Below are positions 1-64,000 of a DNA stretch of 64,000 bases, piece by piece. The notes under the pieces were generated by a model. The model worked only from the letters and a program-made list of their open reading frames with translations, did not search any database and was not told the DNA's origin. The stretch is from a virus (Duplodnaviria; Caudoviricetes), in the IMG/VR virus record IMGVR_UViG_3300046517_001709, positions 424 to 64,423 of that record; one strand, 5' to 3'. The translations under genes were made by a program, and so were the position numbers. Positions within the stretch are counted from its first letter, which is position 1. Each line of letters begins with the position of its first letter.

Positions 1-117
1 CAACCAGGCCGTCACCATCGCCCGCAGCCACGCCGACGACGCCTACAGCCGCGCGTTCATGGACACCGCGTGGCTGGCCATCGACGAGCTGCGCGATGCC
101 ACCGAAGGGACGTACTG

Positions 118-471
118 ATGACCGCCATCTGGAGCGCCGTCCACTCCGGCCCGCTGGCCGTGACGCTGACCGGCCCCGGCATCGACGCCGAGAACCGCCA
201 CGTCGCCGACGCCATCGCCGACTTCTCCGACCCGGCCGACGACCGGCACGACCTGTGGGACGCCTACGTCACGGCCCGCCGCAACCTGCACGCGGCCCGG
301 GAGTACGGGGCCGAGGACGCCGGGCTGGCCGAGCTGTCCGACGCCGTGGAGAGCGCCTGGACCGAGCTGGCCCGGGAGCTGCCCGCGAGCGTGCGGCTGG
401 CGTTCAAGGAGGCGCGGCTCGTCGCGCACCTGCTCGACGACCGGGCCGGGCGGATCGGGATCGTGCAGTGA
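118..471 (+). CDS. hypothetical protein
   Basis: ATG overlaps upstream TGA (TGATG); stop overlaps next start. Confidence 0.7.
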   Translation: MTAIWSAVHSGPLAVTLTGPGIDAENRHVADAIADFSDPADDRHDLWDAYVTARRNLHAAREYGAEDAGLAELSDAVESAWTELARELPASVRLAFKEARLVAHLLDDRAGRIGIVQ

Positions 472-1508
472 CCGCCGCGACTGCGCTGCGGCGCATCACC
501 CCGGCCGCTGGGCTGCTGCTGCCCGCGACCGCCGACCGGGCCGAGTGGCTGGTGGCGCGGCGCAGCGGGATCGGCTCCTCCGACGTCGCCGCGATCATGG
601 GCGTGTCGAAGTCGAACCCGCGCCGCGTGTTCTACGACAAGGTCGGCGCGCTCCCGATGGACACCGACGCGGGCGAGAAGGCCCTGTGGGGCGTCGTCCA
701 CGAGGAGAACGTGGCCCGGGAGTGGGCGCGGCGCAACCGCTCCGTCGTGCGGCGCGTCGGCCTGGTCGCGAACCTGGCCGACCCGTGGATGATGTGCACC
801 CTGGACCGGCGCGTGACCGAGTGCCCGCTGAACCCCGAGGTGCGCGAGTCGTGCGCGCTGGAGGTCAAGACCACGGACAAGGCGCTGGCGAAGAACTGGC
901 GCCTGTCCCCGCCGGACTACGTGCTGGCGCAGGTGCTGTGGCAGATCCGCGTTACCGGCTATGACCACATCCACATCGCGGTCCTGATCGGCGGCAACGA
1001 CCCCCGGCAGTACGTAGTGCGCCGCGCCGGCAACGAGCAGCTGGTCGAGGACATCGTCGCGGTCGCCTCGCGGTTCTGGCACTCCTTCGTGCTGGCCCGC
1101 GTCGTCCCGGAGCTAACCGGCGAGGAAGATCCCGACGACCTGGTCGACATGTACCACGATATGTACCCCGAGCGTGAGGGCGCGGTGAACCTCGCCGGCC
1201 ACCCGAGCGCGTACGAGGACCTCCAGGACTACGAGCGTCACCGCCTGGCCGAATCCGCGGCGAAGAGGGCGAAGAACGCCGCGAAGGCCCGCATGACTGC
1301 GGCCCTGGGCGGCGCGGCGTGGGCGACGTTCGACCGCGACGACGCCTTCGGCTTCGAAACCTCCTACCGCCGCACGCCGGACCTGACGCGGCTGGCCGAG
1401 CGCTGGCCGGACGCCTACGCCGACTGCGTGGAGAACAAGGGCTCGCCGCGCCTGTCGATCGCCCCGAAGTACCGCCTGAGGGAGGGCTCCGATGTCATCG
1501 CTGCGTGA
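468..1508 (+). CDS. YqaJ-like viral recombinase exonuclease
   Basis: WLxxRRxGIGSSD, G..HE, TLDR, LEVKT, YxxQ motifs; GTG start overlapping upstream stop. Confidence 0.92.
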   Translation: MTAATALRRITPAAGLLLPATADRAEWLVARRSGIGSSDVAAIMGVSKSNPRRVFYDKVGALPMDTDAGEKALWGVVHEENVAREWARRNRSVVRRVGLVANLADPWMMCTLDRRVTECPLNPEVRESCALEVKTTDKALAKNWRLSPPDYVLAQVLWQIRVTGYDHIHIAVLIGGNDPRQYVVRRAGNEQLVEDIVAVASRFWHSFVLARVVPELTGEEDPDDLVDMYHDMYPEREGAVNLAGHPSAYEDLQDYERHRLAESAAKRAKNAAKARMTAALGGAAWATFDRDDAFGFETSYRRTPDLTRLAERWPDAYADCVENKGSPRLSIAPKYRLREGSDVIAA

Positions 1509-2337
1509 GAATGCTGCGGCTCTGAACGGCCGCGCGGAAGAACCGCTCGACTTCGTCGGGTTCACCGCGCCGGCCCCCGCCGCCGACCTGCCCGACTTGG
1601 GCATCCCCGAGCCGGACGCGAGCGGCCCGGAGCAGGTGCCGGTGCACACGGCGTGGCTGCGGGTGCGCCAGGAAGTCGGTACGGTCCGCAAGGGCGACAC
1701 CTTCACCGGCGGAGCCTCGTACAGCTTCCGCGGTATCGACCGGGTGCTGAACGCATTCGGCCCGGCGACGCTGCGGCACGGCGTGAACGTCGTGCCGGTG
1801 AAGGTGGAGGCGTCCTATCGGGACACCGAGTCCAGCAACAAGAAGCCCACCCGGGAATGCACCGTCCTGGTGACCTACCGGATCTACGGGCCGATGGGCG
1901 ACTACTTCGAGACGCAGTCGGCCGGGGAGTCGCTGGACGTCGGGGACAAAGGCACGCCGAAGGCGCTGTCGACGGCGCTGCGCAGCTTGCTGCTGCTGGG
2001 CGGCCTGATCCCCTCGACGGACCCGGACCCGGAGCTGTCGACGATCGAGCGCGGCGAGGCCCCGGTGAGAACCCCGCTGAGCTACGCCGAGGAGATCCTC
2101 AGCGAGAACACCTCGCCGGGGCGCATGCAGCAGATCAGCCGGGAGCTGGCGCAGCACAAGCAGGGCAACGCCCTGGTGACGAACGAGCTCGGCGCGGAGG
2201 AGCCGATCCGGACCATGTGCATCCGCATCGGCAACCAGCGTTTCGCACCGAAGGCGGCGGCAGGAACGGCGTGCGACCGCTGCGGCGGCCCGCACCACTC
2301 GGACGCGTGCCCGACGCTGAACGGCGGTGCCGCGTGA
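1492..2337 (+). CDS. ERF-family ssDNA annealing protein
   Basis: YSFRGID and DKGTPKALSTA motifs; directly follows exonuclease. Confidence 0.85.
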   Translation: MSSLRENAAALNGRAEEPLDFVGFTAPAPAADLPDLGIPEPDASGPEQVPVHTAWLRVRQEVGTVRKGDTFTGGASYSFRGIDRVLNAFGPATLRHGVNVVPVKVEASYRDTESSNKKPTRECTVLVTYRIYGPMGDYFETQSAGESLDVGDKGTPKALSTALRSLLLLGGLIPSTDPDPELSTIERGEAPVRTPLSYAEEILSENTSPGRMQQISRELAQHKQGNALVTNELGAEEPIRTMCIRIGNQRFAPKAAAGTACDRCGGPHHSDACPTLNGGAA

Positions 2338-3065
2338 GCACCCTGGGCAGGCTGTACATGGCGTGCACCACCGTCCTGCTGGGCGTGAACGTCGTCGTCC
2401 TGGACGCCGTCCCCTCGCCGGTGCACGACGACCTGCGGACCGCGGAGACGCTGACCGTGGGCGCGCTCGCGGTCGGCCTGGGCGTGGCGTTCGCGCTCGG
2501 CACCGCATTCAACGCCGGCCAGTCCGGACCGCGCCACCGCAAGGATGACGGACAGGCCGCACCGAACGGCATCCCGCCGTGGGCCGCCGAAGGCATGCGC
2601 ACCCGGCCGCCGACGACCGCACCCGACCCGGCGCGTCCGGTCGAGGGCCCGGCGACGGTCACGCAGGTGGACATGGACCCGGTCGCCAACACGCGCGAGA
2701 TCGTGTTCGGCAGCCGGGAGCAGCGCATCGCCGACGCTTGGCGGCGTACCGACGCAACCGGCGAGCAGCCGGTGGTCCCCAACGCCGACACGCACCTGAT
2801 GCAGTTCGGCGAACTCGCGGCGCTGTTGGCCGAACCGGAGCCCGGCGAGGCGGAAACGCCGCCGTCGCAGCGGGACTACCCGGAGCCGGACCCACTCTGG
2901 ACGCCGCCGGCGGCCCCTGCCGCGCCGTGGTCGCCGCTCGGGCTGGCGTTCATGGCCGTGGAGGATGTGGACCCGTATGCCACGCGGCACGCCGCCGCGC
3001 GGGCCGCGGACCCGGGCGACTGGTTCGGGATGTTCGTCGAGGCGCAGAGCGAGCGTGCGGCATGA
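2334..3065 (+). CDS. hypothetical membrane protein
   Basis: Two N-terminal hydrophobic segments; coupled start/stop. Confidence 0.65.
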   Translation: MSTLGRLYMACTTVLLGVNVVVLDAVPSPVHDDLRTAETLTVGALAVGLGVAFALGTAFNAGQSGPRHRKDDGQAAPNGIPPWAAEGMRTRPPTTAPDPARPVEGPATVTQVDMDPVANTREIVFGSREQRIADAWRRTDATGEQPVVPNADTHLMQFGELAALLAEPEPGEAETPPSQRDYPEPDPLWTPPAAPAAPWSPLGLAFMAVEDVDPYATRHAAARAADPGDWFGMFVEAQSERAA

Positions 3066-3313
3066 CCCACGCAGTCGCCCCGGGTGCGCCGCTGACCGCC
3101 GTGGAGATGCGGGTGCTGGCGTGGATCGCCGACGGCAAGTGCGCCGCGGACATCGCCCGGGAGCAGTACTACTCGGTCGACACGGTCAAGGCGCACTTGC
3201 AGCGGATCTACCGCAAGCTCGGCGCCAGCAACGCCGCGCACGCCGTGCATCTGGCGCACCGCGCCGGGATGCTCGGCGCGGCGGCGGACGGCGCGGAAGG
3301 CGGTGCGGCATGA
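3062..3313 (+). CDS. LuxR-family HTH regulator
   Basis: LT..E.RVL....G....IA.....S.DTVKAHLQRIYRKLGA. Confidence 0.9.
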   Translation: MTHAVAPGAPLTAVEMRVLAWIADGKCAADIAREQYYSVDTVKAHLQRIYRKLGASNAAHAVHLAHRAGMLGAAADGAEGGAA

Positions 3314-4596
3314 GCGCCATTGACGCACTCGACCCGTTCGCGGGCCCCGGCGGCTGGTCCGTGGCGTGCAAGCGGCTCGGACTCCACGAGGTCGGCATAG
3401 AGCTCGACCCGTGGGCCTGCGCCACCCGCGCAGCCGCCGGGCACCCCACGGTCCGCGCCGACGTCGCGCAGTTCCCGCCGCACCGGGCTGCCGGGAAGGT
3501 CCCGGGCCTGATCGCGTCCCCGCCGTGCGGCACCTTCTCCGCCGCCGGCAAGGGCGAGGGCGTGGACGACCTGCCGCTGCTGCACGAGGCCCTGGACGAC
3601 CTCGCCGCCGGGCGCGACACCCGCGCCCGGCTGGCCGGCGCCTGTTCGGACCCGCGCACGCCGCTGGTCGTGGAGCCGCTGCGGTACGCCCTGGCCATGC
3701 GCCCGGAATGGATCGCCCTGGAGCAGGTGCCGGCCGTGCTGCCGCTGTGGCGGCACGTCGCGCGGATCCTGGGCGTCCTGGGCTACTCGGCGTGGACCGG
3801 GATCCTCAACGCGGCCGACTACGGCGTCCCGCAGACCCGACGCCGCGCCATCCTCATCGCCTCCCGCGTCCGGGCGGTCGCACCGCCGGAGCCGACGCAC
3901 GCGGAGGCCGCCGAGCCGCCGTCGCTGTTCGGACCCGGCCGCGTGCGATGGGTGTCCATGGCCGACGCGCTCGGCTGGGCCGGTCCGAGTTGGGCATTGA
4001 CCGAGAAGGCCCGATCGTGGGTTGTGCGCACATCGTTCGGGGAGCCGACGCGCGGCGCGCACGAAGTGGACCCTTTCGCGAGCCCGTCGCACGCCGTGAC
4101 CGGGAAGGCCCGCTCCTGGGTGTTGCTCCGCAACACCCAGGAGCGGGCCGCAGTCCGAACGCTGGACGAGCCGGCCTCGACACTGTTCTTCGGCGCCCGC
4201 GGCAACGACGTCTCGTGGGTTCTGCGGGCCGGCCCGCGCGAGAACGCGACCACCCGCAGCCTGGACGAGGCGGCGCCGACGCTGCGCTTCGGCCACCAGA
4301 GCGACGGCGTTACCTGGGTTGCGGAGCGCCCCGCCACGACCGTCGCGGCCACCGCCCGGATCGCCAAGCCCGGACACCGGGACCGCGCGAACGGTGAGCG
4401 GCAGTTCGAGGGCGCCATCCGCATCGCCGTCGCCGAGGCCGCCGTCCTCCAGTCGTTCCCCGCCGACTACCCGTTCCAGGGGACAAAGACGGCCAAATTT
4501 CTTCAAGTAGGAAATGCAGTGCCGCCGTTGCTGGCCCTGCACGTCCTGTCGGCCGCCACCGGCGCGGACATGACCGAGCGGGCCGCCCCCTCCTAG
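3310..4596 (+). CDS. DNA (cytosine-5) methyltransferase
   Basis: FAGPGG (I), SPPC (IV), EQV (VI), YGVPQTRRR (VIII), QSFP and QVGNAVPP (IX/X). Confidence 0.95.
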   Translation: MSAIDALDPFAGPGGWSVACKRLGLHEVGIELDPWACATRAAAGHPTVRADVAQFPPHRAAGKVPGLIASPPCGTFSAAGKGEGVDDLPLLHEALDDLAAGRDTRARLAGACSDPRTPLVVEPLRYALAMRPEWIALEQVPAVLPLWRHVARILGVLGYSAWTGILNAADYGVPQTRRRAILIASRVRAVAPPEPTHAEAAEPPSLFGPGRVRWVSMADALGWAGPSWALTEKARSWVVRTSFGEPTRGAHEVDPFASPSHAVTGKARSWVLLRNTQERAAVRTLDEPASTLFFGARGNDVSWVLRAGPRENATTRSLDEAAPTLRFGHQSDGVTWVAERPATTVAATARIAKPGHRDRANGERQFEGAIRIAVAEAAVLQSFPADYPFQGTKTAKFLQVGNAVPPLLALHVLSAATGADMTERAAPS

Positions 4597-4598
4597 CC

Positions 4599-4781
4599 GT
4601 CCGGCAGCCGCGGATCCCCCTCCAAGCGGCTGCCGGGCACGTCCCGCCGTCTCCCCCCGCGCACTCTGGCGCGGCTCGGCGGGGCAGGCCGCCGATCGTC
4701 TCGTCCCCCCGGTGGGCGATCGGCGGCCCCAAGACCACAAACCAGCGGTCACCGACCCGAACGCAAGCCGGGTCGGTGACC
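4599..4781 (+). ncRNA. putative 6C-like sRNA: three C-rich hairpins plus a fourth hairpin
   Basis: Stems 4599-4638, 4641-4685 and 4687-4728 each expose a TCCCCC run; 13-bp stem at 4747-4781. Confidence 0.45.
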
Positions 4782-4807
4782 ACCCACCACCCTACGAGGA
4801 GCAACCC

Positions 4808-5335
4808 ATGGAATTCACGATCAACGTCGACAAGATCGACCTGAACGACGCCATCAGCCACCACTACGACGAGGACGGCGACCGCGTCCCCGCCGGGACG
4901 CTCGGCGACGTCATCGCCCGCCAGCTCGTCGAGCGGTTCGCCAAGTCCGACGTGTACGGCGACCTCGTCAAGCGAGTCCAGACCATCCGCGACGAGGAGA
5001 TCCGGGCCGCGCTCGCCCCGCTGCTGGCCGGGGCGCTGGCCAAGCCGATCCACCCGACGAACCAGTGGGGCGAGAAGACCGGCGCCGAGACCACGCTCGC
5101 GGAGATCATCGTCGCCGAGGCCCGCAAGTGGATGAACGCCAAGGTCGACAGCTATGGCGGCCGCGACAGCGCGACGAACCTCCAGAAGATGATCCGCGAC
5201 GAGGTCCGGGCCGGGTTCGAGAACGAGATCAAGGCCATGGTGACGGAGGCCCGTGACGCCGTCTCCAAGCAGATCGCGACCACCGTCGCCGTCGCGGTCC
5301 AGTCGGCCGTCACCGAGGGTATGCGCGCCCGCTGA
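4808..5335 (+). CDS. hypothetical protein
   Basis: GAGGAG RBS; strong GC3 codon bias. Confidence 0.8.
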   Translation: MEFTINVDKIDLNDAISHHYDEDGDRVPAGTLGDVIARQLVERFAKSDVYGDLVKRVQTIRDEEIRAALAPLLAGALAKPIHPTNQWGEKTGAETTLAEIIVAEARKWMNAKVDSYGGRDSATNLQKMIRDEVRAGFENEIKAMVTEARDAVSKQIATTVAVAVQSAVTEGMRAR

Positions 5336-5445
5336 CCATCTGACGCCGGGCTACAACCCGGCAGGCCACGCGTCCGGATGAGGGCCGGGCGCGTGGCCCA
5401 CATCGCAGACCACTGGCCGTGAGGCCATACCGAAGGACTTTGATC

Positions 5446-5715
5446 ATGACCGACTTCTTCGAGGCGGGTTTCGAGTACACCGACGCCACGCCGTACTCCG
5501 CGCCCGAGATCATCCGCAGGTTCCGCTGCGTGGCCGTCGCCGAGCTGCCCGACACCGGCGCGCCGGTCGCGTTCGGGTTCATGCGCACCGACGGCATCGG
5601 CTGGGGCGGCACCGGCATGGGCCCCGAGCACTGGGCCAAGGGCTGGTCCCGGCGTAAGGCAGTGCCGGACGACGCCGACGGCCCGGACAGCATGGGCATC
5701 GAGGCGGCGTGGTGA
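5446..5715 (+). CDS. hypothetical protein
   Basis: AAGGA RBS; codon bias. Confidence 0.7.
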   Translation: MTDFFEAGFEYTDATPYSAPEIIRRFRCVAVAELPDTGAPVAFGFMRTDGIGWGGTGMGPEHWAKGWSRRKAVPDDADGPDSMGIEAAW

Positions 5716-5948
5716 GCGGCCACACGCGCGACTGCGACTGCGGCGACTTCGGCGTCCGCGACGTCACCGTCCAGATCCTCGGCAGCTGGATCCACATCGT
5801 CCACGTCCAGTGCGGCCAGCGGGTCTACACCGACCACGAGGCGCTGATGTCCGGCGAGATGCCGATGACGCTGACGTACACCGTGGACGGGGACGGCGAA
5901 GAGGCCTACCAGGTGCTCTCGCCCGCCGGAAAGGAGAGTGCCGAGTGA
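5712..5948 (+). CDS. hypothetical protein
   Basis: Coupled GTGA overlaps. Confidence 0.65.
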   Translation: MSGHTRDCDCGDFGVRDVTVQILGSWIHIVHVQCGQRVYTDHEALMSGEMPMTLTYTVDGDGEEAYQVLSPAGKESAE

Positions 5949-6259
5949 GCAAGCCCACCGAGTACAGCCCGCGCTCCGTCGCCTACCACCAGCAGCTCAT
6001 GGCCGCCGTCACCGAGGCACGCCGCGACAAGGCCGCCACCACCATGGCCGAAGGCATCGGACGTCTCGCCTGCGCCGAGCTGCCCGACGTGTCGCCGATC
6101 GACGTCGGCCGCGTTCTCGCCCTGCTTGGCGCCTACATGGGCGGCTTCAACCACCGGCCGCCCCACCCGACCTATGAGCCCGTCGCGATGATCCTCGGCG
6201 GCATGATGCTCGCCCCGGGCGGGCCCCAGCCGCCGATGGCCGAAGGGAGCGCATCATGA
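5945..6259 (+). CDS. hypothetical protein
   Basis: Coupled overlaps; RBS. Confidence 0.65.
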   Translation: MSKPTEYSPRSVAYHQQLMAAVTEARRDKAATTMAEGIGRLACAELPDVSPIDVGRVLALLGAYMGGFNHRPPHPTYEPVAMILGGMMLAPGGPQPPMAEGSAS

Positions 6260-6576
6260 CCCCCGCCGAGTGGTTGCGCCGTCAACGTGGCGCGGGCAAC
6301 GGCGTCTCGATACAGGTGTCGGAAGGCTTCGCGGCGCTCATCGCGGCCTATGACGGCGCCGTTCACGATGCCCGTGCGCTGGGCGTTGAGGCACCCGTCC
6401 CGCAGCCCGCACCCGCCCGCATGGCCGCCCCGGCGCCACAGCGCGCCTACGCGCCGACGACCGGCGGTGCCAGCCGCTACGTCGACCTCGCCGCCGCCAG
6501 ACGGGACCGCGGGGACGACTGCCCAGTGTGCTGGGTCCGGTATACGCATTGCTACTGCAAAGGGCCCCAGCAATGA
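6256..6576 (+). CDS. hypothetical protein with C-terminal Cys cluster
   Basis: ATGA overlap; CxxC..CxC. Confidence 0.6.
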   Translation: MTPAEWLRRQRGAGNGVSIQVSEGFAALIAAYDGAVHDARALGVEAPVPQPAPARMAAPAPQRAYAPTTGGASRYVDLAAARRDRGDDCPVCWVRYTHCYCKGPQQ

Positions 6577-6794
6577 TCCACGCGACCAGGGCCGAACTCG
6601 ACGAGGTCAAAAGCACCCTCGACGACCGGCTCCAGGATCTCGCCTCCGCGATCCGGGGCTGGCAGTACCACCCCACCGACCCGCAGGCCCACCGCGACGC
6701 TCGTGACGCGTTCGATGTTGCGCGGCGGGAGTTCGACACCTACGACGAGGTGCTGCGCGACTGGGCGGCCGGTCCGAGCGGGGGCGACCGGTGA
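6573..6794 (+). CDS. hypothetical protein
   Basis: ATGA overlap. Confidence 0.65.
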   Translation: MIHATRAELDEVKSTLDDRLQDLASAIRGWQYHPTDPQAHRDARDAFDVARREFDTYDEVLRDWAAGPSGGDR

Positions 6795-7171
6795 GCCACC
6801 CGCGCACGCTGACCGACACCGACCGCGACCTGATCCGCCTCGTCGCCTCCGGCCACACCAACGAGGAGATCGCCGCGAAGCTCGGCACCTCCATCCACAC
6901 GCTGCGCTCCCGCCTGCGCGTCGTCCACGGCCTCATCGGCACCAACCCGGGGCCGGTGCACGACAGCACGACGTCCCGGGTCCGCATGGCCGCCTGGGCG
7001 TATGAGAACGATCTGATGGGCCCGGTACGGACCGGTACGTCGGGGGGCGGGCCGGCGGAGTTGTCGGCCGAGCTGCTGGACGTGTGCCGGGCGATCGTGA
7101 ACAACCGGCCGCGCGGGGATCTGCGGGCGCTCGCGCTGCGGGCGCTGCGTGCGGCGAGGGATGCGCGGTGA
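6791..7171 (+). CDS. LuxR-family HTH protein
   Basis: LT.....LIRLVASGHTNEEIAAKLGTSIHTL. Confidence 0.8.
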   Translation: MSHPRTLTDTDRDLIRLVASGHTNEEIAAKLGTSIHTLRSRLRVVHGLIGTNPGPVHDSTTSRVRMAAWAYENDLMGPVRTGTSGGGPAELSAELLDVCRAIVNNRPRGDLRALALRALRAARDAR

Positions 7172-7377
7172 GCGCGGAGCTGAAGCCGCGCGTCGAGCGC
7201 GACGACGATGGACATCCGGTCTTCGTCCACGACTGCAACGGCGCCGAGAGCCGCGAGATCCTGGCGCTCGGCGATGGCCGCTGGGCGTGGGAGAACCTGA
7301 ACACCGTCGCCCCGTTGATCAACTGCTCGGCGTGCAACACGCACGGCTGGTGGTCGGACGGGGCGTGGTGGCGGTGA
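7168..7377 (+). CDS. DUF6527-like small Zn-binding protein
   Basis: W...TVAPLINCSACNTHGW..DG.W pattern. Confidence 0.55.
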   Translation: MSAELKPRVERDDDGHPVFVHDCNGAESREILALGDGRWAWENLNTVAPLINCSACNTHGWWSDGAWWR

Positions 7378-7601
7378 GCCGCTTCTCGGGCCCCGCCGAG
7401 CGTGGTGCCTCCCGGACGCTGCGGGCGGTCCGCCGCGCCGAAGCCGAGGTGCGGCAGGCCGCTGCGGACGCCGTCCGGGCCGAGCGTGAGGCGGCGTATG
7501 TCGAGCCGGAGCCGCTGACCGGCGAGCAACTGGACGCGCTGCTGATGGCGGTGCTGCGGAACGACGCCGGGCGGACGTACGGGACGCGGTGGCCGCGATG
7601 A
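7374..7601 (+). CDS. hypothetical protein
   Basis: Coupled overlaps. Confidence 0.55.
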   Translation: MSRFSGPAERGASRTLRAVRRAEAEVRQAAADAVRAEREAAYVEPEPLTGEQLDALLMAVLRNDAGRTYGTRWPR

Positions 7602-7834
7602 GCCTTCCCGCATGGGTCTACGACTTGATCACCGCTGTCGACACCTACGAGGACATCCACGGCCCGCACAAAGAGGGCTGGCCCTGCTTCGACAAGGTGC
7701 TGTTCGCCGTGCCCGAGCCGGAGCGCCGAGCTGCCCGGGCGATCGTGGCGTGGCGGCAGGAGTCCGGCTGGCTGCCGCCGGACGCGCAGCTGCCGGCGGT
7801 GCCCGAGGTGCGCGCAGACGGGAGCGAGACGTGA
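7598..7834 (+). CDS. hypothetical protein
   Basis: Coupled overlaps. Confidence 0.65.
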   Translation: MSLPAWVYDLITAVDTYEDIHGPHKEGWPCFDKVLFAVPEPERRAARAIVAWRQESGWLPPDAQLPAVPEVRADGSET

Positions 7835-8091
7835 GTGACCTCGACGACGTCCTGAACGGGCTGGCCGCCGCCGTGCGGAACAAGCGCAAGGCGACCAAGC
7901 AGTCCGTGCGCGCGGTCGGTGCCGAGATCGGCATCCCGTGGAACTGCGTGTCCCGCGCCGAGCGCAGGGTCGGCGAGCCGTCGGTGGCGACGTTCGTCGC
8001 GCTCCTGCGCTGGCTGGACGTGCCGGGGTGGGGCGAGTGCGAGTTCTCGCTGCGTTCGGCTGGGACCGTCGAGCCGGAGGACGTCACGTGA
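7831..8091 (+). CDS. XRE-family HTH protein
   Basis: R...KQSVRAVGAEIGI....VSRAER...PS..TF..LL.WL. Confidence 0.75.
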   Translation: MSDLDDVLNGLAAAVRNKRKATKQSVRAVGAEIGIPWNCVSRAERRVGEPSVATFVALLRWLDVPGWGECEFSLRSAGTVEPEDVT

Positions 8092-8207
8092 CCCGCCGTG
8101 CCGTCCACGTCCTGGCGTTCCTGGACGCCGCGTCCGCCGCGTGTCGCGATGGTGCGGACGGCGGGGCGGCGGGGGGTGGGGCCGCCGTGCTGTCGGCTGG
8201 CGGACCG

Positions 8208-8492
8208 TCAGGACTCGTCCATCTTCGACGGGACTTGCGAGGGTTGCAACCCTTGCACGATCGCCTCGAACAGGGCCGGGTCGCGCTCTTTCAACACTCG
8301 CGCGACTTCATCGAGACGCATCGCGGCCTCGAAGAACCCGACGGACACCACGAACGCACGCGGCCGGCCGTACTCGGTCAGGGCGGTGGAGACGTCCTTG
8401 TCCCGCGCGGCATCGACGATCTCAGTCAGCCGCGGACGGGCCTTGGTCATAGGGACGGCGTTCACGTCGAACCTTCCAACCTTTTCGGACAT
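8208..8492 (-). CDS. Phd/YefM antitoxin-like DNA-binding protein (orphan)
   Basis: PMTKARPRLTEIVDAA.....TALTEYGRPRAFVVS; TACGAT -10 box 7 nt before the ATG. Confidence 0.8.
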   Translation of the reverse strand: MSEKVGRFDVNAVPMTKARPRLTEIVDAARDKDVSTALTEYGRPRAFVVSVGFFEAAMRLDEVARVLKERDPALFEAIVQGLQPSQVPSKMDES

Positions 8493-8622
8493 GGCGAACA
8501 TCGTAGGCCATGGTGACGGTTAGGTACTGTCACCAAGGTTAGCAAGTGTTGTAAGATTTAGGTACCGAGCAGCCGCACCACACGCACCAACCACGCCGCT
8601 CGCTCAGGAAGAAAGGCCACCC
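8493..8622. promoter_or_regulatory. divergent promoter/operator region
   Basis: -10-like TACGAT (- strand, 8500-8505) and TAAGAT (+ strand, 8552-8557); GGTGAC..GTCACC inverted repeat; TTAGGTAC twice. Confidence 0.55.
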
Positions 8623-10254
8623 GTGACCAACGCCGAGACCTCCGCAACGATCGCCACCCTGCCGCTGGACAGCCTGCACGCCCATCCGGATAACCCGCGG
8701 CTTCAGCTTCGCGAGGACGTCGTCGACCGGCTCGCCGCCGAGATCAAGCAGTCCGGTTTCGGACCGGAGCACGCGCTTCTCGTGCGGCCAATCGCCGACG
8801 GCCACCAGGTCATCTCCGGACACCACCGCGCCGAGGCCGCGCGCCGGGCCGGCTGCGGCGCCGTGCCGTGCTGGGTGAAAGACCTCGACGACGACGAGGC
8901 GTTCATGCAGCTGGTGCTGTCGAACACGCAGGGCGAACTGTCGCCGCTGGAGGAAGGCAAGCACCTCAGCAACTACGAGGCTGGAATCGGCGGCCGGGGA
9001 CAGGCGGGTGGACTGCGGGACTATGCGCGTCGCATCGGCAAAGACGAAAGCTCGCTACGGCAGCGACGTGATGCATATCGGGTCTACGAAAACTGCGGAC
9101 ATGTGTCCGCAGTTTCCGAGGCTGCCGATAGGATGCGACACCTTCACGAAATCTCAAAGGCCGACCGTCGGCTTTGGCCGATGCTCGTCGGGCACCTGAT
9201 TAAGCAGTCCTGGACGGTCGCCGACGCCAAGAGTGCCGTCGACAAGATCCGCAAGTTCGACATCCCGGACGGCTGCGAGACATGGCTCCCGATTGTAGAT
9301 GTCGTCTCGGCGTTCCTGAAGAACGACCGCTTCAATCCGGCCACGGTCGAAAGGCTCATCCAGGCCGGGCAGACGGTGCTGAACCTGACCGTTATGGACG
9401 GGACGGACGAAGACGCGGACCGGTTCCGGGCGTGGCTCGCGTCGAACTCCGGCCGCGACTCCTGGGATCACCGAAAGATCAGCGACTATCACGCGGCGCT
9501 AATCCGCGAGCTCGCGGATCGCCGTGCCGCGCAGATCCGCGAGGCGGCCGAGCTTGCGGAAGCCGAGGCCGAGGCGGCGATCGTGGTGCCCGACGGAATT
9601 GACCTGCGCCACGGCGACTTCCGCGAAGTCCTCGGCGACCTCGAAGGAAAGGTCGATGCCATCATCACCGATCCGCCGTACCCGGCGGAGTTCCTTTCGC
9701 TGTACGGCCGCCGCAACGGACACGAATCCGATGGGCTTGCCGACTTCATAGAAGACGGTCTCGCCGAGGTCGCATACCGCCTCCTCAAGCCCGGCGGCGT
9801 CTGTGCCGTCATGGTCGGACAGTCCTACCTGCCGGAAATCCTTGAGCGAATGCTCGACAACAGCGGGCTGACGTACCACTGGACGCTCGCCTACCTCACG
9901 CCCGGCGGCCAGGCGGTGCAACTGTGGCAGCGGAAGGTCAACACGTTCTGGAAGCCCGTCCTCATCTTCACCAAGGGCGAGTACGCCGGCGAGTGGATCG
10001 GCGACGTCACCAAATCCGACGTCAACGACAACGACAAGAGCCACCACCGCTGGGGCCAGTCCGAATCCGGCATGGCCGACCTCATCGGGCGCCTGACCAA
10101 GCCGGGCCATCTCGTGTGCGATCCGTTCCTCGGCGGCGGTACCACCGCAGTGGTGTGCCACGACATGTCCCGCAAGTTCGTCGGTTGTGACGTCGATGAG
10201 ACCGCCGTAAAGACCAGCGTCGGCCGGTTCGCCCGCGAGGAGGTCGGGCTGTGA
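8623..10254 (+). CDS. ParB N-terminal domain fused to N6A/N4C DNA methyltransferase
   Basis: HPDNPR..ISGHHR ParB core; TDPPY and DPFLGGGTT MTase motifs. Confidence 0.9.
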   Translation: MTNAETSATIATLPLDSLHAHPDNPRLQLREDVVDRLAAEIKQSGFGPEHALLVRPIADGHQVISGHHRAEAARRAGCGAVPCWVKDLDDDEAFMQLVLSNTQGELSPLEEGKHLSNYEAGIGGRGQAGGLRDYARRIGKDESSLRQRRDAYRVYENCGHVSAVSEAADRMRHLHEISKADRRLWPMLVGHLIKQSWTVADAKSAVDKIRKFDIPDGCETWLPIVDVVSAFLKNDRFNPATVERLIQAGQTVLNLTVMDGTDEDADRFRAWLASNSGRDSWDHRKISDYHAALIRELADRRAAQIREAAELAEAEAEAAIVVPDGIDLRHGDFREVLGDLEGKVDAIITDPPYPAEFLSLYGRRNGHESDGLADFIEDGLAEVAYRLLKPGGVCAVMVGQSYLPEILERMLDNSGLTYHWTLAYLTPGGQAVQLWQRKVNTFWKPVLIFTKGEYAGEWIGDVTKSDVNDNDKSHHRWGQSESGMADLIGRLTKPGHLVCDPFLGGGTTAVVCHDMSRKFVGCDVDETAVKTSVGRFAREEVGL

Positions 10255-10775
10255 TCGGCGGTTACGGCGCCAACGGGCGACGGCGCGCCGATGTCGAGAC
10301 CATCATGCGCGCCAATCTGGAACTCTCCGATCGGCATCGCGAGTGGGGCGATGACTGCCCGATGGTTGACCTGGATTACCTGCTCGTCGAGTACAACCAC
10401 GGGACCGCCGTCGCAATCGTTGACTACAAGTTCCATCGGGCGGTCCTGGACCGAACGAACCGGAAGACCAACAGCACGCTCAGCGGACTCTACGATGCCG
10501 CCGGGCGACAGCTCCCATTCTTCATAGCCCGCTACTGGCCCGACACTTGGGCCTTCCGTCTCAAGGCTGTCAACGGATCAGCCATCGAGTGGCTCGACGG
10601 CGTGCTTGCCGAGCTTGCGCCGGATCTGCGCGGTATGGAATGGATCGACCTCACCGAGCACCAATACGTCTACCTGCTCTACCGTCTCCGCAAGGATGTG
10701 CTCAGCCTCGGCGACCGCCGCTATCTGGCAAAGCTCAATCGGGAGCTGCCGCCGGCCGAAGCAGAGGCCGCCTGA
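10251..10775 (+). CDS. hypothetical protein, possible PD-(D/E)xK nuclease fold
   Basis: DLDYLLVEY....VAIVDYK; coupled to the MTase. Confidence 0.6.
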   Translation: MIGGYGANGRRRADVETIMRANLELSDRHREWGDDCPMVDLDYLLVEYNHGTAVAIVDYKFHRAVLDRTNRKTNSTLSGLYDAAGRQLPFFIARYWPDTWAFRLKAVNGSAIEWLDGVLAELAPDLRGMEWIDLTEHQYVYLLYRLRKDVLSLGDRRYLAKLNRELPPAEAEAA

Positions 10776-11728
10776 TGGCCCGCATCCGCTCGGTCAAGCC
10801 CGAGTTCTGGACGGACCGGTCCCTGGCCCGGCGACTCTCCCGCGACGCCCGCATGCTCTACATGGGCCTGTGGAACCTCGCCGACGAGCACGGCCGCCTC
10901 AACGGCGACTCCTACTACATCAAAGGCCAGATCTTCCCCTACGACGACGACCTGACCCCCGGCGCGATCGACGCACTCATCGACCAACTCGACGACGCCG
11001 GCAAGGCCATTCGATACGCCGACAGCGGCGATCCCTACCTCTTCCTGCCGAAGCTCGACCGACACCAGCGTCTCGAAGCCGACAAGGTGCCCTCAAGGCT
11101 TCCCGCACCACCCGAGGCGCTTCCGCATCCCCCGGCGCCACAGCCAAAGACAGTGAAAGCGCAGGCAGAAGACTCGGAACCGGACGGCGCAGATTCGTCC
11201 GAGTCTCGCGCAGATTCATCTGCGCCGCACGCAGACGAGAGTGCGCTTCTTTATGTAGCAGGGAGCATGGAGCATGGAGCATGGAGCATGGAGCATGTAC
11301 TGCCGCGCGCAGACATGACGCAGCCGCCCTTGCTCACGCTCGTTGAGGAACAGCCGCTCACTCCGCTCGCTGCGAAACCGGTCGATCTCTTCGATGACTT
11401 TTGGGACGTCTACCCCCGCAGCGTCGGCAAGGACAAAGCCCGCACGGCCTTCGCCACGGCCGTCAAACGAGGCGCCAACCCCGATGCCATCATCACCGCC
11501 GCAGCCTCGTTCGCCGCCCGCTGCGGGCTGGCGCGCCAGGAGACCAAGTTCATCCCGCACCCCACGACCTGGCTGAACCGCGGCAGCTGGAGCGACGACC
11601 TCGACGACGCCGTGCCCATCCCCGCAGCGCGGTCCGCACCGCAGCGCGAATCCGCCACCGATCGCGCCGTCGCCTCCGGTGACACGGCCCTGGCCGAGTT
11701 CCGGCGCATGACGGGACGCAGCGCATGA
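10775..11728 (+). CDS. phage replication initiator protein
   Basis: MARIRSVKPEFW N-terminus; FDDFWDVYPR..GK..A and HPTTWLN C-terminal domain. Confidence 0.85.
   Translation: MARIRSVKPEFWTDRSLARRLSRDARMLYMGLWNLADEHGRLNGDSYYIKGQIFPYDDDLTPGAIDALIDQLDDAGKAIRYADSGDPYLFLPKLDRHQRLEADKVPSRLPAPPEALPHPPAPQPKTVKAQAEDSEPDGADSSESRADSSAPHADESALLYVAGSMEHGAWSMEHVLPRADMTQPPLLTLVEEQPLTPLAAKPVDLFDDFWDVYPRSVGKDKARTAFATAVKRGANPDAIITAAASFAARCGLARQETKFIPHPTTWLNRGSWSDDLDDAVPIPAARSAPQRESATDRAVASGDTALAEFRRMTGRSA
11187..11314. repeat. iteron-like repeats, putative replication origin
   Basis: (GGAGCAT)x5 at 11262-11296; GCGCAGA at 11187, 11208 and 11307; palindrome 11208-11225; short AT-rich patch. Confidence 0.6.
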
Positions 11729-12465
11729 ACCACATCGAAACGATCACCGACGAGCAGACCCACGACCTGCTCAAGGCCGCCGCCATGCGCGACCAGCGCA
11801 CCATCGGCGCCACGGACATCGCCGCCTGGTACATGGACCTGAACGCCGCCCGCGTCAGCTACGCCGACGCCACGGCCGCCGTGAGCCGCTACTACGCCGA
11901 GATCTGGCCCCGCCAGGACCCGAACCAGCGGTTCCGCATCACCGCGCCGGTCCTCGTCGAGGTCGTCATCGCACTGCGGCGCGCACGCATCACCGAATCG
12001 AACTACGTCTTCGAGCCCCGCTACGGCGAGACCGGCCACCAGACCGCCGCCCGCATGCGGGGCGAGCTCGCCACCGTCGCCGACGGCCGGGAGGTGCCGC
12101 GAGCGATCGGGCACCCGCTGCGGCCCCGGCCCGTCGCCGAGCTGGTCGCCGGAGTCGCGGCCAAGCGGTCGCTGCCGCCGGAGATAGCCGCCGTGATCGA
12201 GAAGGTCCGGCCCCCGGCGAGATCGGTAACGTGCCCGGCCTGCCACGCCCGGCCGAACGTCGCGTGCTCGATCCCGGGAACGGTCAAGACCCGCGTGCGC
12301 CCCGGATTCATCCACCCGGCCCGCACCGCGTCCTGGGCGGTCGCTGTGGCCGGGTGCCCGGAGTGCCGGGCCGTCCCGGGCGAGGTGTGCCGCCAGCTCG
12401 GTGAGCCGTACCGCGACGGCGCGCACCACGTGCGCATCGAGGCTGCACGCGGAGGTGCGCCATGA
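11725..12465 (+). CDS. replication-associated protein with Zn-finger motifs
   Basis: Follows initiator; D.RT.G..D..AW N-terminus; two CPxC..C..H motifs. Confidence 0.7.
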   Translation: MNHIETITDEQTHDLLKAAAMRDQRTIGATDIAAWYMDLNAARVSYADATAAVSRYYAEIWPRQDPNQRFRITAPVLVEVVIALRRARITESNYVFEPRYGETGHQTAARMRGELATVADGREVPRAIGHPLRPRPVAELVAGVAAKRSLPPEIAAVIEKVRPPARSVTCPACHARPNVACSIPGTVKTRVRPGFIHPARTASWAVAVAGCPECRAVPGEVCRQLGEPYRDGAHHVRIEAARGGAP

Positions 12466-12707
12466 CCGCCCCGACGCCGCCCGCCTGCACCAACGTCCCG
12501 CCGTGTGACCACGGCTGGATTGCCGTTCCCGACCCGTTCGATCCGTCCGCCGAGCAGGCCATGCACTGCCCGTCATGCCATCCCGGCCGGCGCCAGCGGC
12601 CCGACGAGACGCGCGAGCAGTGGCAGGCGCGGCTCCAGCGCGAGGACGCCGCATGGGCCCGCAAGCGCACCACCTCGACATCCGAATCCGCAGGGAGCAG
12701 CACATGA
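12462..12707 (+). CDS. hypothetical Cys-rich protein
   Basis: CDHGW..CPSC; overlap. Confidence 0.65.
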   Translation: MTAPTPPACTNVPPCDHGWIAVPDPFDPSAEQAMHCPSCHPGRRQRPDETREQWQARLQREDAAWARKRTTSTSESAGSST

Positions 12708-12789
12708 CCGCCACCCAGCCCCGCTACTCGCGCGGCGCCGACATGGCCCGGCCCTGGACGCCGCACGACACGCTGCGCGGCGGTGTCGC

Positions 12790-13110
12790 ATGAGCGGCGC
12801 CGAGATCCCCGACGGCTACTACGCCGTGCCCGACCCGCGTGACGTCGACACCCTCACACTGTGGCACGTCACCGCCGACCACATCGCACCGCACCCGGCG
12901 AACGCCCGCTACGGCCCGGTGCTGCACCGCCGCGACATCCCGGCCGAACTGTCCAAGACCGCCGCCGAACGCTGGGTGCGCGCCTGGTTCGAGCAGGTGC
13001 GGCTGCCGTGGACCGAGGCCGTGCGCGCGGCCATCACCGCCGACCCGGAGGCTGCGCGGGCGCTGTACGCGGCCAGCGCCTACGCCCCGAACCAACCCGA
13101 AGGAGACTGA
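12790..13110 (+). CDS. hypothetical protein
   Basis: PDGYYAVPDP N-terminus; ATGA overlap. Confidence 0.65.
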   Translation: MSGAEIPDGYYAVPDPRDVDTLTLWHVTADHIAPHPANARYGPVLHRRDIPAELSKTAAERWVRAWFEQVRLPWTEAVRAAITADPEAARALYAASAYAPNQPEGD

Positions 13111-13112
13111 TC

Positions 13113-13742
13113 ATGGGCATCCACAACACCTCCGCCGACATGCGGGACCCCGCCAACCTGCTCGGCCTCCTGCTGGAGGGCATGAGTACCGGCAGCCCGA
13201 CCGGCTTCATCGAACGCCAGGAAGCCGCCGGACAGCGGCAGCTCGTCAACTCCGACCGGCTCCCCACCAACAAGGGCGACCGCGCCGAGTACGAGGCCCT
13301 CGGCTTCACCTTCGGCGACCCGGACCCGTCCGACATGATGTTCAGCCCCGCAACGCTGCCCACGGGCTGGAGGCGCGAGGGCAGCGACCACGCGATGTGG
13401 TCGTACATCCTGGACGGCCTCGGCCGCCGCCGGGTCTCGATCTTCTACAAGGCCGCGTTCTACGACCGCTCCGCGCACATGAGCCTGAACACCGTCTACG
13501 GGTACGTGCAGAGCTGCATCTGGGACAAGGCCGAGGTGGTCGCCGACGAGACGTGGGCGACCCGGCAGGCCGTGGCCGCCGCGCTGCGCGACTACATCGC
13601 GGGCCGCAACGAGGCCGCCGCGCTCTACGCCGGCCGGGACGGCGAGCACTACGCCACGCGACGTCAGGAGATCGCGGCCGAGATCGCGGCGGCCGAGGCG
13701 TACCTGGCCAAGACCGGCAGCCCGACCGCCGAAGGAGCCTGA
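13113..13742 (+). CDS. hypothetical protein
   Basis: GGAG RBS; IERQEAAGQRQL and IFYKAAFYDR phage-type motifs. Confidence 0.8.
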   Translation: MGIHNTSADMRDPANLLGLLLEGMSTGSPTGFIERQEAAGQRQLVNSDRLPTNKGDRAEYEALGFTFGDPDPSDMMFSPATLPTGWRREGSDHAMWSYILDGLGRRRVSIFYKAAFYDRSAHMSLNTVYGYVQSCIWDKAEVVADETWATRQAVAAALRDYIAGRNEAAALYAGRDGEHYATRRQEIAAEIAAAEAYLAKTGSPTAEGA

Positions 13743-13743
13743 G

Positions 13744-14205
13744 ATGCCCGAGCCCACCGAAGACCAGTTCGACGCCGACGCGCCGCTTCCGCTCTTCGAC
13801 TCCGAGCCGCGCAGGTTCCTGACCGCGTGGATCACCGCCGGCCAGCCCGACACGATCGCCGTCGCAGGCGGCCACAGGCTGACCGGATCGCAGTTGCACG
13901 AGCTCCTGGCCGACCGCGCGCGGATGGCGGCCGAGCTGGAGCAGGTGCGCGGAGAGCAGCGCGAGGAGTACGCATTGTGCAGATTCGGTTCCATCAGCGA
14001 TTTCGGCCTGATCAGCGATGACCCCCGCGAACAGTGGACCGGCCCGGGCGCGAACGGCGCGGCCGAAGCAGCAGCGTGGGGGTTGCGTGCTACACGCAAC
14101 GCCAACGTGACGGTCGTTCGTCGTTGCGTGACGTCTTGGCGCAAGGCCGCGTCCGCCGCCGAGACGGCCGCTCCGCGCCCCGCTGACGGCGACGATGCCG
14201 CATGA
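13744..14205 (+). CDS. hypothetical protein
   Basis: RBS; operon packing. Confidence 0.6.
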   Translation: MPEPTEDQFDADAPLPLFDSEPRRFLTAWITAGQPDTIAVAGGHRLTGSQLHELLADRARMAAELEQVRGEQREEYALCRFGSISDFGLISDDPREQWTGPGANGAAEAAAWGLRATRNANVTVVRRCVTSWRKAASAAETAAPRPADGDDAA

Positions 14206-14387
14206 CCGCCGAGCCCTGCCCGCCCGCCTACCGGACCATGCGCGAGGCCAAGCGCGCCGCGTGGAACGCCGCCGACCGCGCCGGCGTCAAGCGCACGGAG
14301 CCGTACAACTGCCGCCGGTGCGGGCAGTTCCACACGGTCGAGGCGCGCATGAGCGGCGAGACTGCGGGCGGCGGTGGCGGGCGGTGA
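14202..14387 (+). CDS. small Zn-ribbon protein
   Basis: YNCRRCGQFH. Confidence 0.65.
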   Translation: MTAEPCPPAYRTMREAKRAAWNAADRAGVKRTEPYNCRRCGQFHTVEARMSGETAGGGGGR

Positions 14388-14980
14388 CGTACGAGTCCAA
14401 GGAGCACCAGCGCCGGCTGAAGCATGCGGCCAGGCTGCGCCGTGCAAATTCCCTGTTCGTCACCCAGTCCGAACCCGAGGAGATCGTAGAGTCCGCCGCC
14501 GTGCCCGATCCCCTGTCTCTGACGACCGGCTGGCGTGCGGATGTCTACACCCGGGGCTTGAACCCCGCGAAGGAACGCCGGGGACCCCGCAAGAGCGACC
14601 AGGATCGAATCCTGGCCATCCAGGGCAACGTCTGCCTGTACTGCGGCATACCCATCGGTACCGTAATCGGCCGCGCCGTGCAGAAGCCCCACGGCTACAT
14701 CTGGCGGACCACGGTCATGCTGCGGCGGAACTGGGATCACTTCGCGCCGCACTCGTACATCGCTCAGAACCCGGGCGCGAACTGGGTCCTCGCTTGCCAC
14801 GTGTGCAACAACGCGAAGGCCTCGCGGATCTTCGCAACCGTCGACGATGCCCGCCGCGCAATCCTCCCGTCCCGCCAGGAGCGGGGCTACGAGAGCGTTC
14901 GTAGCGTGCTGAGCCGTCTTGCTACCGGCTCCAAGAGGGCGCCTGCGAAAGGGCCGCAGGAAGGCGCTCCGGGCCGATGA
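14384..14980 (+). CDS. HNH endonuclease
   Basis: CLYCG...DH..P...N.VLACHVCNNAK. Confidence 0.85.
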   Translation: MTYESKEHQRRLKHAARLRRANSLFVTQSEPEEIVESAAVPDPLSLTTGWRADVYTRGLNPAKERRGPRKSDQDRILAIQGNVCLYCGIPIGTVIGRAVQKPHGYIWRTTVMLRRNWDHFAPHSYIAQNPGANWVLACHVCNNAKASRIFATVDDARRAILPSRQERGYESVRSVLSRLATGSKRAPAKGPQEGAPGR

Positions 14981-15043
14981 CCGATCGGTCCTCGAAAAAG
15001 CCCTGACATCCCATCTGCCAGATTTACGCGAGAGGACGAACCC

Positions 15044-15397
15044 GTGAACGAGATCCACAACCCGGACACCTGTACCGATCAGACCCATACGCCGCTCGGC
15101 CAAGCCGAAGCGGCCCGCGACGGCGCCTACCGCGAGCGCGCCCACCTCGTTGCGCTCCTCGCCGCGCAGTACCCATCCTGGTGCGGCGTCGATGCGGACG
15201 CGCCCGACTGGCCCGTGGTGTATGTCGAACTGCCGACCGGCCAGTGCGGCTGGCACATCAGCCCCGACGACTGGGCCGAGCTGTTCGCGCACCTCAGCCT
15301 CGTCTGCGATGACGGCTGGGACGGCCACAGCACCGAGGAGAAGTACCGGCGCATCGACGAGTTCGCGCGGCAGCTGGCGAAGGCGGCTGGACGATGA
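15044..15397 (+). CDS. WDGH-motif phage protein
   Basis: LPTGQCGWH and WDGHSTEEKY. Confidence 0.8.
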   Translation: MNEIHNPDTCTDQTHTPLGQAEAARDGAYRERAHLVALLAAQYPSWCGVDADAPDWPVVYVELPTGQCGWHISPDDWAELFAHLSLVCDDGWDGHSTEEKYRRIDEFARQLAKAAGR

Positions 15398-15639
15398 GCC
15401 TCACTGACGACGCCCTGGACCAGCTCGGCAAGCTGTTCCGCGAGAACCAGGAACTCCGTGCGCGGCTGGCGGACATGGAAGCCATGCACGCGACCGAGCT
15501 CGAAAAGGCTTTCCGCAAGGGCTGGACCGGTTGCGCCGCCCACGCCCGCCGCGAGACCGACAGCCTCCTGGACGAAATGGCGCGGGACTTCATCGAGACC
15601 GTGGTGGCCAAGCGCGCAAGCGGGCAGGGCGGGCGATGA
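15394..15639 (+). CDS. hypothetical protein
   Basis: Overlap; coiled-coil character. Confidence 0.65.
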   Translation: MSLTDDALDQLGKLFRENQELRARLADMEAMHATELEKAFRKGWTGCAAHARRETDSLLDEMARDFIETVVAKRASGQGGR

Positions 15640-16022
15640 GCCTTCCTCCGCGTCCCCGATGGACCCGCGTCAACCGCTGGGAGTGGATCGTCACCACCAT
15701 CAAGGCCAGCGGCAACACCTGCGCCTACCGCGTCGTGAAGAACAACTTCAGCCGCGACGACCGGGGCCGCATGGGTCAAGGCCGCCGGCAGTGGTGGGTC
15801 ATCGAGGACGGCCAGGAGCCCTGGCTGCTGGCCGCCAGCATCGCTGACGCCGAGGACGAGTTTCTGCTGGCCTTCCACGGCTGGCGGCGCCCGTTCGGTT
15901 TCGTCGACGGCGACGGCACCCGGCCGATCTACGGCAAGGGCCAGCTCCGGCGCGAGCGCGCCGACATCCTCGCCGAGATCAAGGCTGCGTACCGGCAGCA
16001 GCGGAAGGCGGCGAAGCGATGA
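15636..16022 (+). CDS. hypothetical protein
   Basis: Overlap. Confidence 0.65.
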   Translation: MSLPPRPRWTRVNRWEWIVTTIKASGNTCAYRVVKNNFSRDDRGRMGQGRRQWWVIEDGQEPWLLAASIADAEDEFLLAFHGWRRPFGFVDGDGTRPIYGKGQLRRERADILAEIKAAYRQQRKAAKR

Positions 16023-16261
16023 CCGCCTACTGGCACGAGAGCTTCCCCGACCGGCTCGACGACGACTACGCAGGCCGCCCCGTCCCGCGCCACCAGCTGC
16101 CCGCCGGAGCCGTCTGCGTGCTCACCGCCGACGGTAGCCCGCCGGACGCCGGCGAGCTCGCCACGATCGAGCAGTTCAAGCGCTACCTGGCCGCCCGCCG
16201 CGCCGCAGGGCTCGGACCCCGCGACCCCGACACCCCCGAGACCGAATGGGACAACGTGTGA
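16019..16261 (+). CDS. hypothetical protein
   Basis: Overlap. Confidence 0.6.
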   Translation: MTAYWHESFPDRLDDDYAGRPVPRHQLPAGAVCVLTADGSPPDAGELATIEQFKRYLAARRAAGLGPRDPDTPETEWDNV

Positions 16262-16638
16262 TGACCGACCCGAAGAAGCGCACCTCGATCCAGCCGACCT
16301 ACGACAGCGCCAAGACCGGCCCCGCCTACCACGTCACCAGCCGCGTCGGCGACTGCACCGTGACGTTCGAGCGGCCGATCGGCGACCCGTTCGTCACACA
16401 CCGCGTCACTGTCGGCTGGCCCGATCTCCTGCGCGGGCTGCTGCGCCGCCGGCTGGACGTCACCGTCATCGTCGGCGGCGACCGTGACCGCGTCGAGGAC
16501 GTGCTCGAACTCGACGCCGAATGGCTCGGCCACAGAAGCACGCGTCGCGACGAGTGGGACGCGGGTATCCGCCGCGCCCTGGCCGGTGTCGCGGTCGACG
16601 AAGAGCTCGCCGAGATGACCGGCGGCGGCGATGACTGA
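16261..16638 (+). CDS. hypothetical protein
   Basis: TGATG overlap. Confidence 0.65.
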   Translation: MTDPKKRTSIQPTYDSAKTGPAYHVTSRVGDCTVTFERPIGDPFVTHRVTVGWPDLLRGLLRRRLDVTVIVGGDRDRVEDVLELDAEWLGHRSTRRDEWDAGIRRALAGVAVDEELAEMTGGGDD

Positions 16639-16665
16639 CCAGACCACCGCGACAGGAGACCGATC

Positions 16666-17145
16666 ATGGGAATGACCATCCAGGCCGAACTGCACTACGG
16701 TTACAACCTCGGCGACCCGCACAACGGAAGCGGCTGGGAGTTCGCCGAGGTCACCGACGAATACGCGGGAACGCCTGCGCTGCCCTGGTGGGACGAGGAC
16801 GGCGACAGCTTCGGCGAGCAGGCGATGACGCAGCTCCTCGCCGCCGCCGGGTTCACCGAGACCGACTGGCGCGCCGACGGCTACTACCAGCGGCGTCGCG
16901 AAGCCGAGGAGCGCCTCGGCGTTGAGTTCGAGAACACCGGATACGAGGCGTCCAGGACCCTGCTCGTCGCCAAGGGCACGGAACGTACCGCCTACACCTC
17001 CGAGGTGACCGAGCTCGATCCGGCCGCCATGGCGGCCGCGGCGACCGAAGCCATGGACGGCGACCTGGCCGAGGCGCTTCGAGTTCTCGGGATCACACCC
17101 GCCCAGACCAAGCCCGCGTGGCTGCTGACCTGCTACTACGGATGA
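16666..17145 (+). CDS. hypothetical protein
   Basis: AGGAG RBS; codon bias. Confidence 0.75.
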   Translation: MGMTIQAELHYGYNLGDPHNGSGWEFAEVTDEYAGTPALPWWDEDGDSFGEQAMTQLLAAAGFTETDWRADGYYQRRREAEERLGVEFENTGYEASRTLLVAKGTERTAYTSEVTELDPAAMAAAATEAMDGDLAEALRVLGITPAQTKPAWLLTCYYG

Positions 17146-17159
17146 GGCGGAACCGTCTA

Positions 17160-17579
17160 ATGACCACCGACCAGATCACCGTCCCGCCGAATGCCAAAGT
17201 CTTGCGTCCCGACGCCGTGTGGGACCGCCTCGACGCCGACACCGCGGCGTTCCTCGCAGCGCTGCCCGGCCCTGCGCGCATCCCGGTCGCACGGCTCGTC
17301 TGGGAGGCCGCCGTGCTCGGGTTCGCCAACGGCCAGCGCCACGCCCGCCTCGCCCCCGTCGAGCAGGCTGCGGACGCGGCGCACCCCGCGCGGGTCGTGG
17401 CCGGCGTCATGGACCTGGCGGCGCGGCTGCCCGGTGACGCCGACTTCGCCGCGCTGCACATGCTCGCCCACGCCGGGCAGCGTGCGCAGGCTGCGGCGCG
17501 GCATGCCGCCGACGAGCACTCGCGCCTCAGTCAGGAGCTCGACAACGCCGAGCAGGATGGAGGGAACTGCGATGGCTGA
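17160..17579 (+). CDS. hypothetical protein
   Basis: Operon packing. Confidence 0.6.
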   Translation: MTTDQITVPPNAKVLRPDAVWDRLDADTAAFLAALPGPARIPVARLVWEAAVLGFANGQRHARLAPVEQAADAAHPARVVAGVMDLAARLPGDADFAALHMLAHAGQRAQAAARHAADEHSRLSQELDNAEQDGGNCDG

Positions 17580-17859
17580 GATGAAGCCGACCGACGTGCC
17601 GGACGAGCTGGTCGTGGCGTTCGAGGCGGCCATTCAGCAATACGTCGCGACCGTGGGACCCCGCGTGGTGCCGTACCGCGAGGTCGCCCCGCACGTCCTC
17701 GCCGCCGTCCTGCCGCTGGTCCGCGAGCAGATCGCCGCCGAGATCGAAGCCCACGCCGAGTCGATCGGTTGGTACGTGGATAGCGATGCGTGGACCGATG
17801 CGCTCGACGTGATCCGGCAGGAGTCGTGGACGCAAACCGGAGGAGCCGACCATGCCTGA
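17572..17859 (+). CDS. hypothetical protein
   Basis: GGAGG RBS. Confidence 0.7.
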   Translation: MAEMKPTDVPDELVVAFEAAIQQYVATVGPRVVPYREVAPHVLAAVLPLVREQIAAEIEAHAESIGWYVDSDAWTDALDVIRQESWTQTGGADHA

Positions 17860-19045
17860 CGTCCCGGCCAGCGCGGCCGATGGCTGCCCGCACTGCCCCG
17901 ATGGCCACAAGCGTCCCGACCGGCAGCCTTGGTCGGCGTGGGTCTCGGAAGCGCGTGATGGTGATGGGCAACCCATGACCATCCACGTGGCCAGATCCAA
18001 CGGGGCGCATGTCGCCGAATCCGACGCGCAGTGGATCCGCGAGCAGCTGAACGACCGGCCCCGCGGGCTGCCCAGCATCACCGATGGCATCACCGGCGCC
18101 GAGGCCGAGGCCTCCGCGATGTTCGACATGACCATCGGCGAGATTCGCGCGCTGAAGACGGAGCGTGACGCCGCAACCGCCCGCGCCGAGCAGGCCGAGG
18201 CCGAGCGGGACGACACGCAGCGCCGATTCGACGCGCTCGTGACCTCCGACAAGGCAAAACAGGGTGCTGCGGACTGGCTGCTGAACCGGCTCCACGGCGG
18301 CCGGCTCATCGACGACGGCACGTACACGTCGCTGTGCGGGCTCCTGAGGGACCGGATCGACGCCACCAGGTTCCTGACGCACTCGGAGGACTGGGGTCCG
18401 CTCACGGATCGGTACCGGGCTGCCGTGAAGCGCGCGAAGGATGCCGAGGCCGAGGTGGAGCGGCTGCGCAGGGAACTCGCCGATGCACGACGCGACCACG
18501 AGGAGATCGTGGAGGCGCTGAAGGAGCAGCGCGACGAGACCCACGACCTCGCCGATCGTAACGAGCAGCTGCGCGACGAGCGTGACGGCCACCGTCATCG
18601 CCAAGTCGAAGCCGAGCGCGCACTGATACTGCTGCTGCTCCGCGAGGAGGGCGCGCGCGTGGAGTTCACCGCCGCCGAGATGATCCGCGCGCCCCAGGAC
18701 GGATCGTTCGTGTCCTCGCGGACGGTCGCGGGAAGCGAGGTGCTGGAGTTCCGTGCCGCGCGTCCGGTGCGCGACGACGACCGGTGCCCGTGCGGCTGCC
18801 CGAAAACCGGCCCCGGATGCGACTGCCACTGGTGCAACGAGCCCACGAACGCGGAAGCTGCCGAGCAGGCGGCACCCATGGTGCTGCCGAACGAGAGTTT
18901 CGACGCGCTCGCAGAGAGCATGGACGCGCCGGCCCAAGCGGTTCCCGAGCTCGTTGACCTCTTCAGGCGCCCCCGGATCACGCCTCCAGCCGATAGCGAC
19001 ATTGAGCGCGACGGCGACCGGCGCGAAGGGGACGACGATGCCTGA
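17852..19045 (+). CDS. hypothetical coiled-coil protein with Cys motifs
   Basis: GGAGGAG RBS; CPHC N-terminus; heptad-like segments. Confidence 0.75.
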   Translation: MPDVPASAADGCPHCPDGHKRPDRQPWSAWVSEARDGDGQPMTIHVARSNGAHVAESDAQWIREQLNDRPRGLPSITDGITGAEAEASAMFDMTIGEIRALKTERDAATARAEQAEAERDDTQRRFDALVTSDKAKQGAADWLLNRLHGGRLIDDGTYTSLCGLLRDRIDATRFLTHSEDWGPLTDRYRAAVKRAKDAEAEVERLRRELADARRDHEEIVEALKEQRDETHDLADRNEQLRDERDGHRHRQVEAERALILLLLREEGARVEFTAAEMIRAPQDGSFVSSRTVAGSEVLEFRAARPVRDDDRCPCGCPKTGPGCDCHWCNEPTNAEAAEQAAPMVLPNESFDALAESMDAPAQAVPELVDLFRRPRITPPADSDIERDGDRREGDDDA

Positions 19046-19520
19046 GTCGGCAGCACGACGGCGCCTGCGCGAGGAGCGCGAGAAGGCCACGGCAGGACGC
19101 GAGACAGCCGAGGCGACCGTCCGCGAGCTGGCCGATAAGGCCATCGCCTGCGACGTCGAGGGCTACCCGATCCAGGCTATGACCGGCATGCGCCTCGGCG
19201 AGATCGACACCATGGACGGTGAGCACGAGGCCATTGGTGAACTCGTCACCGAGGTCCGGCGCCTGCTGGTAATCGAGGCCGCGTTCAACGAGACCATGAA
19301 CCCGACGGTGCCGTACAACCTCGGCCACCGCGCTTCCTGGGACTGCGCGCACGGTGTGCGCATCGTGCCCATCAGCACCCTGGCCGTGAAGATCGCCGAG
19401 AAGCGTGACGCGCTGGCCAAGCTCCGCGGGGCCTGCCGCGAGGTTGACCGCCTGCGGGACGTGGAGAAGCGGCTGCGCGCCCGGCTGGCCGAGCTGGGGG
19501 ACGGTGGGGACGGTGCCTGA
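19038..19520 (+). CDS. hypothetical protein
   Basis: Overlap; RBS. Confidence 0.65.
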   Translation: MPESAARRRLREEREKATAGRETAEATVRELADKAIACDVEGYPIQAMTGMRLGEIDTMDGEHEAIGELVTEVRRLLVIEAAFNETMNPTVPYNLGHRASWDCAHGVRIVPISTLAVKIAEKRDALAKLRGACREVDRLRDVEKRLRARLAELGDGGDGA

Positions 19521-19908
19521 GCCCGCGATCCTCGGCCCGCACGACGAGCCCCAGGACTCCGGCGCACTCGTCGCGGTCCACTACGGCGACTACCACCACC
19601 AGGAAATCTGGGTCCGCAGCGGCGCCAACATCGGGAACTGGTACCCGCTCGGCGGCGAGTTCGGACGGCCGCGGGCCTGGAGCGACCCGCGCAACGAGGT
19701 GGAGAAGATGATCGATTTCGGCCGAGGCGTGAGGCCGCCGTGCCCGGGTCCCGGCGAAGTCCCGCTGCACCCGCACTGGGAGGATGTCCTGAAGCGCGGC
19801 CCGGTCACGCTGCTGGTAGCGGGCGATGCAGAAGTGCGTGCCGCCGGATGGGCGGCCGGACGGCGGCGGCTGCTGGAGCAGATCGAAGGGCAGATCGATA
19901 ATGACTGA
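19513..19908 (+). CDS. hypothetical protein
   Basis: Overlap. Confidence 0.65.
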   Translation: MPEPAILGPHDEPQDSGALVAVHYGDYHHQEIWVRSGANIGNWYPLGGEFGRPRAWSDPRNEVEKMIDFGRGVRPPCPGPGEVPLHPHWEDVLKRGPVTLLVAGDAEVRAAGWAAGRRRLLEQIEGQIDND

Positions 19909-20164
19909 CCCGAACCCGTGGGTCGCCGCCCTCACGGCGCTGGAGGGCTACCACGGCCTCGACGAGCCGACGCCGGAACAGGAAGCGGCGTTCGAGACGC
20001 TGCGCGCCGGTGTCATGCGCGACGGCCGCACCTGGGGCGAGCACCTGCGCGAGGCCGGAGAGCGCGCGATGCCGACCGAACCCGGGCGCCCCGACGACAT
20101 GGACGGGCTCCGGGCCCGGCTGGAAGCGCTGCGAGGCGGCGAGGAGGGCGATGTCCGTGCGTAG
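19901..20164 (+). CDS. hypothetical protein
   Basis: Overlap. Confidence 0.6.
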   Translation: MTDPNPWVAALTALEGYHGLDEPTPEQEAAFETLRAGVMRDGRTWGEHLREAGERAMPTEPGRPDDMDGLRARLEALRGGEEGDVRA

Positions 20165-20336
20165 CCCCGTCCCGCCCAAGACGCGCGGCCTGTGCGGCAC
20201 CTGCAAGCGCGACTACCGGGTACGCCGCGACGGCCGGCTGCCCACCCACGGACGCCAGCGGGAGTGCGGCGGGAGCCGGGAGTGGCCGCAGGCGTACAAG
20301 GCGCCCGGCGGCAAGTGGAAGGCGGCGCTGCCGTGA
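20151..20336 (+). CDS. small Zn-finger protein
   Basis: CGTC...H....C.GS. Confidence 0.65.
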   Translation: MSVRSPVPPKTRGLCGTCKRDYRVRRDGRLPTHGRQRECGGSREWPQAYKAPGGKWKAALP

Positions 20337-20575
20337 TCCCGGCGCCTATGGGCATCTTCGGCATCTGTCTCGCCTGGATCGTGACGCAGATCTGGGCCAT
20401 CCCGCACCTCGTGCTGGCCAGACGTAGCAGCGCGGCCCGGAGAGGCCGCGGTGGTCCTGCCGGGCGTCCCGGCGGCTACGACACGATGCGCGTCCGGCCA
20501 CCGAGCGCGTACCCGACCATCGGCGCGGAACCGACACGCGCCGCAGACCCGAACAGGATGGACCTCGCAGCATGA
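20333..20575 (+). CDS. small membrane protein
   Basis: N-terminal hydrophobic stretch. Confidence 0.5.
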   Translation: MIPAPMGIFGICLAWIVTQIWAIPHLVLARRSSAARRGRGGPAGRPGGYDTMRVRPPSAYPTIGAEPTRAADPNRMDLAA

Positions 20576-21777
20576 ACGACACGCCTTCGGACGCCGAAGC
20601 GTCCGGTCCCTCTGCTTCGCCCGATGGGGATGCCCACCCGCAGCGCATCGGCGGCTGCCAGTGCGACTGGATGGAGGCAGAGAACCGGCGGTTGTGGAAA
20701 CGTGCTGCCGAGGCCGATTACGCGGCCGTCCGGGCCGACCTGCGCGGTGCCCAGCTGCGGCTCGTACTGAGTTCGGCCTTATGCAGCTTCGCCAAGCCGC
20801 GGCGACGCTTCAGGTCCGACGGCTGGCGCATCGGCCGCATCGAGACCGTAACGCTCCAGCGGTGGTGGCGGACCTGGGAATCCGCGCGCCCGGAGACATT
20901 TAACGTACAGGCTGATGCCGAGAGTGATGTCTTCCAGATGCTGGAGCGACTCCGGGAGACGGGACCGGCCGGGGTGGCGATTGCTGAGCACATCTTGGCC
21001 GACCGGGTGCGATCCTCTATGCGCGCTGCTGTCCGTTCGGAGGATGGAGACGGATCGCGGGTCGAATGGGGCGTGCGCTACGACGACGGGACGCTATCCG
21101 ACGCCGTCATCAACGATTTCGACGATGCGCTTCAGCAGGTCGGCCGGAACATTGACTGCGGCGCCCGGATCGTGACGCGCACTCGCGGCGGATGGAACGA
21201 CGTCGCCTGCTGCGTATGCGGTTCCGCCGCCGTGGTCTACAGCAACTACAAGGAGCAGCCGTTCTGCGCGCCGTGCGCCGACGGGGATGGCCACGTTGAA
21301 TCAGACGCACAGCGGGATGACGCCGAGGCCAAGGGCAAGTTCCTCCAGACGATGAGCCGGCTTCGAGAGACGGACCCGCTTGGCGCCGCGTTTGTCGAGC
21401 GCGTCATTGCCGAGCGAATCGAACACCCTATGTTCTCCGTCGCTATCGCGGAAGGTGCCCCCGGCGAAGAAGTCGCCGGTGAACAGCCCGGCTGCACGGG
21501 ACTCTTCCTGAATGAGGCGGCACTTCAGCATCGAGGCCCCTGGTGGCTTCCCGACGCGCCCGTGCCGGTTCTGGACCGCGCATCCTTCTATATCGGCAGC
21601 GATTCGCAGAACGACAGTGCCCACTGGGCCTACGTCACACACGAGCCGTGCGGGACCGACGTGTTCAGCGGGCAGCATGAACCGACCAATCCCAGCATGG
21701 ACATGATCTGGGCGGCGATGGCCGCGCACCGCTGCCCGGACCGCGGCGACGACAAGGGCGGTGGCGCTGATGCGTAA
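20572..21777 (+). CDS. mosaic hypothetical protein with C4 Zn-finger
   Basis: CCVCG..YxNY..FCAPCADG; internal RLRETxP repeat. Confidence 0.65.
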   Translation: MNDTPSDAEASGPSASPDGDAHPQRIGGCQCDWMEAENRRLWKRAAEADYAAVRADLRGAQLRLVLSSALCSFAKPRRRFRSDGWRIGRIETVTLQRWWRTWESARPETFNVQADAESDVFQMLERLRETGPAGVAIAEHILADRVRSSMRAAVRSEDGDGSRVEWGVRYDDGTLSDAVINDFDDALQQVGRNIDCGARIVTRTRGGWNDVACCVCGSAAVVYSNYKEQPFCAPCADGDGHVESDAQRDDAEAKGKFLQTMSRLRETDPLGAAFVERVIAERIEHPMFSVAIAEGAPGEEVAGEQPGCTGLFLNEAALQHRGPWWLPDAPVPVLDRASFYIGSDSQNDSAHWAYVTHEPCGTDVFSGQHEPTNPSMDMIWAAMAAHRCPDRGDDKGGGADA

Positions 21778-21946
21778 TGGCCTCATCGGCGGCACGTTCC
21801 TGGGCTTCGTCCTGTCGACGTTCGCAGTCCTTCTCACGGCCCTGATCGTCGGGGCGATGGACGGCGAGACCTTCGCGATCCTGGCCGCCACGATCGGCGA
21901 GACGTACGCCACCTGGGATTTCATCCACACAACCCGGGGAGGTTGA
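21770..21946 (+). CDS. small membrane protein
   Basis: Hydrophobic; overlap. Confidence 0.55.
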   Translation: MRNGLIGGTFLGFVLSTFAVLLTALIVGAMDGETFAILAATIGETYATWDFIHTTRGG

Positions 21947-21951
21947 GAGAA

Positions 21952-22296
21952 GTGACCGACGAACCCTTCGACCCGACGCACTGGCGGATCCTCGCCGTCG
22001 CCCTCATGCGCAGGCTCGGCGGCAAGGTCGAGCTCAGCCGGGACGAGATCGAAGAAGCCCGCGCGCTTCTTGACCCCATCGAGAACCAGACGCTGATGGT
22101 GTCCTACAGCGAATCGCAGCTCACCCCGTGGCCACCACCGCTGACCGTCGAGCTGCGCAGCCGGCCCCGTACTGTTCCTGAGGCACTGAGCGCCCTCGCG
22201 GACGAGATTCGCGGGTGGATTCCCGAAGAATCATCAATCTTCGACGGCTGGACCGACGATCGGATTCGACGCGACGACGAACCAAGCGCACACTGA
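21952..22296 (+). CDS. hypothetical protein
   Basis: GGAGG RBS. Confidence 0.65.
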   Translation: MTDEPFDPTHWRILAVALMRRLGGKVELSRDEIEEARALLDPIENQTLMVSYSESQLTPWPPPLTVELRSRPRTVPEALSALADEIRGWIPEESSIFDGWTDDRIRRDDEPSAH

Positions 22297-22394
22297 TCCA
22301 AAAGGTTGCTGCCCGCAGGCCGGACACCCTGCGGGCAGCGAAGCCAGGCGCCAGCTCGATCACACCGTAGCCGGATGATCGAGGTGTTAGTCAC

Positions 22395-22718
22395 ATGCCG
22401 TACCCGCTCACAGAAAACGCCCCCACCCCGCCGTACGACGGCACCGAAGCCTGCTCCGGCGTCGGCTGGGAACTGTTCTTCACCAAGGGCCGCGAGAACA
22501 TCGCCGGCGCGAAAGCGCTGTGCGGCGCCTGCCCCATGCTCGCCGCCTGCGACGCCTGGTCGCTGGTGCACGAGGAGTTCGGGTTCTGGGCCGGAAAGAC
22601 CGCCAAGGAGCGCAACCAGATCCGCCGCGAACGCGAGATCACCCTGCGGCGCCCCGAAGCCCGTGGCATCCGGCGGCCGTCCGTGGCCCCCGCCGAGCAT
22701 CTGGCGATCGCCGCGTGA
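22395..22718 (+). CDS. whiB: WhiB-family transcription regulator
   Basis: AC....ELFF..AKALCGACPM...C...GFWAG.T..ER. Confidence 0.92.
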   Translation: MPYPLTENAPTPPYDGTEACSGVGWELFFTKGRENIAGAKALCGACPMLAACDAWSLVHEEFGFWAGKTAKERNQIRREREITLRRPEARGIRRPSVAPAEHLAIAA

Positions 22719-23761
22719 GCCTCCCGCGCGTCTTCGGCTGGCTCGCCGACACCCAGGGCTGCGGCTACTACCGCGTCATGCTGCCGCTGTGCGAACTCGC
22801 CCGTCGCCGCGCCGCCGACACCGCATTCGACGGGCGCATGTTCGCCGACTACGCCACCGGCTCCCGGCCCGGCGAGATCCGCGTGGACCACGACGGGGAA
22901 CCCGCCGTCATCATCGGCCAGCGCGTCGCCCAGGCCGTCCCGTCCGAGACGTGGCAGCTGCTGGCCAAAGCCGACCGGTTCAGGCTCGTGTACGACATCG
23001 ACGACGACCTGTTCCGGGTCGACCCCGCCAACGAGCGGGCCTACGCCTACTTCGGCCGGCCCGACGTACGCCGCAGGCTGGCCGAGAACCTTGCCGCCGC
23101 CCACATGGTCACCGTGTCCACCGAACCCCTCGCCGTTCAGATGCGGCAGTACAGCGACAACGTCGTCGTCATCGGCAACTACCTCGACGCCGCGGTCCTG
23201 AAGTACCCGCGGCCCGAACGCGACGGCATCCTGACCGTCGGTTGGGGCGGCTCGTCGACACACGGCGCCGACTTCGCCGCGGTCGCGCCGCACCTGCGGT
23301 CATTCTTCAAGCGCCGGCCTGCCGTGCGCTGGCACTCCTTCGGCCACGACTACGGGCCGCTCACCGGCGCGACCAGGCGCAGGTTCACCCGCTGGCGCGA
23401 CATCGTCGAGGACCAGGCCGCGTACTGCGCGAGCATGCGCTGGGACATCGGCGTCGCACCCCTGGCCGACACCGTGTTCAACGCCTCCAAGTCGGATCTG
23501 CGGGTCCGCGAGTACTGCGCGGCGGGCATCCCGGCCGTCTATTCGCGTGTCGGCCCGTACGCGGCGGCCGTGGACGACGGTGTCACCGGGTTCCTTGCCT
23601 CGACGCGCAAGGAGTGGCTGGCGGCCCTGGACGCCCTAGCCGGCGACGAAGGGCTGCGCGAGCGCATGGGGAAGGCAGCACGCGAGGCGGCTGCGGAGTA
23701 CACGATCCAAGGTCATGGCGGTCAGTTGTGGCTTGACGCGCTGGGAAGCCTGAAGTGGTGA
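22715..23761 (+). CDS. glycosyltransferase (GT-B fold, GT4-like)
   Basis: GCGYYR, YDIDDDL, GWGGSSTH, DIGVAPL..FNASKSD..EY, DGVTGFL. Confidence 0.88.
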   Translation: MSLPRVFGWLADTQGCGYYRVMLPLCELARRRAADTAFDGRMFADYATGSRPGEIRVDHDGEPAVIIGQRVAQAVPSETWQLLAKADRFRLVYDIDDDLFRVDPANERAYAYFGRPDVRRRLAENLAAAHMVTVSTEPLAVQMRQYSDNVVVIGNYLDAAVLKYPRPERDGILTVGWGGSSTHGADFAAVAPHLRSFFKRRPAVRWHSFGHDYGPLTGATRRRFTRWRDIVEDQAAYCASMRWDIGVAPLADTVFNASKSDLRVREYCAAGIPAVYSRVGPYAAAVDDGVTGFLASTRKEWLAALDALAGDEGLRERMGKAAREAAAEYTIQGHGGQLWLDALGSLKW

Positions 23762-24462
23762 CCGAGACCCCCAGGCTCATGATGATCTGCCCCACGCGCG
23801 GCAGGCCCGAAAACGCCGTCCGGCTGCACGAGGCCTTCAAGGCCACCACGGGGCCCGAGGCGGCCATCGTGTTCGCAGTCGACCAGGACGATCCGAAGCG
23901 CTCTGCGTACGTCGAGACGGGCGTGCCGATGGTCATCGGGCCGCGGCTGCGGATCGGCGGCACCCTGAACCGGCTCACGGCCGACTGGAGAGACCGCGCC
24001 AGCATCTTCGCCTTCGGTTTCCTCGGCGACGACCACCTTGTCCAGACCGAGGGCTGGTCGCTGCGCTTCCTGGCCGAGCTCGACCGGATGGGCACCGGCA
24101 TGGTCTACGGCAACGACCTCATCCAGGGCGAGAACTTGCCGACCGCCATCGCCATGACCACGGACATCATCACCGCTCTCGGCTACATGGTGCCCGGCGG
24201 CCTGGTCCATCTGGAGATCGATACGGCCTGGAAGCTGCTCGGCCAGGCGATCGGGCGCCTGACCTACCTGCCGGACGTCGTCATCGAGCACATGCACCCC
24301 ATCGCCGGGAAGGCTCCGGACGACGCCGGCTACCGCGAGGCCAACGACCCGGCGCAGTACGAGGCCGACGGCCAGCGGCTCGCCGACTGGAAGCGGCTTC
24401 AGATGCCCGCCGACGTCGAACGGCTCAAGCACCTGATCGCGGCGAAGGAGAACCGGCCTTGA
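23758..24462 (+). CDS. glycosyltransferase (GT-A fold, GT2-like)
   Basis: ICPTRGRP, GDDH (DxD-like), EHMHP. Confidence 0.8.
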   Translation: MTETPRLMMICPTRGRPENAVRLHEAFKATTGPEAAIVFAVDQDDPKRSAYVETGVPMVIGPRLRIGGTLNRLTADWRDRASIFAFGFLGDDHLVQTEGWSLRFLAELDRMGTGMVYGNDLIQGENLPTAIAMTTDIITALGYMVPGGLVHLEIDTAWKLLGQAIGRLTYLPDVVIEHMHPIAGKAPDDAGYREANDPAQYEADGQRLADWKRLQMPADVERLKHLIAAKENRP

Positions 24463-25097
24463 GCGAGTGGCGTCTCTTCGAAGAGGGCGCCGTCCCGGAG
24501 TGGACGCGGCCGGAATGGTACGCCTCTCGTGACCGGGCGCCGCACTTGGAGCAGGAGCTGCACCGGCCGCGCCTGATGGAAGCCGCGGCGCAGGTCGCCG
24601 ACGTGGCCGCCGTCCACTTCGCGAAGACCCTCGTCGACCTCGGCGCCGGAGACGGCGGCCTGCTGCAACTTCTCCAGCGCGACGTTCCGATGCTCGACGC
24701 CTGGGGCTACGACCTCCAGCCGACGAACATCGCCGGCGCCGCACAGCGCGGGGTGACCGTCTACCTCGGCGACGTCGTCGACGGCGTGGAGTACCTCGGC
24801 AAATCCGAGGACGGCACGATGCAGAAGCTCCCGTTGCAGTGGGGCGAGATCGCCGTGGCCACGGAGTGCCTGGAGCATTTACTCGAGCCAGGGCGGTTCG
24901 TTCGCATCATCGCCGAGCACTGCCGCGTCCTGGTTGCGTCGTCGCCGCATACCGAGCGGCCGGGCGCCGCGTACGGTTTCCACACTTTTGCGTGGGATTT
25001 GGACGGCTACCGCGCGCTCCTGGAGCAGGGCGGCTTCGAGGTCGTACGGCACGAGACCGTCGGGATGTTTCAGGTGATCACCGGAGTGCACGCATGA
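24459..25097 (+). CDS. class I SAM-dependent methyltransferase
   Basis: VDLGAGDGGLL and TECLEHL. Confidence 0.88.
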   Translation: MSEWRLFEEGAVPEWTRPEWYASRDRAPHLEQELHRPRLMEAAAQVADVAAVHFAKTLVDLGAGDGGLLQLLQRDVPMLDAWGYDLQPTNIAGAAQRGVTVYLGDVVDGVEYLGKSEDGTMQKLPLQWGEIAVATECLEHLLEPGRFVRIIAEHCRVLVASSPHTERPGAAYGFHTFAWDLDGYRALLEQGGFEVVRHETVGMFQVITGVHA

Positions 25098-25600
25098 CGG
25101 CCGACGGCACGAGGCGAAGGGACCCGCTCGTCTGGATGGGACCCGATGGCGACAGGGTGCTGACGCTCGTCCGCCAGAAGCTGAGCCTCATGTACGGCCT
25201 GAGCCCGGACCTCGTCGACGAAGTCAGCGCCGAGGATCTGAACTCGATACTCGCGAGGCAAATCGTCCTGCGCATCCGCGGCCACGTGTTCGGCGAGCAG
25301 CTGCCTCCGCACTCCGAGACCCGCAGCATCCACATCCCCGACGGATGGCGCGAACACTGGCGGTGGGACCACCGGGAGCGATGGTGGATGCGCGGCTGGG
25401 TCCGTCGCCGGCCGATCCGCCTCCGCGAGGTCACCATCACGGCCACCTGGAAGAACATGGCCGCCTACCCGTGGCTGTCGCTGCGGACCCAGAACCTCCC
25501 GTACGACTTCGGGCAGGCCGTCCGGCTCGTACTGCCGCCGACTTCCACCCTGTCCGGCGAGGGCCTCCCCTACGCCCAGCAGTTCCAGGAGGACTGGTGA
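25094..25600 (+). CDS. hypothetical protein
   Basis: Overlap. Confidence 0.65.
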   Translation: MTADGTRRRDPLVWMGPDGDRVLTLVRQKLSLMYGLSPDLVDEVSAEDLNSILARQIVLRIRGHVFGEQLPPHSETRSIHIPDGWREHWRWDHRERWWMRGWVRRRPIRLREVTITATWKNMAAYPWLSLRTQNLPYDFGQAVRLVLPPTSTLSGEGLPYAQQFQEDW

Positions 25601-26295
25601 CCAGCCCCGAGCGGCTCGCTAAGCAAATCCGCACCTTCGACAACTCCGCCCCCGACGCCGATGAACGCATGAAGCAGATCATCAAGGACGCCGAGGACGG
25701 CGGCGAGAAGCACATGGAAGCGGTGCTGGACGCGCTCGCCAAGGACGACAAGTCCAGTACCGCCGGTCCGCCGTCTGTCTACGACGTTGCGACCGGCCGC
25801 CCGGCGTTCCACGAGTCGAACGTGCTGCTGGAGCTGCGTGTCCACGTCAACGGGCGGCTGTTCACCGCCCGCGAGTCCGTCGACCCGATGATGTTCGAGC
25901 CTCAGCTTGGCAAGGCCGGGTTCGAGACGTTCATCCGGTTCTTCATCCAGGCCAGCTGCGGCCGGCTGGCGATCGACCCCGAGGCGTACGCCTACTTCCG
26001 CAGCCTCGTCACAGTCGTTCACCCGGAGGACCAGCACGACCTCAAGCGCTGCGCCGACGGCCCGGCGGCCACTCCCTACTGCGACAAGGGGCTGATCTCC
26101 AAGGCGTCCCGCATCTTTCCGGCGGTTGACGCGGCGATCGAGCCGACGGTGACGCGGGAGGACGTCCTGGGCACCTGCCCGTGCCGCTGCCACCGGCGCA
26201 ACGGGGCCGCGGACCACCTCAGGCGGCTGGCCCAGGCGTACAAGCTGCCGACGTTCGATGAGGACATGCTCGACGAGAACGGATTCCCGCGATGA
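25597..26295 (+). CDS. hypothetical protein
   Basis: GGAGG RBS; CPCRCH motif. Confidence 0.7.
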   Translation: MTSPERLAKQIRTFDNSAPDADERMKQIIKDAEDGGEKHMEAVLDALAKDDKSSTAGPPSVYDVATGRPAFHESNVLLELRVHVNGRLFTARESVDPMMFEPQLGKAGFETFIRFFIQASCGRLAIDPEAYAYFRSLVTVVHPEDQHDLKRCADGPAATPYCDKGLISKASRIFPAVDAAIEPTVTREDVLGTCPCRCHRRNGAADHLRRLAQAYKLPTFDEDMLDENGFPR

Positions 26296-27320
26296 CGATC
26301 GAGACGAAGCCCGACGCCGTCGAGCGCGAACGCATCCACGCCTACACCACCGACTACCGAAAGCGTGAAGGCAGCCGACGTGGAACGCTCGTCGACCGCG
26401 GCTTCTGGATCCACCACCTGCCGCGCCTGATCCTCAACTGCCGACTGCTCGGCCACAAGGCCGTGGTTGACGGCACCGAGGGCTACGCCAACGGGACGTT
26501 CAGCCGCCCCGGCTACCGGTGGGTCTGCTGCGACCGCTGCGGCTTGCGGCCCCGACCCCAGGGCGATCTCGACCCGGTGCAGTGGGACGTCGGCGACCGC
26601 TACCGGGCGCCTCTGCCCGGGCCGTGGCCGCGCGCCACTGGTAGCTTCGGCGGGCAGATCGTCATCGGCAGGAGCTTCCCGGGCGCCTCCATCGGCGTTG
26701 CCGTGGGCAGTGCCGGCGACGACCACGGGCTGGCCGTGCACGTCCGGCTCAACCCGATCGGCGCGCTATACCTGCACGTCGATGAGTTCGGGACCTGGAT
26801 TCAGCGCAGGCTCAACCCCACCGGCTACGACACCCGTACTACCGAGCTCACCCTCGGCGACGGGCGCCTGTCTTGGCGGTTGTGGGCCAAGCGCGATGAG
26901 CACTCGGGCGCGACTCCGCGCTGGCGGGACGGCTCGACAGTGATCGACCCGCGCGAACGCCTGTTCGGCCCGGTGCTCGGCAGCTACGAAAAGGTGGGCG
27001 AGCCGGTGACCGCGACCATCCGGATGCCCGAAGGGGACGACCACGAAGTCATCCTCACGCTGGAGCGGAAACGCATTGGTCGCAGGCGTGGCGAGGGCAA
27101 GCTGTCGTGGGCCGTGGACTGGGCCAGCGAGAAGGGCATCCCGTTCCGGCACGACTCCTGGAAGGGCAACGAGGTGATGGCCTCGGGAGTCAGCGTGTCG
27201 GATGCTGCAGTCAAACAGGGCCGGTGGGCCGCCGAGGCCTGCGCGGCCATCGCCGCCGACGTCTCGGAGATGCGCACCCGGTACCGGTGGCGTTCGGTCG
27301 CCGACGAAGTGGAGATCTGA
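26292..27320 (+). CDS. hypothetical protein
   Basis: CRLLGH..CDRC motif; long ORF with codon bias. Confidence 0.75.
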   Translation: MTIETKPDAVERERIHAYTTDYRKREGSRRGTLVDRGFWIHHLPRLILNCRLLGHKAVVDGTEGYANGTFSRPGYRWVCCDRCGLRPRPQGDLDPVQWDVGDRYRAPLPGPWPRATGSFGGQIVIGRSFPGASIGVAVGSAGDDHGLAVHVRLNPIGALYLHVDEFGTWIQRRLNPTGYDTRTTELTLGDGRLSWRLWAKRDEHSGATPRWRDGSTVIDPRERLFGPVLGSYEKVGEPVTATIRMPEGDDHEVILTLERKRIGRRRGEGKLSWAVDWASEKGIPFRHDSWKGNEVMASGVSVSDAAVKQGRWAAEACAAIAADVSEMRTRYRWRSVADEVEI

Positions 27321-27321
27321 C

Positions 27322-28467
27322 GTGCGGGTGCTCGTGACCGGCGCGGCCGGCTTCATCGGATCCCACCTTGTCCGCGCCCTGGAAGCCCGCGGAGACGACG
27401 TAGCGGGCCTGGACATCGTCGACGGGCCGCAGTTCGACGCGCTGGACTTCTTCCGCACCGACGGCACGCGGTATGACTTGGCGATTCACTGTGCCGCGGT
27501 CATCGGCGGACGGCAGGGCATCGACGGGTCACCGCTCGCGGTCGCCACGAACCTTGCGCTGGACAGTTGGTACTTCAACTGGCTGGTCCGGACCGGCACG
27601 CCGCGAGCGGTGTATTTCAGCTCCTCGGCCTGCTACCCGGTGGATCTCCAGAACGACTACGCGACGGCGCGCGAGCTGCGTGAAGACGACATTCGCCTGG
27701 ACGCCTACAACATCGGCCGCCCGGACGCCGTCTACGGCCTGGCGAAGCTCGTCGGCGAGCAGCTGGCCGAGTACGCCCGTGCGGCTGGCGTTGACGTGCT
27801 CGTGTGTCGCCCATTTTCGGGCTTCGGCGAGGACCAATCGCCGGATTACCCGTTCTCGGCGATCATCGACCGCGCCCGGCGTCGTGAGGACCCGTTCGAC
27901 ATCTGGGGCGACGGTCGCCAGGTCCGAGACTGGGTCTACATCGATGACGTGGTCGGCGCCGTCCTAGCCGCGCTCGATGCCGGCGAGCAGGGCCCGCTGA
28001 ACATCGGCAGCGGCGTCGCCACGTCGTTCGACGAGCTCGCGGCGTCCATCGTTGCCCAGGTCGGCGGCGGCTACCGCCCGGCGTTCCGGCACTTGGAGGA
28101 CAAGCCTGCCGGGGTGGCGTACCGCGTGGCCGACCCGACGCGGATGCTCGCGCTGTACAAGCCTCGCGTCAGCCTCCAGGAGGGCATCGCCCGAGCCCTG
28201 GCCGTCCCGGAGACGGTCCGGCTCGCCCACGGCGAGAGCATCAAGCGGGGCGCCATGACGGCCATGCGGCGGGAGCTGGACTGGCGGTTCGACGATCCGC
28301 GCGAGGTGACCTTCTACAAGCGGTACCGCGAGGGGAAGCGGGTCGTGATCGTCACGGACGAGTTCCTAGAGGACTACGTGGGGAACGTGTGGTCCTGCGT
28401 CGAAGGGCAGCTTGACGAAGGCGCCCGCCGCGAGCGCGGCCACTACGTGAACGGCACCCCGGTCTGA
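27322..28467 (+). CDS. NAD-dependent epimerase/dehydratase (extended SDR)
   Basis: VLVTGAAGFIGSHL, SSS, YGLAK, WGDG.QVRDWVYIDDV. Confidence 0.93.
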   Translation: MRVLVTGAAGFIGSHLVRALEARGDDVAGLDIVDGPQFDALDFFRTDGTRYDLAIHCAAVIGGRQGIDGSPLAVATNLALDSWYFNWLVRTGTPRAVYFSSSACYPVDLQNDYATARELREDDIRLDAYNIGRPDAVYGLAKLVGEQLAEYARAAGVDVLVCRPFSGFGEDQSPDYPFSAIIDRARRREDPFDIWGDGRQVRDWVYIDDVVGAVLAALDAGEQGPLNIGSGVATSFDELAASIVAQVGGGYRPAFRHLEDKPAGVAYRVADPTRMLALYKPRVSLQEGIARALAVPETVRLAHGESIKRGAMTAMRRELDWRFDDPREVTFYKRYREGKRVVIVTDEFLEDYVGNVWSCVEGQLDEGARRERGHYVNGTPV

Positions 28468-28517
28468 AGTGCCCGCCCACGGGATCCGCGCTGGACTCCG
28501 CCCATAGCCTGACGACC

Positions 28518-28886
28518 ATGGGTGGCCTCAGCAACGGATGGGACGCGGTGCTCCCGGCGGGATCCGCCATGAGCGCTGCGTTCGGTCTCAGCAACGACGA
28601 CGGCACCCCCTACAACGTCAGCGGCCTGACGTGGGAGTACGTCGTCCACTCCGATCCGGCCGACGCGTCGCCGCTCATCTCGGTCACGACGACCCCGAAC
28701 GCCCAGGGCTCGCTGACCGTCACCACGAGCCCGACCACCCAGGTCGCGCTCAGCCTGCTGCACGCCGCCACGGCCGCCCTGCCGCCCGCGGCCTACCGGC
28801 ACGCCCTGTGGTCCAACCCGGGCCAGCCCAGCGCCCTGTGCTGGATGCAGGGCACGCTGACCGTCGCCCGCGTGGCCCAGCCGTAG
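28518..28886 (+). CDS. beta-rich phage structural-type protein (fibre adaptor-like)
   Basis: D.GTPYNVSG...QGTLTV pattern; TAGCCT -10 box 7 nt upstream. Confidence 0.6.
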
Positions 28887-28896
28887 GAGGCCGACG

Positions 28897-30117
28897 ATGC
28901 CCGACATCACCGTCACCGAGACCGGCCCGACCGTCTCCGTCGGCGACGCCGTGACGCCGATCGTGACCGTCTCCGCGCTCGGGACACCCGGCGCGACGGG
29001 AGCCACGGGCGCCACCGGCCCGGCAGGGCCGACGGGACCCACGGGCCCGACCGGCGCCACCGGGCCGACCGGCGCAACAGGACCACAGGGCGCTACGGGC
29101 GCGACAGGAGCGACGGGCGCTACCGGCCCGCAGGGACCGGCAGGACCCGGCGGCGGAGGAGCCCTGCGCGGCACCTGGGCCGTCGGCACCTCCTACGTCG
29201 CCAACGACGTCGTCGTCCTCAACGAGCGCGCCTTCGAGGCCGTACAGGCCGGGACCGGCCACGACCCGCTGCCCGCCACCCAGCTGTTCGCCGGACCGCC
29301 CGGCACCATCGACGCCGGCGACGGCGCCGCGTACGAGATGGGCCTGAAGGTCCAGCCGACCGCCGACGTCCGCATGACCGCGGTCGCGTTCTACAAGGCC
29401 ACCGCCAACACCGGCACCCACGTCGGACGCCTGTGGCGGCTCGGCGCGAACAGCGTCTACTACAAGGTCACCGAGGCGACGTTCACCGGCGAGACGTCCT
29501 CGGGCTGGCAGAGCATGCCGCTGGCCGCGGACCTGGCCGCTGGGGACACCTACGTCGTGTCGTGCGCGTTCCCCGCCGGGCATTACTCCTTCGACTCCGG
29601 GTATTTCAACGCCCCGGTCACGGTCGGCTCGATCACCGCGCCGGTCGGCGCCGGGATGTACTCCACGACAGTCGGCCACGTTCCCGATCACGTCGGCGGG
29701 AACGCGAACTACTGGGTGACGCCGATCTGGGGCGAGCCGAACCCGACGTGGTGGCAGGAGATCGGCGCCTGGCAGGACATCGCCGGATTCCCCTCGGCGC
29801 AGGAAGCCGCCGCGCAGTACGTCCTGTCGCAGATCGGCGCACTCGGCGGTATCGCGGGCCTGGACGGCGCCGGCCACCTGGCGTCCACCGCCTCCGGCAC
29901 TGCGGCCGTCGCGGCCGGGTCCACGTCCGTGTCGGTCGCCCACGGCCTGCCGCGCGTCCCAACGCTCCAGCAGGTCGACGTCACGCCCACGAACAATCTG
30001 GGCTCGGCGACGAAGCTGTGGGTGTCCGCCGTCGATGCCACGAACATCACCGTCAACACCGACGTCGCCCCCGGCGGATCCGGTGCCACCTTCGGATGGC
30101 GGGTCCTGAACGTCTGA
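28897..30117 (+). CDS. collagen-like protein with DUF4082-like domain
   Basis: 19 Gly-X-Y triplets; GTW...SY..NDVV CBM-like motif; [24 protein letters not shown]. Confidence 0.85.
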
Positions 30118-30171
30118 CCTTGACGCGGCCGGTGTGATGGGAACGCTGACCGCCGAGCCCTGGAGACGACC

Positions 30172-30621
30172 GTGCTGCTGATCGAACGGATCGCCGTGAT
30201 CCGAGGCCATGCCCGGCGCCACTCATGCTGCTCGCAGGAGGTCGAACGGCACCTCGACGAACTCCAGGCCGAAGTCGACCAGTTGCTCGCACTCGCACGC
30301 GCCAACGACCGGGCCCCCGCCCGCATCCACGTCACCGTCACCACGGAAGGCAACACCATGACCACCTTCGCCCCCGGCGCCCCGATCACCTTCACCGCGG
30401 GCTCGGACAACGCCGAGAACCAGCCCGTCGCTGACACCTACACCTGGACGTCCACCGCCGGTACCATCGTGCCCGGCCCGGACTCGACGACCATCACGAT
30501 CAGCGACGCCCCGCTCGGCGACGTCACCGCGACCGCGACCGACCCGCTCGGCATCGCCGGCTCCGCGACCGCCACCGTCGCCGACCAGACACCGACCGTC
30601 GTCAACGTCACCGTCTCCTGA
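30172..30621 (+). CDS. protein with C-terminal Ig-like domain (start uncertain, alternative ATG 30358)
   Basis: Thr-rich beta pattern YTWT..VTATATD. Confidence 0.6.
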   Translation: MLLIERIAVIRGHARRHSCCSQEVERHLDELQAEVDQLLALARANDRAPARIHVTVTTEGNTMTTFAPGAPITFTAGSDNAENQPVADTYTWTSTAGTIVPGPDSTTITISDAPLGDVTATATDPLGIAGSATATVADQTPTVVNVTVS

Positions 30622-30626
30622 CGGCC

Positions 30627-31238
30627 ATGCACGACCCGCTCGTCGTCGCCTTCGAGATCCGGCGACCCTGGCCGCGCATCGAGAAGACGACGACGCGCCG
30701 ACGCCGCTACTGGCCGTCGCTCATCACCGTCTGGCACCGCGAACCCGGCGGCCACGACTCCGGCACCGTCTGCCGCTGGTCCGGCTCCTGGAGGTGGCAC
30801 GTCCACCACTGGCGCATCCAAGTGCACCCCCTCCAGCAGCTGCGCCGGTGGGCTTTGACCCGGTGCGAGTGGTGTGGCGGCCGCAGCCGCAAGGACGACA
30901 GGGTCAACTTCAGCTCGTCCTGGGACGGCGTCCGCACCCGCTGGTGGCGCGGCGAACGTGCCCTCCGTCACCACGACTGCGACACCGTCTGGCGTGCCAG
31001 TCGCAAGTGCCTCTGCGACACCCCGCAGCTCGACCACAGCAGCTACGGAACCTGCGCTACCTGCGGAAAGTCCCGCGCTTACGGCGCCGACGTCACCGAA
31101 GCCGACCAGCTGCTGGCCGCGCTGCCCGTACGCTCGCGCATCCCCGTCGAACTCCGACCCCGCCTCGAAGCGATCTGGAACGCCGCGCTGATCGCGCGCG
31201 GCGTCGACCCGGCCCACACCGTCAAGCCCTGGCGCTGA
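30627..31238 (+). CDS. hypothetical protein
   Basis: MHDPLVVAFEIRRPWP..TVWHREP; Cys motifs. Confidence 0.75.
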   Translation: MHDPLVVAFEIRRPWPRIEKTTTRRRRYWPSLITVWHREPGGHDSGTVCRWSGSWRWHVHHWRIQVHPLQQLRRWALTRCEWCGGRSRKDDRVNFSSSWDGVRTRWWRGERALRHHDCDTVWRASRKCLCDTPQLDHSSYGTCATCGKSRAYGADVTEADQLLAALPVRSRIPVELRPRLEAIWNAALIARGVDPAHTVKPWR

Positions 31239-31270
31239 CGCGCCGTCCGACTACGAAGGAGCGCAGCGCC

Positions 31271-31570
31271 ATGACGTTCAGCTTCACCGCCGCCGGCACC
31301 AAGGACCAGGTCCGCCAGCAGCTCGCGGCCAGCGAGGCCCAGCACCGCCAGTGGAACAACCACACCCCGCTCCTCGCCAGCGTCTACGAGCTCATCGGCG
31401 CCCACCTGGACCACAGCAACTACGCCGGCGGCCTCATCGTCGAGGCCAGCGGCCACCACGACACCTCCTACGGCCAGTTGAACCTGAGCATCAGGTCGCT
31501 GAACATCCCGGCCGTCCCCGAGGAGCAGACGAAGGACGAACCGGAGCCGGCCGAGGAGCCAGCGACCTGA
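31271..31570 (+). CDS. hypothetical protein
   Basis: AAGGAG RBS; IVEASGH motif. Confidence 0.75.
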   Translation: MTFSFTAAGTKDQVRQQLAASEAQHRQWNNHTPLLASVYELIGAHLDHSNYAGGLIVEASGHHDTSYGQLNLSIRSLNIPAVPEEQTKDEPEPAEEPAT

Positions 31571-31580
31571 CCGCACAGCA

Positions 31581-31623
31581 GAACGCCCCGGACTCGTGGG
31601 AGGTCCGGGGCGTTCGGCGTTTC
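31581..31623 (+). terminator. putative intrinsic terminator
   Basis: GAACGCCCCGGAC/GTCCGGGGCGTTC 13-bp stem followed by GGCGTTTC. Confidence 0.65.
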
Positions 31624-31668
31624 ATGGTGGGGACGGAAGCCGCTGGCTGGCCGCCGTACCCTGGCCCC

Positions 31669-32179
31669 ATGGACATCGCCGAGTTCATCACTACGCGGCT
31701 GACCGATCTCGAACGCCTCGCACACGACGCCGAGGGCAGCGGTGACGGCGCCTGGGAATCCGTCGTCGGCGCCATGGGCCCCGAGGTGCGCGTGGAGGAC
31801 GGAGTCGTCTGGGCGCGCGAGACGCCGTGGGATGTATGGGGTTGCGACGACTACTCCGACGAGGAAGGGTGCGTGGACGCCCGCGCCGGGTGGATGCGGC
31901 AGGCCGAGCACATCGCGGCCCACGATCCCGCTCACGTCCTGGCGGACATCGCCTCCAAGCGGGCGATCGTCGAGGACTACGTCACAACCTGCCGGATCCG
32001 AGATGAGGCCGCCGGGCGCATTCAGGAAGCAAGCACATGCATCCGGCCGGATCGTTCATGCGGACTACGACGAGTGGGGGCGTGCGGACCGGGAGGCGTC
32101 CCTGCTTGATGGCGTTGTCCAGCGCTTGGCGGCACAGTTCGCTGTCCATCCCGAGTACAAGGAGAGCTGGAAGTCGTGA
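31669..32179 (+). pseudogene. DUF6221-family protein, frameshifted
   Basis: N-terminal DIAEFITTRL and HDPAHVLADIASKR in one frame; C-terminal HPEYKESW in the +1 frame; AAGCAAGC at 32027-32034. Confidence 0.7.
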
Positions 32180-32457
32180 CCATCGTTGGTTTCATCAGCG
32201 CCCGCTTGGACGACGACGAGCGGATCGCCAACGAGTCGAAGCGCCCCGACTCGTGGATCCGCAGGCTCTTGCGTGAGATCGCCGCCAAGCGCCGCGTACT
32301 GACGCGGCACAGCGGCCACGGCCTGATATGTGACGGATGCGGCAACGATTACATGAGCAGCGAGTCCCGCTACCTCCTTGAGGAGTGCCCCGAGCTCCGT
32401 GACCTTGCCGCGCCGTTCGCAACGCACCCTGACTATGACGAGAGCTGGAAGCCGTGA
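32176..32457 (+). CDS. DUF6221-family protein
   Basis: FISARLDDDE..EIAAKRR..LAAPFATHPDYDESW. Confidence 0.85.
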   Translation: MTIVGFISARLDDDERIANESKRPDSWIRRLLREIAAKRRVLTRHSGHGLICDGCGNDYMSSESRYLLEECPELRDLAAPFATHPDYDESWKP

Positions 32458-32963
32458 CCGACCTCGCAGCCTTCCTGACCGCGCGCTGGGACGAGCAGGA
32501 AGCCCGGCTGCGCAGGGGCTGGTACAGCGATACCCACTGGAAGGTGTTCGAGACCCGCATCATGCTCGGCACCTGGACGGTATCGCGCCAGCGCGGCATC
32601 AGCGTCGCGCTGAACGACGAGATCGCGCTGGCTGGCCTGAAGCTTCTCCGCGAGCTCCAGGACGAATGGCGGCGGCAGGAAGCCGAACCGCTGCTAGCTG
32701 ACCTCGCCGCCAAGCGGGTGGTCCTGGCCGAAGTCGCATCCTGGCAGCACGCCCTTGTCGACGGCGACACCTGGCTCTCCTGCGCGCAGGCGGTTGACGA
32801 GCACTATGGGGAAGGACGCCCCGGATCGGGTTGCGCCGACGACCGCCGCGCCGGAGGCCCCTGCGACTGCGGCCTCGAACGGCGGCGCGAGGCGATCCTG
32901 CGCCCCATGGCGTCGCCGTTCAGCGCACACCCGGAGTTCAAGGCGGAGTGGGTGACGGCGTGA
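32454..32963 (+). CDS. DUF6221-family protein
   Basis: DLAAFLTAR..DLAAKR..PFSAHPEFKAEW. Confidence 0.85.
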   Translation: MTDLAAFLTARWDEQEARLRRGWYSDTHWKVFETRIMLGTWTVSRQRGISVALNDEIALAGLKLLRELQDEWRRQEAEPLLADLAAKRVVLAEVASWQHALVDGDTWLSCAQAVDEHYGEGRPGSGCADDRRAGGPCDCGLERRREAILRPMASPFSAHPEFKAEWVTA

Positions 32964-33397
32964 CCGACATCGTCGCCTTCCTGACCGCGCGTCTCGACGA
33001 GCAGGCCGCAGCGCTGATTGAGTACGTCGAGAAGCGTCACACCGCGAAGATGTCGGACGCCTTCTCGCATGGGTTCATGGTCACTGACGCCAGCGCACGG
33101 ATGGTCCTGCCGTATCCGACCCCCCTGCGATCGCTGAGCCCCTATGAATACGACGCGGCCATCTGGCTTGACGCGGACATCGCCTCCAAGCGGGGCATCA
33201 TCCAGCAGTGGCAGGAGGCCGACGCCGCCTGCCGGCGCAACGTCGGCGACCAGATGCTGAACGCAGTTCATATGGCGACCCTGCAGGTCGTTCTCGTGTC
33301 GCTCGCCAGCGCGTACCGAGCCCACCCCCGCTATGCCGGAGGCAAGGTGGACGACTGGACGTGGCCCGGGGCGGCCGACGAAGGGAATTTGACATGA
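32960..33397 (+). CDS. DUF6221-family protein
   Basis: DIVAFLTARLDE..DIASKR..LASAYRAHP. Confidence 0.8.
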   Translation: MTDIVAFLTARLDEQAAALIEYVEKRHTAKMSDAFSHGFMVTDASARMVLPYPTPLRSLSPYEYDAAIWLDADIASKRGIIQQWQEADAACRRNVGDQMLNAVHMATLQVVLVSLASAYRAHPRYAGGKVDDWTWPGAADEGNLT

Positions 33398-33579
33398 AGA
33401 TCCTGCGCCGCCTCGCCGGCCACAAGACGACGAGCCGCACTCAGGGACCTGACCGCTACGCCCGCGCGGGCTGCTCCTGCGGCGCGACGTTCAAAGCGCC
33501 TGACGGGCGGTTCCTGCTGGGCGACTTCGACATCTGGGAGAAGACGCACGGCCGCCTCGAACCCACCGAAGGAGCCTGA
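33394..33579 (+). CDS. small Zn-binding protein
   Basis: GH..CSCG..H. Confidence 0.6.
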   Translation: MKILRRLAGHKTTSRTQGPDRYARAGCSCGATFKAPDGRFLLGDFDIWEKTHGRLEPTEGA

Positions 33580-33580
33580 C

Positions 33581-33853
33581 GTGAGCGACCTAGATGCGGC
33601 GATCCGCGCGAAGCTCGACGGCTACGTTAACGAAGGCTGCGGCTACAGCGGCCACGATTGCCAGGTGACCGGCCACGAGGAGATGAAGGCCGCACTCCTC
33701 GGCGCCCTCGATCAGCACTCGCTGGCGGAGTTCTACGGCGCCGCCGTCGCAGATCCCTCGACGTGGATCTGCCAGAGGTGCCACGAGGCCGACCCGTGCC
33801 CCACGAGGTGGGCCATCGCGACCGCGCTCGGGATCGAGGTGGGTGGTGGCTGA
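33581..33853 (+). CDS. hypothetical protein
   Basis: H...CQRC...PCPT motif; RBS. Confidence 0.7.
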   Translation: MSDLDAAIRAKLDGYVNEGCGYSGHDCQVTGHEEMKAALLGALDQHSLAEFYGAAVADPSTWICQRCHEADPCPTRWAIATALGIEVGGG

Positions 33854-34100
33854 CACGCGCCCCATGGGCATCCGGAAGGCACTGCCCAACCCGTGGCGGT
33901 ACGACCCCGCCAAGCCGTGGGTCTGGTGCTGCCGGTCCTGCCGCCTCGAAGCCACGTACCCGGCCGCGACCCTCCCCGAGGCCTACGCCGACGCGCTGGA
34001 GCACCTCGAAGACGAGCACGTTGCGGTGGCTTCCGAGGCTTACGCTGCCGCGATGAAGCACTTCGAGAACGAGCACGGCGGACTGGATGCTGCACGATGA
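33846..34100 (+). CDS. hypothetical protein
   Basis: W.CRSC..H...H. Confidence 0.6.
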   Translation: MADTRPMGIRKALPNPWRYDPAKPWVWCCRSCRLEATYPAATLPEAYADALEHLEDEHVAVASEAYAAAMKHFENEHGGLDAAR

Positions 34101-34363
34101 GCGATTCCGGCGACCACCCGCTGTCCAGCACCGACGTCCTCACCGACCTCGCCGCGACGACCGCGTTCGTGCGCGCCGACCGCGCCGCGCAGGCGTTCCG
34201 TGACGCCCTAGACGAGCTGCTGCACTCCGGCGAGCACGTCGAGGAAGCGCGCCGTGCGAATGAGCAGCTTCTCGCGCTCGCGGCGGGAGCCATGGGCGTG
34301 AAGATCCATATCCCGGCCGACATTGCGGAGCGGCACGGGCTCGACGAGGACGGAGGCGAGTGA
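34097..34363 (+). CDS. hypothetical protein
   Basis: Overlap. Confidence 0.6.
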   Translation: MSDSGDHPLSSTDVLTDLAATTAFVRADRAAQAFRDALDELLHSGEHVEEARRANEQLLALAAGAMGVKIHIPADIAERHGLDEDGGE

Positions 34364-34364
34364 C

Positions 34365-34607
34365 GTGAGCGACTACCAACGCATCGCCGAACTGTGGCCG
34401 CACGTGGACGGCTGGCCCGATCCGCCCGCGCTCGAAACCGCGACCCGCGAGGACACCGAAATATACGCCGGGATCCGGCTCGCGGCGCAGTGCCTGATCG
34501 ACGCCGAGAAACGCGCGATGCCGGCCGCGATGCGAAGCACGGCCGAACAGGCGTGGCAGTGGGGGCGTCAGCAGTGGGCCAAGATGCAGAGACAGCGAAC
34601 GACATGA
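34365..34607 (+). CDS. hypothetical protein
   Basis: GGAGG RBS. Confidence 0.6.
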   Translation: MSDYQRIAELWPHVDGWPDPPALETATREDTEIYAGIRLAAQCLIDAEKRAMPAAMRSTAEQAWQWGRQQWAKMQRQRTT

Positions 34608-34768
34608 CCGCCGGCCCTCGCGATCTGGCCCGGGACGACGACGACCGGCCGCCCCGACGCCCGATGTGCCGCTGCATCGTGGTGCCGCAATCGCTGGCGG
34701 ACCGGATCCAGGTCGAGGCGCATCCGGACCTGATCGAGCTGGACGCGCGGATGGAGCGAGAGCTGTGA
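34604..34768 (+). CDS. hypothetical protein
   Basis: Overlap; RPMCRC. Confidence 0.5.
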   Translation: MTAGPRDLARDDDDRPPRRPMCRCIVVPQSLADRIQVEAHPDLIELDARMEREL

Positions 34769-35052
34769 CCGCCGACCCCGCCGGCGGCACGTTCGCCGAG
34801 AAGCTGGACGCCGCAGCCGGGCCGCTGCGACGCATGGGCGCCATCACCGCCCAGATCGCGCTCGCCACGATCCCGGCCGACGCCTCCTGCCACTGCCTGT
34901 GCTCGATCTACGAGCCGCACGCCTGCGACGGGTGGCGCGCCGACGACTGCATCCGCGAGATCCCCGGTGGGAAGCTGTTCGGCAAGCAGCTGGCGGCGGT
35001 CGTCGTACCGCTGTGCCGGGGCTGCTTCGGGGCCGAGCTGCGGAAGGGTTGA
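34765..35052 (+). CDS. Cys-rich hypothetical protein
   Basis: CHCLC..H.C..VPLCRGC. Confidence 0.6.
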   Translation: MTADPAGGTFAEKLDAAAGPLRRMGAITAQIALATIPADASCHCLCSIYEPHACDGWRADDCIREIPGGKLFGKQLAAVVVPLCRGCFGAELRKG

Positions 35053-35055
35053 GAC

Positions 35056-35364
35056 ATGGCCAGTGTTGCGCTCAGTGGCCTCTGCTGCGTTTGTGGATCC
35101 ACCGACGTTGTCTACCGCAACTATCGAAAACAGCAGTTCTGCGCGACCTGCGCGGACGGTAACAGCACGACGCCTGAACCCTCGGCTGACCCGGTTGTTG
35201 TTGCTCGCGCGTTCCTTGATCGAATCGACCGGGCACGTGACGGCCAGCTTCACGGCTGGGCTGTTGACGACCTTCCGCTCTACCCAACCGACGCGAGCCT
35301 GCCGACGCTGACCGTTGGTATCGTGCGGCGCCTACTGGCCGAGATCGACCGCAGGGAGAGCTGA
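35056..35364 (+). CDS. C4 Zn-finger protein
   Basis: CCVCGS..VVYRNY..QFCATCADG. Confidence 0.65.
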   Translation: MASVALSGLCCVCGSTDVVYRNYRKQQFCATCADGNSTTPEPSADPVVVARAFLDRIDRARDGQLHGWAVDDLPLYPTDASLPTLTVGIVRRLLAEIDRRES

Positions 35365-36119
35365 TGGACCACTCCGGTGGCATCCTTCAACGGACGGCCC
35401 GCGTACCGTACCGCTGCGACACCGGCGCCCTAATCCTGGCCATCAGGAAGACCTTCGTCGACTTCTACAGTGCTACGGCCCGCGAGCCCTGCGCCGTCCG
35501 GCTGCACCCGGCCGACCTGGCTGCTCTGCGGCTTCTCCCCGCGGAGTACTGCCACGCGGCGGGCGGCGGCCAGGTGGACCGGCTCCTCAACATGATCGTG
35601 ATCGAGGATGCCGCGATGCAGCCCGCCGAGGCGCGACTCGAACGCTGCCGAGCGGAGCACCGTCATGCGCTCGACTGCGAACACGCACTTGACCCCGGCG
35701 GCCAGGAAGCCGAGCGGGAGCGGCGATGGTTTTACACGAAGAAGGCGGTGGAGAAGTTCTCCATCCCGATGTCCACGCCGCCTGCGACCTTGGCAGATGG
35801 TGGGCTTGGCACCTACCGACGGCGCCCAAACGAAGTGCACACCAAGCACGGGTTGAAGCTCGAAGCCGTTCAGGCCGTCCGCTGGGTTGGCGGCAACCTC
35901 AACCAGATGAGCGCGTTCGCCGGTGCCAGCGCGAGAATGAGCCGCTACAGCCACCATGGCGACAGCGTGCTGCTGCCACGCCCGGACAATGGCGGCGCGA
36001 TCGCGGTTGCCCTGGGCCAATGGGCCGTCCGGACCGAATCCGGCGCCATCTATGTGATGGCGGACTGGGCTTTCTCCGAGGACTACGAGCGCGTCTCCGG
36101 TCCGGATGAGCTCAGATGA
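35364..36119 (+). CDS. hypothetical protein
   Basis: TGATG overlap; C-terminal YRRRP..VQAVRW..G.W....F...YE phage domain. Confidence 0.65.
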   Translation: MDHSGGILQRTARVPYRCDTGALILAIRKTFVDFYSATAREPCAVRLHPADLAALRLLPAEYCHAAGGGQVDRLLNMIVIEDAAMQPAEARLERCRAEHRHALDCEHALDPGGQEAERERRWFYTKKAVEKFSIPMSTPPATLADGGLGTYRRRPNEVHTKHGLKLEAVQAVRWVGGNLNQMSAFAGASARMSRYSHHGDSVLLPRPDNGGAIAVALGQWAVRTESGAIYVMADWAFSEDYERVSGPDELR

Positions 36120-36400
36120 AGCGCGGCCGGATGCAGTGCAAGGACATCCCCGACGAGCTCGTCATCCAGGCGGTCGTCAACACCACCGAGAAGGGCCCGG
36201 GGAGCTGGCGGCGCTGGGATGACGTGTGGCCGCAGTTCGAACGGCTGCTGCCCGGCGTCCCCGGCCCCTTGTTCTATGCCAAGGTCGATCGGATGCAGCT
36301 CCGTGCGCAGCCCCGCATCCACGCCTGCGTGCACACGCCCTACCGCAAGGGCCAGTGCCGAGGCGACGTGCATTTGGCCGAGGAGTGCAAAGGGTGCTGA
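36116..36400 (+). CDS. hypothetical protein
   Basis: MQCKDIPD..CRGD motif. Confidence 0.7.
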   Translation: MKRGRMQCKDIPDELVIQAVVNTTEKGPGSWRRWDDVWPQFERLLPGVPGPLFYAKVDRMQLRAQPRIHACVHTPYRKGQCRGDVHLAEECKGC

Positions 36401-36867
36401 CGATCCGACGCGATCTCTACGACGCGATCATGGCGCATGCCCGCGCCGACCACCCGAACGAGGCCTGCGGCATCATCGCCGGACCGGCCCGTTCGGACCG
36501 GCCCGAACGCCTCGTCCCCATGGCCAATGCCGAGCAGTCCCGGACCTTCTACCGCTTCGACGTCGCCGAGCAGCTGGCGGCGTGGCGCGAGATGGACGAG
36601 CGCGGTGAGGACGTGGTGATCGTCTACCACTCCCACACCGCCACGAAGGCCTACCCGTCGCGTACCGACGTCGCGCACGCCAGCGAGCCCGATGTTCACT
36701 ACGTCGTGGTTTCCACCCGGGACGCGGACGGCCTGGGCGACGTCGAGTTCCGCTCGTTCCGCATCGTCGGCGGCGAGGTCACCGAGGAAGAGGTGCGCAT
36801 TGACTCGCCGAACGCGCTCGCTCGTACGGGCAGCCGAGAGGCGTGCGGCGGCTCGGCGGCGGCCTGA
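36394..36867 (+). CDS. JAB/MPN+ (M67) metallopeptidase, Mec-like
   Basis: HARADHPNEACG and YHSH.ATKAYPSRTD (E..HxH..S..D); resembles actinobacterial Mec. Confidence 0.92.
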   Translation: MLTIRRDLYDAIMAHARADHPNEACGIIAGPARSDRPERLVPMANAEQSRTFYRFDVAEQLAAWREMDERGEDVVIVYHSHTATKAYPSRTDVAHASEPDVHYVVVSTRDADGLGDVEFRSFRIVGGEVTEEEVRIDSPNALARTGSREACGGSAAA

Positions 36868-36977
36868 GATACTGGGAGCGTTCGCGAGCCGTCAGGCGTG
36901 CTCGCGGCGACCGCGGGACCCGCGCCGTGTTCCAGGCGGCGCGGTTTCCGTACCGACTCCCCGAGGATCCCAGCGCA

Positions 36978-37157
36978 ATGACCACGGTCCACGTCGTGCC
37001 CAGCGGCGAACCACCCGAGAACCACACCCTCGGCGACTGTCCGTGCCGGCCGCGCAGGCTTCCCAGGCGCCGCGGGGACGGCAGCGTCATCGACTGGGTC
37101 CACGCCCACCGCGCGGCCGCCGACGAGCTGGACATGCCCCGGATGCTGGCTGCATGA
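36978..37157 (+). CDS. small His/Cys protein
   Basis: HVVP....H....CPCRP...H. Confidence 0.6.
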   Translation: MTTVHVVPSGEPPENHTLGDCPCRPRRLPRRRGDGSVIDWVHAHRAAADELDMPRMLAA

Positions 37158-37750
37158 TCCCTGGCATTACCGTTGCCATCCCGTCGATTCCGCCGCGCGC
37201 GGCGATGCTCGGCCGGGCCCTGGCCTCGGTCACGGACCAGGAGTTGCCCGCCGCCGCGGTGTCGATCGCCCTGGATACCGGCCGGCAGGGCGCCGCGGCC
37301 ACGCGAGACAGGGCGCTGCGGGCCGTACGCACCGAGTACACGGCGTTCCTGGACGACGACGACCAGATGCAGCCTGAACACCTGCGGGTGCTGATGGACG
37401 CTGCCGAGGCGTCCGCCGCCGACTACGTGTTCTCCTACTACACCGTGGCCAACGCCGACGGGCAGCTCATGCCACATGTGGATCCGCTCCGGCACTTCGG
37501 GCGCGTCTTCGATCCGGCCGATCCGCACCAGACGACGATCACGATCCTGGTCCGGACTGAACTCGCGCAGGACCTCGGCTTCCGCGACCCGCCGGAAGGC
37601 GAGCTGATCGCCGGCCAGCGCTACGGCGAGGATTTTGACTTTTCCGTCCGTGCCGCCCAAGCGGGGGCAAAGATACTACACATACCAAAACGGACATGGC
37701 TGTGGTTTCACCATGGCGCGAATTCTTCAGGCCTACCTTCGCGCTGGTAG
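37154..37750 (+). CDS. glycosyltransferase family 2
   Basis: VAIPSI, AFLDDDD, GEDFDF. Confidence 0.9.
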   Translation: MIPGITVAIPSIPPRAAMLGRALASVTDQELPAAAVSIALDTGRQGAAATRDRALRAVRTEYTAFLDDDDQMQPEHLRVLMDAAEASAADYVFSYYTVANADGQLMPHVDPLRHFGRVFDPADPHQTTITILVRTELAQDLGFRDPPEGELIAGQRYGEDFDFSVRAAQAGAKILHIPKRTWLWFHHGANSSGLPSRW

Positions 37751-37835
37751 GCGCCGCGAAGGCGTGCCGGGGCCCAGTGACGACGGGGCGCGTACCGCCG
37801 GATCTGCGGGCGCGGCCAGTATCCCAGGGCTCGCG

Positions 37836-38048
37836 TCACGCTGGTGACGGCGTCGACAGCGGGGACGCCACGTCGCCGCCGGCCATCCTCGCGGACGCCA
37901 ACTGCTCTTCCAGATGGCCGATCTTCTCCTGAAGTTCCTCGATCGCCGCATCCCGCATCGCCAGCTCCGACGTCGCCGTGTGAAGCCGCCGCTCCAGTAC
38001 CGACACCAGCCGCTCGTGCGAGATCGCCAAGTTCCCCGGGCCGCTCAT
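37836..38048 (-). CDS. small coiled-coil protein
   Basis: End of tail operon; overlap. Confidence 0.6.
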   Translation of the reverse strand: MSGPGNLAISHERLVSVLERRLHTATSELAMRDAAIEELQEKIGHLEEQLASARMAGGDVASPLSTPSPA

Positions 38049-38296
38049 GCCAGGCCAGCCCTCTGCGCCAGCAGCCGGACCAGCGGATCGGGGTGGCCGG
38101 CCACCTGCGCGGCCAGCTCTGCCCGGTCGCGCTCCTCCCGGATCCGCTCGTCCTCGGCCTCCTGGAGGCGCTCGCGGTGCGCCGCGACCTCCATCGGGGT
38201 CAGCGACCGGTAGGCGAGCTCCCCGGTCGACACATCGAACTCGACGTGGTGCAGCCCGTCGGGGGGCGCGGGTTCCTGATCGTCAGCCATGATCAC
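38045..38296 (-). CDS. small tail-associated protein
   Basis: D..TGE..YR.LT..E motif; overlap. Confidence 0.65.
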   Translation of the reverse strand: MIMADDQEPAPPDGLHHVEFDVSTGELAYRSLTPMEVAAHRERLQEAEDERIREERDRAELAAQVAGHPDPLVRLLAQRAGLA

Positions 38297-39396
38297 ATCA
38301 TCGCGTAGAGAGAGACGGTGGAGTGGGCCACGAAGTTACCCGAGGCCGGGAGCAGGGTGAGCGACGTGATCACCGACTGGTTGTTCCAGGTGCCGCCGCT
38401 GTTGCCGGAGAACACCGTGGAGTTGCTCAGGCTGCACACATAGCTGGACGTCACGGTCTTGTTCGTGGCGCCGTTGGCGTTGGGGATGTCGAACCGCCCG
38501 GACACGAAGTTGCTCGCCCCGTCGGAGGTGCCGGTGTGCAGGCAGAACCGGATGCCGGTGGCCGAGGTCGAGTTGACCGACGTGGTCGTGGTGACCGACC
38601 CGTGCAGGTCCTGCCAGTTGTAGTTGGTCGCGGAGTCGCCGTTGATGCGCAGCAGAGCCGCCTGGCCGCCGGAGCCGGTGTCGCTGCGCAGCGAGTAGTC
38701 GCATACCAGGTGGGTGACCGCCGGGAGGCCGGAGAACGCGATGGATGCCGCCGAGGCGCCGAGGGTCACCGTGGCGATCTGCTGAAGGTTGTACAGATAC
38801 CCCGAGCCGGAGTAGACCGCGCTGACCCCGGTGTCCGTCTCGAAGATCTCCAGGCCCTGGAACGGCGACGACGGGTGCGTGGCGGCGGTGCAGACGAACT
38901 GCCCGAACGCCTTCTGCTCCCAGGAGCTGCCGTTGTACACCAGCATCCGGGTCGTGTCTGACTCGTAGATGGCCGTGCCCGCGGCGATGCCGGTGGTCGG
39001 CCGGGTCGCGGCTGTGCACTTCACGAGCGTGGCGTACCGCCACGCCGAGCCGGTGTAGCGGACCAGCGCGTCGGTGTCCGATTCGTAGATGAGAAGCCCG
39101 GCGATCAGGTTGGTGCTCGGCCGCGTCGAGGACGTGTACACCAGCACGTTCGATGAGACGTACGTCCACACCGGCGAGGCCTTGGTGCCGGAGTTGACGG
39201 CGACGCGGCCGGTGTCGGTCTCGTAGATGCCCTGGCCGCCGTAGGTGTTCGACGGGCGCGTCCCCGAGGTGCACTTCACCAGGCCCATGAGGCCGTCGAT
39301 GGTGGTGAGGTTCGCCTCGACGTGCGTGTTGAAGGCGTAGCCGTCGGTGAGATCGGCGATCAGCAGGGCGAGGTTCGTGGTGAAGGTGTCAGCCAC
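38293..39396 (-). CDS. minor tail / fibre protein
   Basis: Four T..TRP..G..YExDT repeats; beta-rich C-terminus. Confidence 0.8.
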   Translation of the reverse strand: MADTFTTNLALLIADLTDGYAFNTHVEANLTTIDGLMGLVKCTSGTRPSNTYGGQGIYETDTGRVAVNSGTKASPVWTYVSSNVLVYTSSTRPSTNLIAGLLIYESDTDALVRYTGSAWRYATLVKCTAATRPTTGIAAGTAIYESDTTRMLVYNGSSWEQKAFGQFVCTAATHPSSPFQGLEIFETDTGVSAVYSGSGYLYNLQQIATVTLGASAASIAFSGLPAVTHLVCDYSLRSDTGSGGQAALLRINGDSATNYNWQDLHGSVTTTTSVNSTSATGIRFCLHTGTSDGASNFVSGRFDIPNANGATNKTVTSSYVCSLSNSTVFSGNSGGTWNNQSVITSLTLLPASGNFVAHSTVSLYAMM

Positions 39397-39844
39397 GGTG
39401 CAAAGCTCCGATCCGGGCAGTCCTCATCGCTTTGACCTGCGTGGTCCGCTCGGTGTGCTGCCTGTGGTCCACTGACTCTCGATGGTGGTTGCGAATCTGG
39501 TTCAGCAGCCCGTCGGGGTCGGTGAGGCCGTGCAGGCCGCGGATCGCCTCGATACCGGCCAGGTAGTGGTCGCGGGCCGCGCGCACGTGGGTGTTGTACA
39601 GGAACTTCGGATGATCGGGGTGGACCGGCGCCAGATGCTCGTGGGTGACGATGTCCAGCAGCGTCTCGGCGTCGGCGGGGTCCACGTCGTATTCGGCGGC
39701 CCGCCAGTGCATCGAGTCCGCCGGGATCACCATCAGATGCAGCCCGGGACGCGTGGTGTCGTCATGGACGATGTGCCACCACTCGCGGTGCCCGGCACCG
39801 GGCACCGTATCCACGCGCAGCTCGACCGATTTCACGGTCCTCAC
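39389..39844 (-). CDS. hypothetical tail-region protein
   Basis: Operon position. Confidence 0.7.
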   Translation of the reverse strand: MRTVKSVELRVDTVPGAGHREWWHIVHDDTTRPGLHLMVIPADSMHWRAAEYDVDPADAETLLDIVTHEHLAPVHPDHPKFLYNTHVRAARDHYLAGIEAIRGLHGLTDPDGLLNQIRNHHRESVDHRQHTERTTQVKAMRTARIGALHRG

Positions 39845-39848
39845 GGGG

Positions 39849-42713
39849 CTACCTGCCTCTCATGGCGATGGCCAGGACGGCCCAGGCGCCGGGGGCGGCG
39901 GCGCTGAGCGCGAAGGAGAATCCGGTGGCGGTGAAGGTGGTGACGTCGCCGGCCGGGATGGTGCTGGTGTTGCTGCACGAGTAGACGGCCACCGGGTAGG
40001 TGGTGCTGAACATCGTGGCGCCGTAGCCCAGGGCGACGCTGGTGATCCCTCCGGATAGGCCGGTGAAGGGGGTGAGGAACAGTCCGGACTGGGCTTCGGG
40101 GGCGAATGAGCTCTGCTGGTAGCCGCGGATCTTCCAGATGGTGTCGGAGTTGGAGGAGTCGTCCTGGAAGTTGAGCTGGCCGTCCGATCCGCGCCCCGGG
40201 ATCGCCAGCTGCAGCTGGGCCTGGTTGTACGCCAGGACCACCTGGCCGCCGTTGGTGGTCTGGTTCGAGGGATCCCCGACGTGCAGGACGAGGCCGGTGG
40301 TGCCCTTCATGAACAGGCGGTGGAAGTAGGTGGTGCCGCCGACCACGTAGTTGCCGGAGTTGATACCGATACCGGCGGTGTTCCCGTCGATGTTCACGGC
40401 ATTGATGAACGCGTTGTTGGTGCCGGCGGTGTCATACAGGCGTATCACGGGGTAGGAGCTGGCTGGCGTCTCCAGGGTGATCTTCTCGCCGCCGGCGACC
40501 TGGGCCAGGGTGAGGGTTGTGGTGGCGGAGTTCAGGTCGAACACGACGTTCCCGCCGGCGTCGTAGCTGTGGACGCCGGTGGAGTCCATCACCACCCGCT
40601 GGCCGGTCAGCGCGGTGCCGATCGTGCCGCCCAGGATGATCGAGGCGGTGACGGTCCCGGCCGTGAGCTTGGACACCGACAGGTCGGTGATGTACGCGTT
40701 CGACCACAGCACCGCCGTGGCCCCGGCCGCGGCCGATGGCGCCGACTTGTTCCCGGCGACGTCCACCGCCACGATCTTGATGTACATCGACTGGGCCGGC
40801 GGCTGGCCCGGCGGGATCGTGAACGACCCGACGACGGGGATCTGGCCGGTGATGTTCCCGGCGTTCGCAGGCAGCGACCCCAGCTTCGTCGCCGCCGACG
40901 GGGTGAACAGCGGCTCGTACGTGCCGTGAACCTCGATATGGTGCAGGTCGCTGGCCTGGTTGAACGTGCCGCCGTCGGAAGTGCCGCAGTCCCAGGTGAC
41001 CTGCACGCTGGCCATGTTCGCCGCGACCACCGGCGCGTCCGGCGTCGGCGGGGGGATCGTGTCGGCCGAGGCCGTGAAGTCCGTCGTCGCCGACCAGGCG
41101 CCGAAGTTCGGCGGCGAGGCGGTGTCCACCGCCCGGATCTGGAAGGAGTACACCACGCCCGGCGTGAGCTCCTGGATCAGCAGCGTGTCGGTGCCCCAGC
41201 CGACGAACGTCGGCTTCCACTGCGCCACCGGCGCCGGGATCAGGGCGTTGTAGGTGCCGCCCAGGGCCGCCAGAGAGTTGTAGGTGTACCCGGCCGCGGC
41301 GAGCTGCGCGTGCGAGGGGTTCGTCGCGTAGATGCCCAGGTTCGGCCGGTACTGGATCTCATAGTGGTCGCCGTCGGTGATGGTGGTGCCGTCGGTGTTC
41401 GTCGGCGTCGACCAGGCCAGCTGGATCTGCGCCTTCGTCTTGCCGTCCGACGGGCTCTGATACGTCGTGGTCGTGAACGTCCCGAACGTGACGGCCGCGG
41501 GGATGGTGGTGTCCGGGATCGGCCGCGGCCCGACCGGCTCGGAGGTCGACACCAGCTGCCGGTTGTAGCCGCCGACGACGATGTTCGTGTCGCCGGTGTC
41601 GAACGTCACGTAGTCCGTCAGGTCGTACCAGACGCCGCCCGGCGCCCGGAAGGCCACCGTCATGCCCTGCACGACCGGCCACGTCTGCTCGATGACGCGC
41701 AGCAGCACCGGATTGATCCGGCGGCCGCGGAACGTGACCTCGTTGTTGGTGTCGACCATCCCGGCGTCCGGGTCGTACACGTAGGTGTAGTCGCCGACGG
41801 CCAGCTCCCCGCCGATGTCGTATTCGGAGGACGACAGCTGCAGCTGGTCCCGCGGCGTCGCGTACGGCTCCAGGGCGATCTGCGCGGAGGCGGTGGCGTT
41901 CAGGGAGCTGACCGAGCTGGCCGAGACCATCCGGGTCATCTTCACCGCGGCGCCGAACAGGTCCGTGTAGGGGTTCGTGGCGCCGATGTCCGCGAGGTTC
42001 GCCACGCCCACGGCGGTCGACGCGCCGCTGCCGCCGGCCAGCACCACGACCCGGGAGGTGAAGTCCTTGGTGTCCTCGGCGAGCTGCGTCACGCCCGGCA
42101 GCCCGCGCAGGTTCATGTCGACGCCGGCGTCCTTGGCCACGATCGCCGTGGTCGGGGACGTCACGTACAGATCGGACACGTGCCCGAAGTCCAGGGTGGC
42201 GTTGCCGTTGACGCGCCACTCCACGGCCTGCGTCGGGCCGGAGCCGGTGGACATCTGCTGGCAGAAGGAGGTGAGCGCGTCGCGCCGGTTCTTCCACACG
42301 AACGCCCCGGTGTAGGTGGCCGCGCCGATGGAGTGGATCGTGCCGGAGTGCACCGAGGATGGCAGCAGCGCGGCCACAACGGTCCCGGCACCGGCGGCGG
42401 TGAACAGCAGCGGCGTCTCCAAGACGTCGCCGACGCCCGCGGCCGAGGCCAGCCACAGCGACATGCCCTCCCCGGACAGCACCGGCCCGGCCAGGGTCTT
42501 GAAGTTGACGCCGTTGACCACGCCGACGTAGCGGGCCGAGGTGAGCAGCGAATCGCCGGCCACCCGCGGGTCCTGGCGGCCGGTGGCGATGGCGACGTGC
42601 CCGAAGAAGCCGCCGGCCAGGTGGTCCTTCAGCTCCGAGGGCAGATCCGGCGACAGCTGCACCGACCAGGAGCCGTTCGCCATCAAAGTACTGGTGATCG
42701 GCAGCTCACTCAC
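39849..42713 (-). CDS. tail tip protein with fibronectin type III domains
   Basis: YSFQIRAVD..GAWS and IVAVDVAGNKSAPS; 954 aa downstream of TMP. Confidence 0.85.
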   Translation of the reverse strand: MSELPITSTLMANGSWSVQLSPDLPSELKDHLAGGFFGHVAIATGRQDPRVAGDSLLTSARYVGVVNGVNFKTLAGPVLSGEGMSLWLASAAGVGDVLETPLLFTAAGAGTVVAALLPSSVHSGTIHSIGAATYTGAFVWKNRRDALTSFCQQMSTGSGPTQAVEWRVNGNATLDFGHVSDLYVTSPTTAIVAKDAGVDMNLRGLPGVTQLAEDTKDFTSRVVVLAGGSGASTAVGVANLADIGATNPYTDLFGAAVKMTRMVSASSVSSLNATASAQIALEPYATPRDQLQLSSSEYDIGGELAVGDYTYVYDPDAGMVDTNNEVTFRGRRINPVLLRVIEQTWPVVQGMTVAFRAPGGVWYDLTDYVTFDTGDTNIVVGGYNRQLVSTSEPVGPRPIPDTTIPAAVTFGTFTTTTYQSPSDGKTKAQIQLAWSTPTNTDGTTITDGDHYEIQYRPNLGIYATNPSHAQLAAAGYTYNSLAALGGTYNALIPAPVAQWKPTFVGWGTDTLLIQELTPGVVYSFQIRAVDTASPPNFGAWSATTDFTASADTIPPPTPDAPVVAANMASVQVTWDCGTSDGGTFNQASDLHHIEVHGTYEPLFTPSAATKLGSLPANAGNITGQIPVVGSFTIPPGQPPAQSMYIKIVAVDVAGNKSAPSAAAGATAVLWSNAYITDLSVSKLTAGTVTASIILGGTIGTALTGQRVVMDSTGVHSYDAGGNVVFDLNSATTTLTLAQVAGGEKITLETPASSYPVIRLYDTAGTNNAFINAVNIDGNTAGIGINSGNYVVGGTTYFHRLFMKGTTGLVLHVGDPSNQTTNGGQVVLAYNQAQLQLAIPGRGSDGQLNFQDDSSNSDTIWKIRGYQQSSFAPEAQSGLFLTPFTGLSGGITSVALGYGATMFSTTYPVAVYSCSNTSTIPAGDVTTFTATGFSFALSAAAPGAWAVLAIAMRGR

Positions 42714-42740
42714 CTCCCATCGCGTGCGTCGGCAGTCTGG

Positions 42741-43976
42741 TCATCGGCGTACGGCCTGCACCAATTCGGCGGGGGCGCTGCAGTACTGGCTGAACAGGTC
42801 GGCCGCGAGGTCCCCCGCGACGGCGCCGGACCCTGCGGCGACGACACCGACGAACGCGTCCAGGGTGGTGGTCGCCGCGAGGGAGATGCCGCCGTTGGTG
42901 GTGTCGGCGGTGTTGGTCAGCGCCGAGCCGACGATGTACCGGTTGCCCGCGCCGTCGTTGGCGTTCGCGGTGACGTACGCGCCGCCCCCACCGGACGCGC
43001 CGGTCTCGGTAGTGCCGCGCACGACTTTCAGCGTCGCGGCGACTTCGGCCTGGATGTACAGCTCGGCGAAGCGGGAGCCGCGGCGCAGCGTGACGTCGGC
43101 GGTGACCCGGCCGGGGCTGCGCGACCACAGCAGCCGCAGCACGATGATCTCCGGCTCGTTGCGCAGCAGGCTGACGGTCTTCGGGGCGCCGAGGCTGACG
43201 CCGCCGAGCTGCACGTCCCAGTTCTTCGTCTGCCACGCCCCGCCGGTGTAGGCGTCGATCGACAAGATCCCGGATGAGGCGATCGGCTGGACGCGCACCA
43301 GCCCGTTGTGCAGCGTCCAGCCGGTGACGGTCGTGCCGAACATGATGCCGGAGCGTTCGAAACCGTTGGTGTCGGTGAACCGGCAGCGCCCGTTCAGGTA
43401 GCTCCCGACCGGGCAGTCGTAGCGGGGGATGCACGGCGTGGGCAGCCCCAGATAGACGGTCATGGCGCCGTCGGAGCCGGTGCGGACCACGGTGCTCGGC
43501 GTGGATCCGGTCCCGGACCAGTAGGAGTCGTGGCCGATGGGCGGTGCGTGCCAGCGGGATCCGGTGGCCGAGAAGCTGTTGTTCCGTATGCCGCCGGTCA
43601 GCCGCGACTCGACATCGACTTCGGTGTCGGTCCCGGCCCGCGCCAGGCTCATAGTCCACGTCGCGGTGGCGGTCTCGCCGTTCCAGTTGATCGCATCGGC
43701 GTTCGCGGAGGCGACGCTGTAGTAGCCGTTCAGGTCGGTCTTGTCGGTGAACGTCACCGGCACGAATGCGCCGGTCAGGCCGAGGATGTCGGCGTGCTTG
43801 GCCTGGAGCGCGGCCAGGGAGGTGGTCGCGGCGGCGGGCAGCGATTCCTGGCCGGCCAGGGTGAGAGTGCGCGGGGCCTGCCCGGAGGATGCGGGCTGGC
43901 TGGCGGAGCTGGCGGGAGTCGCGGGGAACTCGACCAGCGCCACGCGGCCGACGGAGATCGTGCCGAAGCCGGTCAT
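42741..43976 (-). CDS. minor tail protein (distal tail-like)
   Basis: Immediately after tape measure. Confidence 0.75.
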   Translation of the reverse strand: MTGFGTISVGRVALVEFPATPASSASQPASSGQAPRTLTLAGQESLPAAATTSLAALQAKHADILGLTGAFVPVTFTDKTDLNGYYSVASANADAINWNGETATATWTMSLARAGTDTEVDVESRLTGGIRNNSFSATGSRWHAPPIGHDSYWSGTGSTPSTVVRTGSDGAMTVYLGLPTPCIPRYDCPVGSYLNGRCRFTDTNGFERSGIMFGTTVTGWTLHNGLVRVQPIASSGILSIDAYTGGAWQTKNWDVQLGGVSLGAPKTVSLLRNEPEIIVLRLLWSRSPGRVTADVTLRRGSRFAELYIQAEVAATLKVVRGTTETGASGGGGAYVTANANDGAGNRYIVGSALTNTADTTNGGISLAATTTLDAFVGVVAAGSGAVAGDLAADLFSQYCSAPAELVQAVRR

Positions 43977-46900
43977 GTGTAGGCCTGCTCGACCTGGCGC
44001 AGGGCGTCGCGGATCTGCACGGCGGCCTTCCGGGAGGTGGCGCTCATGGCGTTGGGGTTGGTGAAGTCGTACATCGCGGACACGCTGACGTGGATGTCTC
44101 CATGGACGTGGATGCCGCCGCTGTTGCCCGCGCGGCCGCCGTCCGGGCCGAGCGCTGCGGCGCGGGTCCGGTCGTCCAGCGGGACAACCGCGGCGCCGGC
44201 GTTCATGTTGAGCAGTTCGGGGCCCTTGTCGCCGACGACGGCCCAGCCGGGGCGGACCGCGATACCGCCCTCGGCCAGGAGCTGGATCTTATCGATCGGC
44301 GGAATCGGCGGGACGCCCGCCCACGTCCAGGCATCGGAGGCGCCCGAGGTCATGGAGTTGATCCCGTCGATAAGGACGTTGATCCCCTTGATGACGCCGT
44401 TGACGGCCCACTTCAGGCCGGCGCCGAGCCAATCCCACAGGTGCGCACCGGTGGCAACGAACTTGCCCGGCAGGCCGGTCACCGTGTTGACCATCGTGTC
44501 GAGGATCCCCGACGCGACCGACCAGGCCTCGCGGATCGGCTCGATCACATAGGACTTCACCAGGTCCCAGGCCGCCTTTGTCCCGGCCTTGATGCCGTTC
44601 CAGATCGTGCCGATCATGGCCGCGCCGGCGGTGAAGCCCGACATCAGGTTCGACCACCAGCCCTCGACGAAGGTCAGGAACACCGAGAAGATCGACCTGA
44701 TGTCGGCCCACAGCTCCTTGAGGAAGTCGCGGAACCCGGAGAAGTGGGTCCAGGCGTACACGATGCCCGCGGCCAGCCCGGCGATAGCCGCCACCACCAG
44801 GAAGATCGGGTTCGCGTCCATGATGAGGTTGAACGCGCCCTGAAGGATCGTCCACGCCTTCGTCGCCGTCTGCGCGATCAGGCTCTCGGCGGTGAACAGT
44901 TTTATCGCCCCCCGGTAGGCGTCCATGAGGGTCTTGCCCAGGCCCACGACCGTGTTGTACGCCCTGGTCGCCGCCACGGCGCCCAGGACGATGCCGATCA
45001 GCGGCGTCAGCACCGCGGTGTTGTTCGCGATGAACGTCGCCACGGACTTCAGGCCGTCGGACAGCGGGCCCATCACCGGCAGCAGGCCCTGCACCAGGGA
45101 CGTCGCGATCTGCGCAACCGCCGGCGCGAGGGTGACCAGGGCCGGTCCCAGGGCGCCGGAGAAGGCACCCGCGAGCGTGCCGATCGGCCCCAGCAGCCCC
45201 GATACGATCCCCAGGAGCCCCGAGATCGACTGGCCCGCGCCACCGGCGTTCACGGTCAGCCCGGAGAAGAACGCCGGGATCCCGGAGGCCATCAGGTCGT
45301 GGAAACCCTGTCCGAGTCCGGCCACGATCGGGCCGGCCGCCGCAGCCGCCTGCACGATGCCGGAGAACATCTGCACGAACCCCGAGCCGAGCTGCTGCAC
45401 CAGCCCGGTGCCCTCCTGGAGCACGGTGATCAGCGCGCCCCGGAACGCCGGGTCGCTGAACAGGCCGCCGAACTGCCTGGCCAGGCCGCCGATCACCGTG
45501 CCCATCTGGCCGACCGCGGTGTTGAACGGGCCCAGCATCGGCGCGATGTCCCGCAGCATCTGCGTGAACCCGGGCAGCATCGTCGTCTGCGCGGTGACCG
45601 ACAGTTCGTGGAAGCCCGACTTCATCGAGATCAGCTGGTTCACCAGCTCCCGCCCGGCCGGCGCCAGCTTGGCCATGTCCGCAGCGAAGGCGTTCATCCC
45701 GCCGCCGGCCGATGCTGCTGCGGCCGCGGCCAGGGCCTGCTGCTTGTAGGTGTTCGACAGGTTCTCCTCGGCCTGGCGCACCGCGGCGATCGATTGCTGC
45801 GCCTGCTCGGCCGTCGAGCGCTGGACGTTGGCCTGGTTCCGCAGGGCGTTGGCGACGCCCTGCACGGCCTGCTCGTAGGAGTACTGGGCGTTCACCACCG
45901 ACGGCAGCCCGTTCGCGCCCTCGGCGTTGGCCTTGGTCGCGGCCTCAGTGGCCTCCTTCGACCGCTGCGTCGCATCCGTCACGGCCTGCTCGGCATCCTT
46001 CAACTGCTGCGCGGCCTGCTGCTTGGCCAGCAGGGGCGCCAGCGAGTTGGCCATGACCGCGGTGTAGTTCTGCTGCGCCGCCTGCGCGGCCAGCTGCGCA
46101 TCCGTCACGCCGTTCGCCGCGTCGGCCGCGGAGTTGTTCACATCGGCGATCTGGTTCGCCGCATCCGCCTTGGCCTGCGCAAGCGCCTGGGCCGCCTGGG
46201 CCGCGGCGTGCTCGGCCGAGGCCACCTGCTGATCCGCCGAGATGATCGCGTTCGCCGACTGGATCGCCGCATCCGCCGCCTGCCGCTTGGCGTCCGCGAT
46301 GGCCTTCTCCGCCGACTGGATCGCCAGGGCGTTGGAGAACGCCGTCTGCGCCTGCTGCGCCGCCGACTGGCCCGCGCCAGCGCTCGCCGCCGAGTAGTCG
46401 TGCAGGGTCTTGATGACACCGGAGAAGCCCAAGCCCAGCGTCCCGACCGCCGACCCCGCGCCGGCAAGTAGCGCCGGCAGCGCGGCCAGCACCGGAGCGA
46501 GTGCAGACCCGGCCGCGACCGCCGTCCACATCATGCCCGACAGGCCCATGAAACCCTGGCCGCCGGACGACGCGCCGCTGCCGGCGCTGCCGGCCTTGTT
46601 GCCGGTATCGGCCAGGGCGCTCCCGGCATTCTCGGCCGCCGGTTCCAGATCCGCCATCGCGGCCCGCAGCGACCGTGACCCGGACTCCATCGAGGAGAAC
46701 GACTGGCGAAGGCTCGACGCCGCGTCGTCGCCGGCCTTGTCCGCCTCGGCCATCGCCGAGCGGAACTGGGTCTCGAAGTCCTCCGTCTCGGCCTCGACCG
46801 GTACCTTCACCGGCTCCGGCTTGACGGCCTTGGTCTTGCGGCTGACCTTCTCCTGCAGACCGGTGTCGTCCGGCTCCAGGGGAATCTTGACCGCTTCCTC

Positions 46901-47167
46901 GCCAGCGCGAGCGCCGGCCGTGGCCGCCTCGATCTCGGCGCGCAGATGCCCCGGGTCGATCTCCAGCTTCAGCTTCGTCTGCGCGGACGCCGCCTCGGCC
47001 TCGGCCCGGACCTTCTCCCGGAACCCCTCGTCGTTGATCTCCAGGTGCACCGGGGCCGACACGCCGGCAGTCGCGGCCTCGACCTTCGCTCGGACGTCCT
47101 CGGCCAGCCCGGAGTCGTCCGCGACGAGCTCGACGTAGGCCGAACCGACCTTCAAGTCCTCAGCCAC
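43973..47167 (-). CDS. tape measure protein
   Basis: VGSAYVEL N-terminus; Ala/Gln-rich helices; W/F repeats; LAEGG..VGDKGPEL. Confidence 0.92.
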   Translation of the reverse strand: MAEDLKVGSAYVELVADDSGLAEDVRAKVEAATAGVSAPVHLEINDEGFREKVRAEAEAASAQTKLKLEIDPGHLRAEIEAATAGARAGEEAVKIPLEPDDTGLQEKVSRKTKAVKPEPVKVPVEAETEDFETQFRSAMAEADKAGDDAASSLRQSFSSMESGSRSLRAAMADLEPAAENAGSALADTGNKAGSAGSGASSGGQGFMGLSGMMWTAVAAGSALAPVLAALPALLAGAGSAVGTLGLGFSGVIKTLHDYSAASAGAGQSAAQQAQTAFSNALAIQSAEKAIADAKRQAADAAIQSANAIISADQQVASAEHAAAQAAQALAQAKADAANQIADVNNSAADAANGVTDAQLAAQAAQQNYTAVMANSLAPLLAKQQAAQQLKDAEQAVTDATQRSKEATEAATKANAEGANGLPSVVNAQYSYEQAVQGVANALRNQANVQRSTAEQAQQSIAAVRQAEENLSNTYKQQALAAAAAASAGGGMNAFAADMAKLAPAGRELVNQLISMKSGFHELSVTAQTTMLPGFTQMLRDIAPMLGPFNTAVGQMGTVIGGLARQFGGLFSDPAFRGALITVLQEGTGLVQQLGSGFVQMFSGIVQAAAAAGPIVAGLGQGFHDLMASGIPAFFSGLTVNAGGAGQSISGLLGIVSGLLGPIGTLAGAFSGALGPALVTLAPAVAQIATSLVQGLLPVMGPLSDGLKSVATFIANNTAVLTPLIGIVLGAVAATRAYNTVVGLGKTLMDAYRGAIKLFTAESLIAQTATKAWTILQGAFNLIMDANPIFLVVAAIAGLAAGIVYAWTHFSGFRDFLKELWADIRSIFSVFLTFVEGWWSNLMSGFTAGAAMIGTIWNGIKAGTKAAWDLVKSYVIEPIREAWSVASGILDTMVNTVTGLPGKFVATGAHLWDWLGAGLKWAVNGVIKGINVLIDGINSMTSGASDAWTWAGVPPIPPIDKIQLLAEGGIAVRPGWAVVGDKGPELLNMNAGAAVVPLDDRTRAAALGPDGGRAGNSGGIHVHGDIHVSVSAMYDFTNPNAMSATSRKAAVQIRDALRQVEQAYT

Positions 47168-47935
47168 CGGACGTCCCGTGCGAGAAGAGGTCGCCGATGT
47201 CGGACATGCCGATCTCGGCGGCCGTGGCCCCGATCACCCGCGCGCCGGGGGCCGCAGGGAGTGCGTACTGCTGTTGCGGCATGTGGCCCTGTCCTCCCGT
47301 CGGCTCCGGTCGTTCTTGCTGTCGCTGTGCGTTCATCCGTGCGGCCACCGCCCCCGCGTAGGCCTCCAAGCGCGGCGCCAGGAGCAGGAACTGCGCGGCG
47401 GGCATCGACCACATGTCGTCGACCCGGTGCCATGCCGACAGGTCCGAGGCGATGTCCCCGAGGTGGTCAAGGACCCACCCGTAGGCTTCTAGATGGTCCG
47501 CAGCCCACCTTTTGGGCCCCTGGTTGCGGCCCCTTCCACGGCCTCACGCAGCGCCGCGAAGATCCGCTCCAGATCGCCGGGGGTGAGGGCGTCGTAGTTC
47601 ATCAGCGCCATGAAGCCGTCGGGGCCGACGAGCTCTTCGAGTAGGAACGCGTTCGCCTGTGCCTCGCCCTCGTGGCGCACCATCCACAGGAACTTCAGCT
47701 CGACGGACGCGCGCGGATTGATCGGGGCGTAGTACCGGGTGTCGCCGATCGCGAAGATCGGGAACATGTCGGGCGGTGCCACCTCGCGGTCCGGATCCAG
47801 GACGACCGAGGCCCGAGCCTCGACATCCTCCGGAACCGACGCTGAGGGCACCGCTGCTGTCGCCGTGCGGCGCGGAGCCGCAGCGGCCTTCTTCTTCGCC
47901 GGGGGCTTGCGGGTCCCCGCCGTGGTTGCTGCCAT
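47160..47935 (-). CDS. tail assembly chaperones G/GT with programmed -1 frameshift
   Basis: G ORF 47935-47489; in-frame C CCA AAA slippery site at 47510-47516 joins the open -1 frame ending at 47160. Confidence 0.8.
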
Positions 47936-48003
47936 GTCGTGCCTTCCCGAGACCCGGGCGCGTCTGCGTCTGCATCCGCGCCCGGCGTTGTAGACGGAGC
48001 GGA

Positions 48004-48567
48004 TCAGGAGGTCTGGTCGATCCAGCGATAAGGAGTGATCGAGCTGGAGACGTAGTGCGCGTTCCAGGTGACGGCGAGGACGTTCTGCTTGTCCTTGGCG
48101 TACAGGAAGTCGGTCTTCGCGGTGGACAGGCATTTGCGAACGACCGCGCGCCTGTTGAACGCGCCGCCCGGTGCCAAGCCGTCCACGATCAGCGCGATGT
48201 AGTTCGGCTGCGTCGCGGAGTTCGTGATCAGCGGGTCGTAGGAGGCATAGCCCGCGCCGGAGGCCTGCGTGCCGCCGTTGAGGATCAGCACCAGGTTCGC
48301 CAGCGTGGGCTCAGCCAGCGACGTCGTGACCGTCATCTCCCGCTTGGTCAGCCGGCGGCCGACCGAGTCGACGATCTGGTCCACGTCGAGCTCGGAGTAG
48401 GTCTGGTTCACCTCGACGGTCAGGCCGCCCATGGTGCCGCCGGCGTCGGTCCACGCCGACGCGGCCGGGGCCGTGTTCACCGCAGAGTCGGCGGGCTCGG
48501 TCGCGCCGAAGGCGCCGGTGTACAGCTTTCCCGGCCCTTGAACCAAGTTCGTGGTGGTGACGCTCAT
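48004..48567 (-). CDS. major tail protein
   Basis: NLVQGPG.LY.G.FG..EP..G.T.GG..VDQ. Confidence 0.85.
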   Translation of the reverse strand: MSVTTTNLVQGPGKLYTGAFGATEPADSAVNTAPAASAWTDAGGTMGGLTVEVNQTYSELDVDQIVDSVGRRLTKREMTVTTSLAEPTLANLVLILNGGTQASGAGYASYDPLITNSATQPNYIALIVDGLAPGGAFNRRAVVRKCLSTAKTDFLYAKDKQNVLAVTWNAHYVSSSITPYRWIDQTS

Positions 48568-48743
48568 GCTGTGTTCTCCTGGTTGTCGGGACCGGCCGGC
48601 GGGACGGGAACTACGGGCGTTGCGGCGACGGCGACAGGTGCCTGAGGCTCGACCACGAGCAGTCCCAGCCGCGACAGGTCGGTGTACTCGGCGGCGTCGA
48701 CCTCGATCGGGATGCCGGGCCGCATCGTGGTGCGCACGATCAT
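48564..48743 (-). CDS. small hypothetical protein
   Basis: VRTTMRPG..IEV..EY.DL.RLGLL; GGAGG RBS. Confidence 0.65.
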   Translation of the reverse strand: MIVRTTMRPGIPIEVDAAEYTDLSRLGLLVVEPQAPVAVAATPVVPVPPAGPDNQENTA

Positions 48744-48961
48744 CGGAAGTCCTCCTTCGCCAGGGGGAACCGCACGGCCGCCATCTGCGGGTGCCGCGAC
48801 CATGGCATCGTCTGCTCGGCCGGGACGTGCGCCGGGACCTCGACGACGCGCTGGTCGACGAGCAGCCACTCCAACTCGGCCCGGTCCGGATGGACGAGGA
48901 TCCGGCCGCCCAGAGACAGCAGCTCGCCCGAGGACGGTCCGACGACGGCGTAGCGCTTCAC
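48740..48961 (-). CDS. small hypothetical protein
   Basis: Coupled overlaps. Confidence 0.6.
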   Translation of the reverse strand: MKRYAVVGPSSGELLSLGGRILVHPDRAELEWLLVDQRVVEVPAHVPAEQTMPWSRHPQMAAVRFPLAKEDFR

Positions 48962-49431
48962 GGGACGGTCACCTCCGTCCAGTGCATCGCCAGGTTGATC
49001 AGGTACCGGCCGTAGTCGGCCTCGTCGCCGTACACCCGCCGCGGCTCGGTCAAGAGGTACGCCGACTTCACCCGGGCCTGGGCGTAGCCGGCGCGCAGCG
49101 TCAGCGCACCCTGGAAGTTGGACTCCTCCAGGCACGCCCAGCGGATCGCCTCGGCCAGGGCGTTGGCCTTGGCGTACGGCGGCAGGTCCGATCCGGACTG
49201 CGCGGCCCAGCAGTCAATCTGGATGACCGGGGAGGCCAGCGGCACGTACATCTCCGGCGTGCCGCCGACGCCGGAGGTGGCCTGCACGAATCCGGTCGAC
49301 GCCCACCCGATCGTGCCGTCCGCATCGGGCCGCGGCAGGATCGACCCGACCATCGCCGGGGAGAAGCCGGGCAGCGAGCCGAGCCAGGCGACCGCGACGA
49401 GGTCGGTGGTGGCGTGCTGGAGAGTCGTCAC
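48958..49431 (-). CDS. tail terminator-like protein
   Basis: PVIQIDCWA; position before major tail. Confidence 0.7.
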   Translation of the reverse strand: MTTLQHATTDLVAVAWLGSLPGFSPAMVGSILPRPDADGTIGWASTGFVQATSGVGGTPEMYVPLASPVIQIDCWAAQSGSDLPPYAKANALAEAIRWACLEESNFQGALTLRAGYAQARVKSAYLLTEPRRVYGDEADYGRYLINLAMHWTEVTVP

Positions 49432-49982
49432 GTCTTGCCACCGCCAGTCGCACGGCGCCGTGAGGCACGGGGGGCTGGGGGCTGCACGGCTGCATCCGGC
49501 GCCATGTCCATCAGCTCCGGGCCGCGCTCGCCGCCCACCTCGACCGCGGACACAGGAAGGCCCACGGCCGCGATGAGCGTGGCGAGCTGCTTGCTCTGCT
49601 CGGCGTGCTGCATACGCAGCGCCGCGAACTCCGCCGTGAGGGTCGCGAGCATCTCCTGGGAGGCGCAGTCCGCCTCGTAGTCGTGCTGCGCCAGCTCGGA
49701 GGACACCTGGTCAGATCGCTTGGCCGCGATCAGCAGGATCGCCCCCTGAAGCGCCGCGACGCACGACAGGACCAGGTTCAGCAGGATGAACGGGTACCGG
49801 TCGAACGCGCCCCCGTGCGCCGCCAGGAGCGCGTTCGCGGTCATCCAGACGGCCAGGAACGCCAGGGACCCGAACACGAAGGCCCAGGATCCGAGTCCGT
49901 TCCGCATCCGGTCCGCGGCCCGCTCGCCGCGCGTCAGCTCCTGCCCGGAGCGGACCTTCGGGTGGAAGTGCCAGCCGGTCAT
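49428..49982 (-). CDS. DUF1003-family membrane protein
   Basis: TRGERAAD....GSWAFV..FDRYPFILLNLVLSCVAALQGAILL. Confidence 0.85.
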   Translation of the reverse strand: MTGWHFHPKVRSGQELTRGERAADRMRNGLGSWAFVFGSLAFLAVWMTANALLAAHGGAFDRYPFILLNLVLSCVAALQGAILLIAAKRSDQVSSELAQHDYEADCASQEMLATLTAEFAALRMQHAEQSKQLATLIAAVGLPVSAVEVGGERGPELMDMAPDAAVQPPAPRASRRRATGGGKT

Positions 49983-50299
49983 GAGCGCCTCCGCCACAGG
50001 CTGGGTCGCAGATAGGGCTGAGGCGCCATGTGCCGGGTGCCTTCCTCGACGTAGCCGGCGTAGGTGTAGTCGAGGTCGCCGCCGTTGCGGTCCTCGGCTT
50101 TGGCGTCGGCGTGGATCTGCACGGCCATGCCGTCTTCGCGCATCACCACGTGGATCGAGCCCTTGAGCTTCCCGGTGTCGACCGGGCACGCGGCGCGGGC
50201 GTCGTCGGCGATCGCAGGGCCGAGACGGTTCTCCAGCAGGTCCCTGATCGCAGGCCGCAGCTGCGCCGTCCAGCCCGCGACCATCTCCACGCGCGCCAT
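49979..50299 (-). CDS. HK97 gp10-like tail completion protein
   Basis: PVDTGKLKGSI..YAGYVEEGT..MAPQPYLRP. Confidence 0.9.
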   Translation of the reverse strand: MARVEMVAGWTAQLRPAIRDLLENRLGPAIADDARAACPVDTGKLKGSIHVVMREDGMAVQIHADAKAEDRNGGDLDYTYAGYVEEGTRHMAPQPYLRPSLWRRRS

Positions 50300-50634
50300 C
50301 AGGTGGCCCTGCGCAGTTCGAGCGACTGGTCGGAGGTGATGCCGGGCAGCGCCTGCTGGCTGACGGAGACGATCACGTAGATCTGGCCGGTGCGCTCGTC
50401 CTTGAGCCGGTCGTGGTCGGTGACATCGACGTTCGAGCCGATGAGGCCGTCGTAAACGCGGGTGATGCGCGGCGTCGGGTTGCCGGGCGTGGTGACCTTC
50501 GTCTGTGGCTGCTCGACGATCGAGGCCGGAATCCCGCTGGCGATCACGGTCATGGTGGCCGTGGCGTCGCCGTAGACGGGATCGATGGACGTGCCGCGCA
50601 GAACGGACACAGTGCACGTGGCGACGGCATACAC
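50299..50634 (-). CDS. head closure / stopper protein
   Basis: Position; D.VYGD and DRLKDERTG. Confidence 0.7.
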   Translation of the reverse strand: MYAVATCTVSVLRGTSIDPVYGDATATMTVIASGIPASIVEQPQTKVTTPGNPTPRITRVYDGLIGSNVDVTDHDRLKDERTGQIYVIVSVSQQALPGITSDQSLELRRAT

Positions 50635-51075
50635 CTAGATCGGACCCCACATCTCATATGCGTCGTTACCGGCGCTATCGGGGTCGGAGCTGATCGGAGT
50701 CAGACCGTCTGTGAACGGCGACCTGATGTGAAGCGACCGCGACCGCAGCCACGAACAGCGCTTCAGGGCCTTCGCGGCCAGCGGCGCCAGGCGCAGCGAG
50801 TCATCCTTCAGCTGCACGGGCCGCGAGCCCATGGTGATGGTCGCGAAGTCCAGGCGGGAGAACATGTCCGGCTGGTCGAGCATCCACCGGGCCTGGTAGA
50901 CGACCGCGAGCTTCAGCCAGTACACGTCCCGGGCGCCGATCCGCGGCAGCGCATCGTAAGTGCGGGCCGAGAACATGTCGATGATCGCCTGGGCCTGCGT
51001 CACCTGGGCGTCCGTCACCGTCGTGCCGGTGAGTGCGGCGACGTCGGCGGCCTGGGCCCAGGATGCGGTGGCCAT
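50635..51075 (-). CDS. head-to-tail adaptor
   Basis: WA...DV..LTG..AQ..I; LKLAV.YQA.W; LAPLA. Confidence 0.75.
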   Translation of the reverse strand: MATASWAQAADVAALTGTTVTDAQVTQAQAIIDMFSARTYDALPRIGARDVYWLKLAVVYQARWMLDQPDMFSRLDFATITMGSRPVQLKDDSLRLAPLAAKALKRCSWLRSRSLHIRSPFTDGLTPISSDPDSAGNDAYEMWGPI

Positions 51076-51076
51076 G

Positions 51077-51367
51077 TCAGCTCTTCTTGCTCTTCAGGCC
51101 GGTGACGTTGATCGACGGGTACTTCTTCGCGACGGCCTTCTGGACCGCCGCCTTCTGCGCCGGCGTGCCGTTCTGCGCCACCCGAGAAAGGGCATTTCGG
51201 GCATGAGCGGCGTCGTCGATGCGGTACTGCTTGCCGGGCAGCGCGAAGCTGGAGTCCGACATCTTCGCCCGGCCGCCCTTCGTGTTCCGCTTCGCGTTGG
51301 CCGCCGCGGGAAGCTTCGACGCCCTCGACTTCGAACCGCCGCCACCCCTGGATGCCTTGGCCGCCAT
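51077..51367 (-). CDS. small basic DUF6582-like protein
   Basis: SSFALPG.QY.IDD.AHARNALSRV.Q; Lys/Arg-rich. Confidence 0.7.
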   Translation of the reverse strand: MAAKASRGGGGSKSRASKLPAAANAKRNTKGGRAKMSDSSFALPGKQYRIDDAAHARNALSRVAQNGTPAQKAAVQKAVAKKYPSINVTGLKSKKS

Positions 51368-51370
51368 CCC

Positions 51371-51817
51371 TCAGCCCTCCTTGCGCGCGGCCGCGGCGGC
51401 CAGTGCGACGTCGTTCGGCGTGAGCGTCGAGGCCGCATCGGTGTCGACGACCGCCGGAACGACGTCGACCTCATACGTCAGGGCTGTGCGCTGCGACCGG
51501 GGCTCGTCGTGCTCGACAGCGTCAACCAGGTGCACATCGCCCTTGGGGTGCAGGCCGCGGCGGATCGCGTCGCCCAGCACCTCGGCCGCGTTCGCCAAAT
51601 GCGCCGGGTGGTCGTGGCGTCCGAAGCCGAGGCCGCCGAGGTGGAACACCTTGCGGAACCGGCCCGGCTCGTCGCTCGGGTCGGCGGTGCGGTGGTCGAT
51701 CTCGCCCTGGACGTCGCCGTCGAGAGCCGGGTGCTGCACGCGTGCGCTCTCGACCGGGAGCTGCGGCAGCTCCGGTGAGGTGTCGATGTCGTCGATGGTG
51801 CTGGTGGCCTTGGCCAT
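51371..51817 (-). CDS. hypothetical head-region protein
   Basis: GGAG RBS; follows capsid gene. Confidence 0.7.
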   Translation of the reverse strand: MAKATSTIDDIDTSPELPQLPVESARVQHPALDGDVQGEIDHRTADPSDEPGRFRKVFHLGGLGFGRHDHPAHLANAAEVLGDAIRRGLHPKGDVHLVDAVEHDEPRSQRTALTYEVDVVPAVVDTDAASTLTPNDVALAAAAARKEG

Positions 51818-51842
51818 GGGGTCTCCGTAGTGGTCCGCGGGT

Positions 51843-51903
51843 GACGGGCGCGCAGGCTCGGGATCCTGGGCGCCCGTCGTGACCGGCGCTCGGGTGCCGG
51901 TCA
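51843..51903 (-). terminator. hairpins downstream of capsid gene
   Basis: GACGGGCGC/GCGCCCGTC and TGACCGGC/GCCGGTCA stems. Confidence 0.45.
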
Positions 51904-52992
51904 GCTACCGGAGTTGTCCTCCAAGATCGCGACCGATTGCTCGACGCCGAGGGCGAAACCGCGGCGGGCGCGCATCTTGAGGATCGACTCGTCGGTCAGG
52001 GCCGAGAGGCCGTTGCGGCCGTCGATGTACACCGACTCCGGGCCGGAGCGGATGCCCAGCAGCAGGTAGCTCGGGACAGTGAGCATCGCCAGCGGGTTGC
52101 CGGTCGGCTTGGCCGTCGGCGCCGCCGACGTCTTCGCGCCCAGGGACCACTTCACCGGGTAGCCCATGATGTAGTCCGGGACGTTCTGCGCGCCGCCCGC
52201 GGTGCCGTTGGACGACTCGTTGAAGATCGGACGGCCGTTGCCGTCCTTGATGCCGCGCAGCTTCTTCTTGAAGTTCGGGTGGCAGATCCACAGGGCGCTG
52301 GCCTCGTCCCAGTAGTCGCCGGACTCGACGTTGCCGGCCACCGTGGACAGCAGGTCGTAGGTGGTGCCGCCGGTACCGGTCTGGGTGAGGTTGGTGTTGG
52401 CGGTGTAGCCGGTGTTCGAGTCGGTCTGCGTCAGCGCGTAGTACACCGAGTCGAAGGCGCAGCCCGAAGTGGCCTTCGCGGCGGTGACGGCCAGACAGGC
52501 GTTGTCCAGGCCCTTGGCGTAGGCGGTGCCCCAGTCCGTCATCTTCGTGGCGAGGATGTCGGCCAGGGAGTCGTCGATGTCCTCCTCGGCGACGCGGATG
52601 GCCTTGCCGAACTTCTGGACCGCCAGCACGACCTCGTCGTTGACGGTGACGTCCTCGCCGTAGGTACCGCCCTTGGCGATGATGTCGACGCCGACGCCGC
52701 CGGACCGCGGCGTGGACCGGGTCTGGGTCTTCATCGGGATCCGCTGGGCGAAGGACTCGACCGCGGAGATCTGCATGACCTTCTGGATGACGTCGGACCC
52801 GAACTCCTCCGGGATCCAGTGGTCGAAGTTGTCGCGGGCGCCACCGGCCGCCAGGAGGATCGGCGAGCCGTCGCGGCGGAAGCCGATGACGTCGCCCGGG
52901 TCGTGGTCCGGGACGCGGGGATCGAACAGGGTGCGGTTGCGGAGAGGGGACACGCCGGGTGCCTTGTCTGTGATGGGTGGGCTGGGTGTCAC
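51901..52992 (-). CDS. major capsid protein (HK97 fold)
   Basis: WIPEE, LRGIKDGNGRPIF, IMGYPV; position after scaffold. Confidence 0.92.
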   Translation of the reverse strand: MTPSPPITDKAPGVSPLRNRTLFDPRVPDHDPGDVIGFRRDGSPILLAAGGARDNFDHWIPEEFGSDVIQKVMQISAVESFAQRIPMKTQTRSTPRSGGVGVDIIAKGGTYGEDVTVNDEVVLAVQKFGKAIRVAEEDIDDSLADILATKMTDWGTAYAKGLDNACLAVTAAKATSGCAFDSVYYALTQTDSNTGYTANTNLTQTGTGGTTYDLLSTVAGNVESGDYWDEASALWICHPNFKKKLRGIKDGNGRPIFNESSNGTAGGAQNVPDYIMGYPVKWSLGAKTSAAPTAKPTGNPLAMLTVPSYLLLGIRSGPESVYIDGRNGLSALTDESILKMRARRGFALGVEQSVAILEDNSGS

Positions 52993-53135
52993 CTGCGCCC
53001 CATCACGGGCACGCGGGCCGATGAACTAGACCGGTCACCGGTTTCGTGCATCCGCGGCGCCTCACGCGCATCGCGGACTTTGATCGGAAGATACGCCGCG
53101 CGGCTGGCGTTAGTCAGTCCGCGCGGCGTCCGGGC

Positions 53136-53879
53136 TCAGCTTCGATTGCCCAGGGCCGCGGCAGCATGCTGCTCCGCGGCGGACTTCGGCTTCGGCTGCT
53201 CGTTCTTACGCCCGGCGGCGTCGATCCGTGGGGCGCGGACCTTCTGCACGGGCGGCTCCGGCTCGGGCTTGGCGAACAGCGCCGGGATCGCGTCCTTGAT
53301 CTGGTCGATCTGATCCTCCAGGCCGGACACGCCGTCCTCGTCGACGTCCACGTCCGCCATGTCGATCATCTTCAGGAGCTTCTTCAGGGTGGCTGTGCCG
53401 GTGTCCGGGCTCAGGCCCGCAGCGAACAGCGCGGCTCTGGCAGCCTCGTTGACGACCATCGGCTTGAAGCGGCTCTCGGCGGCGGCGACCGCGTCCTCGA
53501 CGGCCTTCGCTGCGGCCTCGTCGCCTGCGGCCGACGGCGCGGTGCCCTTCTGCGCGGCCCGCAGCTGGGCGGTGAGGTCGCGGACCTTCCCGCGGGCCTC
53601 CTTGGCCGCCGTGCGCTCCTTCTCCAGCGCACCCAGGGCCCGGTCCAGATCGGCCTGGGTGACGACCTTCGCCGCGGGCTTCGGCTTCTCCTCTTCGAGG
53701 TCATCCGGCTCCTCGTCGTCCTCGTCGGCAGCGCGCCCAGCGGGGACGCCGTCGCCTTCGAGGTCGATGCCGGTGTCGCCGTCGTCATCATCCGACGCCC
53801 CGCCGGCGAACAGGTGGATGGGGCTTCCGTCGTTGCGGTGGCCGATGACCGTCCACGGCCTGGTGGTCCCGAGCGCCAT
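53136..53879 (-). CDS. capsid scaffolding protein
   Basis: Acidic N-terminus; coiled coil ALEKER; P.LF near the C-terminus; precedes capsid. Confidence 0.8.
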   Translation of the reverse strand: MALGTTRPWTVIGHRNDGSPIHLFAGGASDDDDGDTGIDLEGDGVPAGRAADEDDEEPDDLEEEKPKPAAKVVTQADLDRALGALEKERTAAKEARGKVRDLTAQLRAAQKGTAPSAAGDEAAAKAVEDAVAAAESRFKPMVVNEAARAALFAAGLSPDTGTATLKKLLKMIDMADVDVDEDGVSGLEDQIDQIKDAIPALFAKPEPEPPVQKVRAPRIDAAGRKNEQPKPKSAAEQHAAAALGNRS

Positions 53880-53907
53880 GCGCGTGCCTTTCTCTTCTTG
53901 GTGGTAT

Positions 53908-54981
53908 TCAGGGCTTGGTCTTGGCCGCGGGCCTGCTGTAGTGCGGCACAGTGCGGGTGGGGAACCGTCCGGCGGTCACGGCGCGGCGGCTGTAGGCCTT
54001 CACCGATGCGGGCGCAGCCGGGTTGCGGGCCAGCGCCTTGCGGGCGGCGCGGATCCGTTCGGCGCCGGATTCGGACGGCAGCGACCAGCCCTTGAGGATC
54101 GAGCGCTGCGCTTCGCGCTGGAGCGCCTCGGGCAGCGACGGGCCGGTCGCGCCCGGTGCGACGCCCAGCCACACCACGCACTCACACCGGCACGAAGGAT
54201 GAGCCGGCGGATGTTCGACAGGACCCGCGGGCCACAGGTGCGGCTTGTCGGTGAAGATGGAGGCAAACGCGATGTCGAATGGCTGTCCGGCCGCTGCGAT
54301 GCGCCCGGCGAACCCTTGGCAGGTGACGCACGCATCCGGCTCGGCCAGCCAAAGCATGTCGGCGCCCAGTGCTTCGGCGACGGCGGCGCGGCCCGCGTTC
54401 GCACCGCCCTGGATCGCGGTAGTGGTGTCGCGCTCGGCGGCGGCGGTGGCCCGCCGGGCTTTGCCCAGAGCGGCATCGACGTCGGCGAAACTGCCCGTTC
54501 CAGCCTGCCCTAGGGCGTTCTCGGCGCTGCCGAGCTGGTCCCGCACGGCTTGTTCGAGACCCGCGGCAATGCGGGCCGTCGCATCGTCAACAACAGGCGC
54601 GACATCGTCAACTGTCAGAGCGGCGCCGGTCGCGCGGATGGCCTGGCCGGCGCCGAGGTTCAGGGCGCGGTCGGTGTAGCCGCCGAGCGCGATGGCCGAG
54701 GAGGTGTCGATGCGGGCGAGGCGCCCGCGCAGGTCCGTGACGATCGCCGCAGCGCGGATCGGGTCACCGGGCGCGGTTGTACTGCCGAAGGTGCCGATCC
54801 AGGCCTTCACGGCGGCACGCTGCACGGCCACCAGCTGCAGGCGCAGCGGCCAGGTGACGGCTTTGACGGCGGCGCGTTCGAGGATCAGGAGCTCGGCGGC
54901 ACGCAGCGCCTGCTGTGCCAGAGCGGCCTGTATCGCTGCGGACTGCGGCGCCGGTGCGGTATCAGCGGTCTGTACGGTCAT
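53908..54981 (-). CDS. MuF-like minor head protein
   Basis: W.AEPDAC..C..PPAHPSCRC. Confidence 0.8.
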   Translation of the reverse strand: MTVQTADTAPAPQSAAIQAALAQQALRAAELLILERAAVKAVTWPLRLQLVAVQRAAVKAWIGTFGSTTAPGDPIRAAAIVTDLRGRLARIDTSSAIALGGYTDRALNLGAGQAIRATGAALTVDDVAPVVDDATARIAAGLEQAVRDQLGSAENALGQAGTGSFADVDAALGKARRATAAAERDTTTAIQGGANAGRAAVAEALGADMLWLAEPDACVTCQGFAGRIAAAGQPFDIAFASIFTDKPHLWPAGPVEHPPAHPSCRCECVVWLGVAPGATGPSLPEALQREAQRSILKGWSLPSESGAERIRAARKALARNPAAPASVKAYSRRAVTAGRFPTRTVPHYSRPAAKTKP

Positions 54982-56707
54982 TGGCGCCGCCCTCGGCGGC
55001 CGGGGCGCCCGGCGGCTGCGCCCAGTACGGGCCGTCCTGAGGCGTCGGCATTCCGGCTGGAAGCGCGGCCTGAGGCGGAATCGTCGGCAGCGGCGCAGGC
55101 TCCGGCGGCAACGCGGGCGGTCCCATGATGTCGCCGAGCAGCGCAACGATGAGGCGCTGAATCTGCTGGTCGTCAATGACTCCGGCGGCAACGGCAGGCG
55201 CGAGAGAGCCAAGGGCGGTTCCGATCTTCACGAGGATGCCGGTGCCGAGCTGGAGGTCATCGCCGTCACCGAACCACTCGTCGACCTGGTCCTGGGTGTA
55301 GCCGGCCTCCATGAACGCCTGCTTGTCGGGCAGCCCGGCGTTGAGTTTGGCCAGCAGTGTCTCCCAGCCGGCCTGGTCGTCGATGGCGCCGGCGGACTTC
55401 CAGCGGACGGTGACCTCGGCGTCATCGATGTCCAGCACCTTCAGCGCGAATACGACCATCTCGCACCAGGTGTCGCCGTAGGACTCCTGCCGGTCCTCGA
55501 TCTTCTTCGTGAACGGCTCGTTCGCGGCCCGCCGGGACTCCCCGGATTCCACCGCGCCGGTCGGGTCCAGCCTCGACAGCGGCGTGTCCGTGATCAGCGC
55601 GCCGAAGCGCAGGTACAGCGTCATCGGGTCGGTGAACGTCGCGGGGTCGGCCGGGTCGAACTGGCCGACGCCCTTCACGCCCTGAAGCCACCACACCGAC
55701 CCGGGGTCGGCGGACAGCTGCGACTGCGGGTCGCCGACGCGGGAGGTGGCCCCGGTGTCCAGGGCGTACTGGAACAGGTCCTCGTCCCCGGCGGCGAGCT
55801 CGGAGGAGTCGGCGGTGCCATCGGCAAGGGCGTAGCGCTGCGGGAAAGCCTGGTAGTCCACGCCGGCCATGTGGGACAGGACCAGCTTGCGCAGCGAGTC
55901 CTGGGTGCCGTAGAAGCCCTCGTGCTCGGGGCAGCCGTAGGGGTCGTCGTTGCGGAAGTGGAAGACGGGGATCTCGCCGAACGGGTTCGGGCGCGGCCAG
56001 CCGGGGCCCGCGTCGACATCCTGCGGATCGACGTCGTCGGCGGTGTCGTAGAACGGCACCATGTCCTCGGCTTTGGGGTGCAGCACCCCGGCCTTGGAAA
56101 CGTACTTCTCGATCCGGTCCGGGTAGTACAGGTCGACGCGGACCTTCTTCTGCGCGGCCAGCACCCACTGCTTGATGGCGAACGCCTTCACCTGCGGGTT
56201 CTCGGCGTCGTAGAAGAGCCGCACCGACATCGGGCTGTTGTAGAACACATCGACGTTCTTGATGCCGACGCCGTCCCAGTCGGTGTCCGCCGAGGGCCAC
56301 ACGATCACGTAGGCGTCGCCGTACTCGCTGGCCCTGCGCATGATCTGCTTGGACTGGCGGGCCAGCTTGTTGTCCTTCCACAGGTCGTCGATCAGGGCTT
56401 TCGCGCCGGGCGTGGTGGAGTCGACGGAGGCGATCTCCAGGCGTTCGGCGACGGCCTGCACGGCCTTCTTCGCGAAGTTGAACTTGAACGCCGTCCCGGT
56501 CCTGGCCATGGCGCGACGCAGCCGGACCGTCGCGAACACCTCGGCGCGGGTGCCGTCGTAGTACTCCTCGGCGGCCTGATACGCGCCCATGGCCTGCGCA
56601 AGCTCGCCCATGGCCAGCTCCAGGTCGGAGCCGGGCGCCTGCGACGGAGGCGGGGCGGCGCCGTCGCCGTAGGAGATGGAGGCGACGGACGCGTTCGAGG
56701 TGGCCAC
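54962..56707 (-). CDS. portal protein (SPP1-like)
   Basis: YYDG, NF....V, NPFGEIPVFHF.N, FPQRY, SGES. Confidence 0.9.
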   Translation of the reverse strand: MATSNASVASISYGDGAAPPPSQAPGSDLELAMGELAQAMGAYQAAEEYYDGTRAEVFATVRLRRAMARTGTAFKFNFAKKAVQAVAERLEIASVDSTTPGAKALIDDLWKDNKLARQSKQIMRRASEYGDAYVIVWPSADTDWDGVGIKNVDVFYNSPMSVRLFYDAENPQVKAFAIKQWVLAAQKKVRVDLYYPDRIEKYVSKAGVLHPKAEDMVPFYDTADDVDPQDVDAGPGWPRPNPFGEIPVFHFRNDDPYGCPEHEGFYGTQDSLRKLVLSHMAGVDYQAFPQRYALADGTADSSELAAGDEDLFQYALDTGATSRVGDPQSQLSADPGSVWWLQGVKGVGQFDPADPATFTDPMTLYLRFGALITDTPLSRLDPTGAVESGESRRAANEPFTKKIEDRQESYGDTWCEMVVFALKVLDIDDAEVTVRWKSAGAIDDQAGWETLLAKLNAGLPDKQAFMEAGYTQDQVDEWFGDGDDLQLGTGILVKIGTALGSLAPAVAAGVIDDQQIQRLIVALLGDIMGPPALPPEPAPLPTIPPQAALPAGMPTPQDGPYWAQPPGAPAAEGGANDRTDR

Positions 56708-56764
56708 CTTGCTCCTGACGACGTGTAGATCATCCCTGCGGCCACGGTATTCACGGTGTCCACA

Positions 56765-58387
56765 TCAGAAGGTGTCGTCGTCGTCCTCGTGGCCGTAGAG
56801 CGGGTCGACCGTCGCGCCGCCGGAGCGCTTCTTCCTCTTCAGGAACACATCCACGCCGGTGCCGATGGCATCGACGAGGTCGTCGTTGGTGCCCTTGGGG
56901 AACGCAACGAGCTGCTCCAAGGCGGCAGGGAGCAGCGTCTCGTGCACGACCTGCGGCAGCATCGACAGGCCGGCCGGGACGGCTGGGTCCTGGCCCGACT
57001 TCAGCCGGACCGGCCGCTGCTGGTAGTAACCGAGCAGCCGTGCGGCCCGAACTTCCTTCGCCTCGGACTGGGAGACGGTCTTGATCGGTACGGGCAGGTT
57101 CGTCAGGACGCTGCCCTTCCAGACATCGCCACCCTGGTTCACCTCGACGACGACGCCGCGGATGGTCGGGAACTCGGTGAGGATCTCCATCACCTTCTTG
57201 CGCAGCGGCTCTCCGGGCGCGACCTTGACGGCGACGGCGTAGCGGACGACGCAGCGCCGGTAGGCCGCGGAATAGCCGATGACGGCCAGGGCGGTGTAGT
57301 CCGACTTCTTCTTGGAGGTGACGGCCGGATCGATGGATAGCAGCTCGTGTGTAAGCGCGGGCAGCTCGGCGCGAACGATGTCGTCGGCGTTCCAGTAGTC
57401 GCCGTCGCGCCCCATCGGGTCGTTGTCGTAGTTGAGCTTGTACGAGCGGGTGTGCTCAATCGCCTTCAGGAACTGAAGCGGCCACTTCGACGGCCACATA
57501 CTGCGGCGATCGCCGGTCTCCTCGTCGGTGACGATCGCCCGGTAGTAGTGGACGCGGATCTGCTCGTCGCCGACCCACGCCGCGGGCTCCTCGCCGGGCC
57601 TGGTAACGGTCTTCACGAGGTCGTGGATGATCGAGCCGGGCATGGTGACGGTGCCGGCGATGACGACGCGGGCGCGGATGTTCAGCGGGAGGATCGCGTT
57701 GGTGACCGTGGCGAGGCGCTTGTCCTTCTGGAAGTCGGAGTAGTTGCTCTCGTCGGGTTCGATGTCGTCCAGGATCAGCAGGTCGGGGCGCCGCTTGCCG
57801 ACCTTCATGCCGAGGGTCTTGGCGTCCACGCCCTTGGCGCCGAACACGAACCCGGACTTGGTCACCAACAGAGCCTTGGTGTCCGATTCGTTGGCACCGG
57901 ACGGCCGGCGGCCTGCGATACACAGGTCGGGGAAGTCGGTACGCAACACCTCGTTGCCGTCCAGCTCCCGCTTGAACGTCAGCAGGTGTAGCTCGGCCTG
58001 TGTGCCGGAGTCGGCGAACGCGGCGATGAACTTCTTGTGCCCGTGCGCTGCTGCCCACAGCGGCAGGATCAAGAACAACCAGGTGGTCTTGCCGGATTCG
58101 CGGGGGCAGACGTAGGCATCGCGATCGGCGCGGGGGCGCCGAGTTGGGAGCGCCCACCTCTTGGCGGCCGCGGCCAGCTCGACGTGGAACTCGGACAGGG
58201 TGATCTGCGCGTCCTCGAAGTCGTCCTTGAGGTGGTGCGGCAGATACAGCAGCGCAAACAGCAGCGGGTCGAACTTGGTGAGCTGCCGGCGGCACTCGGA
58301 CACCGCCAGCGACGCCGGGTCGAGATCGGCCAGGTACGCGTCGAGGTCGAACGCGGCTTGCGTGGGCTCAGCGGTGGCTGTGCTCAC
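56765..58387 (-). CDS. terL: terminase large subunit
   Basis: PRESGKTT Walker A; LLILDD Walker B; IDPA..SDYT and FPKG..DDLVDA nuclease domain. Confidence 0.95.
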   Translation of the reverse strand: MSTATAEPTQAAFDLDAYLADLDPASLAVSECRRQLTKFDPLLFALLYLPHHLKDDFEDAQITLSEFHVELAAAAKRWALPTRRPRADRDAYVCPRESGKTTWLFLILPLWAAAHGHKKFIAAFADSGTQAELHLLTFKRELDGNEVLRTDFPDLCIAGRRPSGANESDTKALLVTKSGFVFGAKGVDAKTLGMKVGKRRPDLLILDDIEPDESNYSDFQKDKRLATVTNAILPLNIRARVVIAGTVTMPGSIIHDLVKTVTRPGEEPAAWVGDEQIRVHYYRAIVTDEETGDRRSMWPSKWPLQFLKAIEHTRSYKLNYDNDPMGRDGDYWNADDIVRAELPALTHELLSIDPAVTSKKKSDYTALAVIGYSAAYRRCVVRYAVAVKVAPGEPLRKKVMEILTEFPTIRGVVVEVNQGGDVWKGSVLTNLPVPIKTVSQSEAKEVRAARLLGYYQQRPVRLKSGQDPAVPAGLSMLPQVVHETLLPAALEQLVAFPKGTNDDLVDAIGTGVDVFLKRKKRSGGATVDPLYGHEDDDDTF

Positions 58388-58938
58388 CCATCGGCCTGCG
58401 CCTTCAGTTCCTCCTCGGCCGCGGCGGCCTTCGCCTTTGCCGCGTTGACCATGTCGATGAGTTCGAGGTCCTGCTGCGTGGTCTCGGTGACGGTGGCGTC
58501 GACCTTCATCGCGGCGTCCAGGCCGAGCAGGCGGGCGCGCCGTTCCTGGATCTTCAGGAGTCTGTCGATCGCGGCGAGCGCGGGTCCGGAGTCCTGAAGC
58601 GGGATCTTCTCGCCGTGTTCGTCGGTCCGGTGGACGACGCGGCCGTCGGAGATGACGTAGTGCTCGCGCTCGAGGATGGCCAGGACGAGCAGTTGCATGC
58701 GGTCCAGGCGCTCGATCTCCAGCTCGCGGACTTTCGCGCGCAGCGGGTCGAGGGTTTCGGTGATCTCGCAGTCGATGCGGCGCCAGACGGTCGTGAGGGA
58801 CAGGCCTGTGGCGGCGGCGATGGCGCGCAGGGGCATTCCGCGCAGCCGCATCTCATAGCAGGTGCGCTGCTCCTCGGCGAAGTGCGCGTTGGTGTAGCGA
58901 GGTGGCGCCCATGTCTGGATCTGGGTCATGCGTTCCAC
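58384..58938 (-). CDS. terS: terminase small subunit
   Basis: N-terminal HTH; LE..RLD and ERRARLLGLDA; upstream of terL. Confidence 0.8.
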   Translation of the reverse strand: MERMTQIQTWAPPRYTNAHFAEEQRTCYEMRLRGMPLRAIAAATGLSLTTVWRRIDCEITETLDPLRAKVRELEIERLDRMQLLVLAILEREHYVISDGRVVHRTDEHGEKIPLQDSGPALAAIDRLLKIQERRARLLGLDAAMKVDATVTETTQQDLELIDMVNAAKAKAAAAEEELKAQADG

Positions 58939-58999
58939 AACCTAAGTTCCCTGGCCACAGTCCCGATCTTGTGGCGTTGACCTCAGTATCGCGACGGGT

Positions 59000-59158
59000 T
59001 CAACGCCCGCTGCCGGAGATGCCCTTGACGCCGAGCACGCGGTCGGCGTGCTTCTGCCCCGTGCTCTTCGGCGGCCGGATCGGCTCCTGGGTGCCGTCGT
59101 CGTTCAGGAGGCTGAACACGGCGTCGTGCTGCTTGGCCAGGGGTGTCAGCGCGCTCAT
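59000..59158 (-). CDS. small hypothetical protein
   Basis: ATGA overlap with the ART gene. Confidence 0.5.
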   Translation of the reverse strand: MSALTPLAKQHDAVFSLLNDDGTQEPIRPPKSTGQKHADRVLGVKGISGSGR

Positions 59159-59817
59159 TTGCCGTCCTTGGGCAGTGCGATGAGCCACATGTCCCAGCCT
59201 CCGCGGCTGTTCTTGGCGACTTTGGCGATGGCCATGGGCTGGCCGCGGTCCAAGAGTACTTCGCGCTCGGTGGGGTTGCGGGACAGCCCGGCGGCCAGGA
59301 TCGCGGGTGTGCCCTTGGGGACGGCGATGTGCATGGTGACGCCACCGAGGCCGCCGCCGTAGGGGTCCCCGAGGGCGGTGGAGGCGAAGGCCTTGTCGGT
59401 GATGGTGCGGCCGGTGAGGTTCTGGACGTGGCCGAGGGTGGCGTTGGTGAGGCCGAACGCTTCGGGCTGGACGTGGCGGGTGACGACGAGGTCTTCGGAA
59501 AGTGGCCGCATGGCGGCGTCGATGCGGGCGACTTCGGGGTCGGCGTGGTCGCCGGCGCGCAGGTGCTTGTTGGTGTCGAAGAAGGTGTCGCCGGTGTAGC
59601 GGTTGACGGCGTCGCGCTGGGCCGCGGGGAGTTTGGTGGTGTTGGCGCGCAGGTAGGCGGTGGCTTCGGTGTTGTTGGCGAAGCGGCGGGGATGGAAGTC
59701 GGCCAGGGCTGCGTTGCCGGCGGCTTTCTCGGCGCCGGTGGTTTTCTTGCCGGCGGATCCGGCGCTGAAGCGGCCGCGTTCGTCGCGGGCGTGGAGGGAT
59801 TCGTCCCAGCTGGCCAT
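59155..59817 (-). CDS. VIP2/C2-like ADP-ribosyltransferase
   Basis: YT....N..LR, VTR, FAST, I.VPKGT, ExEVLL.RG (R-S-ExE). Confidence 0.9.
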   Translation of the reverse strand: MASWDESLHARDERGRFSAGSAGKKTTGAEKAAGNAALADFHPRRFANNTEATAYLRANTTKLPAAQRDAVNRYTGDTFFDTNKHLRAGDHADPEVARIDAAMRPLSEDLVVTRHVQPEAFGLTNATLGHVQNLTGRTITDKAFASTALGDPYGGGLGGVTMHIAVPKGTPAILAAGLSRNPTEREVLLDRGQPMAIAKVAKNSRGGWDMWLIALPKDGK

Positions 59818-59947
59818 GTGCTTCTCCCGGTGCGGCCGTGGTCGGGCGGCCCGGGTTCTACTGTCTTCACCGGTTCAACTGCGGCTGCGGGCTTGATCCC
59901 CTGGGGACACTGGCGGCGTCAGGTCAGTCGGCAGACAGGGGCGTGTC

Positions 59948-60856
59948 GTGATCGGTTTCGACTACACCGACCGCATCGACCCGGCCGCGCTGAAGGCGGC
60001 CGGCTGCTCGGTTGTCTTCCGCTACCTCTCGCAGCCCGGCTGGCCCAAAAACCTCGAGCTGGCAGAGTCTCGAGAGTTGCTGGCCGCCGGGATCCCGATC
60101 GTCCTGAACTACGAGACGACTGCGACGTTCATGCGCGGCGGCTACGCGGCGGGCATCGCCGCGGCGCGGTCGGCCCGTGCGCAGGCGAATGCGCTGGGCG
60201 CTCCGGCTGCGGCCCGCATCTACTACTCGGCCGACTTCGACATGACGGCGGCGGAGACCTCGATCGTGATGGCGTTCCTGCGCGGTGCGGCGTCGGTGGA
60301 CGGCGCGGCCGAAGTCGACGCCTACGGGGGTCTGCGGCTGGCGCGGGCTGCCGAGGCGGCCGGGATGCGCCCGTGGCAGACGGTCGCCTGGTCCGGCGGC
60401 GTGTGGGATCCGCAGGACGTGGCCCGGCAGACCGGCGAGCAGCGCACCGTCGGCGGCGTCCAGGTGGACGTCAACGAGATCATCGACTTGGCCGCGCTCG
60501 GAGCGTGGGGCGGCCCGACCACAGGAGACATCGTGACGCCCGAGGATATTCAGGCCATCGCCGCAGCGGTGTATGCCTACGGCAAGGAGGACGTGAACCT
60601 GCCCACCGGCGTGATGCACAACGTGCCGCTGGGGAACCTCGCCCACGGCGCGTGGGTCTCCGTCAACGACCCGAACGGCCCGGTCATCTCCCGCCTGAGC
60701 GCCCTGGAGGCCCAGGTGAAGGCGCTGGCCGTGCCGGCGGTCGACGTGAAGGCGCTCTCGGCTGCGCTCGCCCCGTTGCTCCAGGCTGGCGCGAGCGCGG
60801 ACCAGATCGCGACCGCGGTCGTCGGCCATCTGGCCGTGACCCTGGCGAAGGGCTGA
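59948..60856 (+). CDS. endolysin, DUF1906 glycoside hydrolase domain
   Basis: FRYLS..K.L...E, NYET, IYYSADFD, YGG, WQTVAWSGG, VDVN. Confidence 0.88.
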   Translation: MIGFDYTDRIDPAALKAAGCSVVFRYLSQPGWPKNLELAESRELLAAGIPIVLNYETTATFMRGGYAAGIAAARSARAQANALGAPAAARIYYSADFDMTAAETSIVMAFLRGAASVDGAAEVDAYGGLRLARAAEAAGMRPWQTVAWSGGVWDPQDVARQTGEQRTVGGVQVDVNEIIDLAALGAWGGPTTGDIVTPEDIQAIAAAVYAYGKEDVNLPTGVMHNVPLGNLAHGAWVSVNDPNGPVISRLSALEAQVKALAVPAVDVKALSAALAPLLQAGASADQIATAVVGHLAVTLAKG

Positions 60857-60861
60857 CGGCC

Positions 60862-61296
60862 GTGGGCGTGCTGATGGGGCGGCTCGGCGCCGAGCTGCGG
60901 CATGTCGAGGCGGACGTGGCGGCGCAGATTCGCCGGGCGCATCTGGCCAAGCAGCTGGGCCGGCTGGCGGCCGGGGTCGTGGGGTCGGTGGTGTTGTCGC
61001 TGATGCATGGCGGCCTGGGGCGGTTGGATTCGGAGACTCTGCTGCCGTTGGCGGCCGCGGCGCTGTGGACGCAGTTGGCGAATCTGTGGCCGCAGGTGCC
61101 ATGGGATCTGCTGCGGGTGCGGCTGGGACTGCCGACGATCCCGCCGGGTGGCGCCTCCGAGGCGCGGTGGCATCCGGGCGTTCCCGCCGGTGCTCCGATG
61201 CAGGGCGTTGAGGGCATCGTCGGCCAGACGGCCACCGTCAGCAACCCGTCGGTGCCGGGTCGACCGGACGGCGTCCAGATCAAGCCGGAAGGTTAG
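60862..61296 (+). CDS. putative holin
   Basis: Two hydrophobic segments; follows endolysin. Confidence 0.55.
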   Translation: MGVLMGRLGAELRHVEADVAAQIRRAHLAKQLGRLAAGVVGSVVLSLMHGGLGRLDSETLLPLAAAALWTQLANLWPQVPWDLLRVRLGLPTIPPGGASEARWHPGVPAGAPMQGVEGIVGQTATVSNPSVPGRPDGVQIKPEG

Positions 61297-61344
61297 CCGC
61301 ACTGCTGACCGAGCCCCCGGCCCGTACCCCGCTGGAGGCATCCC

Positions 61345-61713
61345 GTGGCCGCTGAGGACCCGCTGACCCCGGGCGAGATCCGCCGGGCCATTGACCGTTT
61401 GGAGCAGGCGGATCGGACGCTGGGCGACCGCATAACCCAGGTGGCCTCGGACATGCTGCCGGTGAAGCTGTGGGACGCCGAGCACCGCGCACTCAGCAAG
61501 GAGCTTGACCAGCACAAGAAGGACGCCGATGAGGACCGGAAGCGGATCGAGCGCGAGATCGGCCAGGTCAAGAAGGAGGTCAAGGAAGTCCGCGAGGAGC
61601 CGGACAAGCGATCCGAGATCACCTGGACCAAGGTCATTGGCCTGATCACCGCACTGGCCACGCTGGCCGCTGTAATCGTCGGCGTGGTGGGCCTGACGAG
61701 AGGGATCAAGTAA
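61345..61713 (+). CDS. membrane protein, coiled coil with C-terminal TM
   Basis: TPGEI.R..DRL; C-terminal TM; GGAGG RBS. Confidence 0.75.
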
Positions 61714-62492
61714 TGGCCATCGCATGGGCGAAGGCGCAGCGTCACTGGTGGACGGCGGTGCTGGGGCTGCTGACGGCCGGGTTCCTCGCGGTGCTGATCT
61801 TTATGATGGTGGAGTTGTCGGCGGCGTCGGACCAGCTGGACGGGCTGCGCTCCCAGCAGGCGGCGCAGTCGCGAGTGGTCGGGAGCTTGTCCTCGGGCCT
61901 GTCCACTGCGGAGTCGCAGCTGTCCGAGCACGGCATCAAGCCGCTGCCGCCGCCTCCGCAGCAGATCATCGAACAGGGCCAGGCCGGTCCGCCGGGCGCT
62001 CAGGGCGCTGTCGGTCCCGCCGGTCTGCCCGGTCCGCCCGGCCCTTCGGGGGCGTCGGGCGTGCCGGGCCCCAGCGGGCCGTCAGGTCCCGCCGGTCCGA
62101 GCGGCGCGCAGGGTGCTACCGGGGCGTCCGGTGCCCCGGGAGCCGACGGTGCGACCGGGGCGCCTGGGCCTCCCGGCCCGTCGGGTGCACCTGGCGCGGC
62201 CGGGAGCCCCGGGCCGGCCTGCCCGACCGGCTATACGCTCGCGCCGGAGACGATCCACGGGAACAACGCGCTGGTGTGCGAACAGGTGCCGAGCCCGTCA
62301 TCGTCGCCGCCCGGCTCGATACCCGCACCGTCCCCGGCGGCCGTCCGTAACACGGCCCACGCTGGCCGCGCCAGCGCCCCAGTGTTGAGAACTGAAAGCT
62401 CAACATCGCCGTCCCCGCCGCCTGCGCACCGGTCCGGGCTGGTGCTGATGCTGCTGAGCCTGTTGAAGCTGCCGCGGGAGCAGCGCGTGTAG
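61713..62492 (+). CDS. membrane-anchored collagen-like protein
   Basis: N-terminal TM; 27 Gly-X-Y triplets; CPTGY..LVC. Confidence 0.85.
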
Positions 62493-62517
62493 TCTGGCGT
62501 CGCGGCTCCTATGAAGC

Positions 62518-62554
62518 GAGCGGCCCCGTCCCTATCGGCAGGACGGGGCCGCTT
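62518..62554. terminator. bidirectional terminator hairpin
   Basis: 14-bp stem between convergent genes. Confidence 0.75.
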
Positions 62555-62566
62555 GTGCATCCGGGC

Positions 62567-62950
62567 TCAACTTCGGGTGCGTGACCGCTCGGTGTCGTAG
62601 GGGTCCGCGGCGAGGGATGCCGGCAGCGGCGCCATGCGGTAGGCGTCGTGCGACGCAGACACGGTACGACGGCCACGGAAGACGGCGACGGCCCGGCCGA
62701 CGAGGTTGCGCCGGTAGGCCCAGCGGCAGCCGTAGCACGCCCAGAGCGCCGCCCAGGCCGTGACTTCCAGGGCCCACAGTTCGAGCAGGAGCAGCCACGC
62801 GGACAACATCAGCATGCCGACGAAGGCGCCTGCGACGGGGTGGTGGCGATGGTGGTGCGCGCGTCGGGAGTGTCCGCGGGCGCCCGGGATGTTCGGCACC
62901 GGCGGAAGGGTGTGCATCCAGGCGTCGAGGCTGGCGTGGCGCTGTGTCAT
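62567..62950 (-). CDS. membrane protein
   Basis: Central hydrophobic segments. Confidence 0.6.
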   Translation of the reverse strand: MTQRHASLDAWMHTLPPVPNIPGARGHSRRAHHHRHHPVAGAFVGMLMLSAWLLLLELWALEVTAWAALWACYGCRWAYRRNLVGRAVAVFRGRRTVSASHDAYRMAPLPASLAADPYDTERSRTRS

Positions 62951-62984
62951 GGGCTTGTCCTGTGGGCGTAGCGGTGTTCGGATG

Positions 62985-63665
62985 TCAGCTGAGCTGCCAT
63001 TGCGCGACCGGGCCGCTTCCGGCGTCCAGGACGATCTGGACGCTGGCGGGTTTCGCGCTGTTCGCGATCTCGAAGGTGATGACGCCTTCGGTCGTGCCGC
63101 CCGGCTCGATGACGACGTGCGAGGTGAACATCTGGCCGCTGGCGGTACTGGCCAGGATCGGCCCGTAGTGCTGCCCTGCGGTGTCGATGACGCCGGCGCC
63201 GACGGTGGGTGCGCCGTTGCCGTTCCAGGCCGCGCTGCCGTGGTTGTCCAGGCGGATTTCGGCGCTGACGAAGTGCTTGCCCACGTCTGCGACGGCGTGG
63301 TTGGCGACGGCCGGGTTGTCGAACTTGATCAGCGTGGCGGTGATGTCCTCGCCGTTCGGGCCCTTCAGCGCGACGGCGCCCCCGACGGCGGGGTGCCTGT
63401 CGGATTTCGGCGGCGCGGCGGGGACGGGCTGGCCGGTGACAGCGGCACCGGGCGCGCCGGCTGCCTGCTGGGGTGCGGCCTGCGGGGTATCGGTGGTCTT
63501 CCCGCGGGCGAGGTATCCGGCGGTGAAGCCGATGCCGAGCGTGAGGACGGCGATGAGGGTGACGAGCCACAGCGGTACGGCGACGCCGCGCCGTGGCGGT
63601 GTCCCACCTGCGGGCGGTGTGCGGCGGTGCAGTGCGCGCGTGGCGGTTTCGTCCCGAGACTCCAC
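62985..63665 (-). CDS. DUF4352-like membrane-anchored Ig-like protein
   Basis: N-terminal TM; V..EIRLDN.G, D..G..Y, I.PG...EG.ITFE. Confidence 0.75.
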   Translation of the reverse strand: MESRDETATRALHRRTPPAGGTPPRRGVAVPLWLVTLIAVLTLGIGFTAGYLARGKTTDTPQAAPQQAAGAPGAAVTGQPVPAAPPKSDRHPAVGGAVALKGPNGEDITATLIKFDNPAVANHAVADVGKHFVSAEIRLDNHGSAAWNGNGAPTVGAGVIDTAGQHYGPILASTASGQMFTSHVVIEPGGTTEGVITFEIANSAKPASVQIVLDAGSGPVAQWQLS

Positions 63666-63737
63666 GAGTTCCCCCCTCGTAGCTGAGAGTGCTGACGTTA
63701 CGCCGGGCTGTCCGTGATCGCCATCGCCAGGGCGTGC

Positions 63738-63772
63738 GAAAGCCCGGCCCCGTGCATTGGGGCCGGGCTTTC
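63738..63772 (-). terminator. intrinsic terminator after tRNA-like gene
   Basis: Perfect 14-bp stem GAAAGCCCGGCCCC/GGGGCCGGGCTTTC. Confidence 0.8.
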
Positions 63773-63773
63773 A

Positions 63774-63881
63774 TGGTGCGGCCCGGCGGGACTCGAACCC
63801 GCGACCGACGATCTCAGCGGGCTTGGCTCCGGCCGGGAGCGCCTACCGCACACGTACCTCTTCCGTCTGAGCTACGGGCCG
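63774..63881 (-). ncRNA. tRNA-like RNA lacking a canonical anticodon arm
   Basis: Acceptor CGGCCCG/CGGGCCG; UA-GCUCAGACGGAAGAG D arm; GCGGG-UUCGAGU-CCCGC T arm; 3' ACCA; about 55 nt between D and T arms. Confidence 0.65.
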
Positions 63882-64000
63882 TACCAGCGCCGCGCCCGTC
63901 GGGCTCGCACGGGGGATTGAGTCCGTCGGGCGCGGCAGTCTCAGGGTAACGCGCTCGCTACATCGCCGAGTCGAACGCGGCCACCGGCGGCTTCGGCGCG

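Follow-up and report, generated by a model that had tools for sequence, protein, structure and literature searches.

Organization of the head module

The window analyzed in this study, a 64,000-nucleotide stretch of a tailed-phage record (Caudoviricetes, of Streptomyces type; IMG/VR record IMGVR_UViG_3300046517_001709), contains a head module encoded on the minus strand. The large terminase (56765..58387) was named by homology: relatives carry, upstream of the portal, a gene whose product is 64-78% identical, and the equivalent gene is annotated as terminase in Zuko and Rooney. It is followed by an SPP1-type portal protein (54962..56707; PF05133, E 2e-11), a MuF-like minor head protein with an HPSCRC motif (53908..54981; phrog_24918 'head morphogenesis', E 4.8e-9), a scaffolding protein (53136-53879) and the major capsid protein (51901-52992). 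The MuF-like protein had no recognized protease domain and no Pfam match at 0.01. The order portal, MuF, scaffold, capsid leaves no space for a further gene.

The scaffold consists of a putative leader (M1-G27; 53799..53879; core TVIGHRNDGSPIHLFAGG), with a predicted cut after G27, and a body (53136..53798; PF06810, E 9.9e-11) that begins with the acidic run ASDDDD. The longest open reading frame of the capsid would begin at 52992; the actual start is probably the GTG at 52953 (V14); this start, which relatives and a 350-aa database call also use, would give a 38-residue leader (V14-G51; 52840..52953; core DVIGFRRDGSPILLAAGG). The predicted cut after G51 (52842-52840) would release the mature HK97-fold capsid protein (51901..52839; PF05065, E 5.9e-17; TIGR01554, E 4.5e-21) with ARDNFDHWIPEE at its N-terminus.

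A leader motif shared by capsid and scaffold

The first-pass annotation had pointed to a common double-glycine motif on two otherwise unrelated proteins, and both parts of that claim were borne out. Capsid residues V35-A52 (52890-52837) read VIGFRRDGSPILLAAGG↓A and scaffold residues V11-A28 (53849-53796) read VIGHRNDGSPIHLFAGG↓A, the arrow marking the boundary. This N-terminal motif ending in AGG↓A is the sole part that the two proteins have in common: BLASTP aligned the leader stretch with 12 of 18 residues identical (E 0.003, for a single comparison), and all other segments had E values of at least 17. With both window copies excluded, a profile derived from 54 leader sequences at other loci scored 32.6 bits on the capsid and 33.1 bits on the scaffold, the next stretch in a six-frame search of the window reaching 9.0 bits. 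The two sets of leaders also recognized each other: the window scaffold was matched by a profile made from 19 capsid leaders (18.9 bits), the window capsid by one made from 35 scaffold leaders (17.2 bits).

The motif could be a retained assembly or interaction signal, involved in scaffold-capsid co-folding, portal/MuF nucleation or chaperone docking, with the GG as a flexible linker. The extent of conservation would suit such a role, since the conserved part reaches 18-24 residues upstream of the GG (50-55 bits), far beyond the needs of a JAMM tail site. The same may be said of its specificity: when the protein database was searched with a leader alignment of 40 columns, 61 of 64 matches were scaffold or capsid proteins and the remaining three had no Pfam family. 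In phage 80alpha, the scaffold leader is needed for assembly and its cleavage is not, according to the available text of PMC5744158.

Distribution and boundary of the leader

The distribution of the leader was compared among 98 capsid loci (80 viral and 18 genomic). Thirty-two capsids carried a leader, 64 did not and two were not assessable; the corresponding numbers for scaffolds were 76, 17 and five. A capsid leader was always accompanied by a scaffold leader, except for two misses at the threshold. Thus, the leader is present on most PF06810 scaffolds but on only one sub-clade of capsids. A tblastn search with a prophage scaffold gave no match to named phages.

Leaderless homologues of both proteins start right after the GG, in agreement with the module boundary proposed earlier. 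Leaderless capsids begin with M/V-ARNT exactly at the equivalent of A52, where leader-bearing forms read GG↓ARD and Rooney reads GG↓AADNFDDW, and leaderless scaffolds of relatives begin at the acidic run. Close homologues that begin exactly at this point are what a removable propeptide predicts and argue against a retained signal, as do the JAB genes within head modules and the modeled JAB contacts described below; we therefore consider a retained signal unlikely. The variation of the leader endings, GG or GA, is a point in its favor. GA endings were found in 17 of 53 distinct leaders on scaffolds and in 1 of 21 on capsids, which would be unusual for a GG-specific enzyme, and a by-eye comparison saw no link between GA-ending leaders and the presence of a phage JAB. 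The double-glycine ending that the annotation had assigned to the leaders therefore stands for the window copies and the boundary and does not extend to many scaffold leaders. Several capsid leaders end in AVAGG.

The leader profile detected only prophage scaffold-like proteins in five host genomes (five at 40-53 bits and one at 22.6 bits); one of two matches checked at 16.5 bits was also prophage scaffold-like, and all others were at or below 17.9 bits. With no host protein bearing the leader in these five genomes, L27-style mimicry of a host N-terminus was ruled out.

Search for a prohead protease

GG↓X is the classical leader site of C39 peptidases, and a conventional prohead protease (S78/HK97-type or ClpP/S49-type) or a C39 double-glycine peptidase could in principle cut the leader. 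The gene could be missing from the window's record, which is only about 75% complete. We searched this record and four relatives, two of them complete with terminal repeats. Peptidase_S78 (PF04586), ClpP (PF00574) and Peptidase_C39 (PF03412) had no match at E ≤ 1 in any of the five records, and the head module has no room for an extra gene. These results make a conventional protease very improbable. They uphold the earlier statement that no HK97/ClpP-type protease is recognizable and cover the C39 enzyme that had been named as the alternative.

Phage JAB and host Mec proteins

The window encodes a 157-aa JAMM/Prok-JAB zinc metalloprotease on the plus strand (36394..36867), a candidate leader peptidase. 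Its match to PF14464 scored 106.8 bits against a curated cut-off of 25 (E 7.3e-31), and its GTG start overlaps the end of the upstream open reading frame by 7 nt. The JAMM motif E...HxH-x7-S-x2-D is intact, residues E23, H79, H81, S89 and D92 being invariant in 11 phage JABs. The description of this protein as Mec-like held: it is 60-65% identical to five host Mec proteins. In each of five Streptomycetaceae genomes the phage JAB profile had exactly one match (179-186 bits), located in a mec-cysO-cysM operon. Judged by its sequence, the phage JAB is a Mec captured from a host. Used alone as queries, the window JAB had no match in genomic or viral contigs and the JAB of locus L035 matched only itself; relatives were obtained with a nine-row alignment of closer JABs.

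Host CysO provides a natural comparison for the leader ending. The CysO tail named in the first-pass annotation, DGDSVTILPAVAGG, is encoded by four of the five Streptomycetaceae genomes (the fifth has DGDNV...) and is followed in each by two extra residues. Because the precursor ends in ...TILPAVAGG plus these two residues, host Mec must already hydrolyze the peptide bond that follows AVAGG. The proposed resemblance of the leader to the CysO C-terminus extends over the last 5-6 residues or so and no further upstream: the leader PSSM scored 7.4 bits over six residues of the CysO tail, about 20th of some 74,000 non-scaffold positions, and found nothing in longer windows. With similarity limited to the tail and a length of 27-38 residues vs. 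92-95 for CysO, the idea of the leader as a CysO fragment or beta-grasp Ubl was rejected.

Genomic context of the JAB genes

The phage JAB might instead be an unrelated accessory gene, either a CysO-cysteine-synthesis AMG or a counter-defense isopeptidase directed against Ubl-conjugating immunity, while another host factor removes or uses the leader. Virome papers routinely call phage 'mec' a cysteine-synthesis AMG (as in the available text of PMC11097641). Phage JABs are no nearer to each other (26-66% identity) than to host Mec (34-65%), as repeated capture predicts. The window JAB lies 16 kb from the head genes on the opposite strand, outside any mec-cysO-cysM context and among unassigned open reading frames and a glycosyltransferase gene, and the JAB of locus L015 has accessory genes for neighbors, among them one for the Thoeris inhibitor Tad3 (E 9.5e-30). 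The variable position, the Tad3 neighbor and the strand in the window are the behavior of an accessory gene.

The absence of JAB from many leader-bearing genomes points the same way. No JAB was detected at E ≤ 10 in the leader-bearing phages G008 (100% complete, with direct terminal repeats), G009 (97%), G001 (90%) and the cultured, complete phage Rooney, and none of the leader-bearing prophages has one. The cultured Streptomyces phage Dryad, also leader-bearing, does encode a JAB. The phage copy is therefore dispensable, the gene being neither universal nor required in cis. The non-structural region of G001 is rearranged relative to the window by ORF-level blastp, such that loss of JAB and truncation are indistinguishable there; a tblastx comparison of a G001 stretch with the window returned nothing but high-GC noise. 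JAB was found in 9 of 14 records with a capsid leader and in 0 of 16 with leaderless capsids, but this contrast was dropped as evidence because it is confounded by clade: scaffolds bear the leader in most of the 16 JAB-less records.

Other contexts place JAB in or near the head module. In at least five related lineages (L035, L041/42/43, L015, L143 and L018), JAB is the shared element of the interval from scaffold to capsid gene, and in L035 it is the sole gene there, 2 nt past the scaffold stop. In four more loci (L012, L145, L149 and L157), JAB immediately precedes the terminase/head operon. A possible second protease, the 176-aa gene that adjoins JAB in L041-43, was rejected because it is restricted to that lineage and lacks a Pfam match. 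Two groups of Mycobacterium smegmatis phages, represented by Benzema (grouped with PLot) and Send513, keep JAB at a constant position in the order portal, JAB, MuF, PF06810 scaffold, capsid, and their scaffolds and capsids share leaders too (...GLSGH↓D and ...PFGG↓E). Benzema gp11 bears the GenBank label 'capsid maturation protease'.

An accessory role also fits poorly with the gene content of these phages. No ThiS/CysO-like gene was found alongside JAB in 13 phage records, leaving the phage enzyme without a phage-encoded Ubl partner, and the five records searched for peptidases offered no alternative enzyme. These findings, the head-module positions and the complex model described next lead us to assign a low probability to the JAB being unrelated to the leader.

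Predicted complex of JAB and the capsid leader

Structure prediction of the JAB-peptide complex, suggested in the first-pass annotation, brought the GG↓A bond to the zinc site. The model of JAB, zinc and capsid residues 14-75 had an ipSAE of 0.85 (runs 0.85, 0.79, and 0.87), and the best of three controls had 0.01. In calibration, the mark that it passed was attained by 58 of 80 solved complexes and by 2 of 110 mismatched pairs; the model, unlike the calibration, used its own alignments and a zinc ion. The runs shared at least 69% of contacts, and partner pLDDT was at least 56. Capsid residues I45-N55 and 29-40 were modeled in contact with JAB residues 23, 25, 79, 81-84, 89-92, and 50-68. G50 contacts H79 and D92, and G50-G51↓A52 lies at the JAMM zinc site. 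The modeled contacts thus include the upstream motif as well as the GG↓A bond, which counts against a retained signal. The pass may echo memory of solved JAMM-ubiquitin-tail complexes.

Proposed processing of head proteins

We infer that the N-terminal element is a detachable leader, or propeptide, on the PF06810 scaffold and, in the sub-clade of the window, also on the HK97-fold capsid, and that a host or phage Mec-type JAMM removes both copies. The leaders would be hydrolyzed after the terminal Gly-Gly, or sometimes Gly-Ala, by the zinc metalloprotease that in Streptomycetaceae trims the sulfur carrier CysO after ...PAVAGG. Host Mec would be available in every host tested, and some phages, including that of the window, bear a captured copy, often in or beside the head operon, that presumably secures the supply of enzyme late in infection. 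This scheme, similar to that of Prp and 80alpha with a new enzyme class, draws on the modular boundary, the intact JAMM motif and kinship to host Mec, the contexts of JAB, the lack of a Ubl partner and of another peptidase, the complex model, the recurrence in mycobacteriophages and the 80alpha precedent. Leader and enzyme taken together, it is the explanation toward which we lean, by a modest degree. That Mec-type JAMM enzymes remove head-protein leaders across a wide range of actinophages whose scaffolds belong to PF06810, with Streptomyces phages and prophages using host Mec or captured copies and mycobacteriophage groups using a fixed head-module JAB, is a more tentative proposal, to which we give slightly less than even credence.

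Comparison with known systems

In PHROGs, the JAB of the window and those in mycobacteriophage head modules are grouped with lambda K as 'tail protein.' Lambda K is likewise a JAB of a phage structural module, but it is a tail-tip assembly protein in which MPN/JAB is fused to NlpC/P60, whereas the JABs described here are stand-alone, Mec-like and located in head modules; the 'tail' label is thus probably a transferred misnomer. The best named NCBIfam match of the window JAB is the archaeal desampylase JAMM1 (HvJAMM1; NF041370, E 4.9e-24, below cut-off), and PfJAMM1-SAMP2 (PDB 5LDA) is a relative in the PDB (E 1.3e-13). Host CysO resembles SAMP1. Archaeal JAMM1 differs in its targets, which are SAMP conjugates, and is unconnected with virus assembly.

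The Mec/CysO/CysM pathway supplies the nearest enzyme, and the host substrate AVAGG↓xx is like several leaders. The phage differs in having neither cysO nor cysM, and the proposed substrate is a 27-38-residue N-terminal propeptide rather than a beta-grasp Ubl, the useful product being the C-terminal fragment. Among eukaryotic viruses, adenovirus, ASFV and poxvirus mature their core proteins at GG↓X or AG↓X with cysteine proteases that are DUB-like and belong to clan CE. There too, as is proposed here, virion precursors are cut after Gly-Gly by a deubiquitinase-related enzyme class; the candidate in this tailed phage is, in contrast, a metalloprotease.

Our search of the open literature found no paper linking JAB/JAMM/MPN to capsid maturation, save a gene list in the available text of PMC10893344 and the Benzema gp11 label. 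The analysis suggests that a JAMM-cleaved leader is a route of phage-head maturation not seen before. If so, part of the 'mec' AMG calls and 'tail protein' JAB labels have been misread, and JAB genes now labeled 'metalloprotease', 'tail protein' or 'mec AMG' would acquire a function. A sulfur-metabolism enzyme would become a host factor for phage assembly, with a testable mec dependency of Streptomyces phages, and ubiquitin-like tail recognition would be tied to virus assembly in bacteria.

Head-protein processing in SPP1/80alpha-like modules without a prohead protease is, to our knowledge, known only for Firmicutes (Prp), and we know of no Prp in actinobacteria. The 80alpha system shares with the window the order of head genes (portal, MuF-like gp44, scaffold, capsid), the lack of a phage prohead protease, a short leader on both the capsid and the scaffold, which are otherwise unrelated, and a host housekeeping protease as the proposed agent. 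Host Prp cuts off the 80alpha leaders; that phage requires the leader on its scaffold but can do without the one on its capsid, and cleavage itself is not essential (PMC5744158, available text), a pattern mirrored by the scaffold-first distribution of leaders found here. The systems differ in that the candidate here is a JAMM zinc metalloprotease cutting after GG and Prp is a cysteine protease, that the leader occurs on no host protein and only its last five residues or so resemble the CysO C-terminal tail, and that the enzyme is encoded by some of the phages themselves. If the proposed scheme is correct, it would bring a new protease class into phage morphogenesis and constitute a third way of processing head proteins, in addition to those that use phage serine proteases and host Prp.

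Head module and shared leader of the window

The IMG/VR virus record from which the window comes is 64.4 kb long (approximately 75% complete, 70% G+C), and the window spans nearly its whole length. The closest named relatives are Streptomyces phages. The head module is encoded on the minus strand and comprises a large terminase (56765-58387), an SPP1-type portal (54962-56707), a MuF-like protein (53908-54981), a PF06810 scaffold (53136-53879) and an HK97-fold capsid (51901-52992); relatives and a 350-aa database call suggest GTG at 52953 as the capsid start codon. Upstream of the terminase, a gene at 58384-58938 matches phrog_645 ("Rnase E", E 2.5e-18) and, since it adjoins TerL in relatives, probably encodes the small terminase.

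In related locus L044, a complete phage without a JAB gene, two large proteins encoded immediately upstream of the MuF gene (4021-7621) each have an ADP-ribosyltransferase exoenzyme domain (PF03496) at the C-terminus and resemble MuF-associated polymorphic toxin cargo. The 636-aa MuF-like protein of related locus L035 (6614-8524) weakly matches the intein-splicing family PF14890 (E 7.5e-6, under the cut-off) and may be an intein-interrupted head protein.

The first-pass annotation had described matching double-glycine leaders on the otherwise unrelated capsid and scaffold. Both were found where it had placed them, and BLASTP of the pair detected no similarity beyond the leader. The capsid reads ...DVIGFRRDGSPILLAAGG↓ARDNFDHWIPEE and the scaffold MALGTTRPWTVIGHRNDGSPIHLFAGG↓ASDDDD (arrows mark predicted cuts). 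A profile built from 54 leaders of other loci scored the two copies at 32.6 and 33.1 bits, with the next-best six-frame stretch at 9.0 bits. A profile of capsid leaders only detected the window scaffold, and one of scaffold leaders only detected the window capsid.

Distribution and boundary of the leader

A scan of viral contigs yielded 136 capsid relatives, and the analysis retained the 80 best. A genome scan added 18 capsid loci, all from Streptomyces and Kitasatospora except for a single Pseudonocardiaceae MAG contig resembling a phage genome. Leaders were called at 14 bits or more at all 98 loci. Capsid and scaffold both carried the leader at 28 loci, only the scaffold at 48, neither at 15 and only the capsid at two; the scaffold was not assessable at two loci with and one without a capsid leader, and neither protein was assessable at two. 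The capsid-leader-only loci were L027, where a scaffold was not found, and L031, whose scaffold has a weaker leader copy. Of the 80 viral loci, 33 had a capsid leader when judged by eye and 31 when scored by script.

The consensus was T-[IVL]-[IL]-G-[YHF]-R-x-D-G-R-P-[IV]-[YH]-x-[IVL]-A-G-[GA], from 21 distinct capsid and 53 distinct scaffold versions, with GA endings in one and 17 of these, respectively. Capsids without the leader begin M- or V-ARNT(Y/L/M)EAWIPEE, the exact position of GG↓ARD in leader forms, and scaffolds without it begin at the acidic run that elsewhere comes after GG↓A. Judged from these N-termini, the leader is modular and sharply bounded. That the motif is instead a retained assembly signal seems improbable to us, at about one chance in several.

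A search of 5.8 billion proteins with the 40-column leader profile (8000 candidates scored) gave 64 matches, comprising 59 PF06810 scaffolds, two capsids and three proteins without a Pfam family; the named matches were from Streptomyces, Kitasatospora and Embleya. A profile search of five host genomes found no leader on housekeeping proteins, only on prophage scaffold-like proteins. Two such proteins in Streptomyces genomes have variant leaders, ...GYRRDGRAIYPILGA↓SSEDE (L125, 1414-2172) and ...GPQPIWPILGG↓APEGEGE (L127, minus strand, near 1500), so the motif reaches past the sampled capsid family. Among named phages checked, Rooney has the leader, and the capsids of Zuko and Microbacterium phage OscarSo are leaderless; the OscarSo scaffold (L003, 6983-7690) has the N-terminal stretch ...PRMPLYAMSFAKSASGGGG↓SDDEDDD, which may be a degenerate relative of the leader.

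A candidate processing enzyme

The window encodes a Prok-JAB protein (PF14464; 36394-36867, plus strand; E 7.3e-31) whose JAMM residues E23, H79, H81, S89 and D92 are invariant in 11 phage homologues. Its closest structures are uncharacterized bacterial JAMMs and Pyrococcus JAMM1, and its closest NCBIfam family is desampylase, with a score under that family's cut-off. A glycosyltransferase gene (37100-37750; phrog_14775, E 1.2e-47) comes after JAB. Elsewhere in the window, a series of short, paralogous ORFs on the plus strand (31351-33400) have similar HP(D/E)(Y/F)xxxWK tails and may be DUF6221-like (cf. locus L015).

The JAB profile detected exactly one gene (179-186 bits) in each of five Streptomyces and Kitasatospora genomes. 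This gene heads the mec-cysO-cysM operon (loci L115-L119) and shares 60-65% identity with the JAB of the window, which bears out the description of the latter as Mec-like. Host CysO, a ThiS-family protein, ends ...DGD(S/N)VTILPAVAGG followed by MR, GV, AR or MA. Given these two extra residues, CysO needs C-terminal trimming; mec is the neighboring gene, and the presumed job of host Mec includes a peptide-bond cut after AVAGG. The same five residues end several capsid leaders. The proposed likeness of leader to CysO C-terminus held for this ending, where the leader PSSM scored 7.4 bits over six positions (approximately 20th of about 74,000 non-scaffold positions), and failed over 8, 11 or 18 positions. 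None of 13 phage records tested had a ThiS-family gene.

Cutting by a classical protease is very unlikely: S78, ClpP and C39 peptidases were absent from five phage records, in line with the earlier failure to recognize an HK97/ClpP-type prohead protease.

The structure prediction that the first-pass annotation had proposed placed the GG↓A region at the JAB zinc site. The modeled complex of JAB, zinc and capsid residues 14-75, with alignments of 11 rows for JAB and 19 for the capsid, gave an ipSAE of 0.85 (runs 0.85, 0.79, and 0.87; best control 0.01), with runs agreeing in at least 69% of contacts and partner pLDDT of at least 56. Capsid residues I45-N55 (ILLAAGG↓ARDN) and D29-R40, an upstream conserved motif, contacted JAB residues 23, 25, 79, 81-84, and 89-92 of the zinc site and also 50-68; G50 contacted H79 and D92. 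The calibration, whose set-up differs from our use of own alignments, covered 80 solved complexes, 58 of which attained this ipSAE mark, and 110 mismatched pairs, 2 of which did. Previously solved complexes of JAMMs with ubiquitin tails may have contributed to the pass. As a prediction, the model supports JAB-leader binding.

Genomic position of phage JAB genes

Where capsids carry the leader, 9 of 14 records contained PF14464, vs. 0 of 16 where capsids are leaderless. We rejected this co-occurrence as evidence because the scaffold bears the leader in most of those 16 records, so that the contrast follows clade. The position of the JAB gene is more telling. It is the sole gene between scaffold and capsid in L035, beginning 2 nt after the scaffold stop; it also lies between them in L041, L042, and L043, where it follows a 176-aa gene with which it overlaps at ATGA, in L018 (1 kb upstream of the capsid), and in L015 and L143 as the final gene of a multi-gene insert. 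In L012, L145, L149, and L157 it shares the strand of the terminase/head operon and immediately precedes it. In the window and about eight other loci, no head gene is within 6 kb of JAB.

The lineage-confined 176-aa gene (8929-9459 in L043), translationally coupled to JAB, matches phrog_1128 ("enoyl-CoA hydratase-like") and no Pfam family; by eye, its product has a His...Cys pattern that recalls permuted papain-like enzymes.

JAB could be an accessory gene without a head role, the leader being cut by something else, and we give this reading roughly the same low probability as a retained assembly signal. Virome studies term phage JAB a "mec" auxiliary metabolic gene (PMC11097641), and it could be a counter-defense enzyme. 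The L015 insert (5443-9172), with six genes between scaffold and JAB/capsid, looks like an anti-defense/accessory island within the head operon; one of its genes encodes a Tad3 Thoeris inhibitor (PF25185, E 9.5e-30) and another a DUF6221 protein, which marks the scaffold-capsid interval as an accessory-gene hotspot. JAB was not found in leader-bearing G008 (terminal repeats, 100% complete), G009 (97%) or G001 (90%), or in the leader-bearing cultured phage Rooney. Dryad is the only named Streptomyces phage with a JAB match, labeled "metalloprotease."

Of the 161 phage records matched by relaxed tblastn with the L035 JAB, 38 were from mycobacteriophages. Members of two mycobacteriophage groups, Benzema (PLot-like; L140, 5884-9785) and Send513 (L141, 5986-11971), have the order terminase, portal, small ORFs, JAB, MuF/minor capsid, PF06810 scaffold and capsid, with leaders shared by scaffold and capsid: ...FLAWLAATGLTLSGH↓DDD and ...FLEIIAAVGLSGH↓DNQGGY in Benzema (shared ending GLSGH↓D), and ...WPIPPFGG↓ETDDD and ...LTRLPFGG↓EDTAGGY in Send513. 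This combination of a JAB gene with shared leaders is an independent echo of that in the window. Annotators call the Benzema JAB a "capsid maturation protease"; labels used elsewhere are "metalloprotease," "tail protein" and "hypothetical." The "tail protein" label of phrog_5556, which takes in the Benzema and Send513 JABs and, weakly, the window JAB, is probably a carry-over from lambda K.

Proposed leader processing and comparison with 80alpha

We somewhat favor removal of the leaders by a Mec-type JAMM. The scaffold, and in the window also the capsid, would be synthesized with a 27-38-residue leader, whose conserved hairpin-like core and hydrophobic-Ala-Gly-Gly tail would be recognized by the enzyme; a cut after the final glycine would free the mature protein. 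Host Mec would be enough for prophages and many lytic phages, and some lytic phages would use a copy that they have captured, expressed by preference late or with the head operon. Searches of an open paper library turned up no link of JAB/JAMM/MPN to capsid maturation beyond one gene list (PMC10893344).

In staphylococcal phage 80alpha, a leader shared by capsid and scaffold is removed by the host protease Prp, and one report describes the scaffold leader as required for assembly and the capsid leader as dispensable (PMC5744158). The proposed scheme is like 80alpha in having a leader common to both proteins and its removal by a host-type protease, but differs in enzyme class (JAMM vs. Prp) and in the kind of mimicry. 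From sequence and modeling, it would be a variant of 80alpha-type leader removal by a host protease, carried out by another enzyme class.
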